From NCBI GenBank assembly GCA_016218825.1, contig JACRCV010000075.1, forward strand, positions 166,358 through 230,357: 64,000 nucleotides of DNA, in the 5' to 3' direction. This DNA is from Deltaproteobacteria bacterium. Its GTDB lineage: Bacteria > Myxococcota > XYA12-FULL-58-9. This document shows, piece by piece, positions 1-64,000 of the stretch. Below the pieces are notes generated by a model. That model was not told where the DNA came from. It saw only the letters and a program-made list of their open reading frames with translations, and did no database searches. Both the position numbers and the translations under genes were made by a program. How positions within the stretch are numbered: position 1 is the first letter of the stretch; each line of letters opens with the position of its first letter.

Positions 1-216
1 GGTGACGTTCTTGCCGTCGGCGGTGCGCGCCACCCGTTGCACCAGCTTGCCGGTCTCGCGGTCGCGCAGCAGTAGGAAGCCGCGGTCGGCCTCGGAGGCC
101 TCGATGAAGGCGTCGGTGATCAGCGCCAGCAAGCGGTCGAGGTCCCGGGTCGCCAGCATGTTGCGGCTGACTTGCAGTAACCAGATCAGGCGTTCGTCGA
201 AGGACTCCTGCGGCAT
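1..216 (-). CDS. GAF-domain regulator, N-terminus (partial, continues beyond window start)
   Basis: Reverse strand from ATG at 214-216 reads MPQESFDERLIWLLQVSRNMLATRDLDRLLALITDAFIEASEADRGFLLLRDRETGKLVQRVARTADGKNVT, a typical GAF-domain N-terminus as in sigma54-activator-type regulators. Runs off the window edge, so it is not in the ORF track. Confidence 0.55.
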   Translation of the reverse strand, partial: MPQESFDERLIWLLQVSRNMLATRDLDRLLALITDAFIEASEADRGFLLLRDRETGKLVQRVARTADGKNVT

Positions 217-247
217 GCGGAGGACCGTATCACACAACCGGGGCTCG

Positions 248-811
248 TCACCAACCCCGCGACCCCGGCGCCTCCGGCGGCGCGACGCTGAGGGTCTCGA
301 CCGCGGTGTCGAACGCCGGCAGCCCGCTCCAAAACAGCCGCGGCACCGCCGAGTACGCCAGATCGACGACGACCCCAGAACCGGCGAGCAGCAGCCCGAC
401 CCGACGTCGCGGGCTGTCCTCCAGATCGAAGGCCACGTCGTAGTGGAGCGCCGGCCGGCCGGAGACCACCCGCGGCTCTTGGCGCTGCCAGACCAGACGT
501 CGGTCGCTGGCGAGCGGTGCGAACATCAGGTCGAGGGCGGCTTCGAGCGGGGCGCCGTCGTCGACGACGCCCTGAAGGCTGATGACGGTGTAGAAGGCGT
601 CGGTGCTCGCCGGACCGGCGTAGAGCAGCGCGGCGCCGTCGCCCTGCGGCAGCCACGCGGCCGGAAGCGCCAAACAGACGCCGAGCGCGTCGTGGCAGAC
701 GCTCTGCGTCGGTGGCTCCGGTGGCGGCTCCGGCGGCGACTGGCAGCCGGCGATCCACCACGCCATCGAGGCCGACAAGAGGGTGCGCCGCAGCATAAGA
801 ACGTATACCAT
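248..811 (-). CDS. hypothetical lipoprotein
   Basis: ORF track 248..811. N-terminus MVYVLMLRRTLLSASMAWWIAGC is a lipoprotein signal with lipobox. The overlapping + strand ORF 2..820 is Arg/Pro-rich antisense. Confidence 0.6.
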   Translation of the reverse strand: MVYVLMLRRTLLSASMAWWIAGCQSPPEPPPEPPTQSVCHDALGVCLALPAAWLPQGDGAALLYAGPASTDAFYTVISLQGVVDDGAPLEAALDLMFAPLASDRRLVWQRQEPRVVSGRPALHYDVAFDLEDSPRRRVGLLLAGSGVVVDLAYSAVPRLFWSGLPAFDTAVETLSVAPPEAPGSRGW

Positions 812-826
812 GGAGACTAGACCGTC

Positions 827-947
827 TTCAGGTGGACGTGATCCGGCCCCCGCCCCACTCGGGGGCGGGGGATTCAGGGGGTGGGGGTGGGGAGCGACGC
901 CGCATCGGCGGCGCGGGAATCAGATGAAGGCGAAAACGGTCTAGGCG
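827..947. repeat. structured GC-rich repeat, copy G (subfamily 2), flanked by inverted 13-mers ctagaccgtcttc / gaaaacggtctag
   Basis: Contains hairpin ccccgccccactcgggggcgggg and G-tract gggggtgggggtggggag, then gcgggaatca. About 85% similar to copy E at 46499-46600. Confidence 0.5.
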
Positions 948-979
948 CCGGTACCCACGCGGGGAGTCGAGGTTGCAGC

Positions 980-1297
980 ATGGCGGATGACGATCGCAGA
1001 GTCGAAGCCCGGCTGGACCTCGGCGGCCGGGGCCTGTCGGCGACGCCGGAGCGGATCGGCGAGCTCGAGCGACAGGCGGCGCAGATCGAGAAACAGACGC
1101 GCGCCAAGCCGGCCAAGACCTTCGACAAGGTGATGGCGGAGCGCGGCGGGGCGCCGCCGCCCGTGGTCAGCGCCAAGGAGAAGAAGCGTCGGGCGCTGCC
1201 GAAACAGGGGCCGCGCCTCGGGCTGCGGCATCCAGCACAGCGTGCCGCGTACGGCCGCGACGACGACAGTCAGGACCCGGTGGTGATCAAAGGATAG
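980..1297 (+). CDS. hypothetical small charged protein
   Basis: Internal ATG of ORF 881..1297 (MADDDRRVEARLDLGG...PVVIKG). High GC3 and coiled-coil-like composition; no recognisable domain. Confidence 0.3.
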   Translation: MADDDRRVEARLDLGGRGLSATPERIGELERQAAQIEKQTRAKPAKTFDKVMAERGGAPPPVVSAKEKKRRALPKQGPRLGLRHPAQRAAYGRDDDSQDPVVIKG

Positions 1298-1314
1298 CGC
1301 GAGGGGCGGACTGA

Positions 1315-4296
1315 ATGGTCGAAGAGTTGATGGCACTGGGCGCGGCCGCGGTGCGCCGCCTGGGCGTCGTCGCCTCCCTGTGTGGCGCTGCCTGTCTCGA
1401 GCCCGGCGGCCCTGCTCCCGACAAGGGCGCGGTGGCGTGCGTCCGCGACGGCGACTGCGCCGGTGACGAGCGCTGCGCCGGCGGGTACTGCGAGAAGCTC
1501 TCCGGCACCGACGCCGACGTCACCCGACCCCGGCGACCGGCGATCGTGCTGCTCACCGAGTCGGTGCGCTTCGTCGACGTCGGCCCGGGCCGGCGGCAGA
1601 CGCGGACGGTGCGGCTGACGAATCACGGCGACGACAACCTCCTGGTGCACCGAATCGACGTCGCCGGCGATTCGGGGCGGGTGCGCGTCGACCCGGCGCC
1701 GGACGGCTTCGTCTTGGTGGTGCCGCCGCAGGTCGAGTACGCGCTGACCGTCACCTTCGTCGGCTCGGACGGGGTGGCGTTCGTGGGCTCGCTGAACATC
1801 GACAGCAACGACCAGGCGCTGAGCCGGGCGTCCCTGCCGGTCGCGGTGCAGTACACCGGCCGGCCGTTCTTGATCCTCACCGGAGACGAGGCCGGCCAAC
1901 ACGCGGAGAACCTGGCCGACAAGGCCGTCGACCTCGGGCCGCAGCCGACCGGGCTCGCACCGCCGCACCGCTTCTTCCTGAAGAACCTCGGCATCGGCGG
2001 CGCCTTCGCGGTGTTGGAGCCGCCGAGGTTGGTGGGCGACGCCGGCTTCAGCGTCACGATCCGACCGGCGCCGGATCTGGACGGACGTTATCGCCTCGGC
2101 CGGTTCGCGGCATTCTGCGACACCATCGCCGACTGCGAGGGGGCGGCGGACGCGTGTCGCGGCCGCGTTTGCGTCCAGGCCGACCTGCCGGTGGACGAGC
2201 TGGTGCTGGAGGTCGTCGCCGATCCGGGGCTCGGCCAGAGCGGCGCCACCAGCCTGCAGGTGCGCTACGGCACCCCGAACGGCGCGGTCAGCGACGAGGT
2301 GCGCGTGAGCCTTACGGCGCGGGGCGTCGCGGCCGACCTCTTCCTGGATCCGGTCCAGGTCGACTTCGGGGACGTGAGCGTCGGTTTTCCACAGTCGCGC
2401 CTGGTCGAGATCCACAACCTGAAGAGCGCCGCCTTGAGCGTCACCGCGCTCGATCTGCTCGGGCCTGCGGCCTCCGGTGCCACGCCGCTCTTGCGGGCCG
2501 AGGTGCCGCAGGGCGCGCCGCCGTTCGTGCTCGAGCCCATGGCGACCGCGATCGTCCGTCTCGACTTCGTCGCCGCGGCCGCGAACCTCGGTGACACCAC
2601 GGCGACTCTGGCGATCGAGACCGATGCCGCGGCGCTGCCCTACGTGGTGGCGATCACCGGGCGTTCACGGATCGGTCCGGACCTGGTGACGGTGCCGCTC
2701 CTCGAGCTCGACGCCGGCGTGACCCATGTGCGCCGCGCCGCCACGGCGATGCTCCGCGTCGGCAACGCCGCCGAGCCGACCGCTGATCCGCTGCGGTTGA
2801 CCGCGGTCCACGCGGCCTCGACCCACGGCCAGGGCGAGATCAGGGTGAGCCCGGTCGCCGTCGATCTGGCCGTTTATCCTGGGGATTTTGTCGAGGTCGC
2901 GGTGGAGTGTACGCCCGCGGTGATCGGAGTGCTCGAAGGCATCGTGACCCTGGAGAGCGACGCGCCCGACAACCCGGCGCGGCGCCTCGAGGTCCGCTGC
3001 GAGGGGATCGATCCCACCCTGACCCTGGGTTACGAGAGCCTGGACAGGGCGGGGGTGGGCACCTTCCAGCTCGGCGACGACCACCCCTGTCGCGACGATG
3101 CCGCCAGCTATCCGAGTCCGTGTCTCGACGTCGGCCGGCTGTACGTGAGCGGCGCCCGGCGCGCCCCGCTGACGCTCGGCAACGTCGGTGTCGGTCCACT
3201 CACCGTGCGCGCGGTCGCGGTCTCGCCGGCGGACGCCGGCTTCGCCGTGGACGGCGCGTTCCCGCTGACGCTCGCTCCCGGCTCAGGCGCCGAGGTCGCG
3301 GTGACGTTCACCGGCGGCTCGGCCACCGAGACGCGAGGCGCGGTGTTGGCGTTCGACCACGACGACGACGACACCGCGGCCACCATCCACCTGGTCGCGT
3401 CCACCGCCGACTGCGGCGGCACGCTGCGGGGCTGCCCAGCGATCGCCGAGTGTGTGACGACCGCCACCCACGACGCCTGTTGTCGGGCCTACGACGACCC
3501 GCGCGCCTGTGGTCCGAGCTGTGCCCCGTGCCCGGCGAAGAGCCACACCCGCCGCGCCTGCGTCGGCGACGCTTGTGCTTACGAATGTCTCTCCGGTTGG
3601 CACGACCTCAACGGCAACGGGGACGGTACCGGCGGCAGCATCGACGACGGCTGCGAGTACGCCTGCGTCGCGACCAACGCCGGCGTCGAGGTCTGTGACG
3701 GCCTCGACAACGACTGCGACGGCCTTGCCGACAACGGCCTGGTGCTCTTCGACTCGCTGGGCGCGGAGGCGCCGCAGGTGTGCACCCCCGGGACCAGCGC
3801 CGGCTTCCTCGGTTGGTATCAGGAAGCCGACTTCGGCAGCGTCACGGCGGTCGGCGGCAGCGCCATGGAGCTCACGGTCTTTCCCGGCCGGCTCTATCGC
3901 TCCGACCCGCTCGGTCCGGCGGGCGACGTCGACTGGCTGCGGGCGGTGTTCGCGGAGGTCGACGCCTGCGCGACCATCGGTTTCCGCATGGACATGGAGC
4001 TGGCGGCGCCGCCGGGGACTCGGCTGCAAATGTGCGGTCGCCTGCACGGCGCCGACGTCGCGCCGCTGTTCACGCTGCCGTGCGACGAGATCGGCGGCGA
4101 GCCGGTGCTCGACGTCTGCGCGGTCGCCGACGGGGTCACGGCGGCGTCCCTGCGTTTCGAGTGGCCGGAGAGCTGCGGCGTCGCCGACGATCGGGTCCTC
4201 GATCTTCGGGTGCAGGCGGCACCCGGCGCCACCGGAGGGGCCGCGGCGTCGTGCGCGCCGTACGTCCTGACGTTGTCCGGCGCCCGTCTCTATTGA
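1315..4296 (+). CDS. large secreted protein with repeated Ig-like/'choice-of-anchor D'-type beta-sandwich domains and a C-terminal Cys-rich MopE-like metal-binding motif
   Basis: ORF track, 993 aa. Signal-like N-terminus, then repeated ~100-aa modules (e.g. VDVGPGRRQTRTVRLTNHGDDNLLVHRIDVAGDSG). C-terminus ...CVGDACAYEC...CDGLDNDCDGLADNG matches the myxobacterial MopE/'putative metal-binding' motif. Confidence 0.8.
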   Translation: MVEELMALGAAAVRRLGVVASLCGAACLEPGGPAPDKGAVACVRDGDCAGDERCAGGYCEKLSGTDADVTRPRRPAIVLLTESVRFVDVGPGRRQTRTVRLTNHGDDNLLVHRIDVAGDSGRVRVDPAPDGFVLVVPPQVEYALTVTFVGSDGVAFVGSLNIDSNDQALSRASLPVAVQYTGRPFLILTGDEAGQHAENLADKAVDLGPQPTGLAPPHRFFLKNLGIGGAFAVLEPPRLVGDAGFSVTIRPAPDLDGRYRLGRFAAFCDTIADCEGAADACRGRVCVQADLPVDELVLEVVADPGLGQSGATSLQVRYGTPNGAVSDEVRVSLTARGVAADLFLDPVQVDFGDVSVGFPQSRLVEIHNLKSAALSVTALDLLGPAASGATPLLRAEVPQGAPPFVLEPMATAIVRLDFVAAAANLGDTTATLAIETDAAALPYVVAITGRSRIGPDLVTVPLLELDAGVTHVRRAATAMLRVGNAAEPTADPLRLTAVHAASTHGQGEIRVSPVAVDLAVYPGDFVEVAVECTPAVIGVLEGIVTLESDAPDNPARRLEVRCEGIDPTLTLGYESLDRAGVGTFQLGDDHPCRDDAASYPSPCLDVGRLYVSGARRAPLTLGNVGVGPLTVRAVAVSPADAGFAVDGAFPLTLAPGSGAEVAVTFTGGSATETRGAVLAFDHDDDDTAATIHLVASTADCGGTLRGCPAIAECVTTATHDACCRAYDDPRACGPSCAPCPAKSHTRRACVGDACAYECLSGWHDLNGNGDGTGGSIDDGCEYACVATNAGVEVCDGLDNDCDGLADNGLVLFDSLGAEAPQVCTPGTSAGFLGWYQEADFGSVTAVGGSAMELTVFPGRLYRSDPLGPAGDVDWLRAVFAEVDACATIGFRMDMELAAPPGTRLQMCGRLHGADVAPLFTLPCDEIGGEPVLDVCAVADGVTAASLRFEWPESCGVADDRVLDLRVQAAPGATGGAAASCAPYVLTLSGARLY

Positions 4297-4505
4297 AGCT
4301 CGTGCGGTGCGGGCGCCACCCCGAGGTGGGTCTTGGCGCGGGCGAGCTGCGAGGCGATGGCGCTGTCGAGGGTGTCCGCGAGGGCGCCGTCCGGATCGGC
4401 GGCCGTCGACAGGGCCTTTGGCGCGGCGGTCGCGAGCATCAAGAGACCGCTGGTGGCGAGCATTGCCATCGAGGTGGCGATCACGGCTAGCAAAGTGCGC
4501 TTCAT
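4290..4505 (-). CDS. small secreted protein (71 aa)
   Basis: Internal start MKRTLLAVIATSMAMLATSGLLMLATAAPKA... within ORF 4290..4652. GGGAGA Shine-Dalgarno sits 6 nt upstream. Convergent with the 3' end of the big gene. Confidence 0.45.
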   Translation of the reverse strand: MKRTLLAVIATSMAMLATSGLLMLATAAPKALSTAADPDGALADTLDSAIASQLARAKTHLGVAPAPHELQ

Positions 4506-4636
4506 GCGTGGTCTCCCGGCGTCCGCCTGTGGTAGTGGATTGCCTCGCTGGCTGTGATCGTACGAGGGGCCCCGGAGGCGGTCAAAAAACCGGCGCCCGG
4601 TCGACCGCCCGCCGTCGGGGTGGCGAAAGTGAGGCC

Positions 4637-6436
4637 ATGGAGCGAGCAGCACCGGAAGAGCGGTTTGGGCGCTACACGTTGGTCCGCCGGCTGGCGTTCG
4701 GGGGCATGGCCGAGATCTTCTTGGCCAAGCTGCGGCTCGAAGCGGGCTTCGAGAAGGACGTGGTGCTCAAGCGCATCCTGCCGCAGTTTGGCGCCGATCC
4801 GGCGTTCGTCGCGATGTTCGTCGACGAAGCCAGGCTGGCGGCGCGGCTCTCGCACCCCAACATCGTCCAGGTCTCCGACTTCGGCGCCGAGGACGGCGTC
4901 TACTTCCTGGCGATGGAGTATGTCGACGGCCTCGATCTACGGGAGATCCTCAAGGATCGCCACGATCGCCAGCAGCGCTTGTCGCCGGCGGTGGCCGCGG
5001 CGATCGGTGAAGGCGTGGCGCGCGGTCTCGCCTATGCCCACGATCTCGGGGACGCCGACGGCCGGCCGCTCGGCATCGTCCACCGGGACGTGAGCCCGCA
5101 CAACATCATGGTCAGCCGGACCGGCGACGCGAAGATCATGGACTTTGGCATCGCCAAGGCGGCGGGGCGCGCGACCCGCACCGCCACCGGCCTGATCAAG
5201 GGCAAGGTCGCCTACATGGCGCCCGAGCAAGCCGCGGGCCGCGACATCGACCACCGCGCCGACCAGTTCGCGCTCGGCCTCGTGATCTGGGAGTGTCTGA
5301 GCGGCCAGCGCATGTTTCAGGGCGGCTCCGATCTCGAGGTGCTGCGGGCGGTCGTCGAGTGCCGGGTTCGTCCGGTGACCGAGCTCTGCCCAGAGGTCCC
5401 GGACGCGCTGGCGCAGATCCTGTCGCGCACCCTGGCGCCGACCCCGGAGCAACGCTACCCGCACCTCGCCGATCTGGCTCGCGAGCTCGCGACGTTTCGC
5501 TTCGCTCTCGGTGCCGGCGGCGCCGTCCACCTCGGGGACCTCGTCACCGGCGGCGCGCCCCGCGCTGAGGTCAGGCGCAAACGGGCAACGCTGCCGCTCG
5601 GCGCCGCCGCCTCGGCTCCGGCGGCCGAAGCCCCCGAAGTTCCCACCTTGGCCACCCGCGCCAGCGACGCGGCCGAGACCACGGTGGTGACCCCGGAGCC
5701 ACGGATCGCTTCGCGGTCGCCGCCACGTCCGACGCTGCAGCGGTCCGGGGCACGGATGCGCTGGGGGCTCGCGTTCTTGTCAGTGGCGTCGTCGGTGGCC
5801 GTCGGTGGCCTCGCGAGTCGGGTTCGCGACCGCCGCCACGCCCTGGAACGACCCGCCGGCGAGGTCAGGCCGATCCCCGAGGTCGCCGCCGGCTCGGTCC
5901 GGGTGACGAGCATTCCCGCCGGCGCCATGCTGTTCTTGGACGGTCTCGCCACCGGCCTCACGACCCCGGTCACCTTGCCGCGCCTACCGCTCGGCGGGCG
6001 CTGGCCGGTGCGCCTCGATCTCTTTGGCCACCTATCGTGGCACGGCGAGGTCACCGTGACGCCCGGGGACAGCCTGGTGGCCGCGACGCTTTCACCGCTC
6101 GGCCCGCCGGCAGCGCCGCCGCCAGATACGGCGCCCACCGCCGCGCCGGCGAAGCCGAGCGCCGCCGGACGTCACGAGGGCGGCGGTCGTCCCGGTGACC
6201 GCGAGCCCGGCAAGCGGCGGGGCGTGGGCGAGGCCCGCCTCTGGCTGCGTTCGACCGGCGCCTGGTTCGACGTGTTCCTCGACGACACCAAGCTCGGCAC
6301 GACCCCGCTATCGGGGGTCGCGGTTCCGGCCGGACATCTCGAGCTCCGTCTGGTGAACGCCGAGGCGGGCCTGGAGCGCCGCCTGGTCCTCGATCTGGCG
6401 CGCGGCGAAGAGGCCCGCCGCACCTACACTCCCTGA
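4637..6436 (+). CDS. Ser/Thr protein kinase with C-terminal PEGA domains
   Basis: Hanks kinase motifs are present: GGMAEIFLA, VLKRI, HRDVSPHNIM, DFGIAK, APE. Two C-terminal PEGA-like beta modules (VRVTSIPAGAMLFLDG..., FDVFLDDTKLGTTP...). Start ATG 4637 (MERAAPEERFGRYTL). Confidence 0.9.
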   Translation: MERAAPEERFGRYTLVRRLAFGGMAEIFLAKLRLEAGFEKDVVLKRILPQFGADPAFVAMFVDEARLAARLSHPNIVQVSDFGAEDGVYFLAMEYVDGLDLREILKDRHDRQQRLSPAVAAAIGEGVARGLAYAHDLGDADGRPLGIVHRDVSPHNIMVSRTGDAKIMDFGIAKAAGRATRTATGLIKGKVAYMAPEQAAGRDIDHRADQFALGLVIWECLSGQRMFQGGSDLEVLRAVVECRVRPVTELCPEVPDALAQILSRTLAPTPEQRYPHLADLARELATFRFALGAGGAVHLGDLVTGGAPRAEVRRKRATLPLGAAASAPAAEAPEVPTLATRASDAAETTVVTPEPRIASRSPPRPTLQRSGARMRWGLAFLSVASSVAVGGLASRVRDRRHALERPAGEVRPIPEVAAGSVRVTSIPAGAMLFLDGLATGLTTPVTLPRLPLGGRWPVRLDLFGHLSWHGEVTVTPGDSLVAATLSPLGPPAAPPPDTAPTAAPAKPSAAGRHEGGGRPGDREPGKRRGVGEARLWLRSTGAWFDVFLDDTKLGTTPLSGVAVPAGHLELRLVNAEAGLERRLVLDLARGEEARRTYTP

Positions 6437-6504
6437 GCACATCGATCGCGACCGGTGTCGATGCGGATCCCTGAGGCCTCGGCCCGTCCGCGGCGTTGAG
6501 GGAG

Positions 6505-6625
6505 GCATAAATACATCGAAGAGATATTCTCAGGGGAGCTCGAGAAAAGAATCACATGGATGGAGGATTGTGAGGCGAATATTTCTAGGAGAAGATTGTT
6601 AGACGAATATTGTGAGAAGAATAGC
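6505..6625. promoter_or_regulatory. AT-rich island (~35% GC) with three ATATT-core repeats (GATATT at 6524-6530, AATATT at 6578-6583 and 6606-6611) and GAGAAGA purine repeats
   Basis: Seen directly in the sequence. AATATT should occur less than once per 64 kb at this GC content, yet there are two copies plus a GATATT variant within 90 bp. Confidence 0.4.
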
Positions 6626-6661
6626 AGCGCCCGATGGGCGCGGCAGTCCGGGTTGTGGACA

Positions 6662-7471
6662 ATGACGGCGGTGCTGTGGCAGGGATGGGGCGTGGAGACG
6701 GCCGAGATCGTCGATGGGTGGCTGGCGGCGCTGTTCGAGCGTCACCGCGCCAGTCTGACTTTTCAAGAAGTCCGGCGTGGGGTCCAGGCGCTGTCGCGCT
6801 CCTACGTCGAGCTGCGCGACCGGCGCCGGGCGCCCAAGGCGCTGGACGGCGCCGGCAAGCGGGCCGCGTTCGCCTGTTTCTTTACGCCGCTCCATTTTCT
6901 CCTCGTTCGTGAGCTCCTGGTGCAGCTGGCTCCGGCAGCGGTCGAGCGGGTCGTCGATCTCGGCTGTGGTTGTATGGGCGCGGGGCTGGCCTGGGCGACG
7001 GCGTCGACTACTGCGCAGACCGAGGTCCACGGTGTCGATCGCAATCGCTGGGCGCTGGACGAGGCGGCGCGCAACCTGTCGTGGTTTGGCCGCCGCGGTC
7101 GCGCGGTGCTCGGGGACCTCTGCTCCTTTCCGTCGCCGGCGGGGGCCACCGGCGTGGTCGTGGCGTTTGCCGCGAATGAGCTCGACGACGACGGTCGACA
7201 GCGCCTGCTGCAGCGGCTGCTCAGCGGGGTGGCCGCGGGCGCGTCGGTTCTGGTCGTCGAGCCCATCGCCCGCAGCTTGACCGCGCGGTGGTGGCCGGGC
7301 TGGGAGGCCGCGTTCGTGGGTGCCGGCGGACGGACCGATCTCTGGCGCTTGCCGGTCGAGCTGCCGCCGCGGCTTCGCGAGCTGGACCGGGCCGCCGGCC
7401 TGGATCACCGCGAGCTCACCGCCAGGACCCTGTACGTCGCGCGCCGCTCGGCCGACGCCGCGGTTCGTTGA
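6662..7471 (+). CDS. class I SAM-dependent methyltransferase-like protein
   Basis: ORF track 6560..7471. Motif VVDLGCGCMGAGLAW resembles SAM-binding motif I. I prefer the in-frame ATG 6662 because 6560-6661 is AT-rich, unlike any other coding DNA here. The 6560 start remains possible. Confidence 0.6.
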   Translation: MTAVLWQGWGVETAEIVDGWLAALFERHRASLTFQEVRRGVQALSRSYVELRDRRRAPKALDGAGKRAAFACFFTPLHFLLVRELLVQLAPAAVERVVDLGCGCMGAGLAWATASTTAQTEVHGVDRNRWALDEAARNLSWFGRRGRAVLGDLCSFPSPAGATGVVVAFAANELDDDGRQRLLQRLLSGVAAGASVLVVEPIARSLTARWWPGWEAAFVGAGGRTDLWRLPVELPPRLRELDRAAGLDHRELTARTLYVARRSADAAVR

Positions 7472-7511
7472 GTCCTTGCCGCGGGGTGGGGGAATGTAGG
7501 ATGAGACGGGC

Positions 7512-8069
7512 ATGATCGACGAGGCGGCCATCGCGGCGCTCTACGAGCGCTACGGCCACGCGCTGTATCGGCGCTGCCTGTCGTTGGTCGCAAACCCCGA
7601 CGACGCCCGCGAGCTCCTGCAGGAGATATTCTTGCAGTTCTGGCGGGGTAGAGACCGCTTCGAGGGTCGCAGCTCGGTGTTCACATATTTGTATCGGATC
7701 GCGACCAACAAGGCGATTGACATGTTGCGGCGAAGGACCACCGCAGGTGCGGTCGTGGACGAAAAGCATGCAGATGAGCGTTCTGGCGGCGGTTTTGGCG
7801 CCGAGCGGCGGGCCGCGGCGCTCCGGGAGCTGGCCGAGCTGACCGTTGGTCTGGACGAAGAGACGCTGACGATCGCGGTGCTCGCGTACGTGGACGGGAT
7901 GACACAGGACGAGGTGGCAGCGGCAATGGATCTGTCGCGGCGAACCGTGGGCAAGAAACTGAAGCGGTTCCTGGAGCACACCCGCGGGCGGGTGGGCGAC
8001 GGCCTGAGACAAGGCTTGGTGGCGCAACCGGTAGAAGGAACGGGCACGGATGGCGACACAGTCCCATAG
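7512..8069 (+). CDS. ECF (sigma-24 type) RNA polymerase sigma factor
   Basis: Region 2 (LQEIFLQFWR...FTYLYRIATNKAID) and region 4 (DGMTQDEVAAAMDLSRRTVGKKLKR) are recognisable. Confidence 0.9.
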   Translation: MIDEAAIAALYERYGHALYRRCLSLVANPDDARELLQEIFLQFWRGRDRFEGRSSVFTYLYRIATNKAIDMLRRRTTAGAVVDEKHADERSGGGFGAERRAAALRELAELTVGLDEETLTIAVLAYVDGMTQDEVAAAMDLSRRTVGKKLKRFLEHTRGRVGDGLRQGLVAQPVEGTGTDGDTVP

Positions 8070-9309
8070 CCGCAGGGCGCCGGACATCCTGCTGGAGCGC
8101 TATCTGGCGGGCGACCTCCCGGCGGCGATGGCCGAAGAGGTGGCGAAGCTGATCGCCCTTAGCGACGCCACCCGCGCGCGGCTCCGGGAGCTCGAGAGCG
8201 AACGCGCTGCCTTCCTCGCCGCCAACCCGGCGGCGCCGTTTGCGCATCAGCTCGCGACCCGACTCGCGGTCGACGGTGGCGCCGGTCCGCGTCGCCGGCC
8301 CTGGTGGGCCTGGGCTCTGGCGCCGGCGTTGACTGCGGCCGCGACCGCGGTGGTGGTCCTGGCGGTGGTTCGCCAGGTGCCCGACGTTGCACGCCCGCTG
8401 GCGAGCGTCCCGGCGCAGGATCTGGCGCTGCTCGCGCCCGAGGAGAGCGCGACTCCCGCGCCCGCGACCTCTTCCCGTTTCGCGACGCCCCCGCCCCCGA
8501 CCGCCGCGCCCGAGGCCGAGGCCGTGCGGCAGGCGGCCGCGGAGCCGGCGGGCGGCGCCAAGCCGCAACCGAAGAAGGACGCTCCGGTGCCCGGCCGGGC
8601 GCGATCGAAGGCCAGGGCGGCGCCCGACCCCGGCAAGGGCGGCGCGGCTGGCGGTGGAGGCCTAGGCGGGCTCGGCGACCGGGACGAGCGCAAGAAGGCG
8701 AAGGAGGAAGGGCAAAAGACCTCGGCCCCCGCGGCGTCGAAGCGGGACGACGCGATGGCCGCGCCGGCCGTCCCGATTCAGGTCGCCGACCAGCCGGCGG
8801 TGGCGACGCCGCCCCCGCCCCCGGCGCCGGTTGCGGAGTCGAGGCCGACGCGGGCTCCGGTGGCGATCGAACGGGAGATCGCGGCGCCAGCAAGCTCCCC
8901 CGGGGCCGCGGCGTCGGTCGGAGCTGCCGCCGCCGACGTGTCCGCCCCGCCCGCGGACGACAGCGGCGCAGGGATCACCGCGGTCGAGGCCGCGAAAGGG
9001 CGCAAAGCGTCCGCGCCGGTGCGGCCCGAGGTGCTGGCCGCCGTGAGGCGCCACGCTGCCGCGCTCGCCCTGTGCTTGCGGCCGGCGTTTGCCGCCGGCG
9101 AGCTGGGCTCCGGGAAGTACACCCTGTTGCTGGACTTCGTGATCCAGCCGAGCGGTGCGGTGATCAAGGGCCGGCTGCGGGGCCCGGAGGCCCTCGTCGC
9201 CAGCAGCGCGCGCCTCTGCGTCGTCACCGCGATGCGGAGCTGGCGACTCCCCCCTCCGGACGGCGACGAGGTCGTCACCGCGCTGCCGGTGACCGTTGCG
9301 ATTCCGTGA
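8050..9309 (+). CDS. anti-sigma factor (single TM, Pro/Ala-rich periplasmic linker, AgmX/PglI-like C-terminal domain)
   Basis: Overlaps the sigma gene by 20 nt. N-terminus LERYLAGDLPAAMAEEV resembles an anti-sigma motif. TM segment WWAWALAPALTAAATAVVVLAVV. The C-terminal ~80 aa resemble myxobacterial AgmX/PglI C-terminal (TonB-C-like) domains. Confidence 0.65.
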   Translation: MATQSHSRRAPDILLERYLAGDLPAAMAEEVAKLIALSDATRARLRELESERAAFLAANPAAPFAHQLATRLAVDGGAGPRRRPWWAWALAPALTAAATAVVVLAVVRQVPDVARPLASVPAQDLALLAPEESATPAPATSSRFATPPPPTAAPEAEAVRQAAAEPAGGAKPQPKKDAPVPGRARSKARAAPDPGKGGAAGGGGLGGLGDRDERKKAKEEGQKTSAPAASKRDDAMAAPAVPIQVADQPAVATPPPPPAPVAESRPTRAPVAIEREIAAPASSPGAAASVGAAAADVSAPPADDSGAGITAVEAAKGRKASAPVRPEVLAAVRRHAAALALCLRPAFAAGELGSGKYTLLLDFVIQPSGAVIKGRLRGPEALVASSARLCVVTAMRSWRLPPPDGDEVVTALPVTVAIP

Positions 9310-9340
9310 GCGTCGGTAGACTGTCACACATCGTCTCAGC

Positions 9341-9395
9341 ATATTCTATTGACAATATTATTGACTGCCGATCGGAGACGTTGTAGGTCGGAGGC
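9341..9395 (+). promoter_or_regulatory. putative promoter/operator: tandem -35-like hexamers TTGACA (9349-9354) and TTGACT (9361-9366) around an AATATT core, then a 17-bp spacer, TAGGTC, GGAGG and ATG
   Basis: Seen directly. It is an AT-rich island upstream of the MerR-like gene and shares an ATATTCT motif with the 6524 island. Confidence 0.4.
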
Positions 9396-9902
9396 ATGAC
9401 CCTTCTCTCGCAGGTAGAGCTTCGCCGCGTCGAGCGCCAGCACCCACAAGGCGTGAGCTCGGCGGTGATCGTGGACGCCTTCAAGAGTCGGCGGCAGCGG
9501 TTCAGTGAAGCGACGCTGCGCAAGTACGTGCAGCTCGGGTTGTTGCCGACCTCGCGCCGGGTCGGGAGTCGCGGCCGCAACCGCGGCTCGCGCGGTTTGT
9601 ATCCGGTGGTCGTGGTGCGGCTGGTCAATGAGATCAAGCGGGCCCTCGATCGGGGCGGCACCCTCGAGGAGATCCGGCGCGGCAGCGTTGGGTTGTCGGG
9701 GGAGCTGGTCGCGGTCGAGCGCGCCTGGGCACAGCTGTGGCGGCGTTTCGAAGACGCGGTGGCGCACGTGCCGGCAGGCAAGCAGCAGCGGGCGGTCCGG
9801 AAGCGACTGTCGCAGTCGCGGCGAATCATCGAGCGCGAGGTGCGGGCGCTTGACAGAGTGGCGGTCCGCCTGGGACAGCTCACCGACAGGAGGATGACAT
9901 GA
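9396..9902 (+). CDS. MerR-family-like HTH transcriptional regulator
   Basis: [55 protein letters not shown] matches the MerR HTH/wing pattern (TxRYYExxGLLP...GxRxY...EI). Confidence 0.55.
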
Positions 9903-10399
9903 CGGCGAAGACGACGTGGGAGGATCCGGTCGGTGATGCGGCGGTGGCCCGGCGTGGGCGGCCGGAGCGACGCCCGAAGACGATGTCGCGCCGCGAGATG
10001 ATGCGGGAAGCGCGGCGCCATGAGCGCGCCGGCGACACCGTCGAGATCATGGACTACGAGCGGCCGCGCAACCGTTCGGAGTGCGTCAACGGGCCGCGCC
10101 CTTGCCTGTTCGTGTCGTGCAAGCACCACCTCTACCTCGACGTCAACCCCGAGACCGGGTCGGTGAAGCTGAACTTCCCCGAGAAGGAGGTCTGGGAGCT
10201 CGAGGACACCTGCGCCCTCGACATCGCCGAGCGCGGCGGCATCACGCTCGAAGAGGTCGGCGAGATCCTGAACCTCACCCGTGAGCGTATCCGCCAGCTC
10301 GAGGTCGACGCGCTGAAGAAGCTCAAAGACGAGGCGCCGAAGCACGAGCTCGACGCCTTCGTGGGCTGGGATCCGCACCGGGGTGATCCGGAGCCCTGA
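9899..10399 (+). CDS. sigma-70 region 4.2-only DNA-binding protein with N-terminal Cys/His cluster
   Basis: ATGA overlap with the upstream gene. [30 protein letters not shown] is near-identical to the sigma70 region 4.2 HTH consensus. Preceded by [16 protein letters not shown]. Confidence 0.7.
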
Positions 10400-10478
10400 C
10401 GACGACGCGGCGCCGGTCGCCGTTCGTCGCGTCGATGGTCCCGTTCGACGCCTGACGATAGGCTCGGGTGATTGAGCC

Positions 10479-12755
10479 ATGGAGCTGGTCTGTCCCAGTT
10501 GCAAGACGACGTTCTCCGTGGCGGACGCCTCGGTGCCCGGCGGCGGTCGGGATTTCCCCTGTCCGAGCTGCGCCCAACCGGTGCCCGCGGGTTGGGGGGT
10601 GCTGGAGATCGACCTGGGTGTGGACCCGAAGGCGGCTCCGGTGCCGCCATCACCGACCCCGGTCGAGACGCCAATCACGACGGCGAAGTCGCCGACCGTC
10701 AGGCCGACGCCGGCAGCAGCGGTGTCAGCCGAGGCCGCCAAGGCGGCCCATCCGGCTTTGAGCGTGGCGCAGCCGGCGCCGGTGGAGGCGGGCCGGGTGC
10801 GCGTGACCGGGGTGACGGCGGCGGTCGACGAGGAGAGCCCCTGGCGGATCTATGCGGTCGTCGGCGGCACCGCGCTCTTCGCCATCCTGGTGGTGGTGAT
10901 CGTCTCGCTCTTCGAGCGGCGTCCGCCGCCGCCCCCGAAGATGCCGAACCCGTTGCAGCAGCGCGTCTCGAGTTGGCGCGGCCAAGGACTGAAGCCGGCC
11001 GTGGCGCCGTTGGCGGCGGCGGTGAAGACCGCAGAGGACGAGCTCGGCCGCGGCACCGACCGGGGGGTCAAGGAGGCGTTCAACGCGGTTCGCGCGGCGC
11101 TTCTCCTCGATCCGGACGCGCCGGCGGCGATTGCCACCTACGGCATGGTGCTCGCCGATTGGCCGGATCGGCTCGAGCCCGACGTCGTTGACGAGGCGCT
11201 GGCGGCGATCGCCTCGGCGATTGGCGACGCGCCCAGCGGGCGCTACCGCGCGGAGCTCGAGGCGGCGCGGGGCTGGCTGCTCTTGCGCACCGAGAGATTC
11301 GAGGCGGCGCGCCAGGCGGCGACGAAGGCGGCGGCCGCCCGGCCCGCGGACCCGGGGATCAAGATGCTGCAGGCCGTCAGTCGTATCTCGACGCGCCCCG
11401 AGGAGGCGGCGGCCGAGCTCGAGCGTCTGGCGCGGGAGGCACAGGCCCCCCGCCGTCTGGCGCTGTGGCGCGGCGAGGCCGAGCTGCGCTCCGGGCAGAT
11501 CGGACGGGCGCTGGCGATCTGGTCGGGGTCGCTCTCCGGTAGCGCCGCCGACGCCGCGGTGCTGCGGCGGCTGGCGCGGCTCGCGGTAGACGCCGGCGAC
11601 CAGGCCGGCGCGTTCGAACGCCTGCAGCAGATCGAAGCGGCCGGCTATGCCGGGGTCGACGACCGGCTGCTGCTGGCGCGGTTGCAGGCGCGGGCGCTGC
11701 GCAAACCGGCGTTGGCGATCGCGACCTTGGACGCGGCGCTCGCCGACCCGGGCTTGAGCGCCCTGAATCGCGCCCGGGTCTTGAGTGAGAAGGCCGCGGT
11801 GGCGCTCTTGGCGCCGCCGGCGTTCGTGAGCGCGGCGACGGTGTCGGGGTGGCTCGACGCCGCTCTCGACTTGGCGCCCGACTTGCCGGAGCTGTTGTAC
11901 GTCGCCGGTCTCGTCGACGAGAGAAACGGCGCCATCGACAACGCCCTGCAGTCCCTCGAGGCGGCCGCCGAGCTGGCGCCGGATCGACCGGAGGTGGCGC
12001 TGCGGCTCGCGCTCCTCGCCAAGGACGACCCGAGCCTGGCGCGCCCGGCAATCGCGGCGGCCAACCGCGAGGTGGCGCACTACGTCCCGGCGCACCTCGC
12101 GAGCGCCGTGCTGCTGCTCGCGGCCGGCGACAGCTCCGGCGCCGCCGCGGCAGTCCGGCGGGCGGCGGACTTCGATCCGCGACGCTATGCGGATGAGCAC
12201 GAGATGGATGCTTTCGTCGACCCGCCGGCGGCGCACCTCGCCATCGCCAAGCTGCTCTCGCCGTATGCCCGCCGGAGCGACAACGCCATGCTGACCACGG
12301 CGATGGGCATGGCGTACTACTTCGCGCAGGACTTCAAGCGCGCCGAAGCCACCTTGACCGCGGCGCTCAAGTCGGACCCCGAGGACGTCGGCGCTCGGCT
12401 GTACCACGCGATCCTGGCGCTTGGTCGCAAGAAGATCCCGGTGGCGCGCCGCGATCTGCAGGCGGCGGCGGCGGCCGACTCGCAGCACGCGGTCGTCCGG
12501 CTTTATCAGGCGCGCCTCTTCGAGCAGCTGAAGAAGCCGGCGGAGGCGGAGCGGCTCTACCGCGACCTGCTGGAGGTGAACCCCCTCGACACCGGCGCTC
12601 GGCTGGGGCTGTCGGGGGTGCTGTGGGGGCGGGGGCAGAAGGACGCGGCGCGCGCCGAGGTGTTGAAGCTGATGCGCACCCGGCAGGGGGACCGCGACGC
12701 CCTGCGTTTTCTGGTGGCGGCGGACCGTCGACCGATGGCAAAGAAGAGGCCGTGA
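10479..12755 (+). CDS. zinc-ribbon / TPR-repeat membrane-anchored protein
   Basis: N-terminus [12 protein letters not shown]...FPCPSCAQ is an MJ0042-type zinc ribbon. One TM follows, then many TPR-like Ala/Leu repeats. Confidence 0.8.
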
Positions 12756-14017
12756 ACGCTACCCCCACCCTGGCGAACGACGCAGGCTCGGAGTCACGGC
12801 TGTGCGACGCCCTCCAGGTGGGGGCGCGGTTCGCGCTCGTCTTCGTGCTGCCGCTGTATCCACTGGTGCCCAGGTTTCCGCTCTGGGGTCCGTTCGGCAC
12901 CGACGACGTCATCCCGGTGGCGGTGGTGGCGCTCGCGGCGGCGGCCCTCCTCGGCGCCCGGCGGCCGGCGCCACTGTCGCCGGTGCTGGTGGCGCTCGGG
13001 CTCGTCGCCGCGGTCGCGACGCTCGCCGCGCTGGTGAGCGCCGGCGGTCTGGTCGCGGCGCTGGTTGCCGCGGTGCGGGTCGCGGGACGGCTGGCGTTGT
13101 ATGGCGTCGTGGTGCTCGCCATCACCCGGCTGCTCGCGGCCGGCGATCGGCGGCGCTTGCTGGCGATGTTGGCGACGGTGGCGGTGCTCGAAGGTCTGGT
13201 CGGGGTCGCGGCCTACGCCGGCAAGGTCCAAGGGCCGTGGCAAACCGGGATGCTGGCGTACCCTGCAGAGCAGATGCCGGCCCACGGTCGGGTGCGGGTC
13301 CAGGGCACCTTTGGGGGCGAGGTGCCCGAGGGCCAGCTGTTCTTGAACCGCGCCAACTTCTACTCCGCGTACCTGGTGATGGGGCTCGCGGCGCTGGGGG
13401 TGTTCGTCGATCGGCGGCGCCGGGTCAGGGTCATCGTCGGCGCGGCGGCGATCGTGGCGGGGGTGCTGGTGTCGTTCTCGCGCATGAGCCTGCTCGCGGC
13501 GTTGCTCGCCGGCGCGGTGCTGGCGCTCTTGCATCGTCGCACCATCACCTTCGCCGTCGTCGTCGCCGTGACCGCGGTGGCTTTGGCCGTGGTCACGCCG
13601 CTGCGCGACCGGTTCTTGGAGTTCGGCAACGACCGCCTGCAGCAGTGGCGGATCGCGGCCCGAGTCATCGCCGCGCATCCGGCGCTGGGGGTCGGCGACG
13701 GGCGCTACCTCGAAGAGGCCTACCGCCTCTCCGCCGGTATCGACGTGCCGGAGACCCGAACCCCCCACAACTCGCTCTTGTACGCCGCCGCGAGCTACGG
13801 CATCCCGAGCGGCGTGGCGCTCGTCGGGCTCTACGTCACGTTGATCGCGGTCTCGGCGGGCGCCTGGCGCCGCCGCCGCACGCCTGCCGCCGCGGCCCTC
13901 GTGGCGCTGGTCGCGGCCTTCCTCCTCCACGACGTCAGCAACAACCTGTTCTTCATCCCCGAGGTGGCGCTCGCGTTCTGGATGGCGTTCGCCGCGACCA
14001 GCGCCGAGGAAGCCTGA
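12752..14017 (+). CDS. O-antigen ligase/Wzy-like polysaccharide polymerase family membrane protein
   Basis: GTG start in a GTGA overlap with the TPR gene stop. Multi-TM protein with a Wzy_C-like core (VLVSFSRMSLLAALLAGAV, HPALGVGDGRY, HNSLLY). Confidence 0.75.
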   Translation: MNATPTLANDAGSESRLCDALQVGARFALVFVLPLYPLVPRFPLWGPFGTDDVIPVAVVALAAAALLGARRPAPLSPVLVALGLVAAVATLAALVSAGGLVAALVAAVRVAGRLALYGVVVLAITRLLAAGDRRRLLAMLATVAVLEGLVGVAAYAGKVQGPWQTGMLAYPAEQMPAHGRVRVQGTFGGEVPEGQLFLNRANFYSAYLVMGLAALGVFVDRRRRVRVIVGAAAIVAGVLVSFSRMSLLAALLAGAVLALLHRRTITFAVVVAVTAVALAVVTPLRDRFLEFGNDRLQQWRIAARVIAAHPALGVGDGRYLEEAYRLSAGIDVPETRTPHNSLLYAAASYGIPSGVALVGLYVTLIAVSAGAWRRRRTPAAAALVALVAAFLLHDVSNNLFFIPEVALAFWMAFAATSAEEA

Positions 14018-14018
14018 T

Positions 14019-14819
14019 ATGCGCCTCTCGGTCTTGATCGTCAGCTACAACGTCGAGCCGCTGCTCGAGCGATGTCTGGCGAGCCTCGGCGAGGCCGACG
14101 AGGTCGTGGTCGTCGACAACGGCTCCAAAGACGGCAGCGCCGCGATGGTTCGCGAGCGCTTTCCCAACTGTCGCCTGCTGGCGCTCTCCGACAACCGCGG
14201 CTTCGCCGTCGGCGTGAACCTCGCCGCCCGCGAGGCCAAGGGCGAGCTCCTACTGCTCTTGAACCCCGACGCCGAGCTGTCGCCGGGCAACGTCGCCGCG
14301 ATGGCGCAGGAGCTCGATCTGCGTCCCGAGGCCGCGGCGTTGGGTTTCCGCCAGATCGACGAGGCCGGGCGGTTCCAGCTCGCGGTGGGGCCGGCGCCTT
14401 GGCTGAGCCTGGAGCTCGCGCGCCTGGTGTTGCAGCGCCGCCTCGATCGGGGCGACCGGCTGCTCGGTCGTGCGCTCGATCGGGCGCTGTCGCGACCGAT
14501 GCGGGTGCCGTGGGTCGCGGGCTCGTGCCTTCTGGTGCGCCGCGGCGCGTTCGAGGCCGTCGGCGGCTTCGACGAGCGCTTCTTCCTGTTCTTCGAGGAC
14601 ATCGACTTCTGTCTCCGACTGGCGTCGAGCTGCGGGCCGGTCTTCTACGTGCCGACGGTCACCGTCCGGCACCACCGCGGCGCCAGCGCCGCGAAGGACG
14701 AGCGGCGCGCGGCCCGGGCATACCGCCACAGCCAGATCTGGTTCTGGCGCAAGCACCGTGGGGTGCTCGTGGCGTCGGCGGTCAAGCTCTACCAACGGCT
14801 GCGGGGTGTGGCGCCCTGA
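14019..14819 (+). CDS. family 2 glycosyltransferase
   Basis: MRLSVLIVSYNVEPLLERCL...VVVVDNGSKDGS...LSDNRGFAVGVN is a GT2 DxD-type signature. Confidence 0.85.
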   Translation: MRLSVLIVSYNVEPLLERCLASLGEADEVVVVDNGSKDGSAAMVRERFPNCRLLALSDNRGFAVGVNLAAREAKGELLLLLNPDAELSPGNVAAMAQELDLRPEAAALGFRQIDEAGRFQLAVGPAPWLSLELARLVLQRRLDRGDRLLGRALDRALSRPMRVPWVAGSCLLVRRGAFEAVGGFDERFFLFFEDIDFCLRLASSCGPVFYVPTVTVRHHRGASAAKDERRAARAYRHSQIWFWRKHRGVLVASAVKLYQRLRGVAP

Positions 14820-14841
14820 AAGAGCGCAGGAGAGATCGGTG

Positions 14842-15960
14842 ATGACGGCGGCCGCCGCGGGCCCGCGGGTGCTCCACGTCATGGCCTCGGGCGAGCGCGG
14901 CGGCGGCGCCGATCACCTCACCCACGTGATCTCCAAGCTCACCGCGCTCGGGGTGCGGTCGAGCGTCGCGGTGAGCGGCGGCGGGCCGCTCGCGGCCCGC
15001 CTCGAGCAGCAGGGGGTCGCGGTGCACCGCGTCGAGATGATGCGGTCCCGCCTGGACCCGCGGGCGGTGCTGGCGCTGCGCCGGTTGGTCGTGGCCGAGG
15101 CGCCCGACGTCGTGCACTGCCACGGCACCCGGGCGGCGTTCTTCGCGGCGCTGGCGCGCTTGCCCGCGGGTTACGTCTACACGGTCCACGGCCTGAGCTA
15201 TCGCCAGGACGTCAGCCGCGCGCGGCGCGCCGTGCTGCTCGCCGCCGAAGCCCTCGCCTGCCGGCGGGCGCGCTTCGTGGTGTCGGTGTCGGCCGCGGAC
15301 CTCAACGACCTGACCCTGAGAGGCTACGTGCCTCCGGGCGCCGGCCGGCACATCCCCAACGCCGTGGCGCTGGATCGCTTCAAGCCTGGGGACCGGCGGC
15401 AGGCGAAGGCGCGGCTCGGCTTGGCAGAGAGCGCGGTCGTGGTCGGGACGGTCGCGCGGTTGGTGCCGCAGAAGGCGGTGCACGACCTCGTCGACGCGGT
15501 GCTGCAGTGCGAGCCCGTGAGCCTGGTGATCGTCGGTGACGGGCCGCTGCGGCGCGGCCTCGAGGCCAGGGCGGCGGCGGCCGGCGCCCGGATCCAGTTC
15601 CTCGGCGCCCGCGACGACGTCGCCGCGGTGCTCCAGGCGTTCGACGTCTTCGCGCTCAGCTCCCGCTGGGAAGGGGAGCCGATCGCGCTCCTCGAGGCGA
15701 TGGCGACCGGGCTCCCGTGCGTCGCGACCGCGACCGCGGGCGCCACCGAGGTGCTCGGCGAGGACGGCGAGGCGGGGCGACTGGTGCCGATCGGCGCCCC
15801 GCGGACCATGGCCGCGACCTTCGCCGAGCTCGCGGCAGACCCGGCGGCGCGCGAACGATTGGGCAAGACGGCGCGGGCCCGGGTCGAGCCGCGCTCCTGG
15901 GAGTCTGTTGCGGCCCAACTCGCTCGGCTCTATAGGGACGTATGCCCAACCGGCCGGTGA
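14842..15960 (+). CDS. family 4 (group 1) glycosyltransferase
   Basis: ATG 14842 with AGGAGAG Shine-Dalgarno. RVLHVMASGERGGG... then C-terminal EGEPIALLEAMATGLPCVAT is a GT4 E-x7-E motif. Confidence 0.85.
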   Translation: MTAAAAGPRVLHVMASGERGGGADHLTHVISKLTALGVRSSVAVSGGGPLAARLEQQGVAVHRVEMMRSRLDPRAVLALRRLVVAEAPDVVHCHGTRAAFFAALARLPAGYVYTVHGLSYRQDVSRARRAVLLAAEALACRRARFVVSVSAADLNDLTLRGYVPPGAGRHIPNAVALDRFKPGDRRQAKARLGLAESAVVVGTVARLVPQKAVHDLVDAVLQCEPVSLVIVGDGPLRRGLEARAAAAGARIQFLGARDDVAAVLQAFDVFALSSRWEGEPIALLEAMATGLPCVATATAGATEVLGEDGEAGRLVPIGAPRTMAATFAELAADPAARERLGKTARARVEPRSWESVAAQLARLYRDVCPTGR

Positions 15961-17588
15961 GCCGCCGTCACACATGGCTCCTCGTCGGGGCCGCGGCGCC
16001 TTTCCTCGTGCCGCTCGCGGTCGGACCGGCGCCGCCCGCCGCGTGGTGTCTCGCGGGCGCGGCCCTGGTCGCTGCGGCGGCGCTGCCGTTCACGCTCGCG
16101 TGGGGGTGGCTCGCGGCGGTCGGTGGCGTCGTCGTCTACCTCGGGGCGGCGGCGTCGGCGTGGTCGTGGGGTGGGGTGGCGGCGGGCGGCGTGGCGCTCC
16201 TCCTGCTGCAGCTCGCCGAGCCGCCGTCGCGGCGCGCGCTCTGGCTGTCGTCCACGGCCGCGGTGGCCGTCGCCATCGGCCTCGGGGTCGCGGTGTTGCA
16301 GCGCTCGAGCCGGCAGGCCGATGCCCTCACCTTGGGACGGTTGAGCTTCGGGCTGGTCCTCGGGGCGGGTTTCTGGCTCGTCGCCACCAAGCTGCAGCGC
16401 GAAACCGGGGGTGCGGCGCGCGCCGCCGCCAAGCGCGGGGTTGCGCTCCTGGTCGCCGTCGCGGCGCTCGTCGGTGGTCTGCGGTCCGAGTCGGACGCGG
16501 CGATCCCGGCGTGGCGCCGACACGCCGCCCGCCTCGCGGCCTTCCCGGCCTCGGCGCCGAGCCTGGCGGCGACGGACCCCCAGGGCGATCTGGAGGCGTT
16601 GCGCGCCGCCGGCTTCGGGGACGCCGGGCTCGCGACCGTGGCGCTGGGGCTGCACGCCAACGCCGATCCCGACAGCCTCAGGCGCTGGTGTCCGCGGCGA
16701 CACGTCGAAAGCGCGCTGCCGCCGGCGTGGGATGGCACGGTGCAGCTCGGCGAGCTGGTGTGCGAGATGCTCGGGCTCTGGCCCGAGGTGGCGGCCGAGC
16801 GTCTGTGGCACGAGAGCCGCTGTGCGCTCGATGGCGCACCGCGTGCCTGTCGATTACGACCCGCGCCGTCGCCGTCGATCCGCGCCGAGCTGCTGCGCCT
16901 GCGGGCGGACGTCTTGGCGGGGGCGGGTCGGATCGAGGCCGCCGCCGCAGCCTATCTGGAAGCCGCCGCCGCCGGCGACCGGTGGGCGCGCCGCGACGGG
17001 GTCCAGGCGATGCTGGAGCGCAACCGCGGGCGGGAGGCCGCGAGCCTCGCGGACGCGAGCGACCCGTTGGCGGCGGTGTGGCTCGGTCGGCCGGTGGATC
17101 CGCCGCGCGCCTGGCAGGCGTGGAACGAGAGCCTCGACTTCGCGCGCGTCGTGGCGCCGCGACGCTCGGGCCTGCAACCGGTCGGGGCGCCCGGCCAGAT
17201 CGTGACCTTCGTCGACCCGGTGTTGGCGCGCCGGGTCGCCACCAGTCTGACGAAGTACGTCCTCGCCTCCGGCATGCAGCTGCCGCCGCCGCCGGCCGGC
17301 GAGATGCCGGCGGTGCTCAAGCTGTGGTTTCGGGCGCGCCGCGGCTTCGCGATCAACCTGGTGACGATCGACGGGCCGATCCTGTCGTACGGCTGCGCCG
17401 ACCCGGGCCCCGAGCCCGGCCACGTCTTCGCGCCGCTGCCGCGCTCGGGGTGCGACGGCGAGTGGACGGTGGCGGCGCTCACGCCTCGGGAGCTGTCGCG
17501 CGCCCGGCTGTCCCGACTGGAGCTGATGGGGGAGTACTCGGTGGCCAGCATCGAGGCTTTGCCGCCGGCGGACGGGGGCGGACCATGA
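15942..17588 (+). CDS. hypothetical polytopic membrane protein with a large C-terminal soluble domain
   Basis: ORF track. Five or six N-terminal TM helices, then ~350 aa with no recognisable domain. ATGA-coupled to the downstream ligase-like gene. Confidence 0.5.
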   Translation: MPNRPVSRRHTWLLVGAAAPFLVPLAVGPAPPAAWCLAGAALVAAAALPFTLAWGWLAAVGGVVVYLGAAASAWSWGGVAAGGVALLLLQLAEPPSRRALWLSSTAAVAVAIGLGVAVLQRSSRQADALTLGRLSFGLVLGAGFWLVATKLQRETGGAARAAAKRGVALLVAVAALVGGLRSESDAAIPAWRRHAARLAAFPASAPSLAATDPQGDLEALRAAGFGDAGLATVALGLHANADPDSLRRWCPRRHVESALPPAWDGTVQLGELVCEMLGLWPEVAAERLWHESRCALDGAPRACRLRPAPSPSIRAELLRLRADVLAGAGRIEAAAAAYLEAAAAGDRWARRDGVQAMLERNRGREAASLADASDPLAAVWLGRPVDPPRAWQAWNESLDFARVVAPRRSGLQPVGAPGQIVTFVDPVLARRVATSLTKYVLASGMQLPPPPAGEMPAVLKLWFRARRGFAINLVTIDGPILSYGCADPGPEPGHVFAPLPRSGCDGEWTVAALTPRELSRARLSRLELMGEYSVASIEALPPADGGGP

Positions 17589-18826
17589 CCCGAGAGCGCA
17601 GCCATGGCGCAGCGCTGGTGCTGCTCGCGGTCGCGGTGCCGATCGGCGAGGGGGTCGGGGTGTTCGCCACCGCGGCCTTGGCATTGGCGACCGTCGCCCG
17701 GCGTCGCGAGCTCGAGCTCGCGCCTTGTGTCGCGGGGGTCGCGGGCCGGACGCTGTTGGCGTTTGGCGTCTGGCTCGCGGCCGGCCTCGTGGCGGTCGCT
17801 CTGGGGCACGAGGGGCTGCATCGCGCCTCGGAGCTCGGGATCCTGGTGCCGCTGTTGGCGCTGCCGTTGGTGCTGATCGCGGTCCGGGCGCTGCCGCCCC
17901 GGTGGCTGGCGCTTGCGACCGCGGCCTTCGTGCTCACGCTCGCCGTCGCCTGCGTCTTCGCGCTGCTGCAGTTCGCCTTCAACGTCCGCCCGGGCGAGTC
18001 GATCGCGCGGGTCGCGTCCACGGTCGCGAGCCAGGGGCGGATCCCCGGCGACTTCGAGCGCACCGCCGCCGGTGGGTTCTACTTCCATCGTTTGAAGATG
18101 GCCCACGTGCTGCTCCTGGGCATCGGCGTCTTGTGGTCGCGGCAGCTCTTCGGGGCGTTGAGCGCGAGGCGGCGGGTCGCGGAGCTGGTGCTCCTCGGCC
18201 TCTACGCCTGCACCCTCATGTTCACCTACACCCGCGGCGCGTTGCTCGCCGCCGCGGTGGCGATGGTCGCGACCTTGGTCTTTGCACCGCGGCGCTACAA
18301 GGTCGCGGGGCTCGGGCTCGCGGTCGTCGCCGGGATCCTGATGCTGAGCATCCCCAGCGTCCGCGGCCGGCTGGCGTCGATCGGCGGCAGCGAGGCCAAG
18401 GCGGTGCGGGCCCTCATCTGGTCGCAGGGGGTTCGGATCATCGCCGACCATCCGCTCGGCGTCGGGCTGTCGAACTACCCCGCGGTGGTCAACCGTTACT
18501 ACGACGCCGAGGACCCCCACTTCGACATCCGCACCTACCCGCACAACATCCTGTTCGCGGCCTGGGCGGAGGCCGGACCGATCGGGCTCGTCGCTTACGC
18601 GATGGCCTGGCTGCAGGTGATCCTCGGCTGCATCGCGGCGCTGTGGCGGCGTGGCGGAGACCGGGCGCTGCGCGTGACGGCGGGGGCGGGGCTGTTCGGA
18701 GTCACGGCGTTGTTCGTCGTGGGCTTGACTCACGACGTGCTCTTCCACAAGCCTGTGGCCCTGGCGTTCAGCTTGCTCGTCGGGGCGACCCTCGCGCGCC
18801 TTGCCACCGAGCCTGAGGAGGGTTGA
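17585..18826 (+). CDS. O-antigen ligase (WaaL/Wzy_C) family membrane protein
   Basis: Internal start MTRERSHGAALVLL... of the long frame 15536..18826. Wzy_C motifs YTRGALLAAAVAMV, HPLGVGLSNY, HNILFAAWAE. Confidence 0.8.
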   Translation: MTRERSHGAALVLLAVAVPIGEGVGVFATAALALATVARRRELELAPCVAGVAGRTLLAFGVWLAAGLVAVALGHEGLHRASELGILVPLLALPLVLIAVRALPPRWLALATAAFVLTLAVACVFALLQFAFNVRPGESIARVASTVASQGRIPGDFERTAAGGFYFHRLKMAHVLLLGIGVLWSRQLFGALSARRRVAELVLLGLYACTLMFTYTRGALLAAAVAMVATLVFAPRRYKVAGLGLAVVAGILMLSIPSVRGRLASIGGSEAKAVRALIWSQGVRIIADHPLGVGLSNYPAVVNRYYDAEDPHFDIRTYPHNILFAAWAEAGPIGLVAYAMAWLQVILGCIAALWRRGGDRALRVTAGAGLFGVTALFVVGLTHDVLFHKPVALAFSLLVGATLARLATEPEEG

Positions 18827-18883
18827 GTCACGTCGAGAGCACGTCCCAGGTCCGCGGCGGGCGAAGCCCGGTCGCACGGGAAG

Positions 18884-20029
18884 GTGGCGTTGGTCCACGA
18901 CTGGCTCGTGGCGCAGCGCGGCGGCGAGCACGTCCTGTTGCAGCTGGCGCGCTTGTTTCCCGAGGCGCCGATCTACACCCTGGTCCACGCCAAGGGGTCG
19001 GCGGACCCCGAGATCGAGGCGCACCCGATCCGCACCAGCTTCATCCAGTCGTTGCCCGGCGTGCCCCACACTTTCCGCCCGTACCTGCCGCTGTTTGCGG
19101 CGGCCATCGAGACCTTCGATCTGAAGGCCTTCGACCTGATCCTCTCTACCAGCCACTGCGTCGCCAAGGGCGTTCGACTCCGAACCGGGCAGGTGCACCT
19201 GGCTTACATCCACACGCCGATGCGCTACCTCTGGGATCAGCTCGCCGAGTACCTGCCCCAGATCCCGGGCCGCCACCTGCTCGAGCCCCCGGTGCGGCTG
19301 TTGACCGCGCCGTTGCGCCACTGGGACGTCACGAGCAGCCGGCGGCCGACGCGCCTCATCGCCAACTCCGAGTTCGTCGCCGGCCGCATCAAGCGCGTGT
19401 GGGGCCGCAACGCCGACGTCGTTTACCCGCCGGTCGACGTCGACTACTTCGCTCGGGCGCGGCGTGTCGCGCGGCGCGGTTTCCTGGTGGTCAGCGCCCT
19501 CGTCGCCTACAAGCGCGTCGACCTCGCGGTGGCCCTCGCCACCCGCAGCCTGCTCGACCTCACCGTGGTCGGCGACGGCCCCGAGCTCCCCCGCCTCCGG
19601 GCGATGGCCGGCCCCACGGTCCGCTTCGTGGGCTCGCTGGGACCGGCGGAGCTGCGGCAGGCGTACGCCGGCGCCCGGGCGCTGTTGTTCTGCGGCGTCG
19701 AAGACTTCGGCATCGTGCCGGTCGAGGCCATGGCCACCGGCTGCCCGGTGATCGCGCTGCAGGAGGGCGGGGCCCTCGAGACCGTCAAGGCCTTCGGCAA
19801 GACCCCGACCGGCGTCTTCTTCCGCGAACCGTCCCTCGCGGCGATTGATGACGCGGTGCGGCGCTTCGAGGTCTTGGAGGCCGAGGGGGCCTTCGCCCGC
19901 GACGTGCTCCTGGCGCACGCGCGTCGCTTCTCCTCCGACCGGTTCGTCGCCGGCTTTACCGCGATCCTCGATCAGTACGCCAGGGGCTCGGCCCCGACCC
20001 CTGAAAAGCCATCGCAGCCGGCCGGCTGA
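18884..20029 (+). CDS. family 4 glycosyltransferase
   Basis: GTG start. MALVHDWLV... and PVEAMATGCPVIALQEGGALETV are GT4 signatures. Confidence 0.85.
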   Translation: MALVHDWLVAQRGGEHVLLQLARLFPEAPIYTLVHAKGSADPEIEAHPIRTSFIQSLPGVPHTFRPYLPLFAAAIETFDLKAFDLILSTSHCVAKGVRLRTGQVHLAYIHTPMRYLWDQLAEYLPQIPGRHLLEPPVRLLTAPLRHWDVTSSRRPTRLIANSEFVAGRIKRVWGRNADVVYPPVDVDYFARARRVARRGFLVVSALVAYKRVDLAVALATRSLLDLTVVGDGPELPRLRAMAGPTVRFVGSLGPAELRQAYAGARALLFCGVEDFGIVPVEAMATGCPVIALQEGGALETVKAFGKTPTGVFFREPSLAAIDDAVRRFEVLEAEGAFARDVLLAHARRFSSDRFVAGFTAILDQYARGSAPTPEKPSQPAG

Positions 20030-20243
20030 TCCGACCGCGCCCGCAAGCTTTTCTCCGCCCCGACATCCGTGTCGCGCTCCCAAGCGCGCCGGGCAAACGA
20101 CCGTGCCACCGCCGGCCAACCGTGCCGCAGCACGCACCGAGAACCGGTCGAGAAAGACGCCTGAACGCCATGATAACCGTCATGTTTTCCGGCGCCACCT
20201 ATCAACGTTGCCGCAAACGTGCTACAGGCAGCCGTCCTTCGCG

Positions 20244-20266
20244 GCTGGGGCGTGTTTTTTGCACTT
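20244..20266 (+). promoter_or_regulatory. weak sigma54-like -24/-12 element (ctgGGgCgtgttttTTGCAc)
   Basis: GG at 20248-49 and GC at 20261-62 give the canonical 12-bp offset, with TTGCA at -12. It lies in the ~260-bp lower-GC gap before the priming transferase gene. The consensus match is only partial. Confidence 0.2.
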
Positions 20267-20289
20267 CGGCCGCGGGGGCGCTGATAAAG

Positions 20290-21690
20290 ATGTTGAGAAG
20301 GCACCACAGGTTCTTCCAATCGCTGCAGGTGTTGCGCGACGCCGTCCTCGTGGGCGTGAGCTTCTACCTCGCGTATCTCGGGCGGTTCTCGTTCCCGGGG
20401 CTGTTGCCGTTCGGCACCGTGACGCCGCGGCAGGAGGCCATCTGGGTCGGCTTGATGCTGATGATGGTGTGGCCGGCGATGGGTTGGATGGCCGGGCTGT
20501 ACGTGAGCCGGCGGTCGCGGGGGGTCGCGGCGGAGTTCTTCGACGTCTCGCGGACGTCGTTCATCGCGTTCATGGTGCTCGTGACGTTGGCCTACTTCAG
20601 CCGCGACGAGCGCTTTTCGCGCGGCATCCTGGTCTTGTGGGCGCTGTTGTCGGTGCTCGTCGTCGGGCTGGCTCGGGTGGCGAGCCGGGTGGCGCTGGGG
20701 TCGGTGCGCTCCCGGGGTTACAACCTCCGGCACGTGATCATCGTCGGCACCGGGGACCTGGCGCGGCGGGTCGCGAGCCTGATCCGGCAGCAAGGGTCGT
20801 TGGGGATGCGGGCGGTCGGCGTGGTGGCGCCGAACACCGAGCGCGCCAAGACCAAGATCGGAAACCTCCCTGTTTTTGGAAAGGTCAGCGACTTGCACCG
20901 CATCCTCGCCGAGCACGCGGTGGACCAGGTGATCGTGGCGCTGCCGATCGACAAGCTCGGGGCGTTGAAGGAGATCATGACCGTCTTGTCGCAGGAGCCG
21001 GTCGACGTGCGGGTGATCCCCGACTTCTACCAGTACATGACGCTGTGCGGCAGCGTCGAAGAGTTCGCCGGGCTGCCGATCATCAACCTGCAGGCGACGC
21101 CCCTCGTCGGCTGGAACCTGGTCGCGAAGCGGACCTTCGACATCGTGGTGACCGGCATCGGCCTGGTGTTGGTGACGCCGCTCGTCACGCTCACCGCGCT
21201 GTTCATCAAGCTCACGAGCCCCGGGCCGGTGTTCTACGTCCAGGAGCGGGTCGGGATGGACGGCCGCAAGTTCCAGATGTTCAAGCTCCGCACCATGCGG
21301 GTCAACGCCGAGGCCGACGGCGTGCAGATGACGAGCCCCGACGACCCGCGCCGCACCCGGCTCGGCTCGCTGTTGCGCCGCCTGTCGATCGACGAGCTGC
21401 CGCAGCTCTGGAACGTGATGAAGGGCGACATGAGCCTGGTGGGGCCGCGGCCGGAGCGCCCGTGCTTCATCGAGACCTTCAAGCGCGACATTCCGCGCTA
21501 CGCGTTGCGGCACAAGATCAAGGCCGGGATGACGGGTTGGGCGCAGGTGCACGGGATGCGCGGCGACACCAGCATCGCGAAGCGCATCGAGCTCGATCTG
21601 TACTACATCGAGAACTGGTCGCTGCTCCTCGACTTGCGCATCCTGTTCCGCACCGTGTTTGGAGGCTTCTTGTCCCCGAACGCCTACTAG
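20290..21690 (+). CDS. undecaprenyl-phosphate sugar phosphotransferase (WcaJ/EpsZ-like polyprenyl glycosylphosphotransferase)
   Basis: ATG 20290 after the lower-GC intergenic region. C-terminal bacterial sugar transferase domain (FDIVVTGIGLVLVTPL...GPVFYVQERVGMDGRKFQMFKLRTM...DELPQLWNVMKGDMSLVGPRP). Confidence 0.85.
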   Translation: MLRRHHRFFQSLQVLRDAVLVGVSFYLAYLGRFSFPGLLPFGTVTPRQEAIWVGLMLMMVWPAMGWMAGLYVSRRSRGVAAEFFDVSRTSFIAFMVLVTLAYFSRDERFSRGILVLWALLSVLVVGLARVASRVALGSVRSRGYNLRHVIIVGTGDLARRVASLIRQQGSLGMRAVGVVAPNTERAKTKIGNLPVFGKVSDLHRILAEHAVDQVIVALPIDKLGALKEIMTVLSQEPVDVRVIPDFYQYMTLCGSVEEFAGLPIINLQATPLVGWNLVAKRTFDIVVTGIGLVLVTPLVTLTALFIKLTSPGPVFYVQERVGMDGRKFQMFKLRTMRVNAEADGVQMTSPDDPRRTRLGSLLRRLSIDELPQLWNVMKGDMSLVGPRPERPCFIETFKRDIPRYALRHKIKAGMTGWAQVHGMRGDTSIAKRIELDLYYIENWSLLLDLRILFRTVFGGFLSPNAY

Positions 21691-21799
21691 CGCTCGGGGT
21701 CTTTTGAAATTGGCGTCGCGGTTCGAATTTGCTAGGTTCCCGACACCCTTCGGCGCCGTGGCCCGCGGGGAAGGACACACTCATCAAGGTGGAGCTTCG

Positions 21800-22918
21800 A
21801 TGTCAGCACCCGTCCCATTCTTGGATCTTCCGCAACAACACCGGCCGCTGCTCAACGAGCTGAACCAGGTCATCGGCGGCCTCATCGCCGAGGGCAAGTT
21901 CATCGGCGGCGCCCCGGTCGCCGAGTTCGAGAAGGCGTTCGCCAAGTTCGTCGGCAGCGCGCACGCGGTCGGGGTCGCGAACGGCACCGACGCCCTGATG
22001 CTGGCGCTCCGGGTGCTCGGGGTCTCGAGGGGCGACGTGGTCATCGTCCCGGCGCACACCTTCATCGCCACCGCCGAGGCGGTCAGCATGGTGGGCGCGA
22101 CGCCGCGCTTCGTCGACATCGATCCGATCACCTACACCCTCGATCCGAAGGCCCTCGCCGCGGTCGACAAGACCGGGGTCAAGGCGGTGATGCCGGTGCA
22201 CCTCTACGGGCAGCCGGCGGACATGGCCCCGATCCTCGCCACCGCGAAGCAGCACGGCTGGCACGTGGTCGAGGACTGCGCCCAGTCGCACGGCGCGACC
22301 TACCAGGGCAAGGTCACCGGCTCGTTCGGGGTGCTCGCCGGGTTCTCGTTCTATCCCGGCAAGAACCTCGGCGCCTTCGGCGACGGCGGCGCGGTCACCG
22401 GCTCCGACGACGCCCGCATCGATCACCTGCGGCGGGTGGCCGATCACGGCCGGCAGACCAAGCAGCTGCACGGCGAGCCGGGCGTCAACTCGCGTTTGGA
22501 CGCCATCCAGGCGGCGGCGCTGACCATCAAGCTCAAGCACCTCGCGGCGTGGAACAAAGAGCGCGCGGTCGCCGCCGGCTGGTACGAGGCCCGCCTCAAG
22601 GACGTCAAGGGCGTCGTGACGCCGAAGGTCGGCGCCCTGCGGTCCCACATCTACCACATCTACGCCCTCCAGGTGCCGGAGCGCGATCGCTTCCTCGAGC
22701 ACGCTGCCGCGCAGGGCGTCGGCTGCGGCGTGCACTACGCGGTGCCCTTGCACCTGCAGCCGGCGTACAAGGCGCTCGGCCACAAGCAGGGCGACTTCAA
22801 GGTGGCGGAGCAGGTGACCGCGCGTTGCGTCAGCCTGCCGATGTTCCCCGGGATCACCGAGGCGCAGGTGGACCAGGTCGTGAAGGTCGTCAAAGAACAC
22901 GTGAAGGCCGGGAGCTAA
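21800..22918 (+). CDS. DegT/DnrJ/EryC1/StrS-family sugar aminotransferase (PLP-dependent)
   Basis: ATG 21800 with AAGGTGGAG Shine-Dalgarno. ...GTDALMLAL...VIVPAHTFIATAEAV... and FYPGKNLGAFGDGGAVT are family signatures. Confidence 0.9.
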   Translation: MSAPVPFLDLPQQHRPLLNELNQVIGGLIAEGKFIGGAPVAEFEKAFAKFVGSAHAVGVANGTDALMLALRVLGVSRGDVVIVPAHTFIATAEAVSMVGATPRFVDIDPITYTLDPKALAAVDKTGVKAVMPVHLYGQPADMAPILATAKQHGWHVVEDCAQSHGATYQGKVTGSFGVLAGFSFYPGKNLGAFGDGGAVTGSDDARIDHLRRVADHGRQTKQLHGEPGVNSRLDAIQAAALTIKLKHLAAWNKERAVAAGWYEARLKDVKGVVTPKVGALRSHIYHIYALQVPERDRFLEHAAAQGVGCGVHYAVPLHLQPAYKALGHKQGDFKVAEQVTARCVSLPMFPGITEAQVDQVVKVVKEHVKAGS

Positions 22919-22922
22919 AGAC

Positions 22923-23924
22923 ATGCCGCGCATCGCCGTCGTCGGGGCGGGCTACTGGGGCCCCAACCTCGTCCGCAATTTCCAGGGCCACAAAGACTGC
23001 ACCGAGCTGTGGGTCTGCGACCAGTCCAAGGCCCGCCTCGATCAGATGCGCACCCGCTTCCCGGGGCTGAAGTACACCGAGAGCTATGACGAGGTGCTGA
23101 AGTCCAACGTCGACGGCGTGGTGTTGGCGACGCCGGTGTCGACGCACTACGAGCTGGCGCGCCGGGCGCTGGAGCGCGGCAAGCACGTGTTCGTCGAGAA
23201 GCCGCTGGCGTCGTCGGCGGAGCACGCCAAAGATCTGGTGAGCCGCGCCGAGGCGGCGAAGCGCACCCTGATGGTCGGCCACACCTTCCTCTACAGCCCG
23301 CCGGTCTTGAAGGTGAAGGATCTGATCGCCAAGGGCGAGCTCGGCCGGATCTTCTTCGTCACCACGATGCGGGTGAACCTCGGGCTGCACCAGAAGGACG
23401 TCTCGGTCATCTGGGACCTGGCGCCGCACGACTTCTCGATCCTGTTCTATTGGCTGGGCGAGCGGCCGTCGGTCATCACCGCGACCGGCAAGGCGTTCGT
23501 GGTCTCCGGGATCCACGACGTGGCCTTCATCTCCGCCGAGTTCCCGTCGGGGACCATCGCCCACCTCGAGGTCAGCTGGCTGGCGCCGTCGAAGCTGCGG
23601 CGCACCGCGATCGTCGGCGACAAGAAGATGGCGGTCTACGACGACACCGAGGCGATCGAGAAGGTGAAGATCTTCGACCGCGGCGTCGACTTCAAGGACC
23701 CGGAGACCTTCGGCGAGTTCCAGCTGTCGTACCGCACCGGCGACATCTGGAGCCCGAAGCTCGCGCAGTCGGAGCCGCTGGCGCTCGAGGCCGGCGACTT
23801 CCTGAAGGCGATCAGCGACGGCACCACCCCGAAGAGCGACGGCCTGATGGGTCTGCGGGTCGTGGAGGCGCTGGCGGCGGCGCAAAAGAGCCTGGAGCAG
23901 GGCGGGGTGCCGATCAAGCTGTGA
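22923..23924 (+). CDS. Gfo/Idh/MocA-family NAD-dependent sugar oxidoreductase (WbpB/GnnA-like)
   Basis: MPRIAVVGAGYWGPNLVRNF... is a Rossmann N-terminus, followed by EKPLASS. Confidence 0.9.
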   Translation: MPRIAVVGAGYWGPNLVRNFQGHKDCTELWVCDQSKARLDQMRTRFPGLKYTESYDEVLKSNVDGVVLATPVSTHYELARRALERGKHVFVEKPLASSAEHAKDLVSRAEAAKRTLMVGHTFLYSPPVLKVKDLIAKGELGRIFFVTTMRVNLGLHQKDVSVIWDLAPHDFSILFYWLGERPSVITATGKAFVVSGIHDVAFISAEFPSGTIAHLEVSWLAPSKLRRTAIVGDKKMAVYDDTEAIEKVKIFDRGVDFKDPETFGEFQLSYRTGDIWSPKLAQSEPLALEAGDFLKAISDGTTPKSDGLMGLRVVEALAAAQKSLEQGGVPIKL

Positions 23925-23927
23925 CCC

Positions 23928-25385
23928 ATGATGGAGCGCGGCGACTACGAGCAGAAGCTCTGGCTCTTCGTTCTCGACATGGTCGCGTTCTTCGTGGCGC
24001 TGAACGGCGCCATCTACCTGCGCTACGGCTCGCTGTTGCCCTTTGCCAAGGGCGGCCCCGCTCCCTGGGAGCGGATCTTCGTGGCGTTTCCGTTCGTCGC
24101 CCTCGTCTGGCTGGTCGCCGGGGCGATGTTCGGCAGCTATCGGGCGCGGCAGAGCGCCTTCGAGGAGGTGGCGGCGGTGGTGCGCGCCACCTTGGTGGCG
24201 TTCCTCGCGGTCCTGAGCGTGACCTTCTTCTACCGCGGCTTCTCGTACTCCCGCGGCATGATCGGCTTTCTGATCCCGCTCGTGCTCCTGACCGTGATCG
24301 GCGGTCGGCTCCTGTTTCGCGCGGTGCGGCGGCGGGTGCTGCGGCGCTTCGGTGGGCGGCCGCGGGTCGCCATCCTCGGCAGGAGCAAGATCGGCAATAG
24401 CCTCTTGAAGGCGTTGTTGCGGGAGCGCGACTACTACGACGTCGTCGGGGTGGTGGCGACGACCGGGGTCTCCCCGATCACCCCGGACGCCGACGCCGAG
24501 GCGGCGGCGGAGCTGCCGCTGTTGGGCCACGTGCGCGACATCGAGGAGCTGTGCCGGAGCCAGAAGTTCGAGGCCCTGGTGCTCGTCGAGCGTCACCTGC
24601 CGGAGGACGTGGTGCTCGACTCGATCGAGGCCTGCCTGCGGCACCAGGTGAGCTGGAACATGATCCCGGCGGTGCACGAGCTGTTGCTCGATCGGGCCCG
24701 GGTCGATCTGGTGGACGGTATTCCGCTGGTCGGGATGCGGCGCAGCAACATCGTCGGCTTCAACTGGGCGGTCAAGCGCCTGTTCGACATCGCCCTGTCG
24801 CTGGCCTTGATCCTGCTGGCGTCGCCGCTGATGGCGGTGGTAGCACTCGCCATCAAGCTCAGCTCCAAGGGCCCGATCTTCTACGTACAACAGCGGATCG
24901 GCTACCACGGCCGGGCGTTCCCGTTCTACAAGTTCCGCTCGATGCACCGGAACAACGACGACGCCATCCACCGCGAGTACACCCGCAAGTGGATCATCGA
25001 GAACAAGGCGCACACCGAGGCCGGGGTGCGCAAGGTCCACAAGATCACCGACGATCCGCGGGTGTTCAAGGTCGGCAGGTTCATCCGCAAGTACTCCATC
25101 GACGAGCTGCCGCAGCTGTTCAACGTCCTCGGCGGCGAGATGAGCCTGATCGGGCCGCGGCCGGCGCTGCCCTACGAGGTCGAGGTCTATCGCGAGTGGC
25201 ATCGGCGGCGCTTCGAGGCGCCGCCGGGGATCACCGGGCTGTGGCAGGTGTCGGGGCGCAACCAGGTGTCGTTCGAGGAGATGGTGAAGCTCGACATCGA
25301 CTACCTCGAGAACTGGTCGCTGCTCTTGGACCTGCGCATCCTGGTGCGGACGGTGCGCGTCGTGCTCTTCGAGCACGCCTACTGA
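23928..25385 (+). CDS. second polyprenyl-phosphate sugar phosphotransferase (WbaP/PglC-like)
   Basis: Same C-terminal transferase domain as 20290 (KRLFDIALSLALILLASPLM...GPIFYVQQRIGYHGRAFPFYKFRSM...DELPQLFNVLGGEMSLIGPRP). Confidence 0.85.
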   Translation: MMERGDYEQKLWLFVLDMVAFFVALNGAIYLRYGSLLPFAKGGPAPWERIFVAFPFVALVWLVAGAMFGSYRARQSAFEEVAAVVRATLVAFLAVLSVTFFYRGFSYSRGMIGFLIPLVLLTVIGGRLLFRAVRRRVLRRFGGRPRVAILGRSKIGNSLLKALLRERDYYDVVGVVATTGVSPITPDADAEAAAELPLLGHVRDIEELCRSQKFEALVLVERHLPEDVVLDSIEACLRHQVSWNMIPAVHELLLDRARVDLVDGIPLVGMRRSNIVGFNWAVKRLFDIALSLALILLASPLMAVVALAIKLSSKGPIFYVQQRIGYHGRAFPFYKFRSMHRNNDDAIHREYTRKWIIENKAHTEAGVRKVHKITDDPRVFKVGRFIRKYSIDELPQLFNVLGGEMSLIGPRPALPYEVEVYREWHRRRFEAPPGITGLWQVSGRNQVSFEEMVKLDIDYLENWSLLLDLRILVRTVRVVLFEHAY

Positions 25386-25423
25386 GCCTTCCCGTGGGGC
25401 TGTCGCCGCGACAGGCCGGATTG

Positions 25424-26149
25424 ATGATCGCCGAGGCGCTCGGCGGCAGCGGCCGACTGGCGGTGTTGACCGGCGCCGGGATCTCGGCGGAGAGCGGCCT
25501 CAAGACCTTTCGCGATCCGGGCGGCCTCTGGCAGCAGTACCGCCTCGAGGAGCTGGCGACGCCCGAGGCCTTTCGGGCCCACCCCGAGCGTGTCCTCGAG
25601 TTCTACAACATGCGGCGCGCGAAGCTCTCGGAGGTCCATCCGAACGCCGGCCACGTCGCCCTCGCCGCGCTCGAGCGGCGGCTCGAGGAGCGCTTCACCC
25701 TCATCACCCAGAACGTCGACGACCTGCACGAGCGCGCCGGCAGCCGGCGGCTGTTGCACATGCACGGCGAGCTGAAGAACGTCCGCTGCGTCCGGTGTGC
25801 CGCGGTCGTCCCCTGGACCGCGGCGCTGCGCCTCGGGGATCGGTGCGCGGCGTGTCAGGGACAGCTGCGGCCGCACATCGTCTGGTTCGGGGAGGTGCCG
25901 TTCTTCCTCGATGACGCGATCCCGGCGGCGCTCGCCGGCGCGACCTTCCTGAGCATCGGCACGAGCGGCACGGTCTATCCGGCGGCCGGGTTCGTCGCCG
26001 CGGTCAAGGCCCAAGGCGGGCTCACCGCCGAGGTCAACCTCGAGCCGTCGGCGAACGCCGAGCTCTTCGACCTGCAGGTCTTGGGCAAGGCGGGCGAGGT
26101 CTTGCCGACCGTCTTGGAGGCGATCGGCGGCGCGCAGGCGCCCGCTTAG
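25424..26149 (+). CDS. NAD-dependent protein deacylase (Sir2/CobB family)
   Basis: GAGISAESGLKTFRD, ITQNVDDLHERAG, zinc ribbon CVRC...CAAC, and GTSGTVYPAAG. Start ATG 25424; GTG 25394 is an alternative. Confidence 0.85.
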   Translation: MIAEALGGSGRLAVLTGAGISAESGLKTFRDPGGLWQQYRLEELATPEAFRAHPERVLEFYNMRRAKLSEVHPNAGHVALAALERRLEERFTLITQNVDDLHERAGSRRLLHMHGELKNVRCVRCAAVVPWTAALRLGDRCAACQGQLRPHIVWFGEVPFFLDDAIPAALAGATFLSIGTSGTVYPAAGFVAAVKAQGGLTAEVNLEPSANAELFDLQVLGKAGEVLPTVLEAIGGAQAPA

Positions 26150-26646
26150 AAGCGCCAGATCCCGCCGAGATAGCCGTGGTAGTTGTCGATGTTGTCGCCG
26201 CCGTAGGCGAGGCGCTTGAACTGCACCATCGCGAAGGCGTCGAGGTTGGAGACCAGGTTCAACGCGAAGTAGCCCAGGGCGCCGTAGTGTCCGAGGTAGT
26301 CGCCGAGCCCGGTGGTGAGGCCGGCGGTGAGGCCGGCGCCGAGGGTCGCGAAGCCGAGGGGCACGAGGAACTTGAAGTTCAGATCGACGTCGGTGAGCGC
26401 CTCCTTGTCGGTGCTCCGCTTCATCTCGTACACCGTCGTCTGCGGCGTGATGTAGAAGTTGGCGGCGACCGGGATGTCGACGAAGAAGCCCCAGGCGAAG
26501 TTCGCCTTGTTCTTCTGGACCTTGCCGTGTTGGATATCGGCGCCGGCGGCGACGCCGAGACCGACGCCGCTGGCGTTGGCGGACGCGTCGATCGGCAGGG
26601 CGAGCAGGGCCACGAGGGTGATCATCGACGAGAGAGAGCGCTGCAT
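26146..26646 (-). CDS. small outer-membrane beta-barrel protein (OmpW/OMP_b-brl-like)
   Basis: Signal MQRSLSSMITLVALLALPIDASA, alternating beta-strand pattern, and C-terminal ...GGIWRF with aromatic end. GGAGG Shine-Dalgarno. Confidence 0.6.
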   Translation of the reverse strand: MQRSLSSMITLVALLALPIDASANASGVGLGVAAGADIQHGKVQKNKANFAWGFFVDIPVAANFYITPQTTVYEMKRSTDKEALTDVDLNFKFLVPLGFATLGAGLTAGLTTGLGDYLGHYGALGYFALNLVSNLDAFAMVQFKRLAYGGDNIDNYHGYLGGIWRF

Positions 26647-26697
26647 GGGAGACCTCCAGGGGCGAAGGATGATGGACGTCGGCCGTCGCCCGAACAT

Positions 26698-27756
26698 TCA
26701 ACCTACTGCCGGCGTGGCGGGCGGACAAGCAGCGCGGATCTGGGCGCGACCGCAGAGCTTGTAGAGCAGGCGCGCGCCGACGTTCGCGTCCCACGAGTCG
26801 TCGAAGGCCCCCTCGCCCGGCGCGACCTCGGTGAGGTCGAAGCCGACGATCCGCCGGCCGGAGTTGGTCACGGTCTCGAACAGCAGGCAGGCCTCGCGAA
26901 ACGACAGGCCGCCCGGCACCGGGGTGCCGGTGTTGGGACAGAGGGTCGGGTCGAGGCCGTCGACGTCGAAGGAGATGTAGACCTCTTCGGGCAAGTGACC
27001 GACGATCTCGTCCGCGAGCGCGGCAAACGACGTCCCCGACAGCTGACGGCGCCCGAGATCGGCGTCGAAGAAGGTCTTGACCCGATCGGGGTTGGCCTGG
27101 ATGTGGGCGATCTCGCCGCGGCCGAAGTCGCGGATCCCGACCTGCACCAGCTTCTTCAAGGCGCTTCGATCGAGGACGTTGCGCATCACCGAGGCGTGCG
27201 ACCAGGTGAAGCCCTCGTAGGCGGCGCGCAGGTCGGCGTGGGCGTCGACGTGCAAGACCCCCATCTCCGGGTAGCGCGCCAGATGGGCGCAGATGGCGCC
27301 GTAGGCCACCGAGTGCTCGCCGCCGACGGTGCCGACGATCTGACCGCGCGCCAAGAGCGCGTCGACGGTCTCCTGCACCGACTGCTGCAGGCGGTCGCCG
27401 ATACGGTTGAGCTCCTCGACCGCCGTCTGGCTGTCGTCGCCGTCCTCGCGGGCCGCGAGCGCGAGCTTCCTGGCGATGTCGTTCAGGTGCCGGGTCTGGG
27501 TGGCCTCCTCGAGCATCGCGATCCCGGCGGCGTGCACCGCGCCGAGCTCGGCGTCGTAGAGATCCACTTGATGGCTGGCGGCGAGGATCGCCGCCGGGCC
27601 GTCGCTGGTGCCGCGGCGGTAGCTGGTGGTGGCGTCGAACGGCACCGGCACGATCACGACCCGAGCGGTGTCGGCGTGGGCGTTGAGGCCGAAGAGCCCC
27701 GAGGCCGCGGCGGCCGGGGCATCGGGATCGAACTCGGGCTCGGGCGCGTTCGTCAT
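26698..27756 (-). CDS. ureohydrolase (agmatinase/arginase/formiminoglutamase family)
   Basis: Binuclear-Mn motifs GGEHS, DAHADL and SFDVDGLDP. Confidence 0.85.
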   Translation of the reverse strand: MTNAPEPEFDPDAPAAAASGLFGLNAHADTARVVIVPVPFDATTSYRRGTSDGPAAILAASHQVDLYDAELGAVHAAGIAMLEEATQTRHLNDIARKLALAAREDGDDSQTAVEELNRIGDRLQQSVQETVDALLARGQIVGTVGGEHSVAYGAICAHLARYPEMGVLHVDAHADLRAAYEGFTWSHASVMRNVLDRSALKKLVQVGIRDFGRGEIAHIQANPDRVKTFFDADLGRRQLSGTSFAALADEIVGHLPEEVYISFDVDGLDPTLCPNTGTPVPGGLSFREACLLFETVTNSGRRIVGFDLTEVAPGEGAFDDSWDANVGARLLYKLCGRAQIRAACPPATPAVG

Positions 27757-27862
27757 TGCTGATCCTCTTCCGTGTGGCTCGGCTGGTCGACTACGTAGAT
27801 GAGCGCGGCGCTTCAGGCAACCCCATTGTCGAAGACCGGGTTTGGCTGATAAGCGTCAGGCG

Positions 27863-28567
27863 ATGGGAGCGTTGACCGGCGATACTCGCGGACGGAGCAC
27901 GCCCTGGGTCCGGCTCAAGGCCGACGGACGGCGCGCGGTGCTGCGGGCGGCGGCGGCGGCGTTCGAGCGCCACGGCCTGGTGGTGTTCCCCACCGAGACC
28001 TTCTACGGCCTCGCGGTCAAGGCGACCGATGACGAGGCGATAAGGCGGCTGGTGCTGTTGAAGGCGCGCGAGGCCACGAAGCCGATCCCGGTGATCGCCG
28101 CGAGCCGCGCCGACGTCGAGAGGATCGGCCCGGTCCCGGCGGCGCTCGAGCAGGTGGTGCGCGCCTTCTGGCCCGGCCCGCTCACGGTCGCGATCACGCC
28201 GGCCGGGAATTGGCCCGAGGCCCTGCTCGGCAGCGGCCGTGACATCGGGGTGCGGGTGTGCGGCCACACGCTGGCGCGCGAGCTCGCGGCGCTCGCGGGC
28301 GGAGTGATCACCGCGACCAGCGCCAACCTCGGCGGCCGTCCGGCCGCGGCGCGCACCGACGAGCTCGATCCGGAGCTGGTGCGTCAGGTGGACTTGGTGA
28401 TCGACGCCGGGCCGTGTCAGGGCGGGCTGCCGTCGACGGTCGTCGCGGTGACCGCGAGCGGCGCCCTCGAGGTACGGCGGCCGGGCGCGGTGGCGGCCTC
28501 GGAGCTGGCGCGCCTGGTCGGCTACACGCCGAGGCTCAGGACCGCGGGCGCCGGGGCGCGCCGTTGA
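27863..28567 (+). CDS. tsaC: L-threonylcarbamoyladenylate synthase (TsaC/YrdC family)
   Basis: VFPTETFYGLA...KAREATKPIPVIAAS...WPGPLTVAI...SANLGGRPA are YrdC-domain motifs. ORF-track TTG start at 27842 is an alternative. Confidence 0.8.
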   Translation: MGALTGDTRGRSTPWVRLKADGRRAVLRAAAAAFERHGLVVFPTETFYGLAVKATDDEAIRRLVLLKAREATKPIPVIAASRADVERIGPVPAALEQVVRAFWPGPLTVAITPAGNWPEALLGSGRDIGVRVCGHTLARELAALAGGVITATSANLGGRPAAARTDELDPELVRQVDLVIDAGPCQGGLPSTVVAVTASGALEVRRPGAVAASELARLVGYTPRLRTAGAGARR

Positions 28568-29292
28568 GCGTGGCCGCGCCGCCGAGTCGCGATACCTTGC
28601 TCGGTGGCGATCTGGTGTTGTGGCAGCCGGCGCGCGGCCACGGCTATCGCACCAACCTCGATCCAGTGCTGCTCGCCGGCTTCGTGCTGCCGGCGAGGCG
28701 GGTGTTGGACCTGGGCGCGGGCTGCGGCGTCGTCGGGCTGCTGCTCTTGAAGATGGGCAAGGCCCTTGAGGTGACCGCGGTGGAGGTGCAGCCGGAGCTC
28801 GCAGAGCTCGCGGCGAAGAACGTCGTCGACAACCGGCTCGAGGCGGCGATGCAGGTCCGCACCGGCGATCTGCGGACGCTCGATCTAGGGGTCTTCGACG
28901 CGGTGGTCTTCAACCCGCCGTACTTTCGCGCCGCGCACGGCCGCCGTCCCCCCGAGCCGGGTCGCGCGACCGGCCGCTACGAGACCCACGGCACGCTCGC
29001 GGACTTCATCAGCGCCGGGATGCGGGCGCTCGATTTACGCGGGCGGATGAGCGCCATCGTGCCGACGGCACGCCTCGGCGAGGTGCGACGGGCGCTCGCT
29101 GCCGATGACGCTGGGCTCGAACGAGTGCGGCCGGTCTGCTCGAGGGCCGGGAGCGCGTCGCGGTTGGCGGTGTGGCAGGCGGCGCGGCAGAGGGCATCGG
29201 CGCGCGAGGTCACGAGCGAAGCGCCGATCGTGGTGCACGCCGGGGTCGGTCGGGAGTACGCCGCCGAGGTGCGCGGCTGGCTCAGGGAGTAG
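28564..29292 (+). CDS. N6-adenine methyltransferase (tRNA m6A37 TrmN6/YfiC-like)
   Basis: LDLGAGCGVVGLLL (SAM motif) and VVFNPPYF (NPPY/F catalytic motif). Start TTG 28564 or GTG 28570, right after the tsaC stop. Confidence 0.7.
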   Translation: MSVAAPPSRDTLLGGDLVLWQPARGHGYRTNLDPVLLAGFVLPARRVLDLGAGCGVVGLLLLKMGKALEVTAVEVQPELAELAAKNVVDNRLEAAMQVRTGDLRTLDLGVFDAVVFNPPYFRAAHGRRPPEPGRATGRYETHGTLADFISAGMRALDLRGRMSAIVPTARLGEVRRALAADDAGLERVRPVCSRAGSASRLAVWQAARQRASAREVTSEAPIVVHAGVGREYAAEVRGWLRE

Positions 29293-29793
29293 CTATGAGC
29301 GGTTTCGGGCGCGGCGGGCGCGGCGATCGAGGAGCACGATGCGCTCGAAGGCCGCCTTCATGTCCCGATCTTTGAGCGGCAGCGACGCGTCGGCGGCGAC
29401 CGCGCGGTCGTCCGCGGTGGGCGCCTGGTCGAGCCAGACCGGACGCTCCTCGGGCTTCGGGCGGGTGCGGAGGCTGCCGCCGACGACCCGCAGCTCGCGG
29501 ACCGCGCCTTCTCTTCCCAGCACCTGGTTCAAGCGGCTGAGGATGTCGTGCTTCAGGAAGGTGAGCTCGTTTTGCCACGCGGCGCTGGTGGCGCGGACCA
29601 CGAGGACGCCGCGGCTCAGGCTCTGGGGCTCGGTGCGCGCCGCGAGCTCGGGGCCGACGGCTTGCCCCCACGCCGCGGAGATCCGGACCCGCTTCGCGAC
29701 CTCGGAGAGCCCGAGCTTCTTCAGGGTGCCGACGACGCTCTTGTCGAGGCCTTTGAGGACCTTGCGTCGCGGGCGGCGGCGATTGCCGGGCAT
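29293..29793 (-). CDS. DUF721 (DciA-like) protein
   Basis: Internal start MPGNRRRPRRKV... of ORF 29293..30192. LVVRATSAAWQNELTFLKHDILSRLN matches the DUF721 core. Confidence 0.55.
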   Translation of the reverse strand: MPGNRRRPRRKVLKGLDKSVVGTLKKLGLSEVAKRVRISAAWGQAVGPELAARTEPQSLSRGVLVVRATSAAWQNELTFLKHDILSRLNQVLGREGAVRELRVVGGSLRTRPKPEERPVWLDQAPTADDRAVAADASLPLKDRDMKAAFERIVLLDRRARRARNRS

Positions 29794-29874
29794 CGGCAGA
29801 GTATACGCGAACAGGGCGGGCAAAGGACAACGGCGCTTTACTCGGCCGGTCGTAGACGGGTAGGGTCGTCGCCC

Positions 29875-30390
29875 ATGGACCTCGTACGCGCGCTCGTTCG
29901 TGACGTCCCCGATTTCCCCAAGAAGGGGATCCTGTTCCGAGACATCACCCCGGTGCTCGGTGACGCCGCGGCCTTTCGGCAGGTCATCGACGCGCTCGCC
30001 GGCCGCTACGCGGATCGGGGCGTGACCAAGATCGCCGGCATCGAGAGCCGCGGCTTCGTGTTCGCGTCGGCGGTGGCGTACGTGCTCGGCTGCGGCTTCG
30101 TGATCTTGCGCAAGCCCGGCAAGCTGCCGCGGCCGACCTACAAGGCGACCTACGCGCTCGAGTACGGCCAGGACACGTTGCACGTGCACCAAGACGCGCT
30201 CGCGGCCGCCGACCAGGTGGTGGTGCTGGACGATCTGATCGCGACCGGGGGCACCGCGAAGGCCGCCGCCGAGCTCGTCGGCATGGCGGGGGCGACGCTC
30301 GTGGAGCTGGCGTTCGTCATCGAGCTCACGGCGCTCGGCGGCCGCGAGCGGCTCCGCGGCCTGCCGGTGTTCTCCCTGCTCAGCTATTGA
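29875..30390 (+). CDS. apt: adenine phosphoribosyltransferase
   Basis: FPKKGILFRDITPVLGD...GIESRGFVFASAVAY...VVVLDDLIATGGTAKAA is the classic APRT PRPP-binding motif. Confidence 0.9.
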   Translation: MDLVRALVRDVPDFPKKGILFRDITPVLGDAAAFRQVIDALAGRYADRGVTKIAGIESRGFVFASAVAYVLGCGFVILRKPGKLPRPTYKATYALEYGQDTLHVHQDALAAADQVVVLDDLIATGGTAKAAAELVGMAGATLVELAFVIELTALGGRERLRGLPVFSLLSY

Positions 30391-30430
30391 CCGTGAAGAT
30401 CGCGTGCCCTAAGGTCGAAGCGCAGCAGGC

Positions 30431-30506
30431 GCCCCCGTAGCTCAGTTGGATAGAGCGCGGGATTCCTAATCCCGGTCTGCCACAGGTTCGACTCCTGTCG
30501 GGGGCG
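30431..30506 (+). tRNA. tRNA-Arg (anticodon CCT)
   Basis: GCCCCCG-TA-GCTC-AGTTGGATA-GAGC-G-CGGGA-TTCCTAA-TCCCG-...-GGTTCGACTCC-...-CGGGGGC-G, followed by an encoded CCA. Anticodon loop TT-CCT-AA. Coordinates ±1. Confidence 0.85.
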
Positions 30507-31527
30507 CCAAGCCCTGCACCGGCACCAACGCCATCGGCCGGTCGTGGCTCAAGGCTCGCCGGCAGGCGTCGAACATCTCGGCGTGGGTCCGGGCCCGGCG
30601 CACCTCGCGCCAGAAGCTGCCGTCGGCGTCGACCCCCGGGCCGACGTAGCCCATCGCCCGCTTCACGATCTGTACGCGTTTCGCCTCCGGCAGCGTGCTC
30701 AGCGACGAGGCCTCGTAGAGATCCTCGAGATAGGCGAGCAGGTCGCGGCCGACCGGCACCGGGGCGGGGCGTGCCTCTCGGTGCGCGCGGATCTGGTCGA
30801 AGATCCACGGGTTGCGGATCGCCGCCCGGCCGATCATCACCCCGCGCGCCCCGGTGCGCGCCAGCACCGCCGCCGCCTTCGCGGCCGAGTCGATGTCGCC
30901 GTTCGCCAGCACCGGGCACGCCAGGCTCGACACCGCCTGCGCGATGCGATCGTAACGCACCTGACCATGGTAGCAGTCGGCGACCGTCCGGCCGTGCACG
31001 GTCACGAGGTCGAGCGAGTGCCGCGCCAGGATCGCGAGCAACGGCTCGAGCTCCGCGGGAGAGTCGAAGCCGAGGCGGGTCTTCACCGACAGCTTGATCG
31101 ACACCGCGGCGCGCAGCGCGCCGAGCAGGTGGTCGATGCGGCTCGGATCGCGCAACAACCCCCCGCCCGCGCGCTTGCGGTAGACGATCGGCGCCGGGCA
31201 GCCGAGGTTGAAGTCGATGCCGACGATCGGTCTTTGCTGGAGCTCCCGGGCGGTGCGCACCAGCGCCGCGGCGTCGTTGCCGATCAGCTGGGCGATGACC
31301 GGCCGGCCGGTCGGGTTGTCGTCGATCGCCCGCAGGATCGACGTCCGGGGCTTCGAGGTGCCGTGCACCCGGATGTACTCGGTGAAGTACAGATCCGCGC
31401 CGCCATAGCGGCAGATCAAGCGCCAGAAGCGCAGGTCGGTGACGTCGTGCATCGGCGCCAACGCCAGGCACGGCGTCGGTCCCCGCAAGACGTCATCGAA
31501 GGGGTTCTGCAGCGGCAGCGCCGTCAT
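30466..31527 (-). CDS. tRNA-dihydrouridine synthase (Dus family)
   Basis: ORF track. LAPMHDVTDLRFWRLICRYGGADLYFTEYI..., GIDFNLGCP, and KTRLG are Dus TIM-barrel motifs. The 3' end runs antisense into the tRNA-Arg gene. Confidence 0.85.
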   Translation of the reverse strand: MTALPLQNPFDDVLRGPTPCLALAPMHDVTDLRFWRLICRYGGADLYFTEYIRVHGTSKPRTSILRAIDDNPTGRPVIAQLIGNDAAALVRTARELQQRPIVGIDFNLGCPAPIVYRKRAGGGLLRDPSRIDHLLGALRAAVSIKLSVKTRLGFDSPAELEPLLAILARHSLDLVTVHGRTVADCYHGQVRYDRIAQAVSSLACPVLANGDIDSAAKAAAVLARTGARGVMIGRAAIRNPWIFDQIRAHREARPAPVPVGRDLLAYLEDLYEASSLSTLPEAKRVQIVKRAMGYVGPGVDADGSFWREVRRARTHAEMFDACRRALSHDRPMALVPVQGLAPPTGVEPVADRD

Positions 31528-31542
31528 CAGGCGCCCGCCGGC

Positions 31543-32058
31543 TCAGAAGACGTAGCTGCCGAAGGCGACGATCTCGACCATCCCGAGGAACGCCGGTCGC
31601 TGGCCCATCGTCGTGCTCAGGTCGACGCCCACCTGGCCACCCACCGAGAGCTTCGCGGTCAAGAAATAGTCGGCGCCGGCGCCGAGATAGGCGCCGAGCG
31701 TCGTGAGGTTGGCGCCGATGACGTCCCAGATCCGACCGAACGACAGCTGCGCCTGCGCGAACGGCGACACCGGCAGGTCGAGGTCCGCGAGACGGTAGCG
31801 AGCGCCGGCACGCAGGCGCAGCGGCACGCTGCCGGAGACGCCGAGGTTCAGCCCCGCGACCGCCGAGAGCGACTTGTCGAACGCGTACTCGCCCTGCGCG
31901 TTTACCAACAGGTAGGCGCCGGACGCGCCCAACGCGGAGCCCAGCCGGAAGCCGGGGCCCAACGCGGCGCTGCCGATGATCGATCCGGGCTCGACCGTAA
32001 GACCCCACGCCGTGGTCGGTACCAACAGGAGTGCTACTGCTAGGAACCGAGCGCGCAT
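31543..32058 (-). CDS. small outer-membrane beta-barrel protein (paralog of 26146..26646)
   Basis: Signal MRARFLAVALLLVPTTAWG, alternating hydrophobic pattern, and C-terminal ...AFGSYVF. GGAGGG Shine-Dalgarno. 15 bp upstream of dus on the same strand. Confidence 0.6.
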   Translation of the reverse strand: MRARFLAVALLLVPTTAWGLTVEPGSIIGSAALGPGFRLGSALGASGAYLLVNAQGEYAFDKSLSAVAGLNLGVSGSVPLRLRAGARYRLADLDLPVSPFAQAQLSFGRIWDVIGANLTTLGAYLGAGADYFLTAKLSVGGQVGVDLSTTMGQRPAFLGMVEIVAFGSYVF

Positions 32059-32124
32059 CGAGCTACCCTCCGGACAGTGTGGCTTGAGGCGTAACATGGT
32101 CTATTCAACAGGTCAAACGGGCAC

Positions 32125-32290
32125 CGGCCACGACACCGGGCAATCGATTTCTCGCGTTCTTGATTCCCGGCGGGCGCTTCGCGCCCGTCCTCCCCACCCC
32201 CACCCCGGAGCGTCGCCTTCGGCGCCGCTCTCGGCCCGCCCCAGATTGGGGCGGGCAACATCGGCAAAGCCCGAGAGCTCGATCGCCCTG
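32125..32290. repeat. structured GC-rich repeat, copy B (subfamily 1, inverted relative to copy A), flanked by 9-bp direct repeat GGCCACGAC (32116-32124 and 32291-32299)
   Basis: The reverse complement is ~90% identical to copy A over ~150 bp, including terminus cagggcgatcgag, the hairpin, G-tract and cccgccgggaatca. Seen directly. Confidence 0.7.
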
Positions 32291-32311
32291 GGCCACGACG
32301 TCCTCCGCCGC

Positions 32312-33550
32312 TTGCGCCGGCTGCTCCCGACCCATGTGCAAGGTGTCCTCGCCCGCCTTCAAGATCACGGCGGTCGCGCGGTGATCGTCGGCGGCGCGGT
32401 GCGCGACGTGATGCTCGGCCGCCGGCCGCCCGACTGGGACCTCGCCACCGACCTGCGGCCCGCCGCCGTCGCGACCCTGTTCCCGCGGGTCAATCGGGCC
32501 GGGGAGAAGCACGGCACGATCATGGTGCTCACCGGCCACGGGCCGGTCGAGGTGACCACCTTCCGCGGCGAAGGGCCGTACCTCGACGGCAGGCGTCCGT
32601 CCACCGTGATCTTCCACGACGACCTCGAGGCCGACCTGGCGCGCCGCGACTTCACGATCAACGCGATCGCCGCGGATCTCGCGACGAACGAGTTCGTCGA
32701 TCCGTTCTCGGGCGAGATGGACCTGCGCCGCGGCCGAGTGCGCGCGGTCGGCGATCCGCGCCAGCGCTTCGCCGAAGACGGCCTGCGGTCGCTGCGCGCG
32801 ATCCGCCTCGCGGCCGTCCTCGGGTTCGAAATCGACAAAGCGACCAAAGACGCGCTCCCCGGCGCGGTCGAAGTCCTTCGTCAGGTCGCATGGGAGCGCC
32901 GCCGGGACGAGATGGCGCGCCTGCTCGCCGGCGCCGTGGCCCTCGCCCCCGCGGTGCGGCTGCTCGTCGACTCCGGCCTCATCCGCGAGGTCGCCGCCGA
33001 GCTCGAGCCGGCGCCGCTCAAGGCGGTGGCGAGGCTCGATCGGCTCGCGCCCGATCCCTGGCTGCGTTTGGCGGGCTGGGCAACCGCCGCCCGGCTCGAG
33101 CCACACGCCGCCGCCGGCGTCGCGACCCGGTGGCGGGCGGGAACGGCCGTCGCGCGCGCGATCGAGAGCCAAACGAAAGGCTACCAGCGCCTCGGTCGCC
33201 GCCCCCCGACTGGAGCCGCGCTCCGACTCTGGCTCGCCGAGGTCGGCCCCGAGGCGGCGCTCGGCGCCGCCGCCCTCGCCGCGGCCCTGCGCCCTGACCC
33301 TTGGCAGCGCTTCCCTGCCGCGGTGCGGCGCACTCTGGCGCGAAAGCCGTGCCTGAGCCTCGCGACCCTCGCTGTCGACGGCCACGACCTCGAGGCGGCG
33401 GGCTTCTTCGGCCCGGCCGTCGGCCGGATCCTCCAGGCCCTCCTCCGGGAGGTCCTGCACCGGCCGGCATTGAACCAAGAAACCAGGCTCTTGGCCCTTG
33501 CCCACACCTTGTCCACAGCCACCGACCCCCGTCTTGCCCTCGGACCCTGA
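32312..33550 (+). CDS. tRNA nucleotidyltransferase (CCA-adding enzyme) / poly(A) polymerase family
   Basis: AVIVGGAVRDVMLGRRPPDWDLAT...GTIMV...DFTINAIA are polymerase-beta head-domain motifs. The 5' end is uncertain (TTG 32312 or GTG 32336) because repeat copy B sits where the start would be expected. Confidence 0.75.
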   Translation: MRRLLPTHVQGVLARLQDHGGRAVIVGGAVRDVMLGRRPPDWDLATDLRPAAVATLFPRVNRAGEKHGTIMVLTGHGPVEVTTFRGEGPYLDGRRPSTVIFHDDLEADLARRDFTINAIAADLATNEFVDPFSGEMDLRRGRVRAVGDPRQRFAEDGLRSLRAIRLAAVLGFEIDKATKDALPGAVEVLRQVAWERRRDEMARLLAGAVALAPAVRLLVDSGLIREVAAELEPAPLKAVARLDRLAPDPWLRLAGWATAARLEPHAAAGVATRWRAGTAVARAIESQTKGYQRLGRRPPTGAALRLWLAEVGPEAALGAAALAAALRPDPWQRFPAAVRRTLARKPCLSLATLAVDGHDLEAAGFFGPAVGRILQALLREVLHRPALNQETRLLALAHTLSTATDPRLALGP

Positions 33551-33589
33551 ATCCCTGCTGTCGAGCCTTTTGGCCGCGGCCCCAGGGGC

Positions 33590-33690
33590 GGACGAGCGAT
33601 CCTGTGGTTTGTAATATCGATATAAAACATAGACATACGCCAGAAATCTGAAAGCTAGTTGTGGTTTCACCGTTCGTATTTCCGGGGATC
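33590..33690. promoter_or_regulatory. AT-rich island (~35% GC) upstream of mnmA with direct repeat TGTGGTTT ×2
   Basis: gtttgtaatatcgatataaaacatagacatacgccagaaatctgaaagctagttgtggtttcac. A TTGACA-17-TACGTG promoter-like element follows at ~33758-33786. Confidence 0.35.
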
Positions 33691-33823
33691 TCGACCTGCC
33701 GGGCCGGGCCGGGGGGGTTGGGGATAGGGTGTGGAGAAGTGGGCGGCGGTCGCGGTTGACAGATGCCGGCGAACCGTCTACGTGTGCCTGCCCGCGGGCC
33801 CACCCCCGGGTCGAGGAGAGCGC

Positions 33824-34906
33824 GTGCGGATCGTGGTGGCGATGAGCGGCGGCGTCGATTCGTCGACCGCGGCGGCGCTGTTGAAGGAGCAGGGACACGA
33901 CGTGATCGGCGTGACCCTGAAGACCCACACCGCGGCGCACCACCAGGCCCGGGTTTGCTGCACCACCGACGTCCTCAATGACGCGCTGCGGGTCGCCCTG
34001 CACCTCCAGATCCCCTTCGAGGTGCAGAACTGCCAGGAGGCGTTCGGCCGCGAGGTCATCCTGCCCTTCGTCGCCGCCTACCAGGACGGCCGGACGCCGA
34101 ACCCCTGCATCGCCTGCAACGAGCGCATCAAGTTCGGGCTGTTGTGGGAGCGGGCCCGCGCCCTCGGTGCGACGCGGATCGCGACCGGCCACTACGCACG
34201 GCTCGAGACCGACTCTCACGGCCGGACCGCGTTGCGCCGCGGCCGCGACGCGGCCAAGGACCAGTCCTATTTTCTCTACCGCCAGGTGGCGGTGCTCGAC
34301 CGTGCCCTGTTTCCGGTGGGTGGCTACACCAAGGTCGAGGTGCGGGCGCTCGCGGCGCGGTTCGGGCTGCCGGTGGCCGAGAAGATCGAGAGCCAGGAGA
34401 TCTGCTTCGTCGGCGCGGACGGCTACGCGGCGACGGTGGAGCGCCTCGCGGGCGGCGGCCGGCCCGGGCCGATCCTCGACCCGGCCGGCAAGGTGCTCGG
34501 CCGGCACGACGGCGTCCACCACTTTACGCTGGGCCAGCGCCACGGCCTGGGGGTCTCGGCGCCGACGCCGCTGTACGTCACCGCGATCGACGCCATGTCG
34601 GGCGAGGTCAGGGTGGGGCGGCAGGAAGATCTGCTGGTGCGCGTCGTCGAGCTCGCCGACGTCGTGTGGGGCGAGCGCGCGATCGGCCCCGACCAGGTGG
34701 TCGGCGTGCAGCAGCGCTATCGCGATCGCGCCCGGCCGGCGCGGGTGCGCCTCGGCGAAAAGGGACGCGCGATCGTCACCTTCGTCGAGCCGACGCCCCG
34801 GGCGGCGCCGGGCCAGGCGGCGGTGGTCTACGACGGCGACGAGGTCCTGGGCGGCGGCGTCGTGGTCCGCTCGCACGTCGAAGTGACGCCGGCGGTGCAC
34901 GCATGA
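33824..34906 (+). CDS. mnmA: tRNA 2-thiouridine(34) synthase MnmA
   Basis: GTG start with GAGGAGAG Shine-Dalgarno. VRIVVAMSGGVDSS is the PP-loop. CIACNERIKF and GHYAR are MnmA motifs. Confidence 0.9.
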   Translation: MRIVVAMSGGVDSSTAAALLKEQGHDVIGVTLKTHTAAHHQARVCCTTDVLNDALRVALHLQIPFEVQNCQEAFGREVILPFVAAYQDGRTPNPCIACNERIKFGLLWERARALGATRIATGHYARLETDSHGRTALRRGRDAAKDQSYFLYRQVAVLDRALFPVGGYTKVEVRALAARFGLPVAEKIESQEICFVGADGYAATVERLAGGGRPGPILDPAGKVLGRHDGVHHFTLGQRHGLGVSAPTPLYVTAIDAMSGEVRVGRQEDLLVRVVELADVVWGERAIGPDQVVGVQQRYRDRARPARVRLGEKGRAIVTFVEPTPRAAPGQAAVVYDGDEVLGGGVVVRSHVEVTPAVHA

Positions 34907-35589
34907 GCCCCGAGAGCGCGGTCACCGTCCTCGAACAGCGGCTCGGACGCGAGTTCGAGAGCAGGCGCTTTGGGGAGGCGGCGCTCACCCATTCGACCTA
35001 CGTCAACGAGCACCCCGAGGCCGGTCCGGCGAACGAGCGCCTCGAGTTCGTCGGCGACGCGGTGCTCGGCCTGCTCGCGGCCGAGCTGTTGTTCAACGGC
35101 AGCGCCGACGGCTCCGAGGGCGAGATGACGGTGCGGCGGGCGCAGGTGGTCGAGCGCCGGGCGCTGGCCGAGATGGCGACGCGCCTCGATCTCGGAGCGC
35201 TGCTCCGGATGGGCGAGGGCCAGAGGCGAGACGGCGGCGCCTTGTCCTCCCGGATCCTGGCCGGCGCCTACGAGGCGGTGGCGGGCGCGGTGTTCATGGA
35301 CGGGGGCTACGACGCCGCCAAGCGCTGCTTCGCCGCGCCGCTCCAGGCCGCGATCGATCTCGCGACGACGCCGGTGGACTTCAAGACCGCGCTCCAGGAG
35401 CTCTGCCACCGCCGCCGGCTGCAGGCGCCGGCCTACACCGTGACCGGGGTGCACGGCCCGGATCACGCGCGCACCTACACCTGCGGCATCGTCGTCGGCG
35501 ACGTGCGGCTGGAGAAGACCGCCGCCAACAAGAAGGACGCCGAGCAGGCGTGCGCGCGCGCCGCGCTCGCGGCTTTGGGAGGCACATGA
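34903..35589 (+). CDS. rnc: ribonuclease III
   Basis: ATGA overlap with mnmA. RNase III signature ERLEFVGDAVLGL. C-terminal dsRBD. Confidence 0.9.
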   Translation: MSPESAVTVLEQRLGREFESRRFGEAALTHSTYVNEHPEAGPANERLEFVGDAVLGLLAAELLFNGSADGSEGEMTVRRAQVVERRALAEMATRLDLGALLRMGEGQRRDGGALSSRILAGAYEAVAGAVFMDGGYDAAKRCFAAPLQAAIDLATTPVDFKTALQELCHRRRLQAPAYTVTGVHGPDHARTYTCGIVVGDVRLEKTAANKKDAEQACARAALAALGGT

Positions 35590-36503
35590 GCGAGTTCCGC
35601 TCCGGCTTCGTCGCCCTCGTCGGCCGGCCGAACGTCGGCAAGTCCACCCTGGTGAACGCCCTGGTCGGCCAGAAGCTCGCCATCGTCTCGCCGAAGCCGC
35701 AGACCACCCGCCGCGGCCTGCGGGCGATCGTCAACAGCGACGACGCCCAGGTGGTGCTCGTCGACACCCCCGGCCTGGTCGAAGGCGGGGACGCGCTGCG
35801 GCGCTCGCTGCGCCGGGTGACCGGTATGGCCGCGGCCGAGGCGGACCTGGGCCTGGCGCTCTTCGAGCTCCACCGCGGCGCGGCCCACCTCGAGCCCGCC
35901 GACCGCGAGGTGTTGCAGCTGGCGGCGCGCGGCACCATGGTGGTGGCGATCAACAAGGTCGACCTGCTGGCGCGCAAAGAGGAGCTGTTGCCGTGGATGG
36001 CGCTGTTCGCCGAAGCCTCGAAGGGCGCGCCGGTGGTGCCGATCTCGGCGAAGACCGGCGACGGGCTCGAGGCGTTGCTGCGCGAGCTCAAGGGCCGGCT
36101 GCCGGTCGGACCGCCGCTGTTTCCGCCCGACATGATCACCGACGAGGCCGAGCGGGTGCTAGTGGCGGAGCTGGTCCGGGAGCAGCTCTTGGCAAAGACC
36201 CACGACGAGGTGCCGCACAGCACCGCGGTGGAGATCGAGGAGTTCGTCGACGGCCGGGGGAGCGGCGCCGATCCCATCTGCCACCTGACCGGGCGGATCG
36301 TCGTCGAGCGCGACTCGCAGAAGGGGATCGTCGTCGGCAAGAAGGGCCAGATGATCAAGTCGATCAGCACCGCGGCGCGCCGGCAGATCGAGCTGTTGCT
36401 CGGCGCCCGGGTGTACCTGCGCCTGACGGTGCACGTCGACAAGGATTGGCGCACGAACGCCCGCGCCGTCAGCCGTCTGGGCTACGGCGGGAGCGACTCA
36501 TGA
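35586..36503 (+). CDS. era: GTPase Era
   Basis: ATGA overlap with rnc. GRPNVGKST, DTPG, NKVD and a KH domain. Confidence 0.9.
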   Translation: MSEFRSGFVALVGRPNVGKSTLVNALVGQKLAIVSPKPQTTRRGLRAIVNSDDAQVVLVDTPGLVEGGDALRRSLRRVTGMAAAEADLGLALFELHRGAAHLEPADREVLQLAARGTMVVAINKVDLLARKEELLPWMALFAEASKGAPVVPISAKTGDGLEALLRELKGRLPVGPPLFPPDMITDEAERVLVAELVREQLLAKTHDEVPHSTAVEIEEFVDGRGSGADPICHLTGRIVVERDSQKGIVVGKKGQMIKSISTAARRQIELLLGARVYLRLTVHVDKDWRTNARAVSRLGYGGSDS

Positions 36504-37945
36504 AGGGGCACCTGCCGCTCGTCGCCCTCGTCGGCCGCCCGAACGTCGGCAAGTCGACGCTCTTCAACCGCCTGGTCGGTGAGCGCGCCGCCCTCGTCGA
36601 CGACCGCCCCGGCGTCACCCGCGACCGGCTGTTCGGCGAGTGCGAGCACGAGGGTCGGGTGTTCCGGGTGGTCGACACCGGCGGCTTCGAGCCGCGCGCC
36701 GACGACGAGCTCTGGGTCTCGGTGCGGGAGCAGACGACGCTGGCGATCGACGAGGCCGACCTGGTGCTCCTGGTGTTGGACGGCGCCGCCGGCCTGCAAG
36801 CGACCGATCGCGACATCGCGGCGCTGTTGCGCCGCGGCGCCAAGAAGGTCGTCGCCGTGGTCAACAAGATCGACACCGGCGCCCACGAGGACCGCCTCGC
36901 CGACTTCTACGCCCTCGGCTTCGAGTCGGTGCTGCCGGTGAGCGCCGAGCACGGGCGCGAGGTGGGGGCGCTCTGCGACCTGGTGGTCAGCGTCCTCGAC
37001 CCACCGCTCGCGAGCGAGGCCGACCTGCTCGCGGCGCCGCTGCCGGTCAGGGCCGAGGAGCCGGAGGCGGCGGTCTCGAGCGTCATCGAGTGGCAGGGCG
37101 GGCCGGTGCGGGTCGCGGTGATCGGCCGGCCGAACGTCGGCAAGTCGTCGTTGGTCAATGCGCTCGTCGGCGAGAAGCGCCTGGTCGAGTCGCCGGTCGC
37201 CGGCACGACGCGCGACGCCGTCGACTCCGAGGTGACGATCGACGGCCAGCCGTTCGTGTTCATCGACACCGCCGGCATGCGGCGCAAGTTCTCGATCGCC
37301 GAGCGCCTCGAGCGCTTCGCGGTGATGGTCGCGGTCCGCAGCCTCGATCGCGCCGACGTGACGTTGGTGGTGCTCGACGCGACCACCGGGGTCACCGAGC
37401 AGGACGCCCACATCGTCGGCCTGGCGAACGAGCGCGGCAAAGGGGTCCTGCTGGTGATGAACAAGTGGGACCTGGTCGAAACCGAGGAGCGCCGCCACGA
37501 GCTCAAGGACGCCGTGCGCTATCGCTTGCCCTTCGTCCCCTACGCGCCGCTGTTCACGACCTCGGCGCACACCGGCAAGGGCGTGTCGCAGCTCCTGGGG
37601 GCCGCGGTCGCCGCGCAGCGCGAGCGGCATCGCCGGGTGCCCACCGCCGAGCTCAACCGGTTCTTCGCCGCCGTGGTCGACCGCCACCCGCCGCCGATCC
37701 AGAACGCCAAGCGCCCCCGACTGTACTTCGTGACCCAGCCCCTGATCCGGCCGCCGACCTTCGTGTTCGCGGCGAGCCGCATCGAGGCGATCCCGGAGGC
37801 GTACCGGCGCTACCTCGCGAACGCGCTGCGCGAGCGCTATGGCTTCGAGGCCACGCCGTTGTGGATCAAGTTCCGCCCGCACGGCGGCAAGAACAAGCGC
37901 ACCGGCACCTATCAGTCGAGCAAACGCCCGGCCGCGAAGCGCTGA
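36500..37945 (+). CDS. der: ribosome-associated GTPase Der (EngA), tandem GTPase domains
   Basis: ATGA overlap with era. Two G-domains (GRPNVGKSTLFN...; GRPNVGKSSLVN...) and a C-terminal KH-like domain. Confidence 0.9.
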   Translation: MKGHLPLVALVGRPNVGKSTLFNRLVGERAALVDDRPGVTRDRLFGECEHEGRVFRVVDTGGFEPRADDELWVSVREQTTLAIDEADLVLLVLDGAAGLQATDRDIAALLRRGAKKVVAVVNKIDTGAHEDRLADFYALGFESVLPVSAEHGREVGALCDLVVSVLDPPLASEADLLAAPLPVRAEEPEAAVSSVIEWQGGPVRVAVIGRPNVGKSSLVNALVGEKRLVESPVAGTTRDAVDSEVTIDGQPFVFIDTAGMRRKFSIAERLERFAVMVAVRSLDRADVTLVVLDATTGVTEQDAHIVGLANERGKGVLLVMNKWDLVETEERRHELKDAVRYRLPFVPYAPLFTTSAHTGKGVSQLLGAAVAAQRERHRRVPTAELNRFFAAVVDRHPPPIQNAKRPRLYFVTQPLIRPPTFVFAASRIEAIPEAYRRYLANALRERYGFEATPLWIKFRPHGGKNKRTGTYQSSKRPAAKR

Positions 37946-37993
37946 GGCGCGCTGCGGCCTGCTTTGCTTCCCGCGCGGGAATCAAAGGATAGG
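37946..37993. repeat. repeat fragment, copy F (3' terminal part: ...cccgcgcgggaatcaaagg)
   Basis: Fills the 48-bp spacer between the convergent der and rne stop codons. Matches the cccgcSgggaatcaa(a)g end of copies A, C and E. Confidence 0.4.
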
Positions 37994-40132
37994 TCAACCG
38001 CCGAACAGCTTCTTGACGAAGCCGAGGAAGCCGCCGGTCTTCGCCGGCGGCAGTGAGGCGGCCGGCACTGCCATCGCCGGCGCGGCGCCATGGGACGGTG
38101 GGCGTTGCCCCGAGCCCGTAAGACCCGGGAGCTGGCCCTGGGTGCCCAGCTGCTCGCGGCCTCGACCCCGGCCGCGGCGACGCCGGCGGCGGCGGCTCGA
38201 GCCGCCTTCCTCGTCGGTCTCGCCGCCCGGTCGCTCGCTCGGGCCACGCTTGGGTTCGACGCCGTGCTTCACGAGATAGGCCTCGAGGTCGAGGAGCTCG
38301 AAGCTCGGCAGGCCCAGGTGGGTCGTCGGGTCGTCGCTCTTCCCGTGCTGCGGCGCGCCGCGCTTGTCGTCGGCCTCGTCCCGGCCACCGTGACGCCCGC
38401 GCCGCCGTCCGCGCCGCGAGCCCCGCTCCCCACGGTCGCCGCGATCTCCGCGCCCGCCACGCTCGCCTAGATCCTCGCGCTCCGAGGTGGCGCCGTCACC
38501 GTCGCCGGCCTCCTCCTGGTCGAGGTGCGCCTCGTCGCCGGCCTCCTCGTCGTCCGCGCCCTCGGCCTCGCGCTCCTCGGTGTCCTCGTCCTCGTCGTCG
38601 AGGGCGTCGGGATCGAAGTCCGCCGGCAGCTCCGGCGGCCCGAAGTTCGGCTCGGGCAGCGGCTGCACCACAGCGTGGGCGTTGGCCTCGAAGGTGAAGT
38701 CGTCCTGGCCCGCGACGAAGCGCGGCTCGGGGAGGATGTCGACGCGGACGTTGAAGATCCGCACCAGCTCCTGGACGTCGTTCCACTTGGTGGTGCGCAG
38801 GTGATTCGCGGCCTCGGACTCGACCTTGACGGACGCCGAGAGCAGATCGCCGCGCGCCGCCCGGTCTCGCAAGCGGCGCAGCACCGCGACCGCGTGCGAC
38901 GCCGGGTTGAGGATGTGCCCGGTGCCCTTGCACACCGGACAGGTGCGAAACACGCTGGCCTCGAGGGCGCTGCGCAGCCGCTGCCGGGTGAGCTCGAGGG
39001 TGCCGTTCGGCGAGATCCGGCCGATCTTGACCCGGGCCTTGTCGGCCTTGAAGGCCTCGCGCGCCGCGCGCTCGACCTTGCGCTCGTTGCGGCGGGACAT
39101 CATGTCGATGAAGTCAATGACGATGATGCCGCCGAGATCGCGCAAGCGCAGCTGCCGCGCCGCCTCGAAGGCCGCCTCGAGGTTGGTCCGAAGCGCGGTC
39201 TCCTCGTGGTGCGACTCTTTCTGCTTGCCGGAGTTGACGTCGATCGCGACCAGCGCCTCGGTCTGCTCGATGACCAGCGAGCCGCCGGACTTCAGCGGCA
39301 CCTTGTTGGCGTAAAGGACCTCGAGCTGCTCCTCGATGCGGTAGTGATGGAAGATCGGCCGGCGCTCGACGTAGCGCGACAACACGCTGCGCTGCTTCGG
39401 CATCACCAGGTGCATGTACTCCGCGGAGCGGTCGTAGGCGTCGTCGGAGTCGACGACGATCTCGTCGATGTCCTCGGTGAAGTAGTCGCGCAGGGCGCGG
39501 ATGACGACGTCCTGCTCTTTGAGGATGAGGGCCGGCGCCTTCGCGACCTCGGCCTCCTTGCGGATGTTCTCCCACAGCCGGGTCAGGACCTGCAGATCCC
39601 GCATCAGATCGGGCTTGGGGCGGTCGCGGCCGGCGGTGCGGATGATGAGGCCCATGCCGTCGGGGACGTCGAGGCGGGTCGCCGACTCGCGCATCCGCCG
39701 CCGGGTCTCGTCGTCCTCGATGCGGCGCGACACTCCCTGGCGGTCCTCGCCGGGCATGATGACCAGGTAGCGGCCGGCGATCGACAGGTAGGTGGTGAGC
39801 ACCGCCCCCTTGCTGCCGACCTCCTCCTTGACCACCTGCACCAGGATCTCTTGCTTCGGCTTCAAGAGCTCGTTGACCCGGTGGTACTTGTCGCGCGGCA
39901 GGCCGGCGATCTTCGGGTCGACCTCACCCGCGGTCAGGAAGCCTTCCTTCTCGGCGCCGTAGTCGACGAACGCGGCGTTCAACGCCGGCTCGACGGCGCG
40001 GACGATGGCCTTGTAGATGTTGCCCTTGTTCTTCTCGACCCCGCGGGTCTCGATGTCCAGGTTCTCGAGCACGCCCCGATCACCGAGGATGGCGATGCGC
40101 ACCTCCTCGGGGTCGATGGCGTTGATGATCAT
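37994..40132 (-). CDS. ribonuclease E/G family endoribonuclease with Arg/Asp/Glu-rich low-complexity C-terminal tail
   Basis: MIINAIDPEEVRIAILGDRG... is the S1 domain. The catalytic core resembles Rne/Rng (RNase H-like, DNase I-like, Zn-link CPVCKGTG). Start at 40132 (GGAAGA Shine-Dalgarno) or 40144. Confidence 0.9.
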   Translation of the reverse strand: MIINAIDPEEVRIAILGDRGVLENLDIETRGVEKNKGNIYKAIVRAVEPALNAAFVDYGAEKEGFLTAGEVDPKIAGLPRDKYHRVNELLKPKQEILVQVVKEEVGSKGAVLTTYLSIAGRYLVIMPGEDRQGVSRRIEDDETRRRMRESATRLDVPDGMGLIIRTAGRDRPKPDLMRDLQVLTRLWENIRKEAEVAKAPALILKEQDVVIRALRDYFTEDIDEIVVDSDDAYDRSAEYMHLVMPKQRSVLSRYVERRPIFHHYRIEEQLEVLYANKVPLKSGGSLVIEQTEALVAIDVNSGKQKESHHEETALRTNLEAAFEAARQLRLRDLGGIIVIDFIDMMSRRNERKVERAAREAFKADKARVKIGRISPNGTLELTRQRLRSALEASVFRTCPVCKGTGHILNPASHAVAVLRRLRDRAARGDLLSASVKVESEAANHLRTTKWNDVQELVRIFNVRVDILPEPRFVAGQDDFTFEANAHAVVQPLPEPNFGPPELPADFDPDALDDEDEDTEEREAEGADDEEAGDEAHLDQEEAGDGDGATSEREDLGERGGRGDRGDRGERGSRRGRRRGRHGGRDEADDKRGAPQHGKSDDPTTHLGLPSFELLDLEAYLVKHGVEPKRGPSERPGGETDEEGGSSRRRRRRRGRGRGREQLGTQGQLPGLTGSGQRPPSHGAAPAMAVPAASLPPAKTGGFLGFVKKLFGG

Positions 40133-40296
40133 TTTTCTTCCCATGGCGATTCGTTGCGGGCGCGTTTTGGGGTGCCCGTCCTCAGGTTGACCAAAGCGGC
40201 TCTGGCCGCGGTCCGATGAAGTGGAGAGACTCTCGTGAGCGCTATCCTCGTGGCGCACAAACTGTCGACCTGAACGTCGGCGACCCCCGCCGCCGG

Positions 40297-40818
40297 CTAT
40301 TTGCCCCAGTCCAGCGCCAAACCGATGCGTCCATGCAGGGTCGCGTAGGCTGGAGCTTGTAACAGGTCTGTACCGAACAGCGGGTAGTACCGCATGACGA
40401 CCCCCCAAAGCAACCAGTCAAAATGGACGACCTCGAAGCCGGCGCCGACGACGCTGACCGTCGACGTCGCCGGCACCCCGTGGCGGTTCACCGAGACGCT
40501 GACGTTGGCGACGCCGAGCTCGAGGGTCGGCGCGATCCGAAAGTCGTCGAGGCGATAGCAGAGGGTTGCGCCGAGGACGTCCACCGCCACCCCGGGCTTT
40601 CGGGTGGGGAAGGTCTGGCGATTGCCGAAGACCGTGGCCCGCAGCTGCTCGCCGAGACCCAGCTCCGCCTGGAGCCCGCCGCCGTAGCCGAAGGCGCGCC
40701 GCTCGAAGGGCGGCGCGAGGCCGCTGACCCCGGGCTCGATCGCGAGCTGCAATGAGCCGAGACCGGCGGCGTGCGCCGGGCTGAGGTGCGACGAGCCCAA
40801 GACGACCGTCACGAGCAA
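40297..40818 (-). CDS. small outer-membrane beta-barrel protein (third paralog); start uncertain
   Basis: The C-terminal 160 aa of ORF 40297..41427 resemble the other two small OMPs (signal ...LLLVTVVLGSSHLSPAHA). No ATG is in frame; only TTG 40818 or GTG 40812. Repeat copy C abuts the 5' end. Confidence 0.4.
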   Translation of the reverse strand: MLVTVVLGSSHLSPAHAAGLGSLQLAIEPGVSGLAPPFERRAFGYGGGLQAELGLGEQLRATVFGNRQTFPTRKPGVAVDVLGATLCYRLDDFRIAPTLELGVANVSVSVNRHGVPATSTVSVVGAGFEVVHFDWLLWGVVMRYYPLFGTDLLQAPAYATLHGRIGLALDWGK

Positions 40819-40837
40819 CAGCGGACGCGAAGTGCGT

Positions 40838-41036
40838 CGATGTTGCCCGCCCCACCCGGTCGGGCACCGAGCAGCTGGCTTTGCCCGTGCGAGGTGCGGG
40901 GGCACGGGGGGACGCAGAGCCGGCGCGTCACTCCGTTGTCGCCCTCGGACCACGTGCCGGCGGGCGGTCCCCCCGCCAGGTTGCTGGGGCGCCAAGCGCC
41001 CGCCGGGAATCAAAGAAGCGAGAACCAGTCGATTGC
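40838..41036. repeat. structured GC-rich repeat, copy C (subfamily 1 variant with longer, divergent centre)
   Basis: Shares 5' cgatgttgcccgccccacccgg and 3' gcgcccgccgggaatcaaagaagcgagaaccagtcgattgc with copy A. Confidence 0.55.
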
Positions 41037-41116
41037 TCTGACGCAAAGTGCGATGGAGTATAGCAATCCGCGCCTCTTCGCGGTAAGAGGCCGGATCCGA
41101 AAATCGTTTCCAGGAG

Positions 41117-41929
41117 ATGACCGTGGCCAACGTATCTCGCAAGGAGCTTCTCAAGCCCGAGGACGCGTTCCTCGTCGCCGCCGCCCAGAGCGCCAAGTGG
41201 CTCACCGCCCACCGCACGCCGCTCGTCGCCGGCAGCATCGCGGTAGTGGCGGCCATCCTCGGCACCTGGGGCGTCGTCGAGTACGTCCGGAGCCGCGACC
41301 GCGGCGCGTCGGAGATGTTCGAGACCGCGATGCAGGTCCTCGACGCCGAGGTCCTGGCCGCGGGGGCGACCGAGCAGCCGGCGCCCGAGGACGCCGACAA
41401 CCCCAAGTTTGCGACCGAGGCCGACAAGCGTAAGGCGGTCCGTGATCGCTTTCAGAAGGTGGTCGACGAGAAGGGCGGCAGCGGTGTCGCCGATCTGTCG
41501 TTGTTCTTCGTGGCCGACGCCAACCAGAAGCTCGGTGACAACGCGCTGGCGTTGAAGCAGTTCACGCAGATCGCCGATCGGCTGAGCCCCACCGACAGCC
41601 TGTTCTTCCTGGCGGTCGAGCGCGCCGCGTACCTGCAGGAGGCGGCGGGCGACAAGGACGCGGCCTTGAAGAGCCTGGGCCGCCTGGCAAACACCGAGGG
41701 CGGCTTCTACCGGGACTACGCGACCTTCCACCAGGCGCGGCTCTACCTCGCGAAGGGCGACGTCGACCGGGCGCGCAATCTCTTCGAGCACATCGAGAAG
41801 ACGTTCCCCGAGTCGAGCGTCGCCGAGAAAGCCCGCGACCGGCTCGCGGAGCTCGGACCGGCAAAGCCGGCGGACACCGGCGCGGCGGCGACGCCGGCCG
41901 CGAAGCCCGAGGCGGACCAAGCTCCATGA
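41117..41929 (+). CDS. YfgM-like (UPF0070) TPR-like membrane-anchored protein
   Basis: N-terminal TM (LVAGSIAVVAAILGTWGVV), then TPR-like helices. Sits immediately upstream of bamB, as in the E. coli yfgM-bamB arrangement. GTG 41123 is an alternative start. Confidence 0.65.
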   Translation: MTVANVSRKELLKPEDAFLVAAAQSAKWLTAHRTPLVAGSIAVVAAILGTWGVVEYVRSRDRGASEMFETAMQVLDAEVLAAGATEQPAPEDADNPKFATEADKRKAVRDRFQKVVDEKGGSGVADLSLFFVADANQKLGDNALALKQFTQIADRLSPTDSLFFLAVERAAYLQEAAGDKDAALKSLGRLANTEGGFYRDYATFHQARLYLAKGDVDRARNLFEHIEKTFPESSVAEKARDRLAELGPAKPADTGAAATPAAKPEADQAP

Positions 41930-43122
41930 CGCTCCTCCTCGCGGGCCTGACCGCGCTGGGAGTGGCGGCTGCCTCCGGCCTTCCGGGGGATGACGAGCTC
42001 GTCGGCGGCGGCGCGCGGCGCGTCAGCGTCGACGCTTCGAAGAACGCGGTGTTTGGGCTCGACTGGCGCCGGCCGGTCGTGCGCACCGGCGTCTTCCGGA
42101 CGGTCGCGACCTCGTTCGGCGCCCCGGTGGTCTCCGAGACCCACCGCCTGATCGTCATCGGCTCCGGGGGCGGCGACGTCTTGGCGTTGTCGCTCGCCGA
42201 CGGCACGCTGCGTTGGCGCTATCGCCACGGCGCGCCCTTCATCGGCACCGCGGTCCTCGCCAAGCTCGCCGGCGACGATGTCGAGGCCGAGCTCGTGGTG
42301 CTCGGCAGCCTCGACTCGTCGTTGCTCGCGATCGACGTCGGCACCGGGGCGCTGCTGTGGCGCGCCGAGCTCGACGGCGCGGTGCGGGCGCCGGCGCGCG
42401 TCCTCGGGACCCGGCTGCTCGTCACCACCAGCAACAACAAGCTGGTGTTGCTCGACGGCCTGACCGGCAACCGGCTGTGGAGCAAGGGCAGGGCGGCGCC
42501 CTCCGGGCTCACGGTGGACGGCAACGCCGCGGCGCTCGCGGTGGGCGGCCGGGTGTACGCGACCTACGCCGACGGCTACGCCGAGGCCTACCGGCTCGAG
42601 GACGGCTCGCTGGTCTGGTCGCGGCCGCTGTCGATCTCGGGCGCCAAGTTCATCGACGCCGACGCCGATCCGGTGCTCGCCGACGGCCGCCTCTACGTCG
42701 CCGCCTACGCCGACGGGGTGTTCGCGCTCAACCCCGAAGACGGCCAGACGCTCTGGAGCCGCAACGCCCCTGCGGTCGTCAGCCTCGGCACCTACGAGGA
42801 CATCCTGGTCGCGGCGAGCGCCGACGGCTGGGTCTGGGGCTTCGCGACCGAGGACGGCCGGTTGGCGTACCGCACCCGCTTCAAGGCCGGCGCGGTGTCG
42901 CGCCTCGCGATCCACGATCGGCTGATGGTGTTGTCCGCCGGCGACTACGGCCTGGTGGTGCTGGACGCCGCGACCGGTAAGCCGCTGCAGAGCCTGTCGC
43001 TCGGCAGCGCGTTCGCCGGCGATCCGGCCTGGGACGGCGACCACGTCGCCCTCTTGAGCAGCGCCGGCTATCTCTACGCCTTCGAGCGTCGACGCCAGGA
43101 CGGCCCGTTCGCGTCGAAGTGA
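41926..43122 (+). CDS. bamB: outer membrane protein assembly factor BamB (PQQ-like beta-propeller)
   Basis: ATGA overlap. Repeated PQQ-like blades (...DGTLRWRY..., ...TGALLWRAEL..., ...TGNRLWSK..., ...DGSLVWSRPL..., ...DGQTLWSRN...). Confidence 0.8.
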   Translation: MTLLLAGLTALGVAAASGLPGDDELVGGGARRVSVDASKNAVFGLDWRRPVVRTGVFRTVATSFGAPVVSETHRLIVIGSGGGDVLALSLADGTLRWRYRHGAPFIGTAVLAKLAGDDVEAELVVLGSLDSSLLAIDVGTGALLWRAELDGAVRAPARVLGTRLLVTTSNNKLVLLDGLTGNRLWSKGRAAPSGLTVDGNAAALAVGGRVYATYADGYAEAYRLEDGSLVWSRPLSISGAKFIDADADPVLADGRLYVAAYADGVFALNPEDGQTLWSRNAPAVVSLGTYEDILVAASADGWVWGFATEDGRLAYRTRFKAGAVSRLAIHDRLMVLSAGDYGLVVLDAATGKPLQSLSLGSAFAGDPAWDGDHVALLSSAGYLYAFERRRQDGPFASK

Positions 43123-43146
43123 TCGATCAGGTCCGAGGGGCTCGAG

Positions 43147-43935
43147 ATGAGGATGCGCTGGCCGCAAGCCCTCGTGGCCGCGATGCTGGCGTGGGTCGCC
43201 GCCGATCTCCTCGTTGGCCGACTTCCGGGGTGGCCCGAGGCCGCGGGGCTTGCCGTCATGTTCGGCGGCCTGGCGCTCGCGGCGATGCGCCTCTCTGCGC
43301 AGGGCTTCGTCAAGGCGTTCTGCCGGGCCGCGGGGGCGCGGGCGCGGATCGCGCTGACCTTCGACGACGGCCCCGATCCGGCGACGACACCACAGGTGCT
43401 CGATGTGCTGCGCCGCCACGGGGTGCGGGCGACCTTCTTCGTCCTCGGCGCCAAGGTGGACGCCCATCCGCAGCTCGTCGCGCGTCTCAGAGAGCAGGGG
43501 CACGAGGTCGGCACCCACGGCTACGACCACGATTGGCGCTCGGTGCTGACGGTCGCGGGCGCTCGGCGTCAGGTGCAGCGCGGCGTCGACTCGCTGTTGC
43601 GGGCCCTCGGGGTGCCGCCGGTCTTCTTTCGTCCGCCGTACGGCGTCGTGACCCCGGCCTTGGCGGTGGCGCTGGCGGGCGCTCGGCTGCAGGTGGTCGG
43701 GTGGTCGCTGCGCACTCGTGACGGCACCGGCCGCGGCGAGCCGCTGGCGCGCGCCCAGTGGGTCGTGCGGGTGGCCCGCGCCGGGGACGTGATCCTGATG
43801 CACGACGCGCCGCGCGAGCCGGGGGGACGGATGCCGCTCGGCCCGGCGATGTTGGAGTCGGTGATCGTCGGCCTGAAGGATCGTGGTTTCGAGCTCGTGG
43901 TGCTTTCTGATCTTCTCGCCCGAGCCGCGGCTTGA
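43147..43935 (+). CDS. polysaccharide deacetylase (NodB homology domain)
   Basis: IALTFDDGP, HGYDH and FFRPPYG are CE4/NodB motifs. N-terminal TM. Confidence 0.85.
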   Translation: MRMRWPQALVAAMLAWVAADLLVGRLPGWPEAAGLAVMFGGLALAAMRLSAQGFVKAFCRAAGARARIALTFDDGPDPATTPQVLDVLRRHGVRATFFVLGAKVDAHPQLVARLREQGHEVGTHGYDHDWRSVLTVAGARRQVQRGVDSLLRALGVPPVFFRPPYGVVTPALAVALAGARLQVVGWSLRTRDGTGRGEPLARAQWVVRVARAGDVILMHDAPREPGGRMPLGPAMLESVIVGLKDRGFELVVLSDLLARAAA

Positions 43936-46019
43936 TACACAGCCGCGCCGTGAAGCCCCGATTCGCCGACCCCGCCGTCCGGCCGCAGACCGAGCGCTTT
44001 GACTTGGCGACTTTGAACGAGCCGCAGCGGCAGGCGGTGCTGCACGAAGGTGGGCCGCTGTTGGTGCTGGCCGGCGCCGGCAGCGGCAAGACCCGCACCA
44101 TCATCTATCGCATCGCGCGCCTGATCCGCGACGGCGTGCCCGCACAGCGCATCCTCGGGGTGACCTTCACCAACAAGGCGGCGGCGGAGATGCGCGAGCG
44201 CCTGTGGAGCATCGCCGGCGGCGACGGCGCCAAGGTCCGGCTGTCGACCTTCCACAGCCTCGCGGTTGCCATCCTCAAAGAGGAGCTGAAGGCCGCCGGG
44301 CTGAAGCGCGGCTTCTGCATCTACGACACCGGCGATCAGCTGAGCCTGGTCCGCGAGCTGATGCGGCAGGTGCGGGTCGCGGATCGGCGGCTCGACGCGG
44401 CGCGGGTTCTGGACCTCATCTTGCGCGCCAAGCGCGAGCGCAAAGCCGAGATCGCGATCGACACCGGCGACGACTACGAGCTCGCGGCGTTCGACCTCTA
44501 CCCGCGCTACCGGGCGCAGCTCGCGGCCTTCAACGCGGTCGACTTCGACGATCTGCTGCTGCTCGCCGAGGACGTCCTCGACACCCCCGGGCCGCGCGAG
44601 CGCTGGAGCAGCCGCTTCGACGAGCTGCTCGTCGACGAGTACCAGGACACCAGCCCCGATCAGTTGAAGCTCCTGAAGATCCTCGCCGGCAGCGAGAAGC
44701 GGGTGTGCGTGGTCGGCGACGACGATCAGTCGATCTACGCCTGGCGCGGCGCCGACGCCAAGAACATCCTGATCTTCTCGAACCAGTTCAAAGGCGCCCG
44801 CGAGATCGTGCTCGATCAGAACTACCGCTCCACCGGCTTCATCCTCGCGGCCGCGAACCAGGTGATCAAGAACAACAGCGGCCGCAAGCCCAAGGCGCTG
44901 TGGTCGGACGCCGGCGACGGCGAGCCGGTGGACGTGGTCGCCTGCACCGACCCGAACGACGAGGCGGCCTTCGTCGTCGCCCAGATCCAGCGGTTGCTGG
45001 CCGACGGCGAGGTGAAGGACGAGATCGCCGTGCTCTACCGCGCCAACGTCCAGAGCCGGATCTTCGAGGAGGAGCTCGGCGTCGAGCGGATCCCGTTCCG
45101 GGTCGTCGGCGGCCAGGCGTTCTTCGAGCGCAAGGAGGTCAAGGACGCGCTGGCGTACCTGACCGTGGCGATGAACCCCAGAGACGAGATCGCGTTGCGG
45201 CGGATCATCAACACCCCGCCGCGCGGCATCGGGCCGACGAGCGTCTTGCGGCTCGCGGCCGCCGGCGAAGCGTCGGGGCGTGGCCTGTGGTCGGCGTTGA
45301 AAGAGGCCGCGACCGTGTCCGACTTGCCGCCGCAGGCGGTGGTCGGCGCGGCGCAGCTGGTCGGGGTCGTCGAGCGCAGCGCTCCGGGGTTGCGACGCGC
45401 GAAGCGCGGCGAGCTTTCGCACCTCGCGGGGACTCTGTTCCAGGAGCTCGGGCTGCGGGACCACGTGCTCGCCGCCGACGACGCGCCGGGGTTGGCGGAG
45501 CGCCGGCTGGAGAACCTCGACGAGGTGGTCCGTTCGCTCGAGCGCTTCGAGCGGAGCGTCGCCGCCGACGTGCCGATCCTCTCCGAGTACCTGACGAGCG
45601 CGGCGTTGACCAACGCCGACGAGGGCGAAGAAGAGGACCAGGCCGGCCGCGTGACCCTGATGACGTTGCACTCGGCGAAGGGCCTGGAGTTTCGCAACGT
45701 GTTCCTGGTGGGGGTCGAAGAGGAGCTGTTGCCGCACCAGCGCACCGTGGACGACGCCGCGGGCGATCTGGGTGAAGAGCGGCGCTTGTTCTACGTCGGC
45801 ATGACGCGGGCGCGACGACGCCTGTGGCTGACGCACGTCAAGACCCGGCTGAAGCACGGCAAGCCGACGCCGCGGACGCCGTCGCGATTTCTCCAGGAGC
45901 TGCCCGAGGGCGAAGGGGTGCGGCGGCGCAACCGGGACGACCCCAAGGGCGACGCCGAGTCGGAGAAGCTCGCCGGCGACTTCTTTCGCAACCTGCGGGC
46001 CAACCTCGGGATCACGTAA
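43932..46019 (+). CDS. ATP-dependent DNA helicase, UvrD/PcrA/Rep superfamily 1
   Basis: GAGSGKTRTI (Walker A), VTFTNKAAAEMRERL, and LVDEYQDTS. TTG start overlapping the upstream stop. Confidence 0.9.
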   Translation: MIHSRAVKPRFADPAVRPQTERFDLATLNEPQRQAVLHEGGPLLVLAGAGSGKTRTIIYRIARLIRDGVPAQRILGVTFTNKAAAEMRERLWSIAGGDGAKVRLSTFHSLAVAILKEELKAAGLKRGFCIYDTGDQLSLVRELMRQVRVADRRLDAARVLDLILRAKRERKAEIAIDTGDDYELAAFDLYPRYRAQLAAFNAVDFDDLLLLAEDVLDTPGPRERWSSRFDELLVDEYQDTSPDQLKLLKILAGSEKRVCVVGDDDQSIYAWRGADAKNILIFSNQFKGAREIVLDQNYRSTGFILAAANQVIKNNSGRKPKALWSDAGDGEPVDVVACTDPNDEAAFVVAQIQRLLADGEVKDEIAVLYRANVQSRIFEEELGVERIPFRVVGGQAFFERKEVKDALAYLTVAMNPRDEIALRRIINTPPRGIGPTSVLRLAAAGEASGRGLWSALKEAATVSDLPPQAVVGAAQLVGVVERSAPGLRRAKRGELSHLAGTLFQELGLRDHVLAADDAPGLAERRLENLDEVVRSLERFERSVAADVPILSEYLTSAALTNADEGEEEDQAGRVTLMTLHSAKGLEFRNVFLVGVEEELLPHQRTVDDAAGDLGEERRLFYVGMTRARRRLWLTHVKTRLKHGKPTPRTPSRFLQELPEGEGVRRRNRDDPKGDAESEKLAGDFFRNLRANLGIT

Positions 46020-46025
46020 GTGAGG

Positions 46026-46050
46026 TAGCCGAGCGGCCGCGGCTCGGCTA
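46026..46050 (+). terminator. perfect 9-bp-stem hairpin tagccgagc-ggccgcg-gctcggcta between uvrD-like and NUDIX genes (no U-tract)
   Basis: Seen directly. The stem is GC-rich and the loop contains a NotI-like GCGGCCGC core. Confidence 0.3.
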
Positions 46051-46083
46051 TGATGGCGCCTTCCTTCCAGTGAGGAGGGGGCC

Positions 46084-46497
46084 ATGTCGAAGCGTCGGAT
46101 CTGTGTGGTGAGTGCCGCCTTGGTGCGTGAGGGACGCTACCTCATCACGCAGCGCCTCGAGAAGGCGGTGCTGCCGTTGTTGTGGGAGTTCCCGGGCGGC
46201 AAGGTCGAGGAAGGCGAGAGCGACGAGGTGGCGTTGAAGCGCGAGCTCAAGGAGCGCCTCGGCATCGACGCGGTGGTGAAGAAGCGCATCGCCTCCACCG
46301 AGCGGGAGTATCGCGACTACGTCGTCGAGATGCACCTGTACTCGTGCGACCTCGGGCCGGTGGAGCCGCGCAAGGTCAACGTCCGCGATCTGAAGTGGGT
46401 CAACTCCAAGGAGTTCGGCCGCTACGAGTTCACGCCCGCCGACCAGGGCTCGATGGACGCGCTGCTGTTCGGCGACAAGAAGACCGCGAAGCGTTAG
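46084..46497 (+). CDS. NUDIX hydrolase (MutT-like)
   Basis: Nudix box GGKVEEGESDEVALKRELKERLGI. GAGGAGGGGG Shine-Dalgarno. Confidence 0.85.
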   Translation: MSKRRICVVSAALVREGRYLITQRLEKAVLPLLWEFPGGKVEEGESDEVALKRELKERLGIDAVVKKRIASTEREYRDYVVEMHLYSCDLGPVEPRKVNVRDLKWVNSKEFGRYEFTPADQGSMDALLFGDKKTAKR

Positions 46498-46498
46498 G

Positions 46499-46600
46499 CC
46501 GCATGCATCACTTGATTCCCGCGCGGCCGCTGCGCCCGCGCTCCCCACCCCCACCCCCATCCCCCGCCCCCGGGTGGGGCGGGGGCGACGAACGCTGGAT
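46499..46600. repeat. structured GC-rich repeat, copy E (subfamily 2), flanked by perfect 14-bp direct repeat CGCGAAGCGTTAGG (46485-46498 and 46601-46614)
   Basis: Seen directly. The duplicated 14-mer contains the stop codons of both convergent flanking genes. Confidence 0.65.
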
Positions 46601-46609
46601 CGCGAAGCG

Positions 46610-47434
46610 TTAGGCGCGCTTCAAGATCCAGTCGGCGATCTCGGCGTGGAGCTTCACGCGCCCGGTCTCGTTCAGGATCTCGTGCATCTCGCCGTCGCGC
46701 CGCCACACGGTCTTGTCGGGCGATTGGATCCGCTCGGCGAAGGCGGCGTTGGCCGCCATTGACACCACGCGGTCGCGCTCGGCGTAGGCGAACAACAACG
46801 GTTGCTCGACGCGGTCGCGGGCGGCGAGGCGCGCCCACGCGGTCTGCACCGCCTTGAACCAGCCGGCGGACGCGGTGGTGAACACCAGCGGGTCGCTGCG
46901 ATAGGCCTCGACGATGCTCCGGTCGTGGGTCAGGTCGTTCGGGTCGATGCCCGAGGGCAGCGTCATCGTCGGCAACAACGCGCCCAGGATCCGGCCGGCG
47001 AGGATCTTCGCCTTCGGCACCGAGGCCGGCAGACCCAACATCGGGCTGGTGATGACGAGACCCGCCCAGGGTGTCTTCTTGCTCGAGACGTAGTCGAGCG
47101 CCACCAGACCGCCGGCGGAGTGCCCGAGCAGGAAGCGCTTCTGGCCCTGGACCAGGGTGAGCGCCGCGTCGACGTCGAGGTGGTACTCCTCGAAGCGCTT
47201 GACGTAGCCGCGCCGGCCGCTCGAGGTGCCGTGGCCGCGCAGATCGACCGCCACCACGGCGATGCCCTTGGCGCAGAAGGCTTCGGCGAGCTCCCGGTAG
47301 CGTCCCGAGTGCTCGGCGTAGCCGTGCAGCACCAGGACCTCGGCCGTGGCGGCGGCCGGGGGCGCAAAGCGCTGGGCGAACAGGGCGGCGCCGTCTGCGG
47401 CGCGTAACGTCGTCTCGGTGTGCGACATGGTCAT
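46610..47434 (-). CDS. alpha/beta-hydrolase (lysophospholipase/monoacylglycerol-lipase-like)
   Basis: Internal start MTMSHTETT... of ORF 46610..47809. HGYAEHSGRY and GHSAGG (GxSxG nucleophile). Confidence 0.8.
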   Translation of the reverse strand: MTMSHTETTLRAADGAALFAQRFAPPAAATAEVLVLHGYAEHSGRYRELAEAFCAKGIAVVAVDLRGHGTSSGRRGYVKRFEEYHLDVDAALTLVQGQKRFLLGHSAGGLVALDYVSSKKTPWAGLVITSPMLGLPASVPKAKILAGRILGALLPTMTLPSGIDPNDLTHDRSIVEAYRSDPLVFTTASAGWFKAVQTAWARLAARDRVEQPLLFAYAERDRVVSMAANAAFAERIQSPDKTVWRRDGEMHEILNETGRVKLHAEIADWILKRA

Positions 47435-47556
47435 GTGGGCTCCCGTCGGGCCCAACCTGCTCGAATCACGACCCGGGCGCAAGGGCTCTATTGAACGGTG
47501 GGTCAGCGCGGGTGCGGCAGGTGCGGGCGAGGCCGCGGTCGCGCGGCTCGACGCGG

Positions 47557-48006
47557 CTACTCGACGCTGCCGCCGTTCGCGTAGCAGACGCCCGCGTCGC
47601 ACTCGTCGCCGACGACACAGGGACGGCCGGCGTCGCAGAAGTCGGGCGGGGAGGGGTAGTCGAGGCGGATCGAGACGTCTTGCTCCGCGAGCGCCTCGGC
47701 GCCGTGGATGTCGATCGCGTGCACGACCACGGTGACCAGGATCTCGCGGCCGAAGACGTGGGTGGCGGCGGATTCGCTGGCGCGCGTCGCCTCGGTGCCG
47801 TCGTTCCACTGGAACACGAAGGTGAGCAGGTCGCCGTCGTCGTCCTGGGAGGCCGAGGCGTCGAAGCGGACCGGCATGCCCTGAGGCGCGATGACCGGCG
47901 CCCGCAGCGCCGCGACCGGTGGGGTGTTGCCGCGGACGAGATCGTCTTCCGGGGGGTTACACGCCGAAAAGCTCGCGAGGCCAATCACGACAACGCTAAA
48001 CTTCAT
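47557..48006 (-). CDS. small lipoprotein with PKD-like domain and Cys-rich C-terminus
   Basis: MKFSVVVIGLASFSAC is a lipobox. FDASASQDDDGDLLTFVFQWNDG is a PKD-like motif. C-terminal CDAGRPCVVGDECDAGVC. Confidence 0.7.
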   Translation of the reverse strand: MKFSVVVIGLASFSACNPPEDDLVRGNTPPVAALRAPVIAPQGMPVRFDASASQDDDGDLLTFVFQWNDGTEATRASESAATHVFGREILVTVVVHAIDIHGAEALAEQDVSIRLDYPSPPDFCDAGRPCVVGDECDAGVCYANGGSVE

Positions 48007-48145
48007 TGCGAAATCAGGGTATCACGCGATTGCGCCCCCGCCAAGTAAACCACGGTTGGCCGCAACCGGAGCCCGGACGCGCCGATAACCAGACGAGCGA
48101 AGTAGTCGCAGCCCCTCCTATGGGGCGTCAGGGAGATGGCTCAAC

Positions 48146-49432
48146 GTGGCATTCTGGCGCAAAAACACATTGAATATCACGGCGATGGCGCTGTTGTCGG
48201 CCTGTGGCGGCGCCGGCGCGGTCATGTCCAGCGTGGCGGAGGACCCGGTCGTCGCGGCTGAGCCTCTCCAGACGCCGAGTGTGCGCCTGGTGTCGCCGCC
48301 GCAGTGGGCGGCAGGGGACGTCGTGACGGTGCTCGGCGCCGGCTTCGTCGATTCCGGGCGCGGCCACACCGAGCTCGCTCTCGACGGCGAGTTCGTCACC
48401 GCCGCGGGCCTGCGCTCGCCGGTGTCGATGACGGTCTCGGAGACCACGTTCCGCAACGCTGGCCGCGTGGAGTTCGTCTTCGAGCCGGCGCTACCGCCCG
48501 CGGGGTTCGGGCACGACCTCGGCACCTTCACCGGCAGCGTGCGGGCCAAGAACGTCGACGACGAGAGCGCCTCGCCGGCGTCGGCGCCGGTGACGGCCGC
48601 GATCGAGGTCGGGCCGTCGCTCATCCTCTGGTCGTTGCTCCCGACCGGGCTCGCCTGCGGCGAGGTGATGCGGGTGCGCGAGGTCCAGGACGGCAGCAAG
48701 ATCGACGTCAACCTCGAGGCCGTCGGCCTGTCGACGCCCACCACCACCGCGCCGCTCGTGGTCACCGCGACCTTCGTGGATCTGGCGAACGCCCCGATCG
48801 AGGTGCAGAAGACCATCGGCAGCGGACGCCGCACCGCGTTGACCCTCGACGTCGGCCGGTTGCCGGACGGCAAGGTCGAGGCCACGCTGCACGTCAACCT
48901 CAGCGTCACCGACGCGGTCGGCGCCGGCGTCGATCGCACCTTCAGCGTCGCCGTCGGCCGGGAGCACAGCGTCGCTTACGACGGCAACGTGCGCGTCGCC
49001 GAGCTCTACGCCCCGGTGCAGGTGAGCTCGTGCTTGCCGGGTGGCGCGACCGGCCGCGACGTCAGCTACTCGTCGGGCACCTCGGAGTCGCGCAGCCGCA
49101 CCATCGGCTTCAGCGTCGACGTCGGCCTCAACATCTGGGTGGTGAACGTCGGCTTCGGGATCAACGTCAGCGACTCGGTGTCGACGACCGAGTGTCAGGA
49201 TCTGTCGCTGAACGGGCACATCAACCCCGGCCAGTTCGGGGTGTTCTACCGCCAGACCCAACGCCTCGAGCGCCTCGGCCAGATCGTGCGCCTCGACAGC
49301 TGTGGCGCGAAGCGCGTCATCGGCGACGCGCGGGTGACCGACTGGTCGTGGGCGCCGGATCTCGCGATCACCACCAACCGTCAGTGTCCTCCCGCACCGC
49401 CGTCCAACCTTCCACCCGCACAGGTGTTCTGA
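48146..49432 (+). CDS. hypothetical lipoprotein, no recognisable domain
   Basis: GTG start. MAFWRKNTLNITAMALLSAC is a lipobox. No clear domain. Confidence 0.6.
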   Translation: MAFWRKNTLNITAMALLSACGGAGAVMSSVAEDPVVAAEPLQTPSVRLVSPPQWAAGDVVTVLGAGFVDSGRGHTELALDGEFVTAAGLRSPVSMTVSETTFRNAGRVEFVFEPALPPAGFGHDLGTFTGSVRAKNVDDESASPASAPVTAAIEVGPSLILWSLLPTGLACGEVMRVREVQDGSKIDVNLEAVGLSTPTTTAPLVVTATFVDLANAPIEVQKTIGSGRRTALTLDVGRLPDGKVEATLHVNLSVTDAVGAGVDRTFSVAVGREHSVAYDGNVRVAELYAPVQVSSCLPGGATGRDVSYSSGTSESRSRTIGFSVDVGLNIWVVNVGFGINVSDSVSTTECQDLSLNGHINPGQFGVFYRQTQRLERLGQIVRLDSCGAKRVIGDARVTDWSWAPDLAITTNRQCPPAPPSNLPPAQVF

Positions 49433-50412
49433 TGCGTAGCCTGGTCACCGCGTGTGCTGTTCTGCTGTCCGCGAGCGCCTGCGGCGAGCTGCCCGACCCG
49501 CCGCTCCCCGACGGCAACCCGGGCGGCCAACCGGCGGCCAACCCCGGCGACCCGCCGCCCCCCGAGGATCCGGCGCTCGATCCGAACGCGCCGCCGCCCG
49601 CGAGCCCGGCGCTCGCGGCGCTGCCGTCGCGTTACGGCTACGACACCATCCCGGTGCGCGGCACCGCGGCGCCGAACGAGACCGTGTTCGCCGAGGGCGG
49701 CAGCGCCCCGGTCGCGACCGACGCCGACGCCGGTGGTCGCTTCTGCCTGGACGTGCCGCTCGCGGCCAAGGCGACCCAGACCGTCGAGGTGTTCGTGCAG
49801 GACCAGCGCGGCGTCACCTCGTCGCCGGCCGCGGTGGTGATCGTGCAGGACCCGACTCTCGCGGTCAGCGAGTCGCCGCCGCGGCCGCAGGTCAACCTCG
49901 CGGCGCGCCTGCCGTTGTCGGCCGACGAGACCCCGAAGGCCGGGGTGTTCGCGAACCTGACCGACGAGGACACCACCTCCAGCGTCACGGTGCCGAGGGC
50001 GATCGTCTGGCTCGACTTCAGCGAGCTCGCCGACATCGAGAGCGTCGAGGTGGTGTTCAGCGACACGCTGACGACCGGCGACAACACCTTCGCGACCGAG
50101 TACCAGGTGCTGGTGAGCGACGTCGCGTCGCCGTCGATGCCGCCGGCGTGGGACAGCCCGGATTGGACGCTGCTCTACGACGTCTATCCCGGCTGCGGTT
50201 TGCCGGCGGGGGACGGCGGCTCGGATCTGTTCGGCCTCGAGACCCCGTGGACCGCCCGCTATGTGGCGTTCTCGTTCATCGAGAACAACAAGACCGACTG
50301 GCTGTCGTCCGAGGAGATCAAAGTGGCGGAGCTCCGCGTCCAAGGCCGCTCCGCCGTACCGCCGCCGCCCCAGCCGCAGACCCCGACCTGCGCCAACGGG
50401 AAGCAACCCTAA
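49432..50412 (+). CDS. lipoprotein with C-terminal F5/8 type C (discoidin)-like domain
   Basis: MRSLVTACAVLLSASAC is a lipobox, followed by a Pro-rich linker. C-terminal ...ARYVAFSFIENNKTDWLSSEEIKVAELRV is discoidin-like. Confidence 0.6.
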   Translation: MRSLVTACAVLLSASACGELPDPPLPDGNPGGQPAANPGDPPPPEDPALDPNAPPPASPALAALPSRYGYDTIPVRGTAAPNETVFAEGGSAPVATDADAGGRFCLDVPLAAKATQTVEVFVQDQRGVTSSPAAVVIVQDPTLAVSESPPRPQVNLAARLPLSADETPKAGVFANLTDEDTTSSVTVPRAIVWLDFSELADIESVEVVFSDTLTTGDNTFATEYQVLVSDVASPSMPPAWDSPDWTLLYDVYPGCGLPAGDGGSDLFGLETPWTARYVAFSFIENNKTDWLSSEEIKVAELRVQGRSAVPPPPQPQTPTCANGKQP

Positions 50413-50419
50413 GGTCAGA

Positions 50420-52192
50420 GTGCCGGTCTGCGTCTTACCCGCTCTAGCGCTCGCTCTCGCCTGGGTAGAGATCGGCGGCGGCCTGCCGGCCGGCGACGAC
50501 ATCACCGCGATGTCGTTCGGCAACGGCGCCGACGACATCCTGGTCGGCACCACCGCCGGCTACGTGTTCCGCACCCTGGACGGTGGTGAGACCTACCAGC
50601 CGATCTTCACGCCGCAAGACACCGAGCCGTTGGTCGAGCCGCGGCTCCACAACCTCGCGAGCGCGGCGGTGGACGACCTCGGTCGCGGTCACGATCGGAA
50701 TATGGATCCGCGGGACCGGGCCGGCAGCGTCAAGGCCGCGGCGAACCTCGCCGGCGAGGTGCGCGACAACCCGCAGATCCGCGCCACGCCGCTGCTCGCG
50801 TCGCTGGTCCGCGAGACCGCCCGCGAGCGCGCCGCGGTGACTCAGATCCAACGCTGCGCGCCCGCGACCTTTCTGCTCACGCCCGAGTCCCTGTGGCGGT
50901 CCACCGATGACGGCCTGCGCTTCGAGCAGCTCAACGTCGGTCCTTCGGGCTTGCGCTCGGCGATCTACTGGATCACCTGCGATCCGGCGCGCAAAGGCCA
51001 CGTGGCGCTGAACACCGCCGCCGGCGTCCTCGAGAGCTTCGACCTCGGCGAGACCTTCTTCATGTTCGGCAGCGCGTTTCCCGACGGCGCCAAGGTCGAC
51101 GGCATCGACTTCCGCGCCGACGGCCGGCTGGTGGTGACGGCGCAGGGGAGGGTGTTCGTCGAGCGCCAGGGGGGCGGCGGCTACGAGGCGGTCTGCAACT
51201 ATCGCCGGGGCGACAGCGTCGAGGGCAAGCTCGACTGGATCTGGTGGACCGAGGGGCGCGGCCGGCCGGTCTTGTACCTCGTGACCGGCGACGGCATCGT
51301 GGTGTGCGACGACGGCAAGCTCAAGCGCCTCGACCCGTTGGGCCTCGGGCGGGTCCAGGCGGAGTTCGTCTGGATCGACGACGCCGAGCCCGGCCACATC
51401 CTCGCGGCGACCAAGCACGAGGTCTACGAGAGCTTCGACGCCGGCGCGTCGTTCAAGCTGGCCTTCGTGGTCCCCACCGAGCGCTCGGTGCGCAAGCTCT
51501 TGATGGACGGCGGGCGCAAGGGGGATCTGCTGGTGGCGACCGGCGGCCAGATCTTTCGCCGGGTCCAGGACGACGATGGCGCCCGCAAGCGGGCGGTCGC
51601 CGGCCGCGAGGCCGCGGTGACCGAGCGGCTGATGAGCGAGGCGCCGTTGTGGCAGGTGTTGCAGACGGCGCTGGCGCGGATGGAGCTGGCGCCGGAGCGG
51701 GTCGCAGAGCGTCGGGTCGATTCGATGTTTCGCAACCTGATGCCGGACATCGCGGTGCGCGCCTCGTACGCGATGAGCGCGTCGCCCAGCCTGCGGACGC
51801 CGAGGTTCGACGCGGGCGCCGACCCGCGATTTCCGCAGTCCGGCGCGCCCGACGACTTCTCCGCCTTTGCCCGGACCCGCGGCGGCGCTGCCTATTGGAG
51901 CGTGGTGGCCGTCTGGGATCTCAGGGAGATCATCGCCGACCGCTATACCTCCGACCGACTCTGGGCCGACGTCGAGCGCCTGCGACAGAAGATGACGTTT
52001 CGGGTGCAAGACGAGTGGGTGGCCTGGGGTCAGGCGTCGGTGAAGCTCAGCCAGGCCGGCCTGTCGCGCCGCGCGCGGCTGTTCCACGAGTTGAAGCGGC
52101 GGGAAGCGGCGGCGATCCTCAACCAGATGACCGGCGGCGGGTTCGCGGTCTTCGCGACCGACGGCGCCGGGCGCACGCGCGCCAGGGAGTAG
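50420..52192 (+). CDS. BNR/Asp-box repeat secreted protein (Ycf48/sialidase-like beta-propeller)
   Basis: Repeats TTAGYVFRTLDGGETY, SLWRSTDDGLRF, and YESFDAGASF. GTG start assumed at 50420. Confidence 0.6.
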   Translation: MPVCVLPALALALAWVEIGGGLPAGDDITAMSFGNGADDILVGTTAGYVFRTLDGGETYQPIFTPQDTEPLVEPRLHNLASAAVDDLGRGHDRNMDPRDRAGSVKAAANLAGEVRDNPQIRATPLLASLVRETARERAAVTQIQRCAPATFLLTPESLWRSTDDGLRFEQLNVGPSGLRSAIYWITCDPARKGHVALNTAAGVLESFDLGETFFMFGSAFPDGAKVDGIDFRADGRLVVTAQGRVFVERQGGGGYEAVCNYRRGDSVEGKLDWIWWTEGRGRPVLYLVTGDGIVVCDDGKLKRLDPLGLGRVQAEFVWIDDAEPGHILAATKHEVYESFDAGASFKLAFVVPTERSVRKLLMDGGRKGDLLVATGGQIFRRVQDDDGARKRAVAGREAAVTERLMSEAPLWQVLQTALARMELAPERVAERRVDSMFRNLMPDIAVRASYAMSASPSLRTPRFDAGADPRFPQSGAPDDFSAFARTRGGAAYWSVVAVWDLREIIADRYTSDRLWADVERLRQKMTFRVQDEWVAWGQASVKLSQAGLSRRARLFHELKRREAAAILNQMTGGGFAVFATDGAGRTRARE

Positions 52193-52198
52193 GGACCC

Positions 52199-52807
52199 AT
52201 GATGATGTTGTCGTTGTCGTTGTCGCTGTGGCTGTGCGTCTCCGGCGCCGGTGAGGCCGACGCGGAGGTGGCGGAGGCGCTGCGGCTGCTCGCCGAGGAC
52301 CCGCCGATCGCCGACGTCCAGCGGGCGGCGCTCGAGCACTTCTCGGTGTCGCACGACGACCTGTCGTCCTATCGCGCCGCGGCCCGGCTGCGGGCGCTGT
52401 TGCCGTCCCTGACCGGCGGCTACTTGCAGGGCGACAACAAGCTGCGGCGCTCGTCGGCGGACCAGGCGGCGGGCTTCTCCTACGACCCCAACAACCCGCA
52501 AGTGACCGACAACACCAACGGCGTGGATCGAGCGTTCACCGCCGCCGCGACCTGGTCTCTGGGGAGCCTGGTGTTCGACGCCAATCAGATCGAGACCTAC
52601 TCGCTCGTCGGCATTCAGCAGGATCTGCTGACCGAGGTGACGCGGCTGTACTACACGCGGCAACACAACGTGCTGGCGCTGGCGCTGGAGCCGCCGCGCG
52701 ACCCGCGCGCCAGGGCGGCGTTGATGCTGCGCAGCCGCGAGATCGAGGCGATGCTCGACGCCCTGACCGGCGGCGCGTGGAGCAAGCTGCGCCGCAAGGG
52801 GCGCTGA
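52199..52807 (+). CDS. hypothetical secreted protein
   Basis: MMMLSLSLSLWLCVSGAGEA is a signal. No recognisable domain. Confidence 0.5.
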   Translation: MMMLSLSLSLWLCVSGAGEADAEVAEALRLLAEDPPIADVQRAALEHFSVSHDDLSSYRAAARLRALLPSLTGGYLQGDNKLRRSSADQAAGFSYDPNNPQVTDNTNGVDRAFTAAATWSLGSLVFDANQIETYSLVGIQQDLLTEVTRLYYTRQHNVLALALEPPRDPRARAALMLRSREIEAMLDALTGGAWSKLRRKGR

Positions 52808-52823
52808 GCGCAAGCGGCGACCC

Positions 52824-54518
52824 ATGGCGCAGGCGTTCGCGACCATCATCGAGGCGTTCCTGGCGCACGCGCGGGCGCGGCCGGAGGCGTCGTTCGCGAC
52901 CTTCATCGGCAGCAGCCCGCCGGACGTGACCTGGACCTTCGGGCAGGCGCTGGAGCAGGCGCGACGCGCCGCCGGGGGTCTGGTCGCCGAAGGGCTCGGC
53001 GCAGGCGATCGGGTGGTGATCGTCGGCGGCAACGAGCCCGCGGTCGCCGCGGTGCTGCTCGGGGCGATGGGGCGCGGCATGGTCCCGGCGGTCGTCCACC
53101 CGCCGATCCGGGCCGAGGCCAAGGCGGCGGCGACCTACCTCGAGAACATCGTCGTCAAGGCCGAGCCGGCGTTGGTGGTGGTGGCGTCGGCGGAGATTGC
53201 CGCGAGCGTCGGCGGTGGACGGCGGCTTCGCACCGCGGCGGAGCTGCTCACGAGCGCGGCGCCGCCCGTCGAGCTGCAGCCGCCCGCGGAATCGGCTCCG
53301 GCCTATATCCAGTTCTCGTCCGGCAGCACCGGCGCCGCCAAGGCGGTGCTGCTGTGCGCCGGCGCGCAGGCGCAAAACGCCTACGCCACCGGGGTCGAGA
53401 TCCGGGCGCAAGACGACGAGACCTGGGTCATCTGGTTGCCGCTCTACCACGACATGGGGTTGATGTCGGGCCTGCTCATCCCGTTGTTCCTGGGGCACCG
53501 CACCGTGCTGCTCGCCCCGGAGCGCTTCGTCGAGCGGCCGGTGGCCTGGCTGCAGGCGATCGACCTGCACCGCGGCACGCTCACCGTGGCGCCGAACTTC
53601 GCCTACGCGCTGGTCGCCAGGCGCGCGAGCCCGGAGCGCCTGGCCGGCCTCGACTTGTCGTGCCTGCGGGTGGCGTTCAACGGCGCCGAGATGGTGCTCG
53701 CCGACACCGTGGCGCGCTTCGAGGCGGCGCTGGCGCCGGTGGGGTTGCGACCGGACACGGTGTTCCCGGTGTACGGCCTCGCCGAGTTCACGCTGAGCGC
53801 CTGCTACTGGGACGTCGGCAGGCCGATCCTCGTGGACCACGTCGCCCGGGGCGATCTGGCCCGGGGCTACGCGGCGCCGGCGCTCGAGAATGATCGCCGT
53901 GCGACGAGCTTCGTCAGCGTCGGCCACCCGGTCGCCGGACATCGGCTGCGGGTCGTCGACGATCGGGGTCAGGAGTGCCAGGAGCGCGAGGTGGGGGAGA
54001 TCCAGCTCGCGGGGCGGTCGCGGATGCTCGGCTACGTGGGCGATCCGGCGCTGAGCGCGGCGACGATGGCGGGCGAGTGGTTGCTGACCGGAGACCTCGG
54101 CTACGTCGCGGCCGGTCAGGTGTTCGTCTGCGGCCGCAAGAAGGACCTGGTGATCCGCTTCGGCGAGAACTTCTACCCCGCGGATCTCGAGAGCGTCGCG
54201 GCGACCGCGCCGGGGGTGCGCGCCGGCAGGCTCGCGGTGCTCGGGGTCGCCGACTTGCGGCTCGCGACCGAGAGGGTGTGGTTGGTGATCGAGGCCGAGC
54301 TTGAGCCCGCCGCCGCCTACGAGCTCGCGGCCGCGGTGCGCGCCTTCGTCCTCGAGGCCGCCGGCTTCAAGTTCGACGGCATAAGCGTCGTGCCGCCGGG
54401 CTTCATCGACAAGACCTCGAGCGGCAAGGTGCGGCGCTACGCGGTGCGCGACAAGCTGCTCGTCCTCTTCGGCCGCGGCACGCCGCCGCCGTCGGTGGGA
54501 CGGTTCCCCGAGCCGTGA
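52824..54518 (+). CDS. fatty-acyl-AMP ligase (FAAL-type AMP-binding enzyme)
   Basis: YIQFSSGSTGAAK is the AMP-binding motif I. FAAL-like YGLAEFT, GEWLLTGDLGYV, and GRKKDLVI. Confidence 0.85.
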   Translation: MAQAFATIIEAFLAHARARPEASFATFIGSSPPDVTWTFGQALEQARRAAGGLVAEGLGAGDRVVIVGGNEPAVAAVLLGAMGRGMVPAVVHPPIRAEAKAAATYLENIVVKAEPALVVVASAEIAASVGGGRRLRTAAELLTSAAPPVELQPPAESAPAYIQFSSGSTGAAKAVLLCAGAQAQNAYATGVEIRAQDDETWVIWLPLYHDMGLMSGLLIPLFLGHRTVLLAPERFVERPVAWLQAIDLHRGTLTVAPNFAYALVARRASPERLAGLDLSCLRVAFNGAEMVLADTVARFEAALAPVGLRPDTVFPVYGLAEFTLSACYWDVGRPILVDHVARGDLARGYAAPALENDRRATSFVSVGHPVAGHRLRVVDDRGQECQEREVGEIQLAGRSRMLGYVGDPALSAATMAGEWLLTGDLGYVAAGQVFVCGRKKDLVIRFGENFYPADLESVAATAPGVRAGRLAVLGVADLRLATERVWLVIEAELEPAAAYELAAAVRAFVLEAAGFKFDGISVVPPGFIDKTSSGKVRRYAVRDKLLVLFGRGTPPPSVGRFPEP

Positions 54519-54566
54519 CGCCCGGCCTTTACACTTGGGGTCCGGTCCCCATACGGTGCCCGGCCC

Positions 54567-55502
54567 GTGGCTGACCAACTCTACCTCTGGCCCGAAGACC
54601 AACAAGGCGATCGCCTGACGTGGTCGTGGTCCAAGGACCGGCGCCTGAAGGACTGCCTGCGGCGTTACTATCTGCACCACTACGTCAGCCGCGGCGGCGC
54701 CAGCGCCGGCGCCCAGCCGCTGACCCGGGAAGCGTACCTGCTGAAGAACCTGCGCAACCGCCACATGTGGGTCGGCGAGGTGGTCCACGAGATGATCGAG
54801 CTCGGGCTCGGGGCGCTGCGGCGCGGCGAGCAGGCGAGCCCGGCGGCGCTGGTGGAGCGGGGCACGCGGCGGATGCGGGCGCAGTACGCCGAGTCGCTCC
54901 AGGGGGTCTACCGCGAGCGGCCGCTGCACGCCTGCGGGCTGATGGAGCACGAGTACCGCGAAGAGGTGCCGAAAGAGGAGTGGAAGCGGCAGCGAGATCG
55001 CATGGAGCGCTGCGTGCGCGCGTTCTTCGAGCTCGAGCTGGTCGCGAAGCTCGAGGGCTCGCCGCCCTGGCGCTGGCTGGCGCTCGAGAACCTGACGAGC
55101 TTCGATCTGGACGGCGCGACGGTGCTCGTCAAACCCGACCTGGCGTGGCGGGACCACGACGACACCGTGGTCCTCGTCGACTGGAAGACCGGCAAGGCGC
55201 GCCCCGACGACGAGGAGCGCCAGCTCGCGGTGTACGGCCTGTTCGCGCGCCGCTCCTGGGTCGGCGGCGGCGGCGGCTTGCGCGGCGTCGTCGCCCACCT
55301 CGACGACGGCGGGGTGTCGGAGACCAACCTCGACGACATGGCGCTGGCGCGGGCCGAAGCCTCGATCCGCAGCTCTCTGGCGACGATGCGGGCGTTGCAC
55401 CCCGAGGCCGCGGGGCCCGAGCTCCGCCTCGATCGCTTCCCGGTCACCGCGGACGCCGGCTTCTGCGTGCACTGCGCCTTCAAACGGCTCTGCGATCGCT
55501 GA
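54567..55502 (+). CDS. Cas4-like RecB-family PD-(D/E)xK nuclease with Fe-S Cys motif
   Basis: GTG start. VLVKPDLAWRDHDDTVVLVDWKTGK has the D...D-W-K nuclease motif. QLAVYGLF is the QxxxY motif. N-terminal Cys (HACG) plus C-terminal CVHCAFKRLC (C-x2-C-x5-C). Confidence 0.75.
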   Translation: MADQLYLWPEDQQGDRLTWSWSKDRRLKDCLRRYYLHHYVSRGGASAGAQPLTREAYLLKNLRNRHMWVGEVVHEMIELGLGALRRGEQASPAALVERGTRRMRAQYAESLQGVYRERPLHACGLMEHEYREEVPKEEWKRQRDRMERCVRAFFELELVAKLEGSPPWRWLALENLTSFDLDGATVLVKPDLAWRDHDDTVVLVDWKTGKARPDDEERQLAVYGLFARRSWVGGGGGLRGVVAHLDDGGVSETNLDDMALARAEASIRSSLATMRALHPEAAGPELRLDRFPVTADAGFCVHCAFKRLCDR

Positions 55503-55508
55503 CGGCGG

Positions 55509-55552
55509 CGGGGCGGGCAACATCGGTCCAACTCGAGAGCTCGATCGCCTTG
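55509..55552. repeat. repeat fragment, copy D (44-bp 5'-terminal piece of subfamily 1, inverted; possible internally deleted element 55487-55552)
   Basis: The reverse complement caaggcgatcgagctctcgagttggaccgatgttgcccgcccc matches the first 44 bp of copy A with one mismatch. Confidence 0.6.
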
Positions 55553-55619
55553 GGCGGTGGGAAGGATCGACTTGCCGGGTCGGCGCCTGCTTGCTACACC
55601 CCGATGCGGAGGAGCGGCG

Positions 55620-58019
55620 ATGCCTCGGTCGACGACGATCGGCGTGGCCGTCCTGCTCCTGGCGCTGATTGGCTGCCAGGACAGCGGCGGCTGCGGCACC
55701 GACTACAACTATCCGCGCACCGATCCGGCGGCGGCGCCGAGCTTGCGGGCGCTGCGGCTGCGCGTCACCCAGACCGGGCTCGACTCGATCGCGCGCGCCT
55801 TCCCCGGCCTCGTCGCCAGCGCCTGCGCCGCGAATGTCGACGACGGCACCGCCCCCTGCGCGCTCCTGGCGCCCGGCTCCGACCGGGTGAAGTTCTACCT
55901 CGGCACGACCGCCGCGCCCCTCGCCTTCGACTTGTCGCTCACCCGTGGCCAGGTGCGGCCGCAAAGCACCGTGACCATCGACACCCAGAGCCTGCGCGGC
56001 AACGTGCACCTGAGCCTGGTGAACGTCGTCGGCGGCCGCGACGGCATCCAGGTGACGCTCGGCTGCAACGCGCCAAACTTCGCCAGCTGCACCAACCCCA
56101 GCGCCTTCGTCGACGCCGCGGTCGACATGGTGGTGTTCGTCGAGGGCTTCTCGCTCTTGGTGACGAGCTACAACGACAGCGCCTGCTTCGTGCAGGACGA
56201 CGCGCCGCCGGCGCCCGGGATCGTCATCCAACAGCTGCGCTTCACGATCTATCCGCACGTCGACGCCGGCGCCGACGGCAAGCCGTACCTGATCCTCGAC
56301 GATCAGGACGTGATCGTCGATCGCATGGAGGTGAGCCTCGACGTCCAGGCCGGCAGGGCGTGCTGGGACCCGGTGTGCAACGCCTGCGGCGCGGGCGGCG
56401 ACTGCGACCTGTGCGATGACCTGAGCGTCCTGACCTCGTACGTCATCGAGCCGCTCATCGAGACCGGCCCGGTCGCGAAGTATCTGTCGGCGGTGATCGC
56501 GAGGCAGCTGGTGAAGAAGTTCGCGGACCAGCCGCTCGAGGTGACCGGCGCCATCAACGTCGGCGAGCGCCTGAACGTCGCGAACAACGCCGCCCACGAC
56601 ACCGGCTACCTGATCGGCGCCAACGTCGATTCTCCCGACGTCACCGGGGGGGCGGGCGACCTGGGGATGAACTTCGACTTCGACACCGGCTTCGCGGCGC
56701 GCCACAGCCCGTGCGTGCCGGCCCTGGAGCCGCCGGCGTGGCTGTTGCCGGCGACCCCGGACCCGGGCGGGACGGTGATGGCGCCGGATCCGACGACCGG
56801 GGTGCTGCGGCCCGAGCCTTTTGACCTGGCGCTGATCGCCGGTGACGTGGTCGCGAACCGCGCGACCTTCGAGCTCTTCGACGCCGGCAGCTTCTGCTTC
56901 CACCTCCAGGCCGAGGAGGTCGCCGGCCTGTCGAACGGCAGCTTCGTGCCGACCGTCGGCGCGGTCAGCGTGGTCGCGCCCGGGTTGGCGTCCCTCGCCC
57001 CCGTGGACGCGCCGGTCACCCTCGGCACGCAGCCGTACATGCCGACCTTCGTGAGCTTCGGCACCGGCGACGGCGAGGGCCCGGCCCGCGACAGTCACCT
57101 GCGCGTCGTCTGGCCGCAGTTCACCCTCGAGATCATGCCGCTGGTCGACGACGCCTTCATCCGCGCCTTGGCGATGACCAGCGACTTCGAGATCGGCTTG
57201 AGCCTGGAGCCGACGCCGACCGGCGATCTGCAGATCATGATCGACAACATCGCGCTCAACAACCTCTCGGCCTCGTACAACGAGATCCCGATCCAGTTCG
57301 ACGTCGACGGCGTCGGGCGCCTGGTCGAGGCGTTGGTGCCGCGCCTCTTGAACGGCGATCCCTTCAACGTCCCGCTCACCGCGACGACGCTCGGGTTCCC
57401 GTTCGTGCCCAAGGTGCGGGCGGTGACCGCGCTCGATCTGCAGAAGCGCTTCCTCGGGGTCTTCATCCGCTTCTGCTCCGACGAGGACCTCCACGACGCC
57501 GCGAACCCCCTGTGCTTCGACCCGGCGGCCGGTGCCGGGCGCGCGCCGAGCGCCAGGCGTCTCGAGCTGCAGCGGCTGCCCCTCGGCAGCCCGGGCCGCG
57601 CCGACGCCGTCGGCGTCCGCGCGCTCGCCAACGCCTGGGATCCGGCGGCGCTGCAGATCGCCTACCGGGTCGACGGCAAGGGGCCGTTCTTCGGGTTTCG
57701 GGGGCCGCGCGCCGACGGCGTGTTCGTCGTCACGCATCCGGCACTGGCGGCGCCCGGCTGGCACGAGATCGAGGCGATCGGCCGATCGCGGCAGCTGAAG
57801 AATCAATGGACCGAGCCGACGACCCTCGCGGTCCTCGTGGACGACGCCTCGACCCCATCGCCCCCGGCGGTGGCGCCGAGCGTCGCCGCCCCGGTCCCGT
57901 CGTCGCCGCCGTACGGCGACGGTTGCCGGGCGGTGCCGACGGGGGGGCTCTGCCTCGTTCTGTTGGCGTCGCTGTGGACCTTCGCCGGCGCTCGACAAAG
58001 CGCCCGGCATCGTCGATAA
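55620..58019 (+). CDS. large lipoprotein of unknown function with C-terminal MYXO-CTERM sorting signal
   Basis: ATG 55620 with GGAGGAG Shine-Dalgarno. MPRSTTIGVAVLLLALIGC is a lipobox. C-terminal ...GCRAVPTGGLCLVLLASLWTFAGARQSARHRR follows the MYXO-CTERM pattern. Confidence 0.75.
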   Translation: MPRSTTIGVAVLLLALIGCQDSGGCGTDYNYPRTDPAAAPSLRALRLRVTQTGLDSIARAFPGLVASACAANVDDGTAPCALLAPGSDRVKFYLGTTAAPLAFDLSLTRGQVRPQSTVTIDTQSLRGNVHLSLVNVVGGRDGIQVTLGCNAPNFASCTNPSAFVDAAVDMVVFVEGFSLLVTSYNDSACFVQDDAPPAPGIVIQQLRFTIYPHVDAGADGKPYLILDDQDVIVDRMEVSLDVQAGRACWDPVCNACGAGGDCDLCDDLSVLTSYVIEPLIETGPVAKYLSAVIARQLVKKFADQPLEVTGAINVGERLNVANNAAHDTGYLIGANVDSPDVTGGAGDLGMNFDFDTGFAARHSPCVPALEPPAWLLPATPDPGGTVMAPDPTTGVLRPEPFDLALIAGDVVANRATFELFDAGSFCFHLQAEEVAGLSNGSFVPTVGAVSVVAPGLASLAPVDAPVTLGTQPYMPTFVSFGTGDGEGPARDSHLRVVWPQFTLEIMPLVDDAFIRALAMTSDFEIGLSLEPTPTGDLQIMIDNIALNNLSASYNEIPIQFDVDGVGRLVEALVPRLLNGDPFNVPLTATTLGFPFVPKVRAVTALDLQKRFLGVFIRFCSDEDLHDAANPLCFDPAAGAGRAPSARRLELQRLPLGSPGRADAVGVRALANAWDPAALQIAYRVDGKGPFFGFRGPRADGVFVVTHPALAAPGWHEIEAIGRSRQLKNQWTEPTTLAVLVDDASTPSPPAVAPSVAAPVPSSPPYGDGCRAVPTGGLCLVLLASLWTFAGARQSARHRR

Positions 58020-58027
58020 CTCCCATC

Positions 58028-60313
58028 ATGCCCCGGCTCTCGCGGATCCCACGGCCGACGATGCGCGGCCGCCGCTGGCGACACCTGCGCCTGGTGTTGG
58101 TCCTGCTGCCGCAGGTCGCCTGCAGCGGGCAGACCGGGTGCCTGGGCTGCGGCGGCTCCTATGACTACCCGAGCCCGCCGCCGGCCGCCGGGGAGATCCA
58201 GAACAACACCCTGCTCGGACACGTGCAGCAGAGCGGCGTGCTCTTCGTGGCGCGCCACCTCGCCGATGTCCTGCGGGCGCGGCTCCCGACCCGGACCGTC
58301 GGCGGCATCGAGCGCGCCACCTTCTACCTGCCGGAGACCACCTACAGGTCGACGCTCGCCGACGTGACCCTCCGTGACGGCTGCATCGGACCGACGCCCA
58401 TCGAACAGTGCCCCAACCTCAACCCCGACGACGGCGACACCACGCGCGGGCCGACCTATCGCTCGATGATCGAGCTGAACCTCGACACCATCGACGACAC
58501 CATCGACGCCACCTTCATCCCCGGCTCCGGGTCGACGCCCGACGGGGTGCGCATCAGCCTCTACAACGTCGACGTCTTCATGGATCTGGCGATCCTGGCG
58601 CAGGGGCTCGCGGTGCCGGGCGACGCCGCCTGCCACATCCAGGACAAGTACAACGACCGCGCCGCGTTCCACCTCGAGCGGTTGCGCTTCACGGTGACGC
58701 TCGCGGTCGACGCCCAGAGCCGTTTTCAGGGCGACGTCGTCGACGTCGAGGTGCTGATCGACCGCGACTCGTTCATCAACAGCGACATGTTGAGCCTCGA
58801 CGTCTCGCCGTGCAACGGCGGCGTCTGCAACGATCCGACCTGCCACGACTCGTGGCTCAACTGGGACTGCAGCGTGAACTGCGCGGTCGGCGGCTTCGTC
58901 TTCGGCGCCGCGGACTTCCTCGCCGGCGTCCTCGAGCCGCTCATCGAGTGGATCGCCCCCTCGGTGGTCGAGCTGGCGATGGGCATGGCCCTCGACCAGG
59001 TGAACGGCCAGCCGCTGATGATGTCGGGGCGCTACGGCTTCGACGAGATCTTCGGCGCCAACGGGCGCCTGGCGCCGCTGCTCATGGACCCCACCGCGAT
59101 CAGCTTCGGCGCCTGGCCGAACGACGACGCCTTCGTGGTCAGCGGGCCGATCGACGCCCGCGGCATGCGGCTGGCGCTCGACGCCGGCACCTTCGCCGAC
59201 CCGAGCCAGTGCGCGCCGATGGTGGTACTGCCGCGGTTCGCGGCGCAGCTCGGCCCACCGCCGTTCTTCGACGGCACCTTGCAGGTGAACGGTCACACCG
59301 AGGCCTACGACTTCGCGGTGTCGGTGTCGGAGGCGTTCGCGGCGCAGGCGGCCTTCAGCGCCTACACGCTCGGGGGCATGTGCCTGTTCCTGTCCACCGA
59401 CGAGCTCGCACGCCTGTCGAACGGCGCGGTCAGCCTCGCGACCTTGGCGCTCTTGGTGCCGTCGCTCGTCGACTGGGCGAGCCCGCACGCCCCGGTGATG
59501 TTCATCGTCCATCCGACGGCGGCGCCCAAGGTCCGCTTCGGCACCGGGGCGACCACCGGCCACGATCCGGACGGCGCGCCGATCATCGACTCGCTGTTGC
59601 AGATCGACTTCGGCGAGATGGGCGTCTCGATCTACACCCTGGTGGACGACGAGCTCACCCGCCTGGCGACGGTGGCGGCGGACGTGAAGCTCGGGGCGCC
59701 GCTCAACCGCACGCCGCAGAACACCATCGAGATCGGCATCGACAAGCTCGAGGTCGCGAACGTCGTCGAGGTCTACGACGAGTTGTTGCCGGCGTCCGAC
59801 TGGGGCTCGCTGTTGGAGGTGCTGTTGAACGTCGCGATCGGCGCGATGATCGACGGCATGGGGAGCTTCAACCTCGACCTGGCGCCGATCGTGTCGCGCA
59901 TGCTCGGCGGCGCGCCGGTCTACGCCCGCATCAACGCGGTGGAGCGGGCCGGCGCCGATGTCGACAAGGGCTTCGTCGTCGCCTACCTGACCCTGTGTGA
60001 CGCCGCGGATCTGACGAACCCGGCGAAGCCGCCGTGCTACACCGCGCCGATCCCGACGGCGCTCGGCGCGGTGCGCCTCGTCGGCGCGGCTCGCGGCGCG
60101 GTGCGCTTCGCGGTCGAGCGGACGCGGGAGTACCAGGTGCGGGTGGACGGCGGCGCCTGGACCGGGTTCCGGGGCGCCGTGGACGGCGAGGTCCGATTCG
60201 GGTCGCCGCTGTTGCGTCTCCCCGGGGACCATCAGGTCGAGCTGCGCGGGCGCAGCGTCGGCCGCTACCAGACCCTCGGCCCGGCGACGGCGTTTGCGGT
60301 CCCTGTCGATTGA
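58028..60313 (+). CDS. large lipoprotein, tandem paralog of 55620..58019 (no MYXO-CTERM)
   Basis: Shared blocks: GCG.SY.YP, LRFT..L.VDA, .C..L...E.A.LSNG. Signal ...MRGRRWRHLRLVLVLLPQVAC. An alternative start is at 58061. Confidence 0.75.
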   Translation: MPRLSRIPRPTMRGRRWRHLRLVLVLLPQVACSGQTGCLGCGGSYDYPSPPPAAGEIQNNTLLGHVQQSGVLFVARHLADVLRARLPTRTVGGIERATFYLPETTYRSTLADVTLRDGCIGPTPIEQCPNLNPDDGDTTRGPTYRSMIELNLDTIDDTIDATFIPGSGSTPDGVRISLYNVDVFMDLAILAQGLAVPGDAACHIQDKYNDRAAFHLERLRFTVTLAVDAQSRFQGDVVDVEVLIDRDSFINSDMLSLDVSPCNGGVCNDPTCHDSWLNWDCSVNCAVGGFVFGAADFLAGVLEPLIEWIAPSVVELAMGMALDQVNGQPLMMSGRYGFDEIFGANGRLAPLLMDPTAISFGAWPNDDAFVVSGPIDARGMRLALDAGTFADPSQCAPMVVLPRFAAQLGPPPFFDGTLQVNGHTEAYDFAVSVSEAFAAQAAFSAYTLGGMCLFLSTDELARLSNGAVSLATLALLVPSLVDWASPHAPVMFIVHPTAAPKVRFGTGATTGHDPDGAPIIDSLLQIDFGEMGVSIYTLVDDELTRLATVAADVKLGAPLNRTPQNTIEIGIDKLEVANVVEVYDELLPASDWGSLLEVLLNVAIGAMIDGMGSFNLDLAPIVSRMLGGAPVYARINAVERAGADVDKGFVVAYLTLCDAADLTNPAKPPCYTAPIPTALGAVRLVGAARGAVRFAVERTREYQVRVDGGAWTGFRGAVDGEVRFGSPLLRLPGDHQVELRGRSVGRYQTLGPATAFAVPVD

Positions 60314-60369
60314 CATCGGGCCCGAAGCCGCGCCACAAGTTACTCGGCCGCAACATTCACCGATCGGGG

Positions 60370-61323
60370 ATGAACATGTCACGCTTGCTCGCTGTCGCCG
60401 CCGTTGTCGCCGCGCTCTCGGGCGGGGCGTGTGGGGGCTCGCCGCCGCCGCCGCCGGTCGTCGCCTCGAAGCCGGAGCAGACCGTCAAGGCGGTGCCGCC
60501 GCCCAAGATCGCGTTGGTGCTCGGGGGCGGCGGGGCGCGGGGCTTCGCGCACGTCGGCGTGCTGCGGGCGCTCGAGCACGAGAAGATCCCGTTGTCGCTC
60601 GTGGTCGGCACCTCGGTCGGCAGCCTGATCGGCGCGCTCTACGCCGCCGACCCGAACACCTTCGAGCTGGAGTGGAAGTCCTTCAAGATCGAAAAGGACG
60701 ACCTCTTCGACTTCTCGTTGTTCGCCGCCACCACCGGCCCGGTGAAGGGGGACGCGGTGCGCAAGTTCGTGGCCGAGAACGTCAAGGAGCAGCAGATCGA
60801 GCGCTTCAAGGTGCCCTACGTCGCGGTCGCCGCCGACCTCAACACCGGCGAGCGGGTCCTCTTCAAGTCCGGGAGCATCGTCGACGCGGTGCGCGCCTCG
60901 GTGTCGATCCCCGGCGTCTTCACCCCGGTGCGCATCGGCAACCGGACGCTGGTCGACGGCGGCGTGGTCGCCAACCTCGCGATCGACGTCGCCCGCGACC
61001 AAGGCGCCGACATCGTGATCGCCTCGAACATCACCCAGCGGGTCGTGGACTACGAGGTCAACGACGTGGTGTCGATCATCATGCAGTCGATCAACATCAT
61101 GATGGGGGAGATGGCCAAGTTTCAGCAGAAGGCGGCCGACGTCGTCATCACCCCCGACATCGGTGACGTCGGGACCATGGACTTCACGCAGAAGAAGCGC
61201 TGCATGCAGGCCGGGATCGCCGCGGTCGAGGCCGAGCGGGGCGCGATCAGCGCGGCCATCCGCAAGTACTACACCGATCGGGGCGGGGAGCCGCCGGCGG
61301 GCGGCCTGCCGTCCATTCGGTGA
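60370..61323 (+). CDS. patatin-like phospholipase lipoprotein
   Basis: MNMSRLLAVAAVVAALSGGAC is a lipobox. Patatin motifs GGGARG...GTSVGS (GxSxG) and catalytic DGG. Confidence 0.85.
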   Translation: MNMSRLLAVAAVVAALSGGACGGSPPPPPVVASKPEQTVKAVPPPKIALVLGGGGARGFAHVGVLRALEHEKIPLSLVVGTSVGSLIGALYAADPNTFELEWKSFKIEKDDLFDFSLFAATTGPVKGDAVRKFVAENVKEQQIERFKVPYVAVAADLNTGERVLFKSGSIVDAVRASVSIPGVFTPVRIGNRTLVDGGVVANLAIDVARDQGADIVIASNITQRVVDYEVNDVVSIIMQSINIMMGEMAKFQQKAADVVITPDIGDVGTMDFTQKKRCMQAGIAAVEAERGAISAAIRKYYTDRGGEPPAGGLPSIR

Positions 61324-61368
61324 CGCCGATTGACCTGCAAACCCCGCGGGTGAGATAAGGCGCGTCAG

Positions 61369-63009
61369 ATGAAGCTCACCCCCTGGTCAAGGCGATCGAG
61401 TTCTCGAGTTGGACCGATGTTGCCCGCCCCACCCGGGGGCGGGCCGAGAGCGGCGCCGCAGGCGACGCTCCGGGGTGGGGGTGGGGAGGACGGGCGCGAA
61501 GCGCCCGCCGGGAATCAAAGAAGCGAGAGCGCGATTGCCCTGACCCCCTGGTGCCGGCTCCTTGCCATCGTTGCGCTGTCGATCGGCGGCTGTGCCCGCG
61601 AGCTCCCGGGCGACACGCCGCCGGGCAAGGCGTTCTACTACCCGGTCAGCGTCACGGTGGCGCCGAACGGCCTCCATGCCTACGTCGTCAGCTCGAACTT
61701 CGACCTGCACTACAGCTCGGGCTGGGTCTCGGTCGTGAGCCTCGAGAGCCTCTTGGACGGCTTGCCCATCGAGACCACGGTGGTCTCCGAGGCGAAGGTG
61801 CTGTCGCTCGCGGGCGGGCTGAGCCTGTCGCGAAGCGGCACGATGGCGGTCACCGCGCACCGCGGCGCCGCGGCGCTGTCGCTGCTCGAGATCGGTGACG
61901 ACGGCAAGACGATCGGCTGCGGCGTCCAGGGCGACACCACGGATCTCAGCTACAAGGAGCGGCTCACCGACTGCGATCGCGCCCACATGCTGCAGACCGC
62001 GTGCACCGCGCCGCAGCTCGAGGACGCCGATCGGCCCGCCGGCTGTCCCTGGGAGCAAGACGGCGGACGTCGGGTGTTCGGGACGTCGCTCAACGATCTC
62101 GAGCTCGCCGACCCGTTCGCGACCGCGATCTTCGAGGTGCCGGCGGCGAGCGGCGGCACCGAGCCGTTGCTCGCGGTTTCCCACTTGACCAGTGGCGACC
62201 CGTCCGTCGGCCAGACCAACCAGCTGCTGCTCTTCGACGTCGAGTCCGGCACGACGGCGGGCGAGTCGGTCGTCTTGGCGCCGCGGCACGCGGTGCGGCT
62301 GGGAGGTGGCGGCAACCTGGGTGTCGCCGCGCTCGCGGTGCGCTCCGACGCTGCCGGCACGTTCCTCGCCGCTGCCACCCAAAAGGCCTTCACCGGCGAG
62401 TCGCAGGATCCGAGCGCGGTCTACGTCGTCGACGTGACCAGGACGCTTTCCGACCAGCAGGACCGGGTGTCATCCCATTCAATCAATGCCGAGGTCGGCG
62501 GTGTGAACCTGGCCGGGATCACCTTCGCCGCGAACAACCCCGACCTGGCGTTCGTGACCAACCGTATTCCCGACAGCGTCGTGACCTTGGACACGTCGAT
62601 CGAGACCGTCGACGAGCGCGACTCGCTCGGGACCGTGACGGTCGCGCGTCGGCCGCGCTTCGCGGTGCTCTCGGCGCAGGCCTTGCAGCCGCGTCCGGCG
62701 GGGCTGCTCTACGTCACCCGGGCGGCGGGGGAGGATCTGCTGGCGGTCGCGAGCTTCGCCGACAACGTGGTCTACCTGTTCTCGGTGCATGGGAGCGAGC
62801 TGCGCCCGACCGGGCGCCTGCCGGTGCCGGGGTACGGCCCGTTCGCTCTCGCGCACGTCGCCCGCGACGGCAGCGACTTCCTGCTGGTGACGACGTTCTT
62901 CACCCATGCGCTGGTGGTCTTCGACGTCACCGGCGACGACGCCGCGCGGTTCCGGTACGTGACCGAGCTCCGGTCGGGCGTGCCGCCGGCCGGCGATCCG
63001 GCGCGGTAG
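61369..63009 (+). CDS. YVTN-type beta-propeller lipoprotein whose signal-peptide coding region carries an in-frame repeat insertion
   Basis: ORF track. Codons 1-6 read MKLTPW. The 152-bp element plus duplication (165 bp, in frame) follows, then ...LTPWCRLLAIVALSIGGC lipobox. Downstream are YVTN-like 40-residue repeats. Confidence 0.6.
   Translation: MKLTPWSRRSSSRVGPMLPAPPGGGPRAAPQATLRGGGGEDGREAPAGNQRSESAIALTPWCRLLAIVALSIGGCARELPGDTPPGKAFYYPVSVTVAPNGLHAYVVSSNFDLHYSSGWVSVVSLESLLDGLPIETTVVSEAKVLSLAGGLSLSRSGTMAVTAHRGAAALSLLEIGDDGKTIGCGVQGDTTDLSYKERLTDCDRAHMLQTACTAPQLEDADRPAGCPWEQDGGRRVFGTSLNDLELADPFATAIFEVPAASGGTEPLLAVSHLTSGDPSVGQTNQLLLFDVESGTTAGESVVLAPRHAVRLGGGGNLGVAALAVRSDAAGTFLAAATQKAFTGESQDPSAVYVVDVTRTLSDQQDRVSSHSINAEVGGVNLAGITFAANNPDLAFVTNRIPDSVVTLDTSIETVDERDSLGTVTVARRPRFAVLSAQALQPRPAGLLYVTRAAGEDLLAVASFADNVVYLFSVHGSELRPTGRLPVPGYGPFALAHVARDGSDFLLVTTFFTHALVVFDVTGDDAARFRYVTELRSGVPPAGDPAR
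61388..61539. repeat. structured GC-rich repeat, copy A (subfamily 1, reference copy), flanked by 13-bp direct repeats ctCaccccctggt (61375-61387) and ctGaccccctggt (61540-61552)
   Basis: Termini caaggcgatcgag ... gcgcgattgcc form imperfect terminal inverted repeats (GGCRATCG). Hairpin gcccgcccc-acccg-ggggcgggc. G-tract ggggtgggggtggggagg at 61473-61490. Confidence 0.75.
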
Positions 63010-63025
63010 AGGATCGAAGGTACCG

Positions 63026-64000
63026 ATGCGACCCACCGCTCTCAGGTTGTCTTGCATGCTCGTGCTCTCGGCCCTCGGTGGCTGCAGCCAGACGACCACG
63101 ACGACGACGTCCAGCTTCCAGACCCCGATGGGGCTCGCGGTCGCGGCCGCTCCGATCGAGGGTGGCGGGTACGAGTACCGCCGCCTGTTCGTCTCGAACT
63201 TCACCGAGGACAGCCTGCAGGTCCTGGAGCTCGGTGACACGCTCGCCGACGTGGAGCTCTTGTACGGCCCGAACAACTACTTTCCGCTGCGGATCCCGGC
63301 GGGCGCCGGGCCCGGGGATCTGGCCGCCACCAGCGACGGTCGCTTCGTCGTGGTGCTGGATCTGATCACCGAGAGCGTGCGCTTGGTGGACGCGAAGGCG
63401 CTCACGCTGGTGCGCGACGCCGCCGGCGGCATCCTCGAGCTGCCTCTCGGGGGTGGCGGCGCGCGACCGACGTCTCTCATCGCCGCGCCGGTCTGCGTTG
63501 CCGGCGGCGGCTGCAAGGGCGTCTGCGGCACGGGGTGCGAGGCGGGACTCCTCGGCCGCTTCTACGTCAGCATGCCCGGGAGCGCGTCGATCCTGGCCTT
63601 CGACGTGGTCAAGGACGGGGCGGCCGGCAACACGCCGCCGGTGGTCCTCAAACCGTCGCGGATCTACGACGTCGGCGGCGAGCCGACCGACCTCGCGGTG
63701 GACCGGGCCGGGACGCTGGTGTTCGCCTCGGACTCGGCGGCGATGCAGGTGCTGCGCCTGGACTTGGCGTCGGGCCTCGTGGATCGCCGCGACGTCGGTG
63801 GCGCGCCGGGCCCGCTCGCGGTCACCCCGGACGGGACCCTGCTCTTGGTCGGCCGGCCCGAGTGGAGCGACCTGGTGGTGTTCGACGACGCCTCCGGGAG
63901 CCGCTTCGCGCCCTTGGACGCCAACCCCGCGTACACGCCGCTGCCGCAGTGCTTATCCGCGTGTGCCGCCACCGACCCCGCGGTCTGCGACGGCGCTCAT
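63026..64000 (+). CDS. YVTN-type beta-propeller lipoprotein (3' partial; open to window end)
   Basis: ATG 63026. MRPTALRLSCMLVLSALGGC is a lipobox. YVTN-like repeats follow. No stop before 64000, so it is absent from the ORF track. Confidence 0.6.
   Translation, partial: MRPTALRLSCMLVLSALGGCSQTTTTTTSSFQTPMGLAVAAAPIEGGGYEYRRLFVSNFTEDSLQVLELGDTLADVELLYGPNNYFPLRIPAGAGPGDLAATSDGRFVVVLDLITESVRLVDAKALTLVRDAAGGILELPLGGGGARPTSLIAAPVCVAGGGCKGVCGTGCEAGLLGRFYVSMPGSASILAFDVVKDGAAGNTPPVVLKPSRIYDVGGEPTDLAVDRAGTLVFASDSAAMQVLRLDLASGLVDRRDVGGAPGPLAVTPDGTLLLVGRPEWSDLVVFDDASGSRFAPLDANPAYTPLPQCLSACAATDPAVCDGAH

Follow-up and report, generated by a model that had tools for sequence, protein, structure and literature searches.

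Two convergent genes, for a NUDIX (MutT-like) protein and an alpha/beta hydrolase, are separated in the window (the whole 64-kb stretch of DNA analysed here) by one member of a family of short repeats, hereafter copy E. Judged from its sequence and from that of related loci, this arrangement probably arose when a short repeat, non-coding and non-autonomous, was recently inserted at the junction of the two genes. That copy E was inserted with duplication of its target is well supported; it is a clean case and, for a small mobile element, a fairly ordinary one, the insertion itself being less unusual than the family to which the copy belongs.

A direct repeat that carries both stop codons

An exact search of the 64-kb window placed the 14-bp sequence CGCGAAGCGTTAGG at 46485-46498 and 46601-46614, with no further match in the window even when one mismatch was allowed. 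The sequence-only reading had taken this as a 14-bp duplication; the direct repeat stands, and its length has to be revised, the perfect repeat CGCGAAGCGTTAGGC measuring 15 bp (Table 1) and extending to 18 nt with one mismatch, as GA[C/T]CGCGAAGCGTTAGGC. The duplication is taken as 15 bp because the extra GGAT on the right-hand side, most likely element sequence, also ends copy A. A 4-bp TTAG duplication (IS5-like, compare CTAG at copy A) was considered and rejected, as it leaves 11 other identical bases unexplained and the element lacks inverted repeats.

When the insert and one copy of the repeat are removed, both reading frames remain intact and their stops overlap in TTAG, the reconstructed empty site AAGACCGCGAAGCGTTAGGCGCGCTTCAAGATCC translating to ...FGDKKTAKR-stop on one strand and ...EIADWILKRA-stop on the other. 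The NUDIX homologues P0002 and P0004 likewise have 137 residues, with the stop at the same residue in the window and in relatives, the left copy of the duplication is homologous to native NUDIX 3' ends in relatives (e.g. GGGAAGCGCTGA in L085), and an identical 274-aa hydrolase, with Abhydrolase/Hydrolase_4 domains (PF00561/PF12146/PF12697), was called independently on Logan contig L082. At the right-hand junction, the right end of the element together with the right duplication copy forms one arm of a new inverted repeat, the 3' coding end of the hydrolase gene forming the other.

Taken by itself, the length of the repeat is not decisive against chance: in 19 of 100 Markov simulations of a 64-kb window at 71% G+C, some direct repeat reached 15 bp or more with its copies spaced by 30-400 bp. 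What is non-random is the combination of a family copy bracketed to the base, a repeat that holds both stops, and absence from the orthologous site of relatives.

Table 1. Coordinates of the NUDIX/hydrolase junction, of copy E and its parts, and of other family members in the window
Feature	Position	Strand	Description
NUDIX (MutT-like) gene, 137 aa	46084..46497	+	Stop TAG 46495-46497; PF00293/PF14815 on identical product
Left copy of 15-bp duplication CGCGAAGCGTTAGGC	46485..46499	+	Last NUDIX codons (A K R) and stop
Inserted element, copy E, 101 bp	46500..46600	+	Bracketed by the duplication; no terminal inverted repeats
Box 1 of copy E, TTGATTCCCG	46512..46521	+	Found in every copy, which is partly built in, box 1 having been part of the metagenome search pattern
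Hairpin 1 of copy E, GCGCGGCCGCTGCGCCCGCGC	46521..46541	+	Weakest hairpin 1 of the family; one C-C mismatch
Box 2 of copy E, C-rich tract CTCCCCACCCCCACCCCC	46541..46558	+	Five minus-strand G-runs together with hairpin 3
Hairpin 3 of copy E, CCCCCGCCCC-CGGGT-GGGGCGGGGG	46561..46585	+	Perfect 10-bp stem
New 15-nt inverted repeat	46595..46631		13/15 complementary; hydrolase stop codon in 7-nt loop
Right copy of 15-bp duplication	46601..46615	+	Last hydrolase codon and stop (TTA 46610-46612)
Alpha/beta hydrolase (lysophospholipase-like) gene, 274 aa	46610..47434	-	Stop TTA 46610-46612, TAA on the minus strand
Copy A (core copy 846-927)	817..944	-	9-bp inverted repeats ACCGTYTTC, with CTAG on each side (817-820, 941-944)
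Copy B, long form (32135-32290)	32126..32299	+	~19-bp terminal inverted repeats; 9-bp duplication GGCCACGAC
der / RNase G convergent junction	37934..37993		Flank motif GCGAAGCGCTGAGGCGCGC, then box-1 palindrome (TTTGCTTCCCGCG/CGGGAATCAAA)
Copy D (40837-41039)	40824..41052	-	Left inverted repeat, box 1, hairpin 1, divergent middle, hairpin 3
Solo right-hand module, long form	55508..55552	+	3' arm of hairpin 3, tail, right inverted repeat
Copy F, long form (61388-61539)	61375..61552	-	89% identical to copy B

The same junction in relatives

Relatives with the same UvrD-NUDIX-hydrolase synteny (L083-L086 and L088-L091) keep the convergent NUDIX/hydrolase pair and have neither the element nor the repeat. 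Their stops are separated by 5 bp in L083/L084 (84% NUDIX identity), by 16 bp in L085/L086 (85%) and by 48 bp in L088-L091 (74%); their hydrolases are 2-5 residues longer, and in none of them do the stops literally overlap. The expectation that related genomes would show an empty site with overlapping stops is thus borne out as regards near-abutting stops without the element, and fails as regards literal overlap. A ~100-bp spacer without the repeat in an element-free relative, which had been named as the observation that would count against insertion, was not encountered among them. These junctions, along with the reconstructed empty site, uphold the original proposal that the element entered at overlapping convergent stops and that the duplication preserved both 3' ends. 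The exact pre-insertion sequence is a reconstruction, the nearest empty sites being those of the relatives that are 84-85% identical.

Exact-protein look-up of the window's NUDIX and hydrolase sequences yielded no empty allele, the hits being confined to short contigs from this organism; the same-organism short-read contigs end within the element, at the shared C-tract. A scan of a genome collection anchored on the UvrD-like helicase, whose matches were dominated by universal helicase motifs, gave best hits of 46-47% identity, none of them, among the matches listed, with the NUDIX or hydrolase genes.

Could the spacer instead be ancestral? A stretch of ~100 bp containing the core (e.g. as a conserved bidirectional terminator) might have been lost in relatives, the 15-bp repeat being coincidental or a later local duplication. 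Such a history would agree with the frequent occurrence of the core between convergent genes (copy E, L093 and both L094 copies) and with the fact that neighbouring repeats of 15 bp or longer are no extreme rarity in such G+C-rich DNA. It would, however, demand a precise loss that restored abutting genes three separate times, the sequence being absent from three independent relative lineages, and it leaves to chance a complex-sequence repeat that holds both stops and brackets a family copy to the base. Nor does copy E have a U-tract or a canonical terminator. We regard this explanation as extremely unlikely.

Architecture of the shared core

Members of the family share a core of ~75 nt, in which TTGATTCCCG is followed by a hairpin that differs in sequence in every copy, by CTCCCCACCCCCACCCC and then by a G/C hairpin; copies E and A are 88% identical over 77 nt. 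The census in the 64 kb comprises four full cores, copy D (with a divergent middle and no C-rich box) and two partial copies, and five further copies were found on four metagenome contigs, the short forms having profile-HMM E-values of 1e-15 to 1e-20. Conservation is limited to the single-stranded boxes, and the stems between them are free sequence: hairpin 1 pairs in all nine copies using eight different stem sequences, and hairpin 3 of L095 carries a compensating change in both arms (G to T and C to A). Whereas the individual hairpins of copy E fold better than shuffled sequences, the RNA fold of the element as a whole does not (z -0.9 and -1.1). The G-rich strand of the copy E core reads GGGGGCGGGGGATGGGGGTGGGGGTGGGG.

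On each side of its core, copy E has 13-15 nt of unique 'filler' with no match elsewhere in the window. Since copies A and E both have CATC...GGATC just outside the core, this filler is partly subfamily sequence and not random. In every copy TTGAT stands directly before TCCCG. It was weighed as a candidate target motif, of the kind found with IS200/IS605-type elements, which insert 3' of a fixed tetra- or pentanucleotide; conservation within subfamilies, however, reaches further upstream. A tRNA-remnant (T-loop-like) reading of TTGATTCCCG was discarded as well, the complementary T-stem upstream being missing, and the likeness of hairpin 3 to proline-rich coding repeats (at 8486 and 8810) is one of composition only.

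No terminator-like site was found on either strand of 46300-46800; hairpin 3 of copy E is followed by CGACGAACG, without a U-tract, and TTT follows the hairpin in L095 only. Rfam matched nothing in the whole window apart from a tRNA, and gave only two chance-level matches (13-15 bits) in 46400-46700 at E <= 10. Two pattern scans of viral contigs found no match, and neither did searches of the literature on myxobacterial MITE/REP families and on MITEs at convergent stop codons. The family is reported here as previously undescribed MITE/BIME-like intergenic repeats in several uncultured Myxococcota-like lineages.

One core in differently bounded elements

The core sits in at least three 'vehicles', and duplication lengths range across copies from 9 to 15 (up to 18) bp, with 4 bp (CTAG) for copy A. 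The sequence-only reading had found such differences odd for a single transposase; no such oddity needs to be invoked, the copies being elements of different build with nothing but an internal core in common. Its 13-bp direct duplication at copy A (which we take to be the copy at 846-927) was not recovered either: the repeat is inverted, with CTAGACCGTCTTC at 817-829 facing its reverse complement at 932-944. As these arms are missing, together with copy A itself, from the syntenic relative L109, they are read as terminal inverted repeats of 9 bp next to a CTAG of 4 bp. Copy A lies between the divergent genes 248-811 (minus strand) and ~977-1297 (plus strand), that is, between start codons and not stops; the ORFs that would imply flanking stops proved spurious by GC3 phase.

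The long forms are represented by copies B and F and, in addition, by L092. Copy F has ~19-bp terminal inverted repeats and a duplication, ACCCCCTGGT, of 10 bp if perfect or of 13 bp with one mismatch. Copy D, which is absent from the syntenic L083, lacks the right inverted repeat, and its 13-bp flanking duplication (one mismatch) covers the TTG start of an OMP gene. As regards the hairpin-targeted integration suggested in the sequence-only reading, which may or may not apply, a GCGAAG/GCAAAG mini-hairpin motif is present in the duplicated target of copy D and in that of copy E, two cases only. Short forms in other organisms (L093 and both L094 copies) lie between convergent stops, with no duplication detected around them. 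L094 carries two copies in 7 kb, against none in 190 kb of relatives with 90-95% identical aldolase proteins (L097: 88% nucleotide identity); neighbouring genes differ between L094 and these element-free relatives, so the exact empty site is not reconstructible. These absences, like those of copy D from L083 and of copy A from L109 and the contig breaks at the C-tract, point to mobility of the family. Finally, the flank motif at the der / RNase G junction is nearly identical to the copy E empty site, and this locus may, from its sequence, be a remnant copy.

How copy E may have been inserted

On the preferred reading, the duplication would have had its usual origin: staggered cuts in the target, with 15 bp between the nick in one strand and that in the other, then ligation of the element to the overhangs and repair synthesis across the gaps. 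These 15 bp would have happened to span both stops, giving each gene a 3' end of its own and making the insertion harmless; the same logic would apply to copy D at a start codon. It is because each gene was given its own copy of the 3' end that the insertion probably survived in a gene-dense genome. What, then, moved the element? Our best guess would be a transposase or integrase acting in trans, for which the structured core, and not inverted repeats, would serve as recognition signal. Against this reading, the recognition site of a standard DDE transposase is not visible in copy E, whose ends carry no inverted repeats. Nor could any transposase, integrase, RAYT, Cas1 or reverse transcriptase be tied to the family, and no transposase came to light near any copy, 64 kb of this genome being covered. 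Duplications of 15 bp exceed those of most IS families, and this length may be atypical for the core, given the short forms L093 and L094 without duplication.

Host replication or repair might have done the work instead, either by a template switch that copied ~100 nt of another copy and returned 15 nt upstream, or by end-joining that trapped a loose piece of the element where the strands were broken in a staggered way; both would duplicate the target without needing inverted repeats. This would suit the fact that E has no inverted repeats and D lacks one and yet they have duplications of 15 and 13 bp, the copies bounded by inverted repeats having 9-10 or 4 bp. The filler on both sides of the copy E core would be another expected trace, weakened by its being partly subfamily sequence. 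The right junction falls in a patch of similarity between element end and target (GGATCGCG vs AGACCGCG), and the E empty site is 20/22 identical to the flank of the box-1-bearing junction at 37934-37952, which could guide homology-assisted copying; however, with 4 of 1672 control windows scoring equally, the resemblance between these junctions exceeds background only modestly, and a donor with matching filler was not found within 64 kb of the genome. A repair origin is, on balance, rather unlikely.

The conserved single-stranded boxes and the always-pairing stems of free sequence form a pattern typical of elements that are recognised in folded, single-stranded form, and this brings to mind an RNA or single-stranded DNA intermediate, through target-primed reverse transcription or a hairpin-recognising HUH/Y1- or Cas1-type integrase. 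Such routes naturally produce ends set by structure, copies that are cut short and duplications of great or varying length, and the family has truncated members (D without its 3' end, 55508-55552 without its 5' end) and duplications that vary from copy to copy. Integration by casposase (Cas1) characteristically leaves duplications of 14-15 bp, like that of copy E; casposons, however, have inverted repeats, which copy E lacks, and a casposon-derived element would fit by duplication length copy E only, the other copies having 4, 9-10 or 13 bp. Elements derived from IS200/IS605 palindromes fit through their near-end hairpins and missing inverted repeats and do not fit the 15-bp duplication, IS200/IS605- and REP-type elements having no target duplication. 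Moreover, there is no poly-A or other 3' signature, copies are inconsistently oriented relative to flanking genes, and no gene for a reverse transcriptase, Y1 transposase or Cas1 lies in view of any copy. This route seems very unlikely. Somewhat less so, and still distinctly improbable, is the possibility that the core itself is the mobile unit, recognised as a folded single strand by a putative integrase or reverse transcriptase, inserting without inverted repeats, making 13-15-bp duplications at gene termini that carry the GCGAAG-type mini-hairpin, and becoming repeatedly nested in ordinary MITEs.

Comparison with known elements

Insertion of a non-autonomous repeat, the reading preferred here, invites comparison with MITEs, e.g. 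the Correia elements of Neisseria, which are similarly small (100-160 bp), non-coding, multi-copy and intergenic, with target duplications and strong secondary structure, and which often lie beside gene ends and can alter transcript ends. The classic definition of a MITE (inverted repeats plus duplication) describes the long forms B, F and L092 as well as copy A. Copy E is short, non-coding, multi-copy and flanked by a duplication, and it is not a classic MITE, having no terminal inverted repeats and little beyond the ~75-nt structured core. Correia elements differ in duplicating TA, as opposed to 15 bp in copy E, and MITEs at large differ in that here the same core lies inside at least three differently bounded elements with no known parent IS.

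The BIMEs/REP sequences of E. coli and the pneumococcal BOX elements share with this family modular boxes or hairpins that are present or absent between copies, an extragenic location favouring gene 3' ends and convergent junctions, and stable stem-loops. REP/BIME elements, by contrast, lack a flanking target duplication and have a conserved GTAG head, whereas the 101-bp insert of copy E contains neither GTAG nor CTAC; neither REP/BIME nor BOX boxes show sequence similarity to the copy E family, and no RAYT is linked to it.

Duplications of very different length made by one bacterial element have a precedent in IS1549 and IS1634 (IS1634 family), for which lengths of 8-514 bp have been reported, with no mechanistic model (PMC2266710). 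These are full-length ISs of 1.5-2 kb from Mycobacterium and Mycoplasma, with their own transposase and inverted repeats, and their lengths vary within one element, whereas here lengths track differing element architectures. Members of the IS4 family make duplications of about 10 bp, or 9-13 by subgroup (PMC2266710). Long forms B and F, with their 9-10 bp, resemble this; no transposase was found here, however, and the ends CARGGCRATCGA were matched to no IS, so that the likeness is only a lead. Equally a lead only is a resemblance to what we take to be the 'CAGGG' terminus of ISAs1.

Implications

Copy E illustrates clearly how mobile DNA can be accommodated at the edges of genes in a compact genome: the duplicated target was long enough to hold both stops and both genes remain intact, copy D being the start-codon counterpart. 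For annotation, the insertion accounts for the ~100 bp between convergent genes that adjoin in relatives and for the interruption of short-read assemblies at the junction. Should the core prove to move on its own, it would stand for a new class of mobile elements in bacteria, defined by structure, and possibly for a portable transcript-end or G-quadruplex module; either self-mobility or a role as terminator or G-quadruplex module would give it wider interest.

Copy E is an insertion into a native target

Copy E, a 101-bp insert between a NUDIX and an alpha/beta hydrolase gene that converge on it, duplicated 15 bp of its native target on insertion and left both genes preserved. Over 77 nt it shows 88% identity with the opposite-strand copy at 846-922, and it has its core in common with copies B and F (see table). 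The sequence-only reading had proposed that a repeated sequence brackets the copy with both stop codons inside it, and in this main claim it was right: exact search places CGCGAAGCGTTAGG at 46485-46498 and 46601-46614, without a further match in 64 kb even with one mismatch, and the repeat flanks the family copy to the base. Some details were wrong, among them the length, since the perfect repeat is 15 bp rather than 14 (CGCGAAGCGTTAGGC, reaching 46499 and 46615), or 18 nt if one mismatch is allowed. Gene calls made independently on contigs from this organism, Pfam domains included, confirm both gene products. The window has 71% G+C, and of 100 windows simulated at this composition 19 contain some direct repeat of 15 bp or more at close range; repeat length by itself is not decisive, and the argument for insertion relies on position.

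Relatives' syntenic contigs, reached via NUDIX protein homologues, lack both element and repeat at this junction. The stop-to-stop spacer, 112 bp in the window, measures 5 bp in L083/L084, 16 bp in L085/L086 and 48 bp in L088-L091 (NUDIX identity 84, 85 and 74%, respectively), so that a spacer of ~100 bp without the repeat, which would have spoken for coincidence, occurs in none of them. The UvrD-NUDIX-hydrolase order is identical in L083 and the window, and the NUDIX stop is unchanged (137 aa) in all 84-85% relatives. With the insert and one copy of the repeat removed in silico, the empty site becomes ...GACAAGAAGACCGCGAAGCGTTAGGCGCGCTTCAAGATCC..., which translates as ...DKKTAKR* forward and ...WILKRA* backward. 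The hydrolases of the relatives are 2-5 residues longer, and hence the literal TTAG overlap of the stops is one that we infer for this lineage rather than observe.

Exact matches to the NUDIX and hydrolase proteins came from two sources alone, the source MAG and short contigs of run SRR12113407; two of these contigs (L081 at 1772-1831; L082 at its 3' end) terminate within the element at a C-rich tract common to all copies. Assemblies typically break at repeats in this way, and the family thus fragments those of this genome. The insertion also produced a 15-nt inverted repeat (13/15 paired) in which the right end of the element plus the right duplicate face the last hydrolase codons; the hydrolase stop sits in its 7-nt loop, and the structure may act as a transcript-end hairpin.

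A structured core with a hypervariable hairpin

An alignment of the copies in the window with five others from four metagenome contigs (60-70% G+C) defines a ~75-nt core that comprises box 1 (TTGATTCCCG), a directly abutting hairpin 1, box 2 (CTCCCCACCCCCACCCC), in some copies only an additional hairpin or spacer, and hairpin 3 (CCCCCGCCCC-NNNN-GGGGCGGGGG). Both boxes belonged to the search pattern, which makes them invariant in the metagenome copies by design; this does not apply to hairpin 3 or to how hairpin 1 behaves. Hairpin 1 has eight different sequences among nine copies, and in each it forms a 7-10-bp stem (-11 to -20 kcal/mol; z down to -5.7) whose closing pair is the last G of box 1 with the first C of box 2. 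Between copies A and E of the same genome, 5 of 19 hairpin-1 positions differ, whereas the remaining ~55 nt are set apart by no more than a single substitution and a single 3-nt indel. Hairpin 3 of metagenome contig L095 carries a compensating change in both arms. Opposite the core, five G-runs of 4-5 with spacers of 1-2 nt make up a predicted G-quadruplex motif of the strong, textbook kind, the same in all cores.

The orientation of copies relative to adjacent genes is inconsistent, which speaks against a function in the host transcript that depends strictly on the strand. The element has neither a canonical promoter nor a canonical terminator, it matches no Rfam family (the sole Rfam match in the window is a tRNA gene), and no description of the repeat family was found in the literature.

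Coordinates of the repeat copies and associated features in the window
Feature	Position	Strand	Ends or content	Flanking repeat
Copy A	821-940		9-bp inverted repeats ACCGTYTTC	CTAG either side
Copy B	32135-32290		~19-bp inverted repeats CARGGCRATCGAnnTCTCG	9 bp direct
Copy D	40837-41039		left inverted repeat only, divergent middle	13 bp direct, 1 mismatch
Copy E	46500-46600		no inverted repeats	15 bp direct
Copy F	61388-61539		as in B	10 bp direct (13 with 1 mismatch)
Internal near-copy/left-repeat sites	32234-32262, 61416-61444, 40837-40859
Solo right-hand module of long form	55508-55552		hairpin 3 3' arm, tail, right inverted repeat
G-rich strand of core	46543-46585	-	GGGGGCGGGGGATGGGGGTGGGGGTGGGG; overlaps hairpin 3
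NUDIX ORF	46084-46497	+	TAG stop within left repeat copy
Alpha/beta hydrolase stop	46610-46612	-	TTA (= TAA) within right repeat copy
New inverted repeat	46595-46631
Lipoprotein gene	248-811	-	start at 811; HY903_15055 in source MAG
Plus-strand neighbour of A	~977-1297	+	by GC3 phase
D with its duplication	40824-41052
der/RNase G junction	37934-37993
tRNA gene	30431-30506

Copies with different boundaries

Judged by their ends, the copies are not of one element type. B, F and the metagenome copy L092 are classic MITE-like long forms. In long forms the left terminal repeat GGGCAATCG recurs nearly unchanged, in direct orientation, just 3' of hairpin 3 as GGGCAACATCG, and copy D stops exactly at this internal motif, as though at an alternative right end. 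The solo module lies immediately 3' of a stop codon, ahead of the next gene, and the gene end there, GCGATCGCTGA, is similar to the inverted-repeat sequence.

For copy A, the proposed 13-bp direct duplication did not hold up: its flanks have no direct repeat, and CTAGACCGTCTTC at 817-829 reappears at 932-944 as its reverse complement. In the syntenic contig L109 the divergent gene pair is conserved (62% and 49% identity); its start codons lie 46 bp apart, versus 165 bp in the window, and there is no trace of the inverted arms, so that A is delimited as a ~120-bp unit. Long ORFs at 2-820(+) and 941-1336(-), suggesting stop codons at A, were rejected as spurious by third-position G+C (GC3) phase, and A is in truth flanked by the minus-strand lipoprotein gene, which an annotated protein confirms, and by a plus-strand gene that starts near 977; naive ORF lists mislead throughout this G+C-rich window.

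Copy D is not present in syntenic L083. Reconstructed without the element, the site encodes (TTG)RPLLLVTVVLGSSHLSPAHA, matching the signal peptide of the L083 orthologue, and the duplication of D thus spans a start codon, as that of E spans stops. It overlies what is likely the TTG start codon of the OMP gene downstream, its sole mismatch being TTG->TCG in the gene-proximal copy. With the duplicates spaced at 216 bp (72 codons) and an open OMP frame across the entire element, the protein may begin at a more downstream start or be 72 residues longer at its N terminus. Elsewhere, L083 (6057-6839) has a DUF2914 gene between PQQ-repeat and polysaccharide deacetylase genes, which the window (43123-43935) is without.

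Short forms from other organisms (L093 and both copies of L094) fit tightly between convergent stops, with no duplication visible at their flanks. The distribution of the family is patchy: L094 has two copies within 7 kb, and 190 kb from its relatives (aldolase proteins 90-95% identical; L097, 88% nucleotide identity) have none. At 672-815 of L094, between plsB and the aldolase gene, a small minus-strand gene missing in relatives encodes a ~48-aa putative lipoprotein (MKRTLLLALLVTAC...), and an element copy lies just downstream.

Target choice and origin of the insertion

Does the element choose its targets? In D (GACGCRAAGTGCG) and E (GACCGCGAAGCG...) the duplicated sequences are alike at their start and both contain a GCGAAG/GCAAAG mini-hairpin. 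GCGAAGCG-N(1-4)-AGGCGCGC occurs twice in the window versus 0.01 times expected, at the target of E and, with box 1, at the convergent der/RNase G junction; the two observations hint at target choice. At this second junction, where the spacer is 48 bp versus 20 bp in L083, box 1 and its complement form a palindrome (TTTGCTTCCCGCG/CGGGAATCAAA) preceded by GCGAAGCGCTGAGGCGCGC, 20/22 identical to the reconstructed empty site of E. The junction may hold a remnant copy or point to a preferred target. Wider alignment of the two junctions is only modestly above background (4/1672 controls), and their likeness is best taken as a lead.

The 15-bp duplication would have arisen by a staggered cut of the target strands 15 bp apart, followed by fill-in. 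Long, variable-length duplications have precedents in IS1549 and IS1634, and ~10-bp ones in IS4-type elements (PMC2266710). Since E lacks inverted repeats, a conventional DDE transposase working on its ends is not evident. Rival routes would be template switching during replication or capture by end-joining and, alternatively, a structure-recognising single-strand or RNA route.

The insertion of copy E as such is ordinary, and the element is filed as a new family among small non-autonomous intergenic repeats (MITE/BIME/BOX-like). Unusual for the family are a structured core common to several vehicles, a hairpin 1 that is hypervariable yet always pairing, and long duplications where one or both inverted repeats are missing, traits that warrant a whole-genome census before a new mechanism is claimed.

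Follow-up and report, generated by a model that had tools for sequence, protein, structure and literature searches.

A tandem pair of predicted double-TULIP paralogs, one with and one without a MYXO-CTERM-type tail, from a Myxococcota protein family

Two adjacent genes in a bacterial metagenome-assembled genome (MAG) encode proteins, here called P1 and P2. In the predicted model of each, two tubular barrels make up a pseudo-dimer of the BPI/CETP kind, and a basic FN3-like sandwich comes after them. We propose, with a probability of roughly 0.55, that P1 and P2 bind or transfer lipid in the cell envelope, and that they may do so as a P1/P2 relay with neighbouring lipoproteins, a reading that leans on the modelled fold.

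The pair sits in the window, by which we mean the whole 64,000-nucleotide stretch of DNA analysed (G+C ~70%), part of a contig of 283 kb. It consists of two open reading frames on the same (+) strand, at the positions where the initial annotation had put them:

55620..58019, + strand: P1 gene, ATG start, 799 aa; predicted BPI/CETP-like double-TULIP protein whose signal is of lipoprotein type and whose tail is of MYXO-CTERM type
58061..60313, + strand: P2 gene, 750 aa; predicted tail-less double-TULIP paralog, with an alternative ATG at 58028

The genes are 8-41 nt apart, depending on which P2 start is used. BLASTP aligned P1 with P2 in a single co-linear match over essentially their full length (27% identity, E 4e-41), and this alignment takes in the GCGxxYxYP, LRFT..VDA and C.L...E.A.LSNG motifs as well as the Cys-rich segment. 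The initial description of the genes as tandem paralogs sharing colinear blocks is thus borne out, every listed block lying inside the alignment, and, judged by sequence, P1 and P2 are real, ancient paralogs. They had also been said to carry no Pfam-type signature, and indeed neither protein has a single match in Pfam-A or NCBIfam at E<=1. Scanning for promoters and terminators gave nothing that rose above background, and at the Rfam gathering threshold the sole match is a tRNA at 30431-30506.

AlphaFold2 models were built for both proteins, for P2 from 106 input sequences (pLDDT 91.3, pTM 0.88) and for P1 from 11 (pLDDT 71, pTM 0.72, a moderate model). In each, a unit of strand, long helix, long twisted sheet and long helix occurs twice and is followed by a beta-sandwich. 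The two units form tandem barrels, each with a long helix wrapped by a twisted antiparallel sheet, and a central sheet joins them, which is the arrangement of a TULIP double barrel; this tube makes up about 85% of each protein. Foldseek matched the P2 model to BPI (E 5e-16), LBP, CETP, OrfX1-OrfX3 and P47, and the models of P1 and P2 both match BPI/CETP/LBP and other TULIP proteins. BPI, LBP, CETP, OrfX1-OrfX3 and P47 all belong to the TULIP superfamily, a group of tubular proteins that bind lipid. The initial annotation had called the fold unknown and had named a structural match to a well-known family as grounds for abandoning that view. Because such a match was found, the claim falls.

The resemblance in fold is not accompanied by one in sequence. 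P1 and P2 have no match to LBP_BPI_CETP (PF01273/PF02886) at E<=1. Among 57 family members, one relative matches each of the PF01273 and PF02886 models below threshold (E 0.015 and 0.056), DUF1439 (YceB) and DUF2140 have one sub-threshold match each, and DUF4403 has none at E<=0.1. The LBP_BPI_CETP, LBP_BPI_CETP_C, DUF1439 and DUF2140 families are all TULIPs (PMC6791001). By sequence, then, P1 and P2 fall outside PF01273, PF02886, DUF4403, DUF1439 and DUF2140. A family-profile search of PDB sequences retrieved chance matches only and no PDB chain, and comparison of the N-barrel profile with the C-barrel profile in hhalign detected no internal repeat (probability 1.4%).

The two proteins divide into the following parts:

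55620..55676, + strand: P1 signal peptide and predicted lipobox (..LLLALIG-C19), passing a PROSITE PS51257-type rule
55689..55715, + strand: P1 N-terminal motif GCGxxYxYP (aa 24-32), 5 residues past the lipobox Cys
55737..56534, + strand: predicted P1 N-terminal TULIP barrel (aa ~40-305), with a Cys-rich loop at aa 248-265 inside it
56535..57554, + strand: P1 C-terminal TULIP barrel (aa ~306-645) in the predicted model
57555..57845, + strand: predicted P1 FN3/Ig-like beta-sandwich (aa ~646-742), basic, pI 9.7
57846..57920, + strand: P1 Pro/Ala/Ser-rich linker (aa 743-767), pLDDT <50
57921..58016, + strand: P1 MYXO-CTERM-type tail as read from sequence (G-C769, hydrophobic helix, R..RHRR)
58193..59005, + strand: predicted P2 N-terminal TULIP barrel (aa ~45-315)
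59006..60040, + strand: P2 C-terminal TULIP barrel (aa ~316-660) in the predicted model
60053..60310, + strand: predicted P2 FN3/Ig-like sandwich (aa ~665-750), basic, pI 11.0, with which the protein ends

By the PROSITE-type rule P1 has a lipobox (ALIG-C19) and P2 does not: the P2 N-terminus (..LLPQVAC, PQVA-C21) fails it, with Q at -3 and P at -4. The Cys aligned with C19 of P1 is nearly invariant across the family, and the Cys aligned to C21 of P2 is a canonical lipobox Cys in P0007, P0008, P0011, P0012 and P0017. Within the N-terminal motif of P1, C25, Y31 and P32 are invariant in an 11-sequence alignment. Besides the lipobox Cys there are 6-8 conserved Cys residues, consistent with an oxidising environment outside the cytoplasm. 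The barrels are acidic (pI 4.2-4.5) and the FN3-like domains basic (pI 9.7-11), a combination that argues against a cationic LPS binder in the style of BPI. We assume from the fold that the barrels of P1 and P2 have a hydrophobic lumen. GRAVY values are positive, at 0.15-0.36 and, per barrel, at 0.06-0.36, and are the only indirect pointer to such a lumen.

The tubes might instead hold a small hydrophobic molecule other than phospholipid, such as a carotenoid, an isoprenoid, a signal or a secondary metabolite, much as Takeout, JHBP and the beta-carotene-binding protein do. We find this doubtful, since the best full-length matches are two-barrel carriers of phospholipid and neutral lipid, and in the loci examined no ligand biosynthetic cluster is conserved beside the genes.

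Word-indexed homologue searches returned just 4, 7 and 9 proteins, and it was an exhaustive HMMER search that revealed the family. With an 11-sequence profile, this search recovered 1020 cluster representatives at E<=1e-3 (clusters counted at 50% identity) and 230 at E<=1e-30. Wherever organism names are given for relatives, close or distant, they are 'Myxococcota bacterium' (MAGs); the source record of the present sequence is an NCBI MAG under the name 'Deltaproteobacteria bacterium'. Product names, where present, are 'hypothetical protein' or 'MYXO-CTERM domain-containing protein', the latter assigned by JGI. A scan of genome contigs turned up two MAG loci. Most of the top 150 representatives begin with a lipoprotein-type N-terminus and then a GC-rich motif, and within this set 106 of the 140 near-full-length proteins pass the PROSITE-type lipobox rule. 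A Pfam scan of seven relatives of 1200-1560 aa, aimed at their extra regions, came back empty.

The C-termini of P1 and P2 differ. P1 ends in GC(769)RAVPTGGLCLVLLASLWTFAGARQSARHRR, a Cys motif followed by a hydrophobic helix of ~17 residues and a basic cluster, so that the three parts of a MYXO-CTERM signal can be read as GC769, GGLCLVLLASLWTFAGA and RQSARHRR. All orthologues in the P1 clade have a tripartite tail like that of P1, ahead of which the alignment shows an extra insert of roughly 70-80 residues in the P1 orthologues, and at the C-terminus most of the top 150 representatives have G-C-[AST], then a hydrophobic helix, then RRRR. We compared these tails with two models, MYXO-CTERM (TIGR03901) and GC_trans_RRR (TIGR03382). 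The models matched 7 of the 57 members at E<=0.1, and P0070 (27.0 bits) and P0081 (20.1 and 16.4 bits) pass the curated cut-off at a position homologous to the P1 tail. The tail of P1 itself has no match to either model even at E<=10. A tail of MYXO-CTERM type, as the initial annotation had it for P1, is upheld, with the caveat that the P1 tail itself does not match the models. What earns it the name MYXO-CTERM-type is its tripartite architecture and its homologous position to the tails of relatives that pass the cut-off; the model score does not.

P2, which had been described as lacking the signal, indeed ends in ...AVPVD directly after its last beta-sandwich. In a neighbour-joining tree built on 537 well-occupied columns, P1 lies inside a tail-bearing clade, and P2 and its orthologues form a monophyletic clade in which 10 of 10 members are tail-less. 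Nearly all other clades bear the tail. Because the P2 clade is monophyletic and nearly all others are tailed, we infer that an ancestral tail disappeared a single time, on the branch of P2. The difference in sorting signal is old and has been maintained. The proposal that the paralogs differ in their C-terminal sorting signal thus finds evolutionary support.

What this difference means for location can be approached through TraA. In the model of the MYXO-CTERM route that experiments support, a protein is exported by Sec, retained by its C-terminal helix, lipidated on the invariant Cys, cleaved by the myxosortase MrtX and brought to the surface by the T2SS, and TraA without the tag is released into the medium (PMC11980579). 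It is from applying this sorting model to P1 that we infer surface display. By analogy with TraA, the idea of a surface-anchored P1 and a released P2 is plausible (PMC11980579); alternatively, P2 could be a lipoprotein that remains in the periplasm.

The same difference in sorting had been likened to two-partner or adhesin systems, with one paralog anchored at the surface and the other released for attachment. The differential signal is real and conserved, many MYXO-CTERM proteins are adhesins (PMC11980579), and P1 and P2 do contain an FN3-like domain. However, about 85% of each protein is TULIP tube, neither Pfam nor NCBIfam yields a match, a TPS domain, a POTRA/Omp85 partner, a beta-helix and a repeat architecture are all absent, and P1 and P2 are paralogs of each other rather than cargo and transporter. 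Neither their sequences nor their folds show any likeness to TpsA/TpsB or to an adhesin made of a beta-helix or of repeats; we therefore set the analogy aside and hold such a role to be very improbable.

Downstream of P2, the window contains three further features:

60370..61323, + strand: patatin-like phospholipase (Pfam PF01734, E 2e-35) with a lipoprotein-type signal peptide
61417..63009, + strand: conserved ~470-aa predicted lipoprotein (..SIGG-C-ARELPG..), without Pfam match; start codon uncertain
63026..64000, + strand: 5' part of a conserved ~750-aa predicted lipoprotein, which leaves the window and precedes the rpsP operon in related loci

Upstream, the gene order is a PD-(D/E)XK nuclease, a FadB-like or fatty-acyl-AMP ligase gene, the P1-type gene and the P2-type gene. 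Downstream come sometimes a patatin gene, then the ~470-aa lipoprotein, the ~750-aa lipoprotein and the rpsP-KH-rimM-trmD-rplS operon. This order recurs in the window, a JGI contig, L002, L003, L005 and L008. L004, whose contig begins just upstream of P2, is alike in its downstream part from P2 on. The synteny of P1-P2 (or one of them) with the ~470-aa lipoprotein, the ~750-aa lipoprotein and rpsP is found in 8 loci. The pair is not obligatory, as L001 has a P1-type gene only and L007 a P2-type gene only, and distant family members are encoded by a single gene between RNase D-like and GTP cyclohydrolase I (folE) genes. These settings look like housekeeping rather than accessory ones. The ~470-aa lipoprotein follows the TULIP gene(s) in every examined locus that reaches that far and shares 32% identity (E 6e-58) with its counterpart in L002. 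The ~750-aa lipoprotein aligns by tblastn to L002:13670-15919 (38% identity, E 3e-38); it has no Pfam match, and the possibility that it is a third P1/P2 paralog was tested and rejected. Searches of PDB sequences with the two downstream lipoproteins were uninformative.

A 55-nt inverted repeat flanks the P1-P2-patatin block. We considered it as the boundary of a mobile cassette and rejected this, as the window has partial copies at 4 or more further places, apparently between genes, and genomes without the repeat show the block in the same synteny.

The lipid enzyme neighbours (FAAL, FadB, patatin) vary from locus to locus. A patatin gene follows P2 in 4 loci (this window, the JGI contig, L003 and L008) and is absent from 5 (L001, L002, L004, L005 and L007), so patatin is a variable member of the cluster and the constant partners are the two downstream lipoproteins. 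This bears on the hypothesis that P1 and P2 are factors of predation or competition, BPI-like tubes that are displayed or released to attach to prey outer membranes, destabilise them and draw prey lipids from them, a role put forward for the Bdellovibrio protein TipA, with patatin acting on the same target. TipA, which is secreted into prey, binds bilayers and makes them unstable (bioRxiv 10.1101/2025.09.09.675085), BPI permeabilises Gram-negative envelopes, many Myxococcota are predators, predation hydrolases are found among the MYXO-CTERM proteins (PMC11980579), and patatin lies after P2 in the 4 loci named. Yet patatin is missing from the other 5, the barrels are acidic (pI 4.2-4.5) where BPI is cationic, the majority of family members are anchored rather than secreted, and the genes lie beside rpsP-rimM-trmD-rplS or RNase D-like/folE genes and not in accessory or toxin islands. 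On balance we regard this hypothesis as unlikely.

Under the preferred reading of lipid binding or transfer in the envelope, P1 and P2 would both be exported by Sec, and P1 would be acylated at Cys19. Its C-terminal helix would then hold P1 in the inner membrane while Cys769 is lipidated and a myxosortase cuts, after which the T2SS would bring the protein to the cell surface, as for TraA. The N-terminal lipid would sit beside the first barrel and the C-terminal lipid on the Pro-rich linker of ~25 residues. P2, without a tail, would either remain in the periplasm as a lipoprotein or be released. Both tubes, acidic and hydrophobic, would load cargo that is phospholipid-like or otherwise hydrophobic and hand it on between a membrane and a partner; with the two conserved downstream lipoproteins, P1 and P2 could form a heteromeric relay, and in some lineages the patatin phospholipase might supply or process the cargo.

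It is also conceivable, if distinctly unlikely, that P1, P2 and the two downstream lipoproteins are a dedicated Myxococcota machine, a heteromeric tube or relay by which lipids cross or leave the outer membrane. P2 would then be its periplasmic double TULIP and P1 its surface double TULIP, held by lipid at both ends. Such a machine, if real, would give bacteria an equivalent of the TULIP bridges of ERMES/CETP type and could bear on outer-membrane lipid supply, outer-membrane exchange and the uptake of prey lipid.

To our knowledge, how lipids reach the outer membrane and move beyond it is little understood except in Proteobacteria model systems, and the characterisation of bacterial double-TULIPs that we know of is recent and concerns one protein, TipA. 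The family described here joins a BPI/CETP-like tube to a Myxococcota surface-sorting tag in stable, housekeeping-type synteny. If P1 and P2 do carry lipid, they would offer a concrete handle on myxobacterial surface lipid handling and a new class of passenger for the myxosortase pathway; at a minimum, the results provide a fold-based annotation for entries now named 'hypothetical protein' or 'MYXO-CTERM domain-containing protein'. That bacteria possess double-TULIPs is in principle established (PMC6791001; bioRxiv 10.1101/2025.09.09.675085). What is new is a large family without a curated model that combines a predicted TULIP tube, a lipobox, an FN3-like domain and a MYXO-CTERM-type anchor, and the conserved tail-less paralog beside the tailed one. 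Of the papers that our literature search listed, none mentions Myxococcus together with TULIP.

Several known systems invite comparison. P1 and P2 are alike in fold to BPI/LBP/CETP (PF01273 + PF02886), the eukaryotic double-TULIP lipid carriers. They share no significant sequence similarity with these, however (10-13% identity in structural alignments), are ~300 residues longer, carry lipid anchors, a Cys-rich loop and an FN3-like domain, and have barrels that are acidic and not cationic. OrfX1/OrfX2/OrfX3/P47, from Clostridium botulinum neurotoxin clusters, are Gram-positive, toxin-associated and without lipid anchors, and their structural similarity to P1 and P2 is much weaker than that of BPI. 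DUF4403, a predicted full-length bacterial BPI homologue, YceB/DUF1439 and DUF2140 are, like P1 and P2, bacterial envelope TULIPs, often lipoproteins or N-terminally anchored (PMC6791001). The domain types given for 35 M. xanthus MYXO-CTERM proteins include neither TULIP nor BPI (PMC11980579). Substrates of the TraA type share with P1 an N-terminal signal, an invariant C-terminal Cys, a transmembrane helix and an Arg-rich cluster, and the phylum Myxococcota is common to them and the relatives of P1 (PMC11980579); P1 differs in that its tail contains only one Cys and does not reach the thresholds of the models, and in having a lipobox at the opposite end.

Compared by published description, the closest functional precedent is TipA, of the TipA/TipB system of Bdellovibrio bacteriovorus. 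This BPI-like double TULIP is filled with lipid and binds bilayers, and a beta-sandwich encoded in its operon opens it (bioRxiv 10.1101/2025.09.09.675085). The same study reports double-TULIPs in the AlphaFold database that are fused to beta-sandwiches or to second double-TULIPs (bioRxiv 10.1101/2025.09.09.675085). TipA is secreted as a soluble homodimer and has a separate C2-like adapter, whereas the sandwich of P1 and P2 is fused and FN3-like, the neighbour of each is a second double-TULIP paralog, and membrane-anchor signals are present at the N-terminus and, in P1, also at the C-terminus.

We found that the TULIP genes, which encode the double-TULIP protein P1, with its MYXO-CTERM-type tail, and its tail-less paralog P2, are followed by genes for a phospholipase and two lipoproteins:

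60370-61323, patatin-like phospholipase with a lipoprotein-type signal
61417-63009, first of two lipoproteins downstream of the TULIP genes
63026->64000, second downstream lipoprotein, continuing past the window end

Both lipoprotein genes lie between the TULIP genes and the rpsP operon (rpsP-KH-rimM-trmD-rplS) in every related locus that extends that far. We consider their products candidate functional partners of the TULIP proteins. Neither lipoprotein could be assigned to a Pfam or NCBIfam family, and a PDB sequence search with both gave nothing informative, the only match being a very weak one to a YVTN beta-propeller S-layer protein. The phospholipase gene is found between P2 and the next lipoprotein gene in four of nine loci.

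Three further genes lie upstream of P1:

50261-52192, ORF with weak BNR/Asp-box and sortilin-Vps10 matches
52824-54518, fatty-acyl-AMP ligase-like gene
54567-55502, PD-(D/E)XK nuclease-family gene, directly 5' of P1

The synteny of the nuclease gene is kept in most related loci. For the ligase-like gene, the top NCBIfam models are long-chain-fatty-acid--CoA ligase and FAAL, each scoring below its own cut-off, and the loci that keep the nuclease carry a FadB-like 3HCDH/ECH fusion in its place. The ORF at 50261-52192, besides its two weak matches, also resembles the F510_1955 family glycosylhydrolase below threshold, and this combination suggests a beta-propeller protein.

Among the relatives of P1 and P2, we noticed a subfamily of 1200-1560 aa (P0065, P0067, P0090, P0092, P0098, P0104, P0108 and others), in which an N-terminal double-TULIP region is followed by 500-800 more residues that have no match in Pfam. 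These proteins are without the C-terminal Cys/TMH/Arg tail, and their C-terminal ends are alike.

The middle of the window holds a pair of ORFs that terminate in near-identical motifs containing YIENWSLLLDLRIL:

20005-21690, first ORF
23925-25385, second ORF

We take this motif to be typical of bacterial sugar transferases, and its presence in both ORFs would therefore suggest a possible polysaccharide biosynthesis cluster here.

Finally, a GC-rich modular repeat recurs through the window:

55507-55561 and 61379-61433, copies in an inverted pair
849-894, 32160-32293, 40838-40859, 40987-41023 and 46532-46583, other sites

Besides the conserved block AAGGCGATCGAGCTCTCGAG..CCGATGTT, it contains two hairpins, one of them GCCCGCCCC/GGGGCGGGC, as well as a GGGGTGGGGGTGGGGAG tract and GGGAATCAAAGAAGCGAGA. 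The copies occupy apparently intergenic positions in a loose comparison with stop-to-stop ORFs; the putative ATG start of the first lipoprotein gene (61417) falls within the element. Two copies, inverted relative to each other with 89% complementarity over 55 nt, flank P1, P2 and the phospholipase gene. Neither the related loci nor Rfam yielded a match to the repeat, which is probably a genome-specific REP/MITE-like element.

Follow-up and report, generated by a model that had tools for sequence, protein, structure and literature searches.

Bacterial MITEs such as ERIC/IRU, Correia, BOX, QMITE1 and those of Anabaena are small, non-coding repeats with inverted-repeat ends and target duplications, which occur in several copies, fold into hairpins and lie mostly between genes, with occasional copies found in-frame within them (PMC10969869). 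Such in-frame insertions into open reading frames have been documented for RPE, ERIC, BOX, QMITE1 and Anabaena MITEs (PMC10969869), and the Rickettsia palindromic elements (RPEs; Ogata et al. 2000) are outlined in the same source as palindromic repeats of ~150 bp which reside in-frame within genes, adding a peptide while the open reading frame is kept. The repeat described here belongs to a new MITE family that works like the RPEs. One copy of this non-autonomous, MITE-type repeat has transposed into the coding sequence for the signal-peptide n-region of a conserved lipoprotein gene. The stretch of DNA analysed (64 kb, hereafter the window) forms part of one short-read metagenome-assembled deltaproteobacterial genome with a GC content of 71%, and the insertion is known from this genome alone.

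The host gene (61369-63009, plus strand) encodes a protein of 546 aa, or 491 aa without the insert, which has no Pfam match. Its four orthologues (P0002-P0005), one of them named a YncE-family protein, showed 41-56% identity over 86-89% of the query, and the closest two share with the host protein a similar C-terminus ending in PAR. The orthologue leaders are lipoprotein signal peptides of 16-20 residues followed by a conserved C-A-R-x-L-P-G; the lipobox Cys is found at residue 16-20 in all four, at residue 75 in the host protein, and at residue 20 once the insert is removed. A comparison of orthologues for the uninterrupted start, as called for in the preliminary description, gave a clear result: the 55-residue block was present in none of the four, short leaders were found throughout, and the reconstructed start MKLTPWCRLL... 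resembles the MKPSWSCRAL... of P0003. Gene order was also kept, with a patatin gene preceding the host-gene orthologue by a gap of 45-52 bp at three of the four orthologous loci, while locus L165 has a different upstream gene without a Pfam match on record. The start lies 45 bp after the patatin stop here, and the corresponding gap is 48, 52 and 33 bp at three orthologous loci. A conserved signal occupies positions 61330-61359 of the plus strand, consisting of TTGACC (61330-61335), 18 nt and GATAAG (61354-61359), and ends 9 nt before the ATG; the pattern ATTGACCT-N17/18-GATAA, about 10 nt 5' of the ATG, is invariant in the window and in L163, L164 and L165, which are all of the orthologous loci with DNA. 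As the upstream motif is conserved at the same distance and the intergenic gap is similar, the ATG at 61369-61371 (plus strand) was identified as the ancestral start codon. The upstream signal is promoter-like and may give rise to a leaderless or near-leaderless mRNA. A simple sigma-70 scan around the site called no promoter, the upstream signal included, and a terminator scan of the same region returned one weak, minus-strand terminator-like site.

Within this gene, the element (copy A) begins one base into codon 7, behind M-K-L-T-P-W. The preliminary description had placed a 13-bp target-site duplication around a 152-bp element, and the match on which it relied was recovered: the 13-mers ctcaccccctggt (61375-61387) and ctgaccccctggt (61540-61552), with 152 nt between them, are identical at 12 of 13 positions. 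A match of at least 12/13 between 13-mers spaced 165 nt apart was unique to the insertion site among 63,822 window positions, and the rate of such matches over all spacings of 100-300 nt was about 1.4e-5 per position pair; the flanking duplication is therefore not a product of chance. The lengths, on the other hand, had to be revised. The three bases behind ...GATTGCY read C[T/G]G in copies A, B and C (the other copies are described below), and this 3' end is the inverted complement of the element's 5' end, CA[A/G]. Because these bases are conserved in all three copies and complete the inverted repeat, the element is more likely 155 bp long (61388-61542, plus strand) and its duplication 10 bp, with ACCCCCTGGT on the plus strand at 61378-61387 on the left and, identical at 10/10 positions, at 61543-61552 on the right. 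A 13-bp duplication altered by later mutation was rejected in favour of this reading, given that the extra three bases are kept in A, B and C. Both the 165-nt sum of element and duplication and the reconstructed empty site are the same under either the 13/152 or the 10/155 division.

By reading of the sequence, the 165 nt amount to 55 codons without a single stop, and the open reading frame at 61369-63009 remains open, exactly as had been proposed. Removal of the 165 nt yields an empty site that reads MKLTPWCRLLAIVALSIGGCARELPG, and the corresponding leader, MKLTPWCRLLAIVALSIGGC with Cys at position 20, bears out the earlier view that a lipoprotein signal peptide is thereby restored, in agreement with the short leaders of the orthologues. 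The open frame is in itself unremarkable, since five of the six reading frames of the element are open, their translations being of low complexity in all frames. The codon-position GC content of the element is flat (0.71/0.76/0.71), as opposed to 0.69/0.51/0.92 for the host gene, and together with the open frames this indicates that the element is non-coding DNA by origin.

Copy A is bounded by terminal inverted repeats, the left CAAGGCGATCGAGTTCTCG (61388-61406, plus strand) matching the right CAGGGCAATCGCGCTCTCG (61524-61542, in minus-strand reading) at 14 of 19 positions. The sequence CAGGGCRATCG..TCTCG is present at both termini of copies A and B, the ends of which match at 14-15 of 19 positions, and a 16-nt pattern of the inverted-repeat core, searched with zero mismatches, was found in the window at element ends only, with no further inverted-repeat matches beyond the known ends. 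Copy A is predicted to fold from end to end into one long hairpin, with a free energy of -89.6 kcal/mol as RNA (z = -5.1) and -52.1 kcal/mol as DNA (z = -3.0). Its interior is a conserved core which contains, in order, a GC hairpin, a G-quadruplex motif (GGGGTGGGGGTGGGGAGGACGGG, 61472-61494, plus and thus sense strand), a second GC hairpin and GGGAATCA; four of the nine G-quadruplex motifs in the window fall within the element's repeat family. The same core was also found in a second, shorter repeat type with different ends (817-944 and 46499-46597), which is flanked by a 17-bp duplication. No covariance model of Rfam 15 matched the element (E <= 1), and the whole window, searched at the gathering score, returned one tRNA only. 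A candidate IHF site at AATCAA was rejected, as it represents only half of the consensus.

The window contains two complete copies, along with a variant and a fragment. Copy B (32136-32290, minus strand) is 89% identical to copy A, from which it differs at 18 positions, and lies between divergent neighbours, an OMP beta-barrel gene (31543-32097, minus strand) and a gene of the CCA-adding/poly(A) polymerase family (plus strand); its flanks CGTCGTGGCC (32291-32300) and TGTCGTGGCC (32126-32135) constitute a 9/10 duplication. Copy C (40810-41045, plus strand, left edge approximate) is a variant in which the 5' and 3' modules are shared and the interior is longer and unrelated, and is located between an RNase E/G gene (minus strand) on one side and a TPR gene (plus strand) on the other. 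Copy D (55507-55552, minus strand), a 46-nt 5' fragment with 96% identity to copy A, is likewise intergenic. No target duplication was visible at copies C and D. A second intragenic copy was found elsewhere in this genome, on a different contig, where MutL (P0006) carries the element peptide in-frame, in the same element frame as copy A and with a core peptide identical to that of the lipoprotein copy. The MutL insert sits at approximately residues 374-423 in the inter-domain linker between PF01119, which ends at residue 339, and PF08676, which starts at residue 432, and from this position it should be harmless, the linker being a presumably permissive place.

A length of 155 bp, which falls within the range of about 50-500 bp, without a transposase gene, the terminal inverted repeats, the target duplications of copies A and B and the dispersed copies are all features of MITEs, and the likeness to the bacterial examples cited above extends to the size, the non-coding nature, the hairpin and the mostly intergenic distribution with occasional in-frame copies. 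Unlike in those systems, however, the core of this element is better conserved than its ends (96% identity between copies, compared with merely 71-74% for the inverted repeats) and is common to a second repeat type. If the copies were simply maintained by a transposase, the reverse would be expected. In addition, no transposase domain or parent IS was found among the approximately 30 window ORFs tested, and both points count against the transposition reading.

With the RPEs, as far as these are covered by the outline in PMC10969869, the element shares the presence of two in-frame copies (in the signal peptide and the MutL linker) at places where an additional loop should do no harm, with preservation of the open reading frames. 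It differs from them in its clear inverted-repeat ends, in its target duplication of 10 bp, in the number of intragenic copies known (two here, as against dozens of RPEs in the same outline), and in its host, which is an uncultured, high-GC Deltaproteobacteria/Myxococcota-like genome and not Rickettsia. In view of the 71% GC of this deltaproteobacterial host, sequence homology to the RPEs is very unlikely, and the resemblance is one of behaviour. REP-type elements are short extragenic palindromes and are not known to carry a target duplication. The RAYT-mobilised REP, BIME and REPIN sequences resemble the element in their mosaic of GC-rich hairpin modules and mostly intergenic location, but differ from it in that it has 10-bp duplications, inverted-repeat ends of ~19 bp and intragenic copies. 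Membership of the REP/REPIN group was rejected on the strength of the target duplications and intragenic copies, and no RAYT gene was present among the window ORFs tested.

In a signal peptide of the SPII type, a positively charged n-region is followed by a hydrophobic core 7-22 residues long and then by a lipobox that ends in Cys, the whole fitting into the first 15-35 residues or so. The reconstructed leader shows each of these features. In the present leader, the stretch C-R-LLAIVALSIGG-C (61552-61593, plus strand), with its Arg, hydrophobic core and lipobox Cys (codon 75, 61591-61593), is intact, and the Kyte-Doolittle mean reaches 1.8-2.3 in this stretch alone, but the Cys lies at residue 75 instead of the usual ~15-35. 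The insert places 55 Gly/Pro/Arg/Ser-rich residues ahead of it, and the resulting extension contains 9 K+R and 4 D+E (net +5), 19 G+P in 63 residues, and no hydrophobic segment. The preliminary description expected the insert to cripple export. This is doubtful on the present reading, as the Arg, core and lipobox downstream of the insert are intact, the insert is non-hydrophobic and net positive, and long Sec leaders are known: Sec signal sequences with long N-terminal extensions can work, and in autotransporter and two-partner secretion proteins a Sec core is similarly found behind an extension of tens of residues (PMC2805444). Those extensions are conserved, evolved domains (PMC2805444), whereas the one described here would be a recent accident of non-coding DNA and precedes an SPII leader. 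The encoded S-R-R-S-S-S was considered as a Tat signal and dismissed, as the F-L-K part is missing and 50 residues separate the motif from the hydrophobic core.

On balance, the MITE-type insertion is probably tolerated, with a leader that still functions, an unchanged mature lipoprotein, and a cost confined to lower efficiency of expression or export. With element and duplication adding up to 165 nt and an open frame having been hit, the gene has stayed open, and translation could begin at the ancestral ATG at 61369, 9 nt behind the promoter-like signal, or at the ATG within the element at 61417. The non-hydrophobic, net +5 extension would then remain on the cytoplasmic side while Sec, Lgt and LspA were engaged as before by the Arg, hydrophobic core and lipobox, none of which has changed, and cleavage at the lipobox Cys would discard the whole insert, leaving the mature protein as it was. 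Given the strong mRNA hairpin and G-quadruplex motif, which begin 19 nt into the open reading frame, the probable consequence is not a loss of function but less efficient expression or export. Precise excision, by slippage across the hairpin from one 10-bp repeat to the other, would restore the ancestral gene exactly. The MutL linker, as a second in-frame insertion at a permissive site, speaks for tolerance. Against it, a lipoprotein signal peptide of 74 residues is far beyond the usual range, a very recent knock-out would likewise show an intact gene, and the nearest orthologue, at 56% identity, permits no estimate of insertion age or selection.

A less probable alternative is that the same insertion has inactivated the gene or left it strongly hypomorphic, with the inserted block or the hairpin and G-quadruplex motif stopping export or translation and the open reading frame still intact because the event was recent. 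The 75-residue leader, compared with 16-20 residues in the orthologues, the displacement of Lys2 by 55 residues from the hydrophobic core, the predicted mRNA structure (-89.6 kcal/mol) close behind the ATG with its sense-strand G-quadruplex motif, and the perfect 10/10 target duplication, which fits a young insertion, are all compatible with such a loss. The core-adjacent Arg and the lipobox are untouched, however, by an insert that is itself net positive and non-hydrophobic; the host gene is otherwise of full length, without secondary disabling mutations over 1.4 kb; and the in-frame copy in the mutL linker fits insertions that survive only at permissive sites.

It is rather unlikely that the insert is largely or wholly bypassed in translation, with initiation at a downstream codon turning the element into a new 5' leader. 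The preliminary description named a CTG at about 61540 as the sole in-frame alternative start just behind the element; taken over the whole insert it is not the only one, since an ATG at 61417-61419 (plus strand) and an ATT at 61534 are available in addition to the CTG at 61540. The ATG is the start annotated by NCBI (P0001, MBI5510127.1, 530 aa, beginning MLPAPPGGG...), and the ATT and CTG would give a near-normal signal peptide of 20-22 residues, MALTPWCRLLAIVALSIGGC being a leader of normal length. ATT and CTG start codons are rare, however, all three sites lie within the predicted long hairpin, no Shine-Dalgarno-like sequence at a suitable distance 5' of 61417, 61534 or 61540 was found by reading, and the conserved promoter-like signal would put the transcription start at or just before the ATG at 61369. 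Finally, misplacement of a repeat copy into the lipoprotein gene during assembly or binning is very improbable, for although the genome is a short-read metagenome assembly with several repeat copies and the NCBI protein, coming from the same assembly, is not independent, collinearity with the orthologous loci holds on either side of the insert, the 18 differences from copy B show that copy A is no collapsed copy, and host coding sequence is duplicated perfectly over 10 bp precisely where the inverted repeats end, which a mis-join would not bring about.

Among 1.84 billion representative proteins, the element peptide had no carrier besides the lipoprotein and the MutL of the same genome, and when the four other element frames were searched with R-runs removed, none of the 3103 candidates, all of which were scored, was an annotated protein carrying the element in another frame. 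The 18-mer GCGCCCGCCGGGAATCAA gave single matches at 42 loci in GTDB representative genomes, which were discarded as chance matches since similarity stopped at ~20 nt. In metagenome contigs, a two-anchor gapped pattern gave 0 matches, and the 16-mer CGATGTTGCCCGCCCC was found at at least 120 loci, none of which, among the matches listed, was similar past the seed. Copies outside the source genome were thus not found in the public collections searched, a soft negative given that the search was by exact seed.

A speculative extension, to which only a small probability is attached, is that the conserved core is itself a selected functional unit and no passive cargo: a structured module acting as DNA or RNA, or else a site to which proteins bind, with carriers of more than one kind dispersing it. 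As both intragenic copies are in the same frame, selection might also favour a peptide that is translatable and harmless, as proposed for the RPEs, and a reversible switch might be involved as well: were the core such a unit, the copy in the signal peptide could act as an expression switch, reactivated by precise excision.

For annotation, the consequence of the insertion is that the public record begins with an ATG that the repeat contributes, so that neither the true start of the gene nor the identity of its product as a lipoprotein is apparent. The locus is a new and clear example of a known phenomenon, the tolerance of small transposable repeats within bacterial genes, and as the current understanding of MITEs is unchanged by it, its importance is modest. 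It nevertheless provides a natural experiment on the N-terminal extension that a lipoprotein signal peptide can carry, for which an exact reconstruction of the ancestral state is possible, and it adds an uncultured, free-living deltaproteobacterial lineage of high GC content to those in which palindromic repeats insert in-frame in the manner of the RPEs.

Re-reading of the window sequence showed that the site of copy A, inside the signal-peptide coding sequence of the lipoprotein gene, had been located correctly in the preliminary description. The 13-mers ctcaccccctggt (61375-61387) and ctgaccccctggt (61540-61552) lie 152 nt apart and match at 12 of 13 positions, the ORF from the host ATG at 61369 runs uninterrupted through the repeat as claimed (61369..63009, 546 aa) with an added block of 165 nt, or 55 codons, and removal of the element plus one duplicate restores MKLTPWCRLLAIVALSIGGCARELPG... 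as the start. When the whole window was scanned, 13-mers spaced by 165 nt and matching at 12 or more of 13 positions were found at this position only, and the match rate over all spacings of 100-300 nt was about 1.4e-5 per position pair; chance is therefore excluded as the origin of the flanking repeat. Although the duplication is real, alignment of the copies gave its length as 10 bp rather than 13, and that of the element as 155 bp rather than 152. The 13-mer consists of the 10-bp duplication, the element-terminal CTG and a chance CT from the host codon CTC, and the reconstructed empty site is unchanged by the shorter reading.

These boundaries follow from the element ends. After ...GATTGCY, the next three bases in copies A, B and C are C[T/G]G, the inverted complement of the 5' CA[A/G], and zero-mismatch occurrences of the 16-nt pattern GGCRATCGNNNTCTCG are confined to element ends. 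Because this triplet is conserved and complementary, copy A is read as spanning 155 bp (61388-61542, plus strand), with imperfect inverted repeats (about 19 bp; 14-15 of 19 positions matching) that extend to its very ends, and the host target duplication as 10 bp. The duplication is perfect at copy A (ACCCCCTGGT, 10/10) and nearly so at copy B (CGTCGTGGCC/TGTCGTGGCC, 9/10), a full-length minus-strand copy (32136-32290) with 89% identity to A. Copy D (55507-55552, minus strand) is a 46-nt 5' fragment with 96% identity. Copy C (about 40810-41045, plus strand), in the divergent intergenic region between an RNase E/G gene and a TPR gene, retains the 5' module CGATGTTGCCCGCCCCACCCGG and the 3' module GCGCCCGCCGGGAATCAAAGAAGCGAGAA...GATTGCTCTG as in A, but the interior between these modules is longer and different, at about 128 nt, GC-rich and unrelated in sequence. 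Over its whole length the element folds into one long hairpin (-89.6 kcal/mol, z = -5.1, as sense-strand RNA; -52.1 kcal/mol, z = -3.0, as DNA with the duplications included), matches no Rfam family, and is open in five of its six reading frames.

The protein search retrieved the host protein as annotated by NCBI (MBI5510127.1, 530 aa, 100% identity) and four orthologues. An N-terminal extension in orthologues would have spoken against an insertion; none carries one. In all four, a short leader precedes a conserved C-A-R-x-L-P-G, with the lipobox Cys at position 20 in P0002 (55% identity, MNRLILTRCVAFGAILVAAC), 20 in P0003 (56%, MKPSWSCRALCVAALFSVDC), 16 in P0004 (41%, MIRRLALVLLAGALGC) and 19 in P0005 (41%, MTCHRIALTATLLGFGVGC). 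With the insert removed, the window protein begins MKLTPWCRLLAIVALSIGGC and has its lipobox Cys at position 20, and the reconstructed leader is similar to that of P0003. GC content by codon position is flat over the 55 inserted codons (0.71/0.76/0.71) and carries a strong coding signature over the remainder of the gene (0.69/0.51/0.92); on composition, the insert is non-coding DNA by origin. The NCBI record starts at ATG 61417 and omits the ancestral first 16 codons of a product named "hypothetical protein", so that its lipobox Cys is residue 59 in its own numbering and 75 from ATG 61369. As the repeat itself contributed ATG 61417, automatic start-codon calling was misled by it.

Three of the four orthologous loci retain the gene order with the upstream gene. 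The upstream neighbour is a patatin-like phospholipase gene; the one at L163 is cut and has no domain on record, while that at L165 differs, its 748-aa product having no recorded Pfam match. The gap to the upstream gene is 45 bp in the window versus 48, 52 and 33 bp at the orthologous loci. In the window (61330-61368) and the three orthologous loci with DNA (at L163, 441-479), ATTGACCT and GATAA are invariant, their spacing is fixed and they stand some 10 nt ahead of the ATG, which identifies ATG 61369 as the orthologous start codon. The signal is kept despite 41-56% protein identity, and at L165 with its different upstream gene. It can be read as TTGACC-N18-GATAAG, which a simple promoter scan did not call, and suggests a conserved promoter upstream of the host gene; with only 9 nt between its end and the ATG, the gene could plausibly give a leaderless or near-leaderless mRNA.

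The preliminary description held that export should be crippled unless translation reinitiates. The insert follows codon 6, upstream of an unchanged Arg, hydrophobic core (LLAIVALSIGG) and lipobox Cys. Residues 1-63 contain 9 K+R versus 4 D+E and 19 Gly+Pro, without a hydrophobic segment, and hydropathy increases only at the original core. Under the positive-inside rule the extension would stay cytoplasmic, and signal peptidase II would cut before the Cys and take the extension away with the leader, leaving the mature protein unchanged. There is precedent for long Sec signal sequences that work with an N-terminal extension (PMC2805444). Given the intact downstream features, the non-hydrophobic extension and this precedent, our best estimate of the effect on the host gene is that the insertion is tolerated. 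It probably costs some expression, as a hairpin of very high stability and a G-quadruplex motif on the sense strand start 19 nt into the ORF. CTG at about 61540 had been named the sole in-frame alternative start just after the element; ATG 61417, within the element, and ATT 61534 are also present, and a reading of the sequence gave no convincing ribosome-binding site at any of the three. The insertion may instead be a fresh knock-out of the gene: the target duplication of copy A is perfect, and the nearest orthologue, at 56% identity, is too distant for dating the event or measuring selection.

When 1.84 billion representative proteins were searched exhaustively with HMMER for the insert peptide, one other protein was matched, MutL (MBI5509213.1), the only public protein besides the lipoprotein itself to carry the peptide. 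It is encoded on a different contig of the same genome, and its accession, close to that of the lipoprotein, suggests the same submission. At residues 374-423 or so (...GGPMLPAPPGGGPRAAPQATLRGGGGEDGREAPAGNQKGENSIALG...) the element is in the same frame as in the lipoprotein, with a core identical to that of copy A, and lies in the inter-domain linker that separates DNA_mis_repair (ending at 339) from MutL_C (starting at 432), directly ahead of the latter. The element's other four open frames are represented in no annotated protein. With five open frames and 165 nt of element plus duplication, insertion in any gene would preserve the frame and mostly leave the ORF open, so that read-through is expected rather than special. 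Both surviving intragenic copies occupy sites at which one more flexible segment should be largely harmless.

The element has the structure that defines a MITE, and its inverted-repeat ends, the 10-bp duplication in two independent copies, its small size and its multiple copies fit a MITE mobilised in trans; the window ORFs tested, all ordinary chromosomal genes, included no transposase, matching IS or parent IS. Copies A and B share 96% identity in the core (positions 28-131) but only 71-74% in their inverted-repeat ends, a pattern repeated at the peptide level by the MutL copy. The usual MITE pattern is the reverse. This hints that the core is selected or homogenised, or that sub-families recombine. 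Core modules also occur in a shorter type of repeat whose ends differ (817-944 and 46499-46597), an unusual mosaic build of core and ends. A GAATC (GANTC) site within GGGAATCA, scored over every copy with the 3' part of the core present, is kept in A, B, C and both short-type copies. The window (71% GC) has nine canonical G-quadruplex motifs, of which four belong to the repeat family (861-892, 32184-32206, 46543-46571 and 61472-61494), always on the same strand of the element.

The copy at 46499-46597 (minus strand), a hairpin, G4, hairpin-GGGAATCA core without inverted-repeat ends, lies between convergent NUDIX (ending at 46497) and alpha/beta-hydrolase (ending at 46610) genes. Its flanks (46482-46614) form a 17-nt direct repeat, CCTAACGCTTCGCG[A/G]TC (16/17 matching), that includes the overlapping stop codons of both genes. 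An insertion with a 17-bp duplication, versus 10 bp in the 155-bp family, thus seems to have split the two genes and left both intact, because the duplicated stretch holds both stops. The copy at 817-944 has inverted-repeat ends of its own (CTAGACCGTCTTC.../...GAAAACGGTCTAG); it begins 5 nt upstream of the minus-strand ATG 811 of a lipoprotein-like ORF (MVYVLMLRRTLLSASMAWWIAGC...), whose ribosome-binding region it may have displaced, and is followed after about 35 nt by the plus-strand ATG 980. Elsewhere in the window, a polysaccharide-biosynthesis cluster (13845-25385) encodes GT2 and GT4 glycosyltransferases, a DegT-type aminotransferase, a GFO/IDH/MocA oxidoreductase and two paralogous Bac_transf sugar transferases with DNA stretches 76-82% identical (21385-21657 versus 25095-25355).

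No copies were found in GTDB contigs, at one genome per species, and none was among the matches listed for exact seeds in JGI and ENA metagenome contigs, a soft negative; the family is so far known from one metagenome-assembled genome only. In-frame insertion of palindromic MITE-like repeats in ORFs is well documented, with Rickettsia palindromic elements (RPEs) as the extreme case and ERIC, BOX, QMITE1 and Anabaena MITEs likewise reported (PMC10969869). The window element works in the manner of an RPE, a likeness of description rather than of compared sequence; however, its host differs, and its inverted repeats are clear and accompanied by a target duplication, so it is not filed as an RPE. 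It brings no new principle, being a further example of a known phenomenon, and provides a tidy, exactly reconstructible case of a MITE-like insertion within a signal peptide, with a public annotation mis-started as a result.
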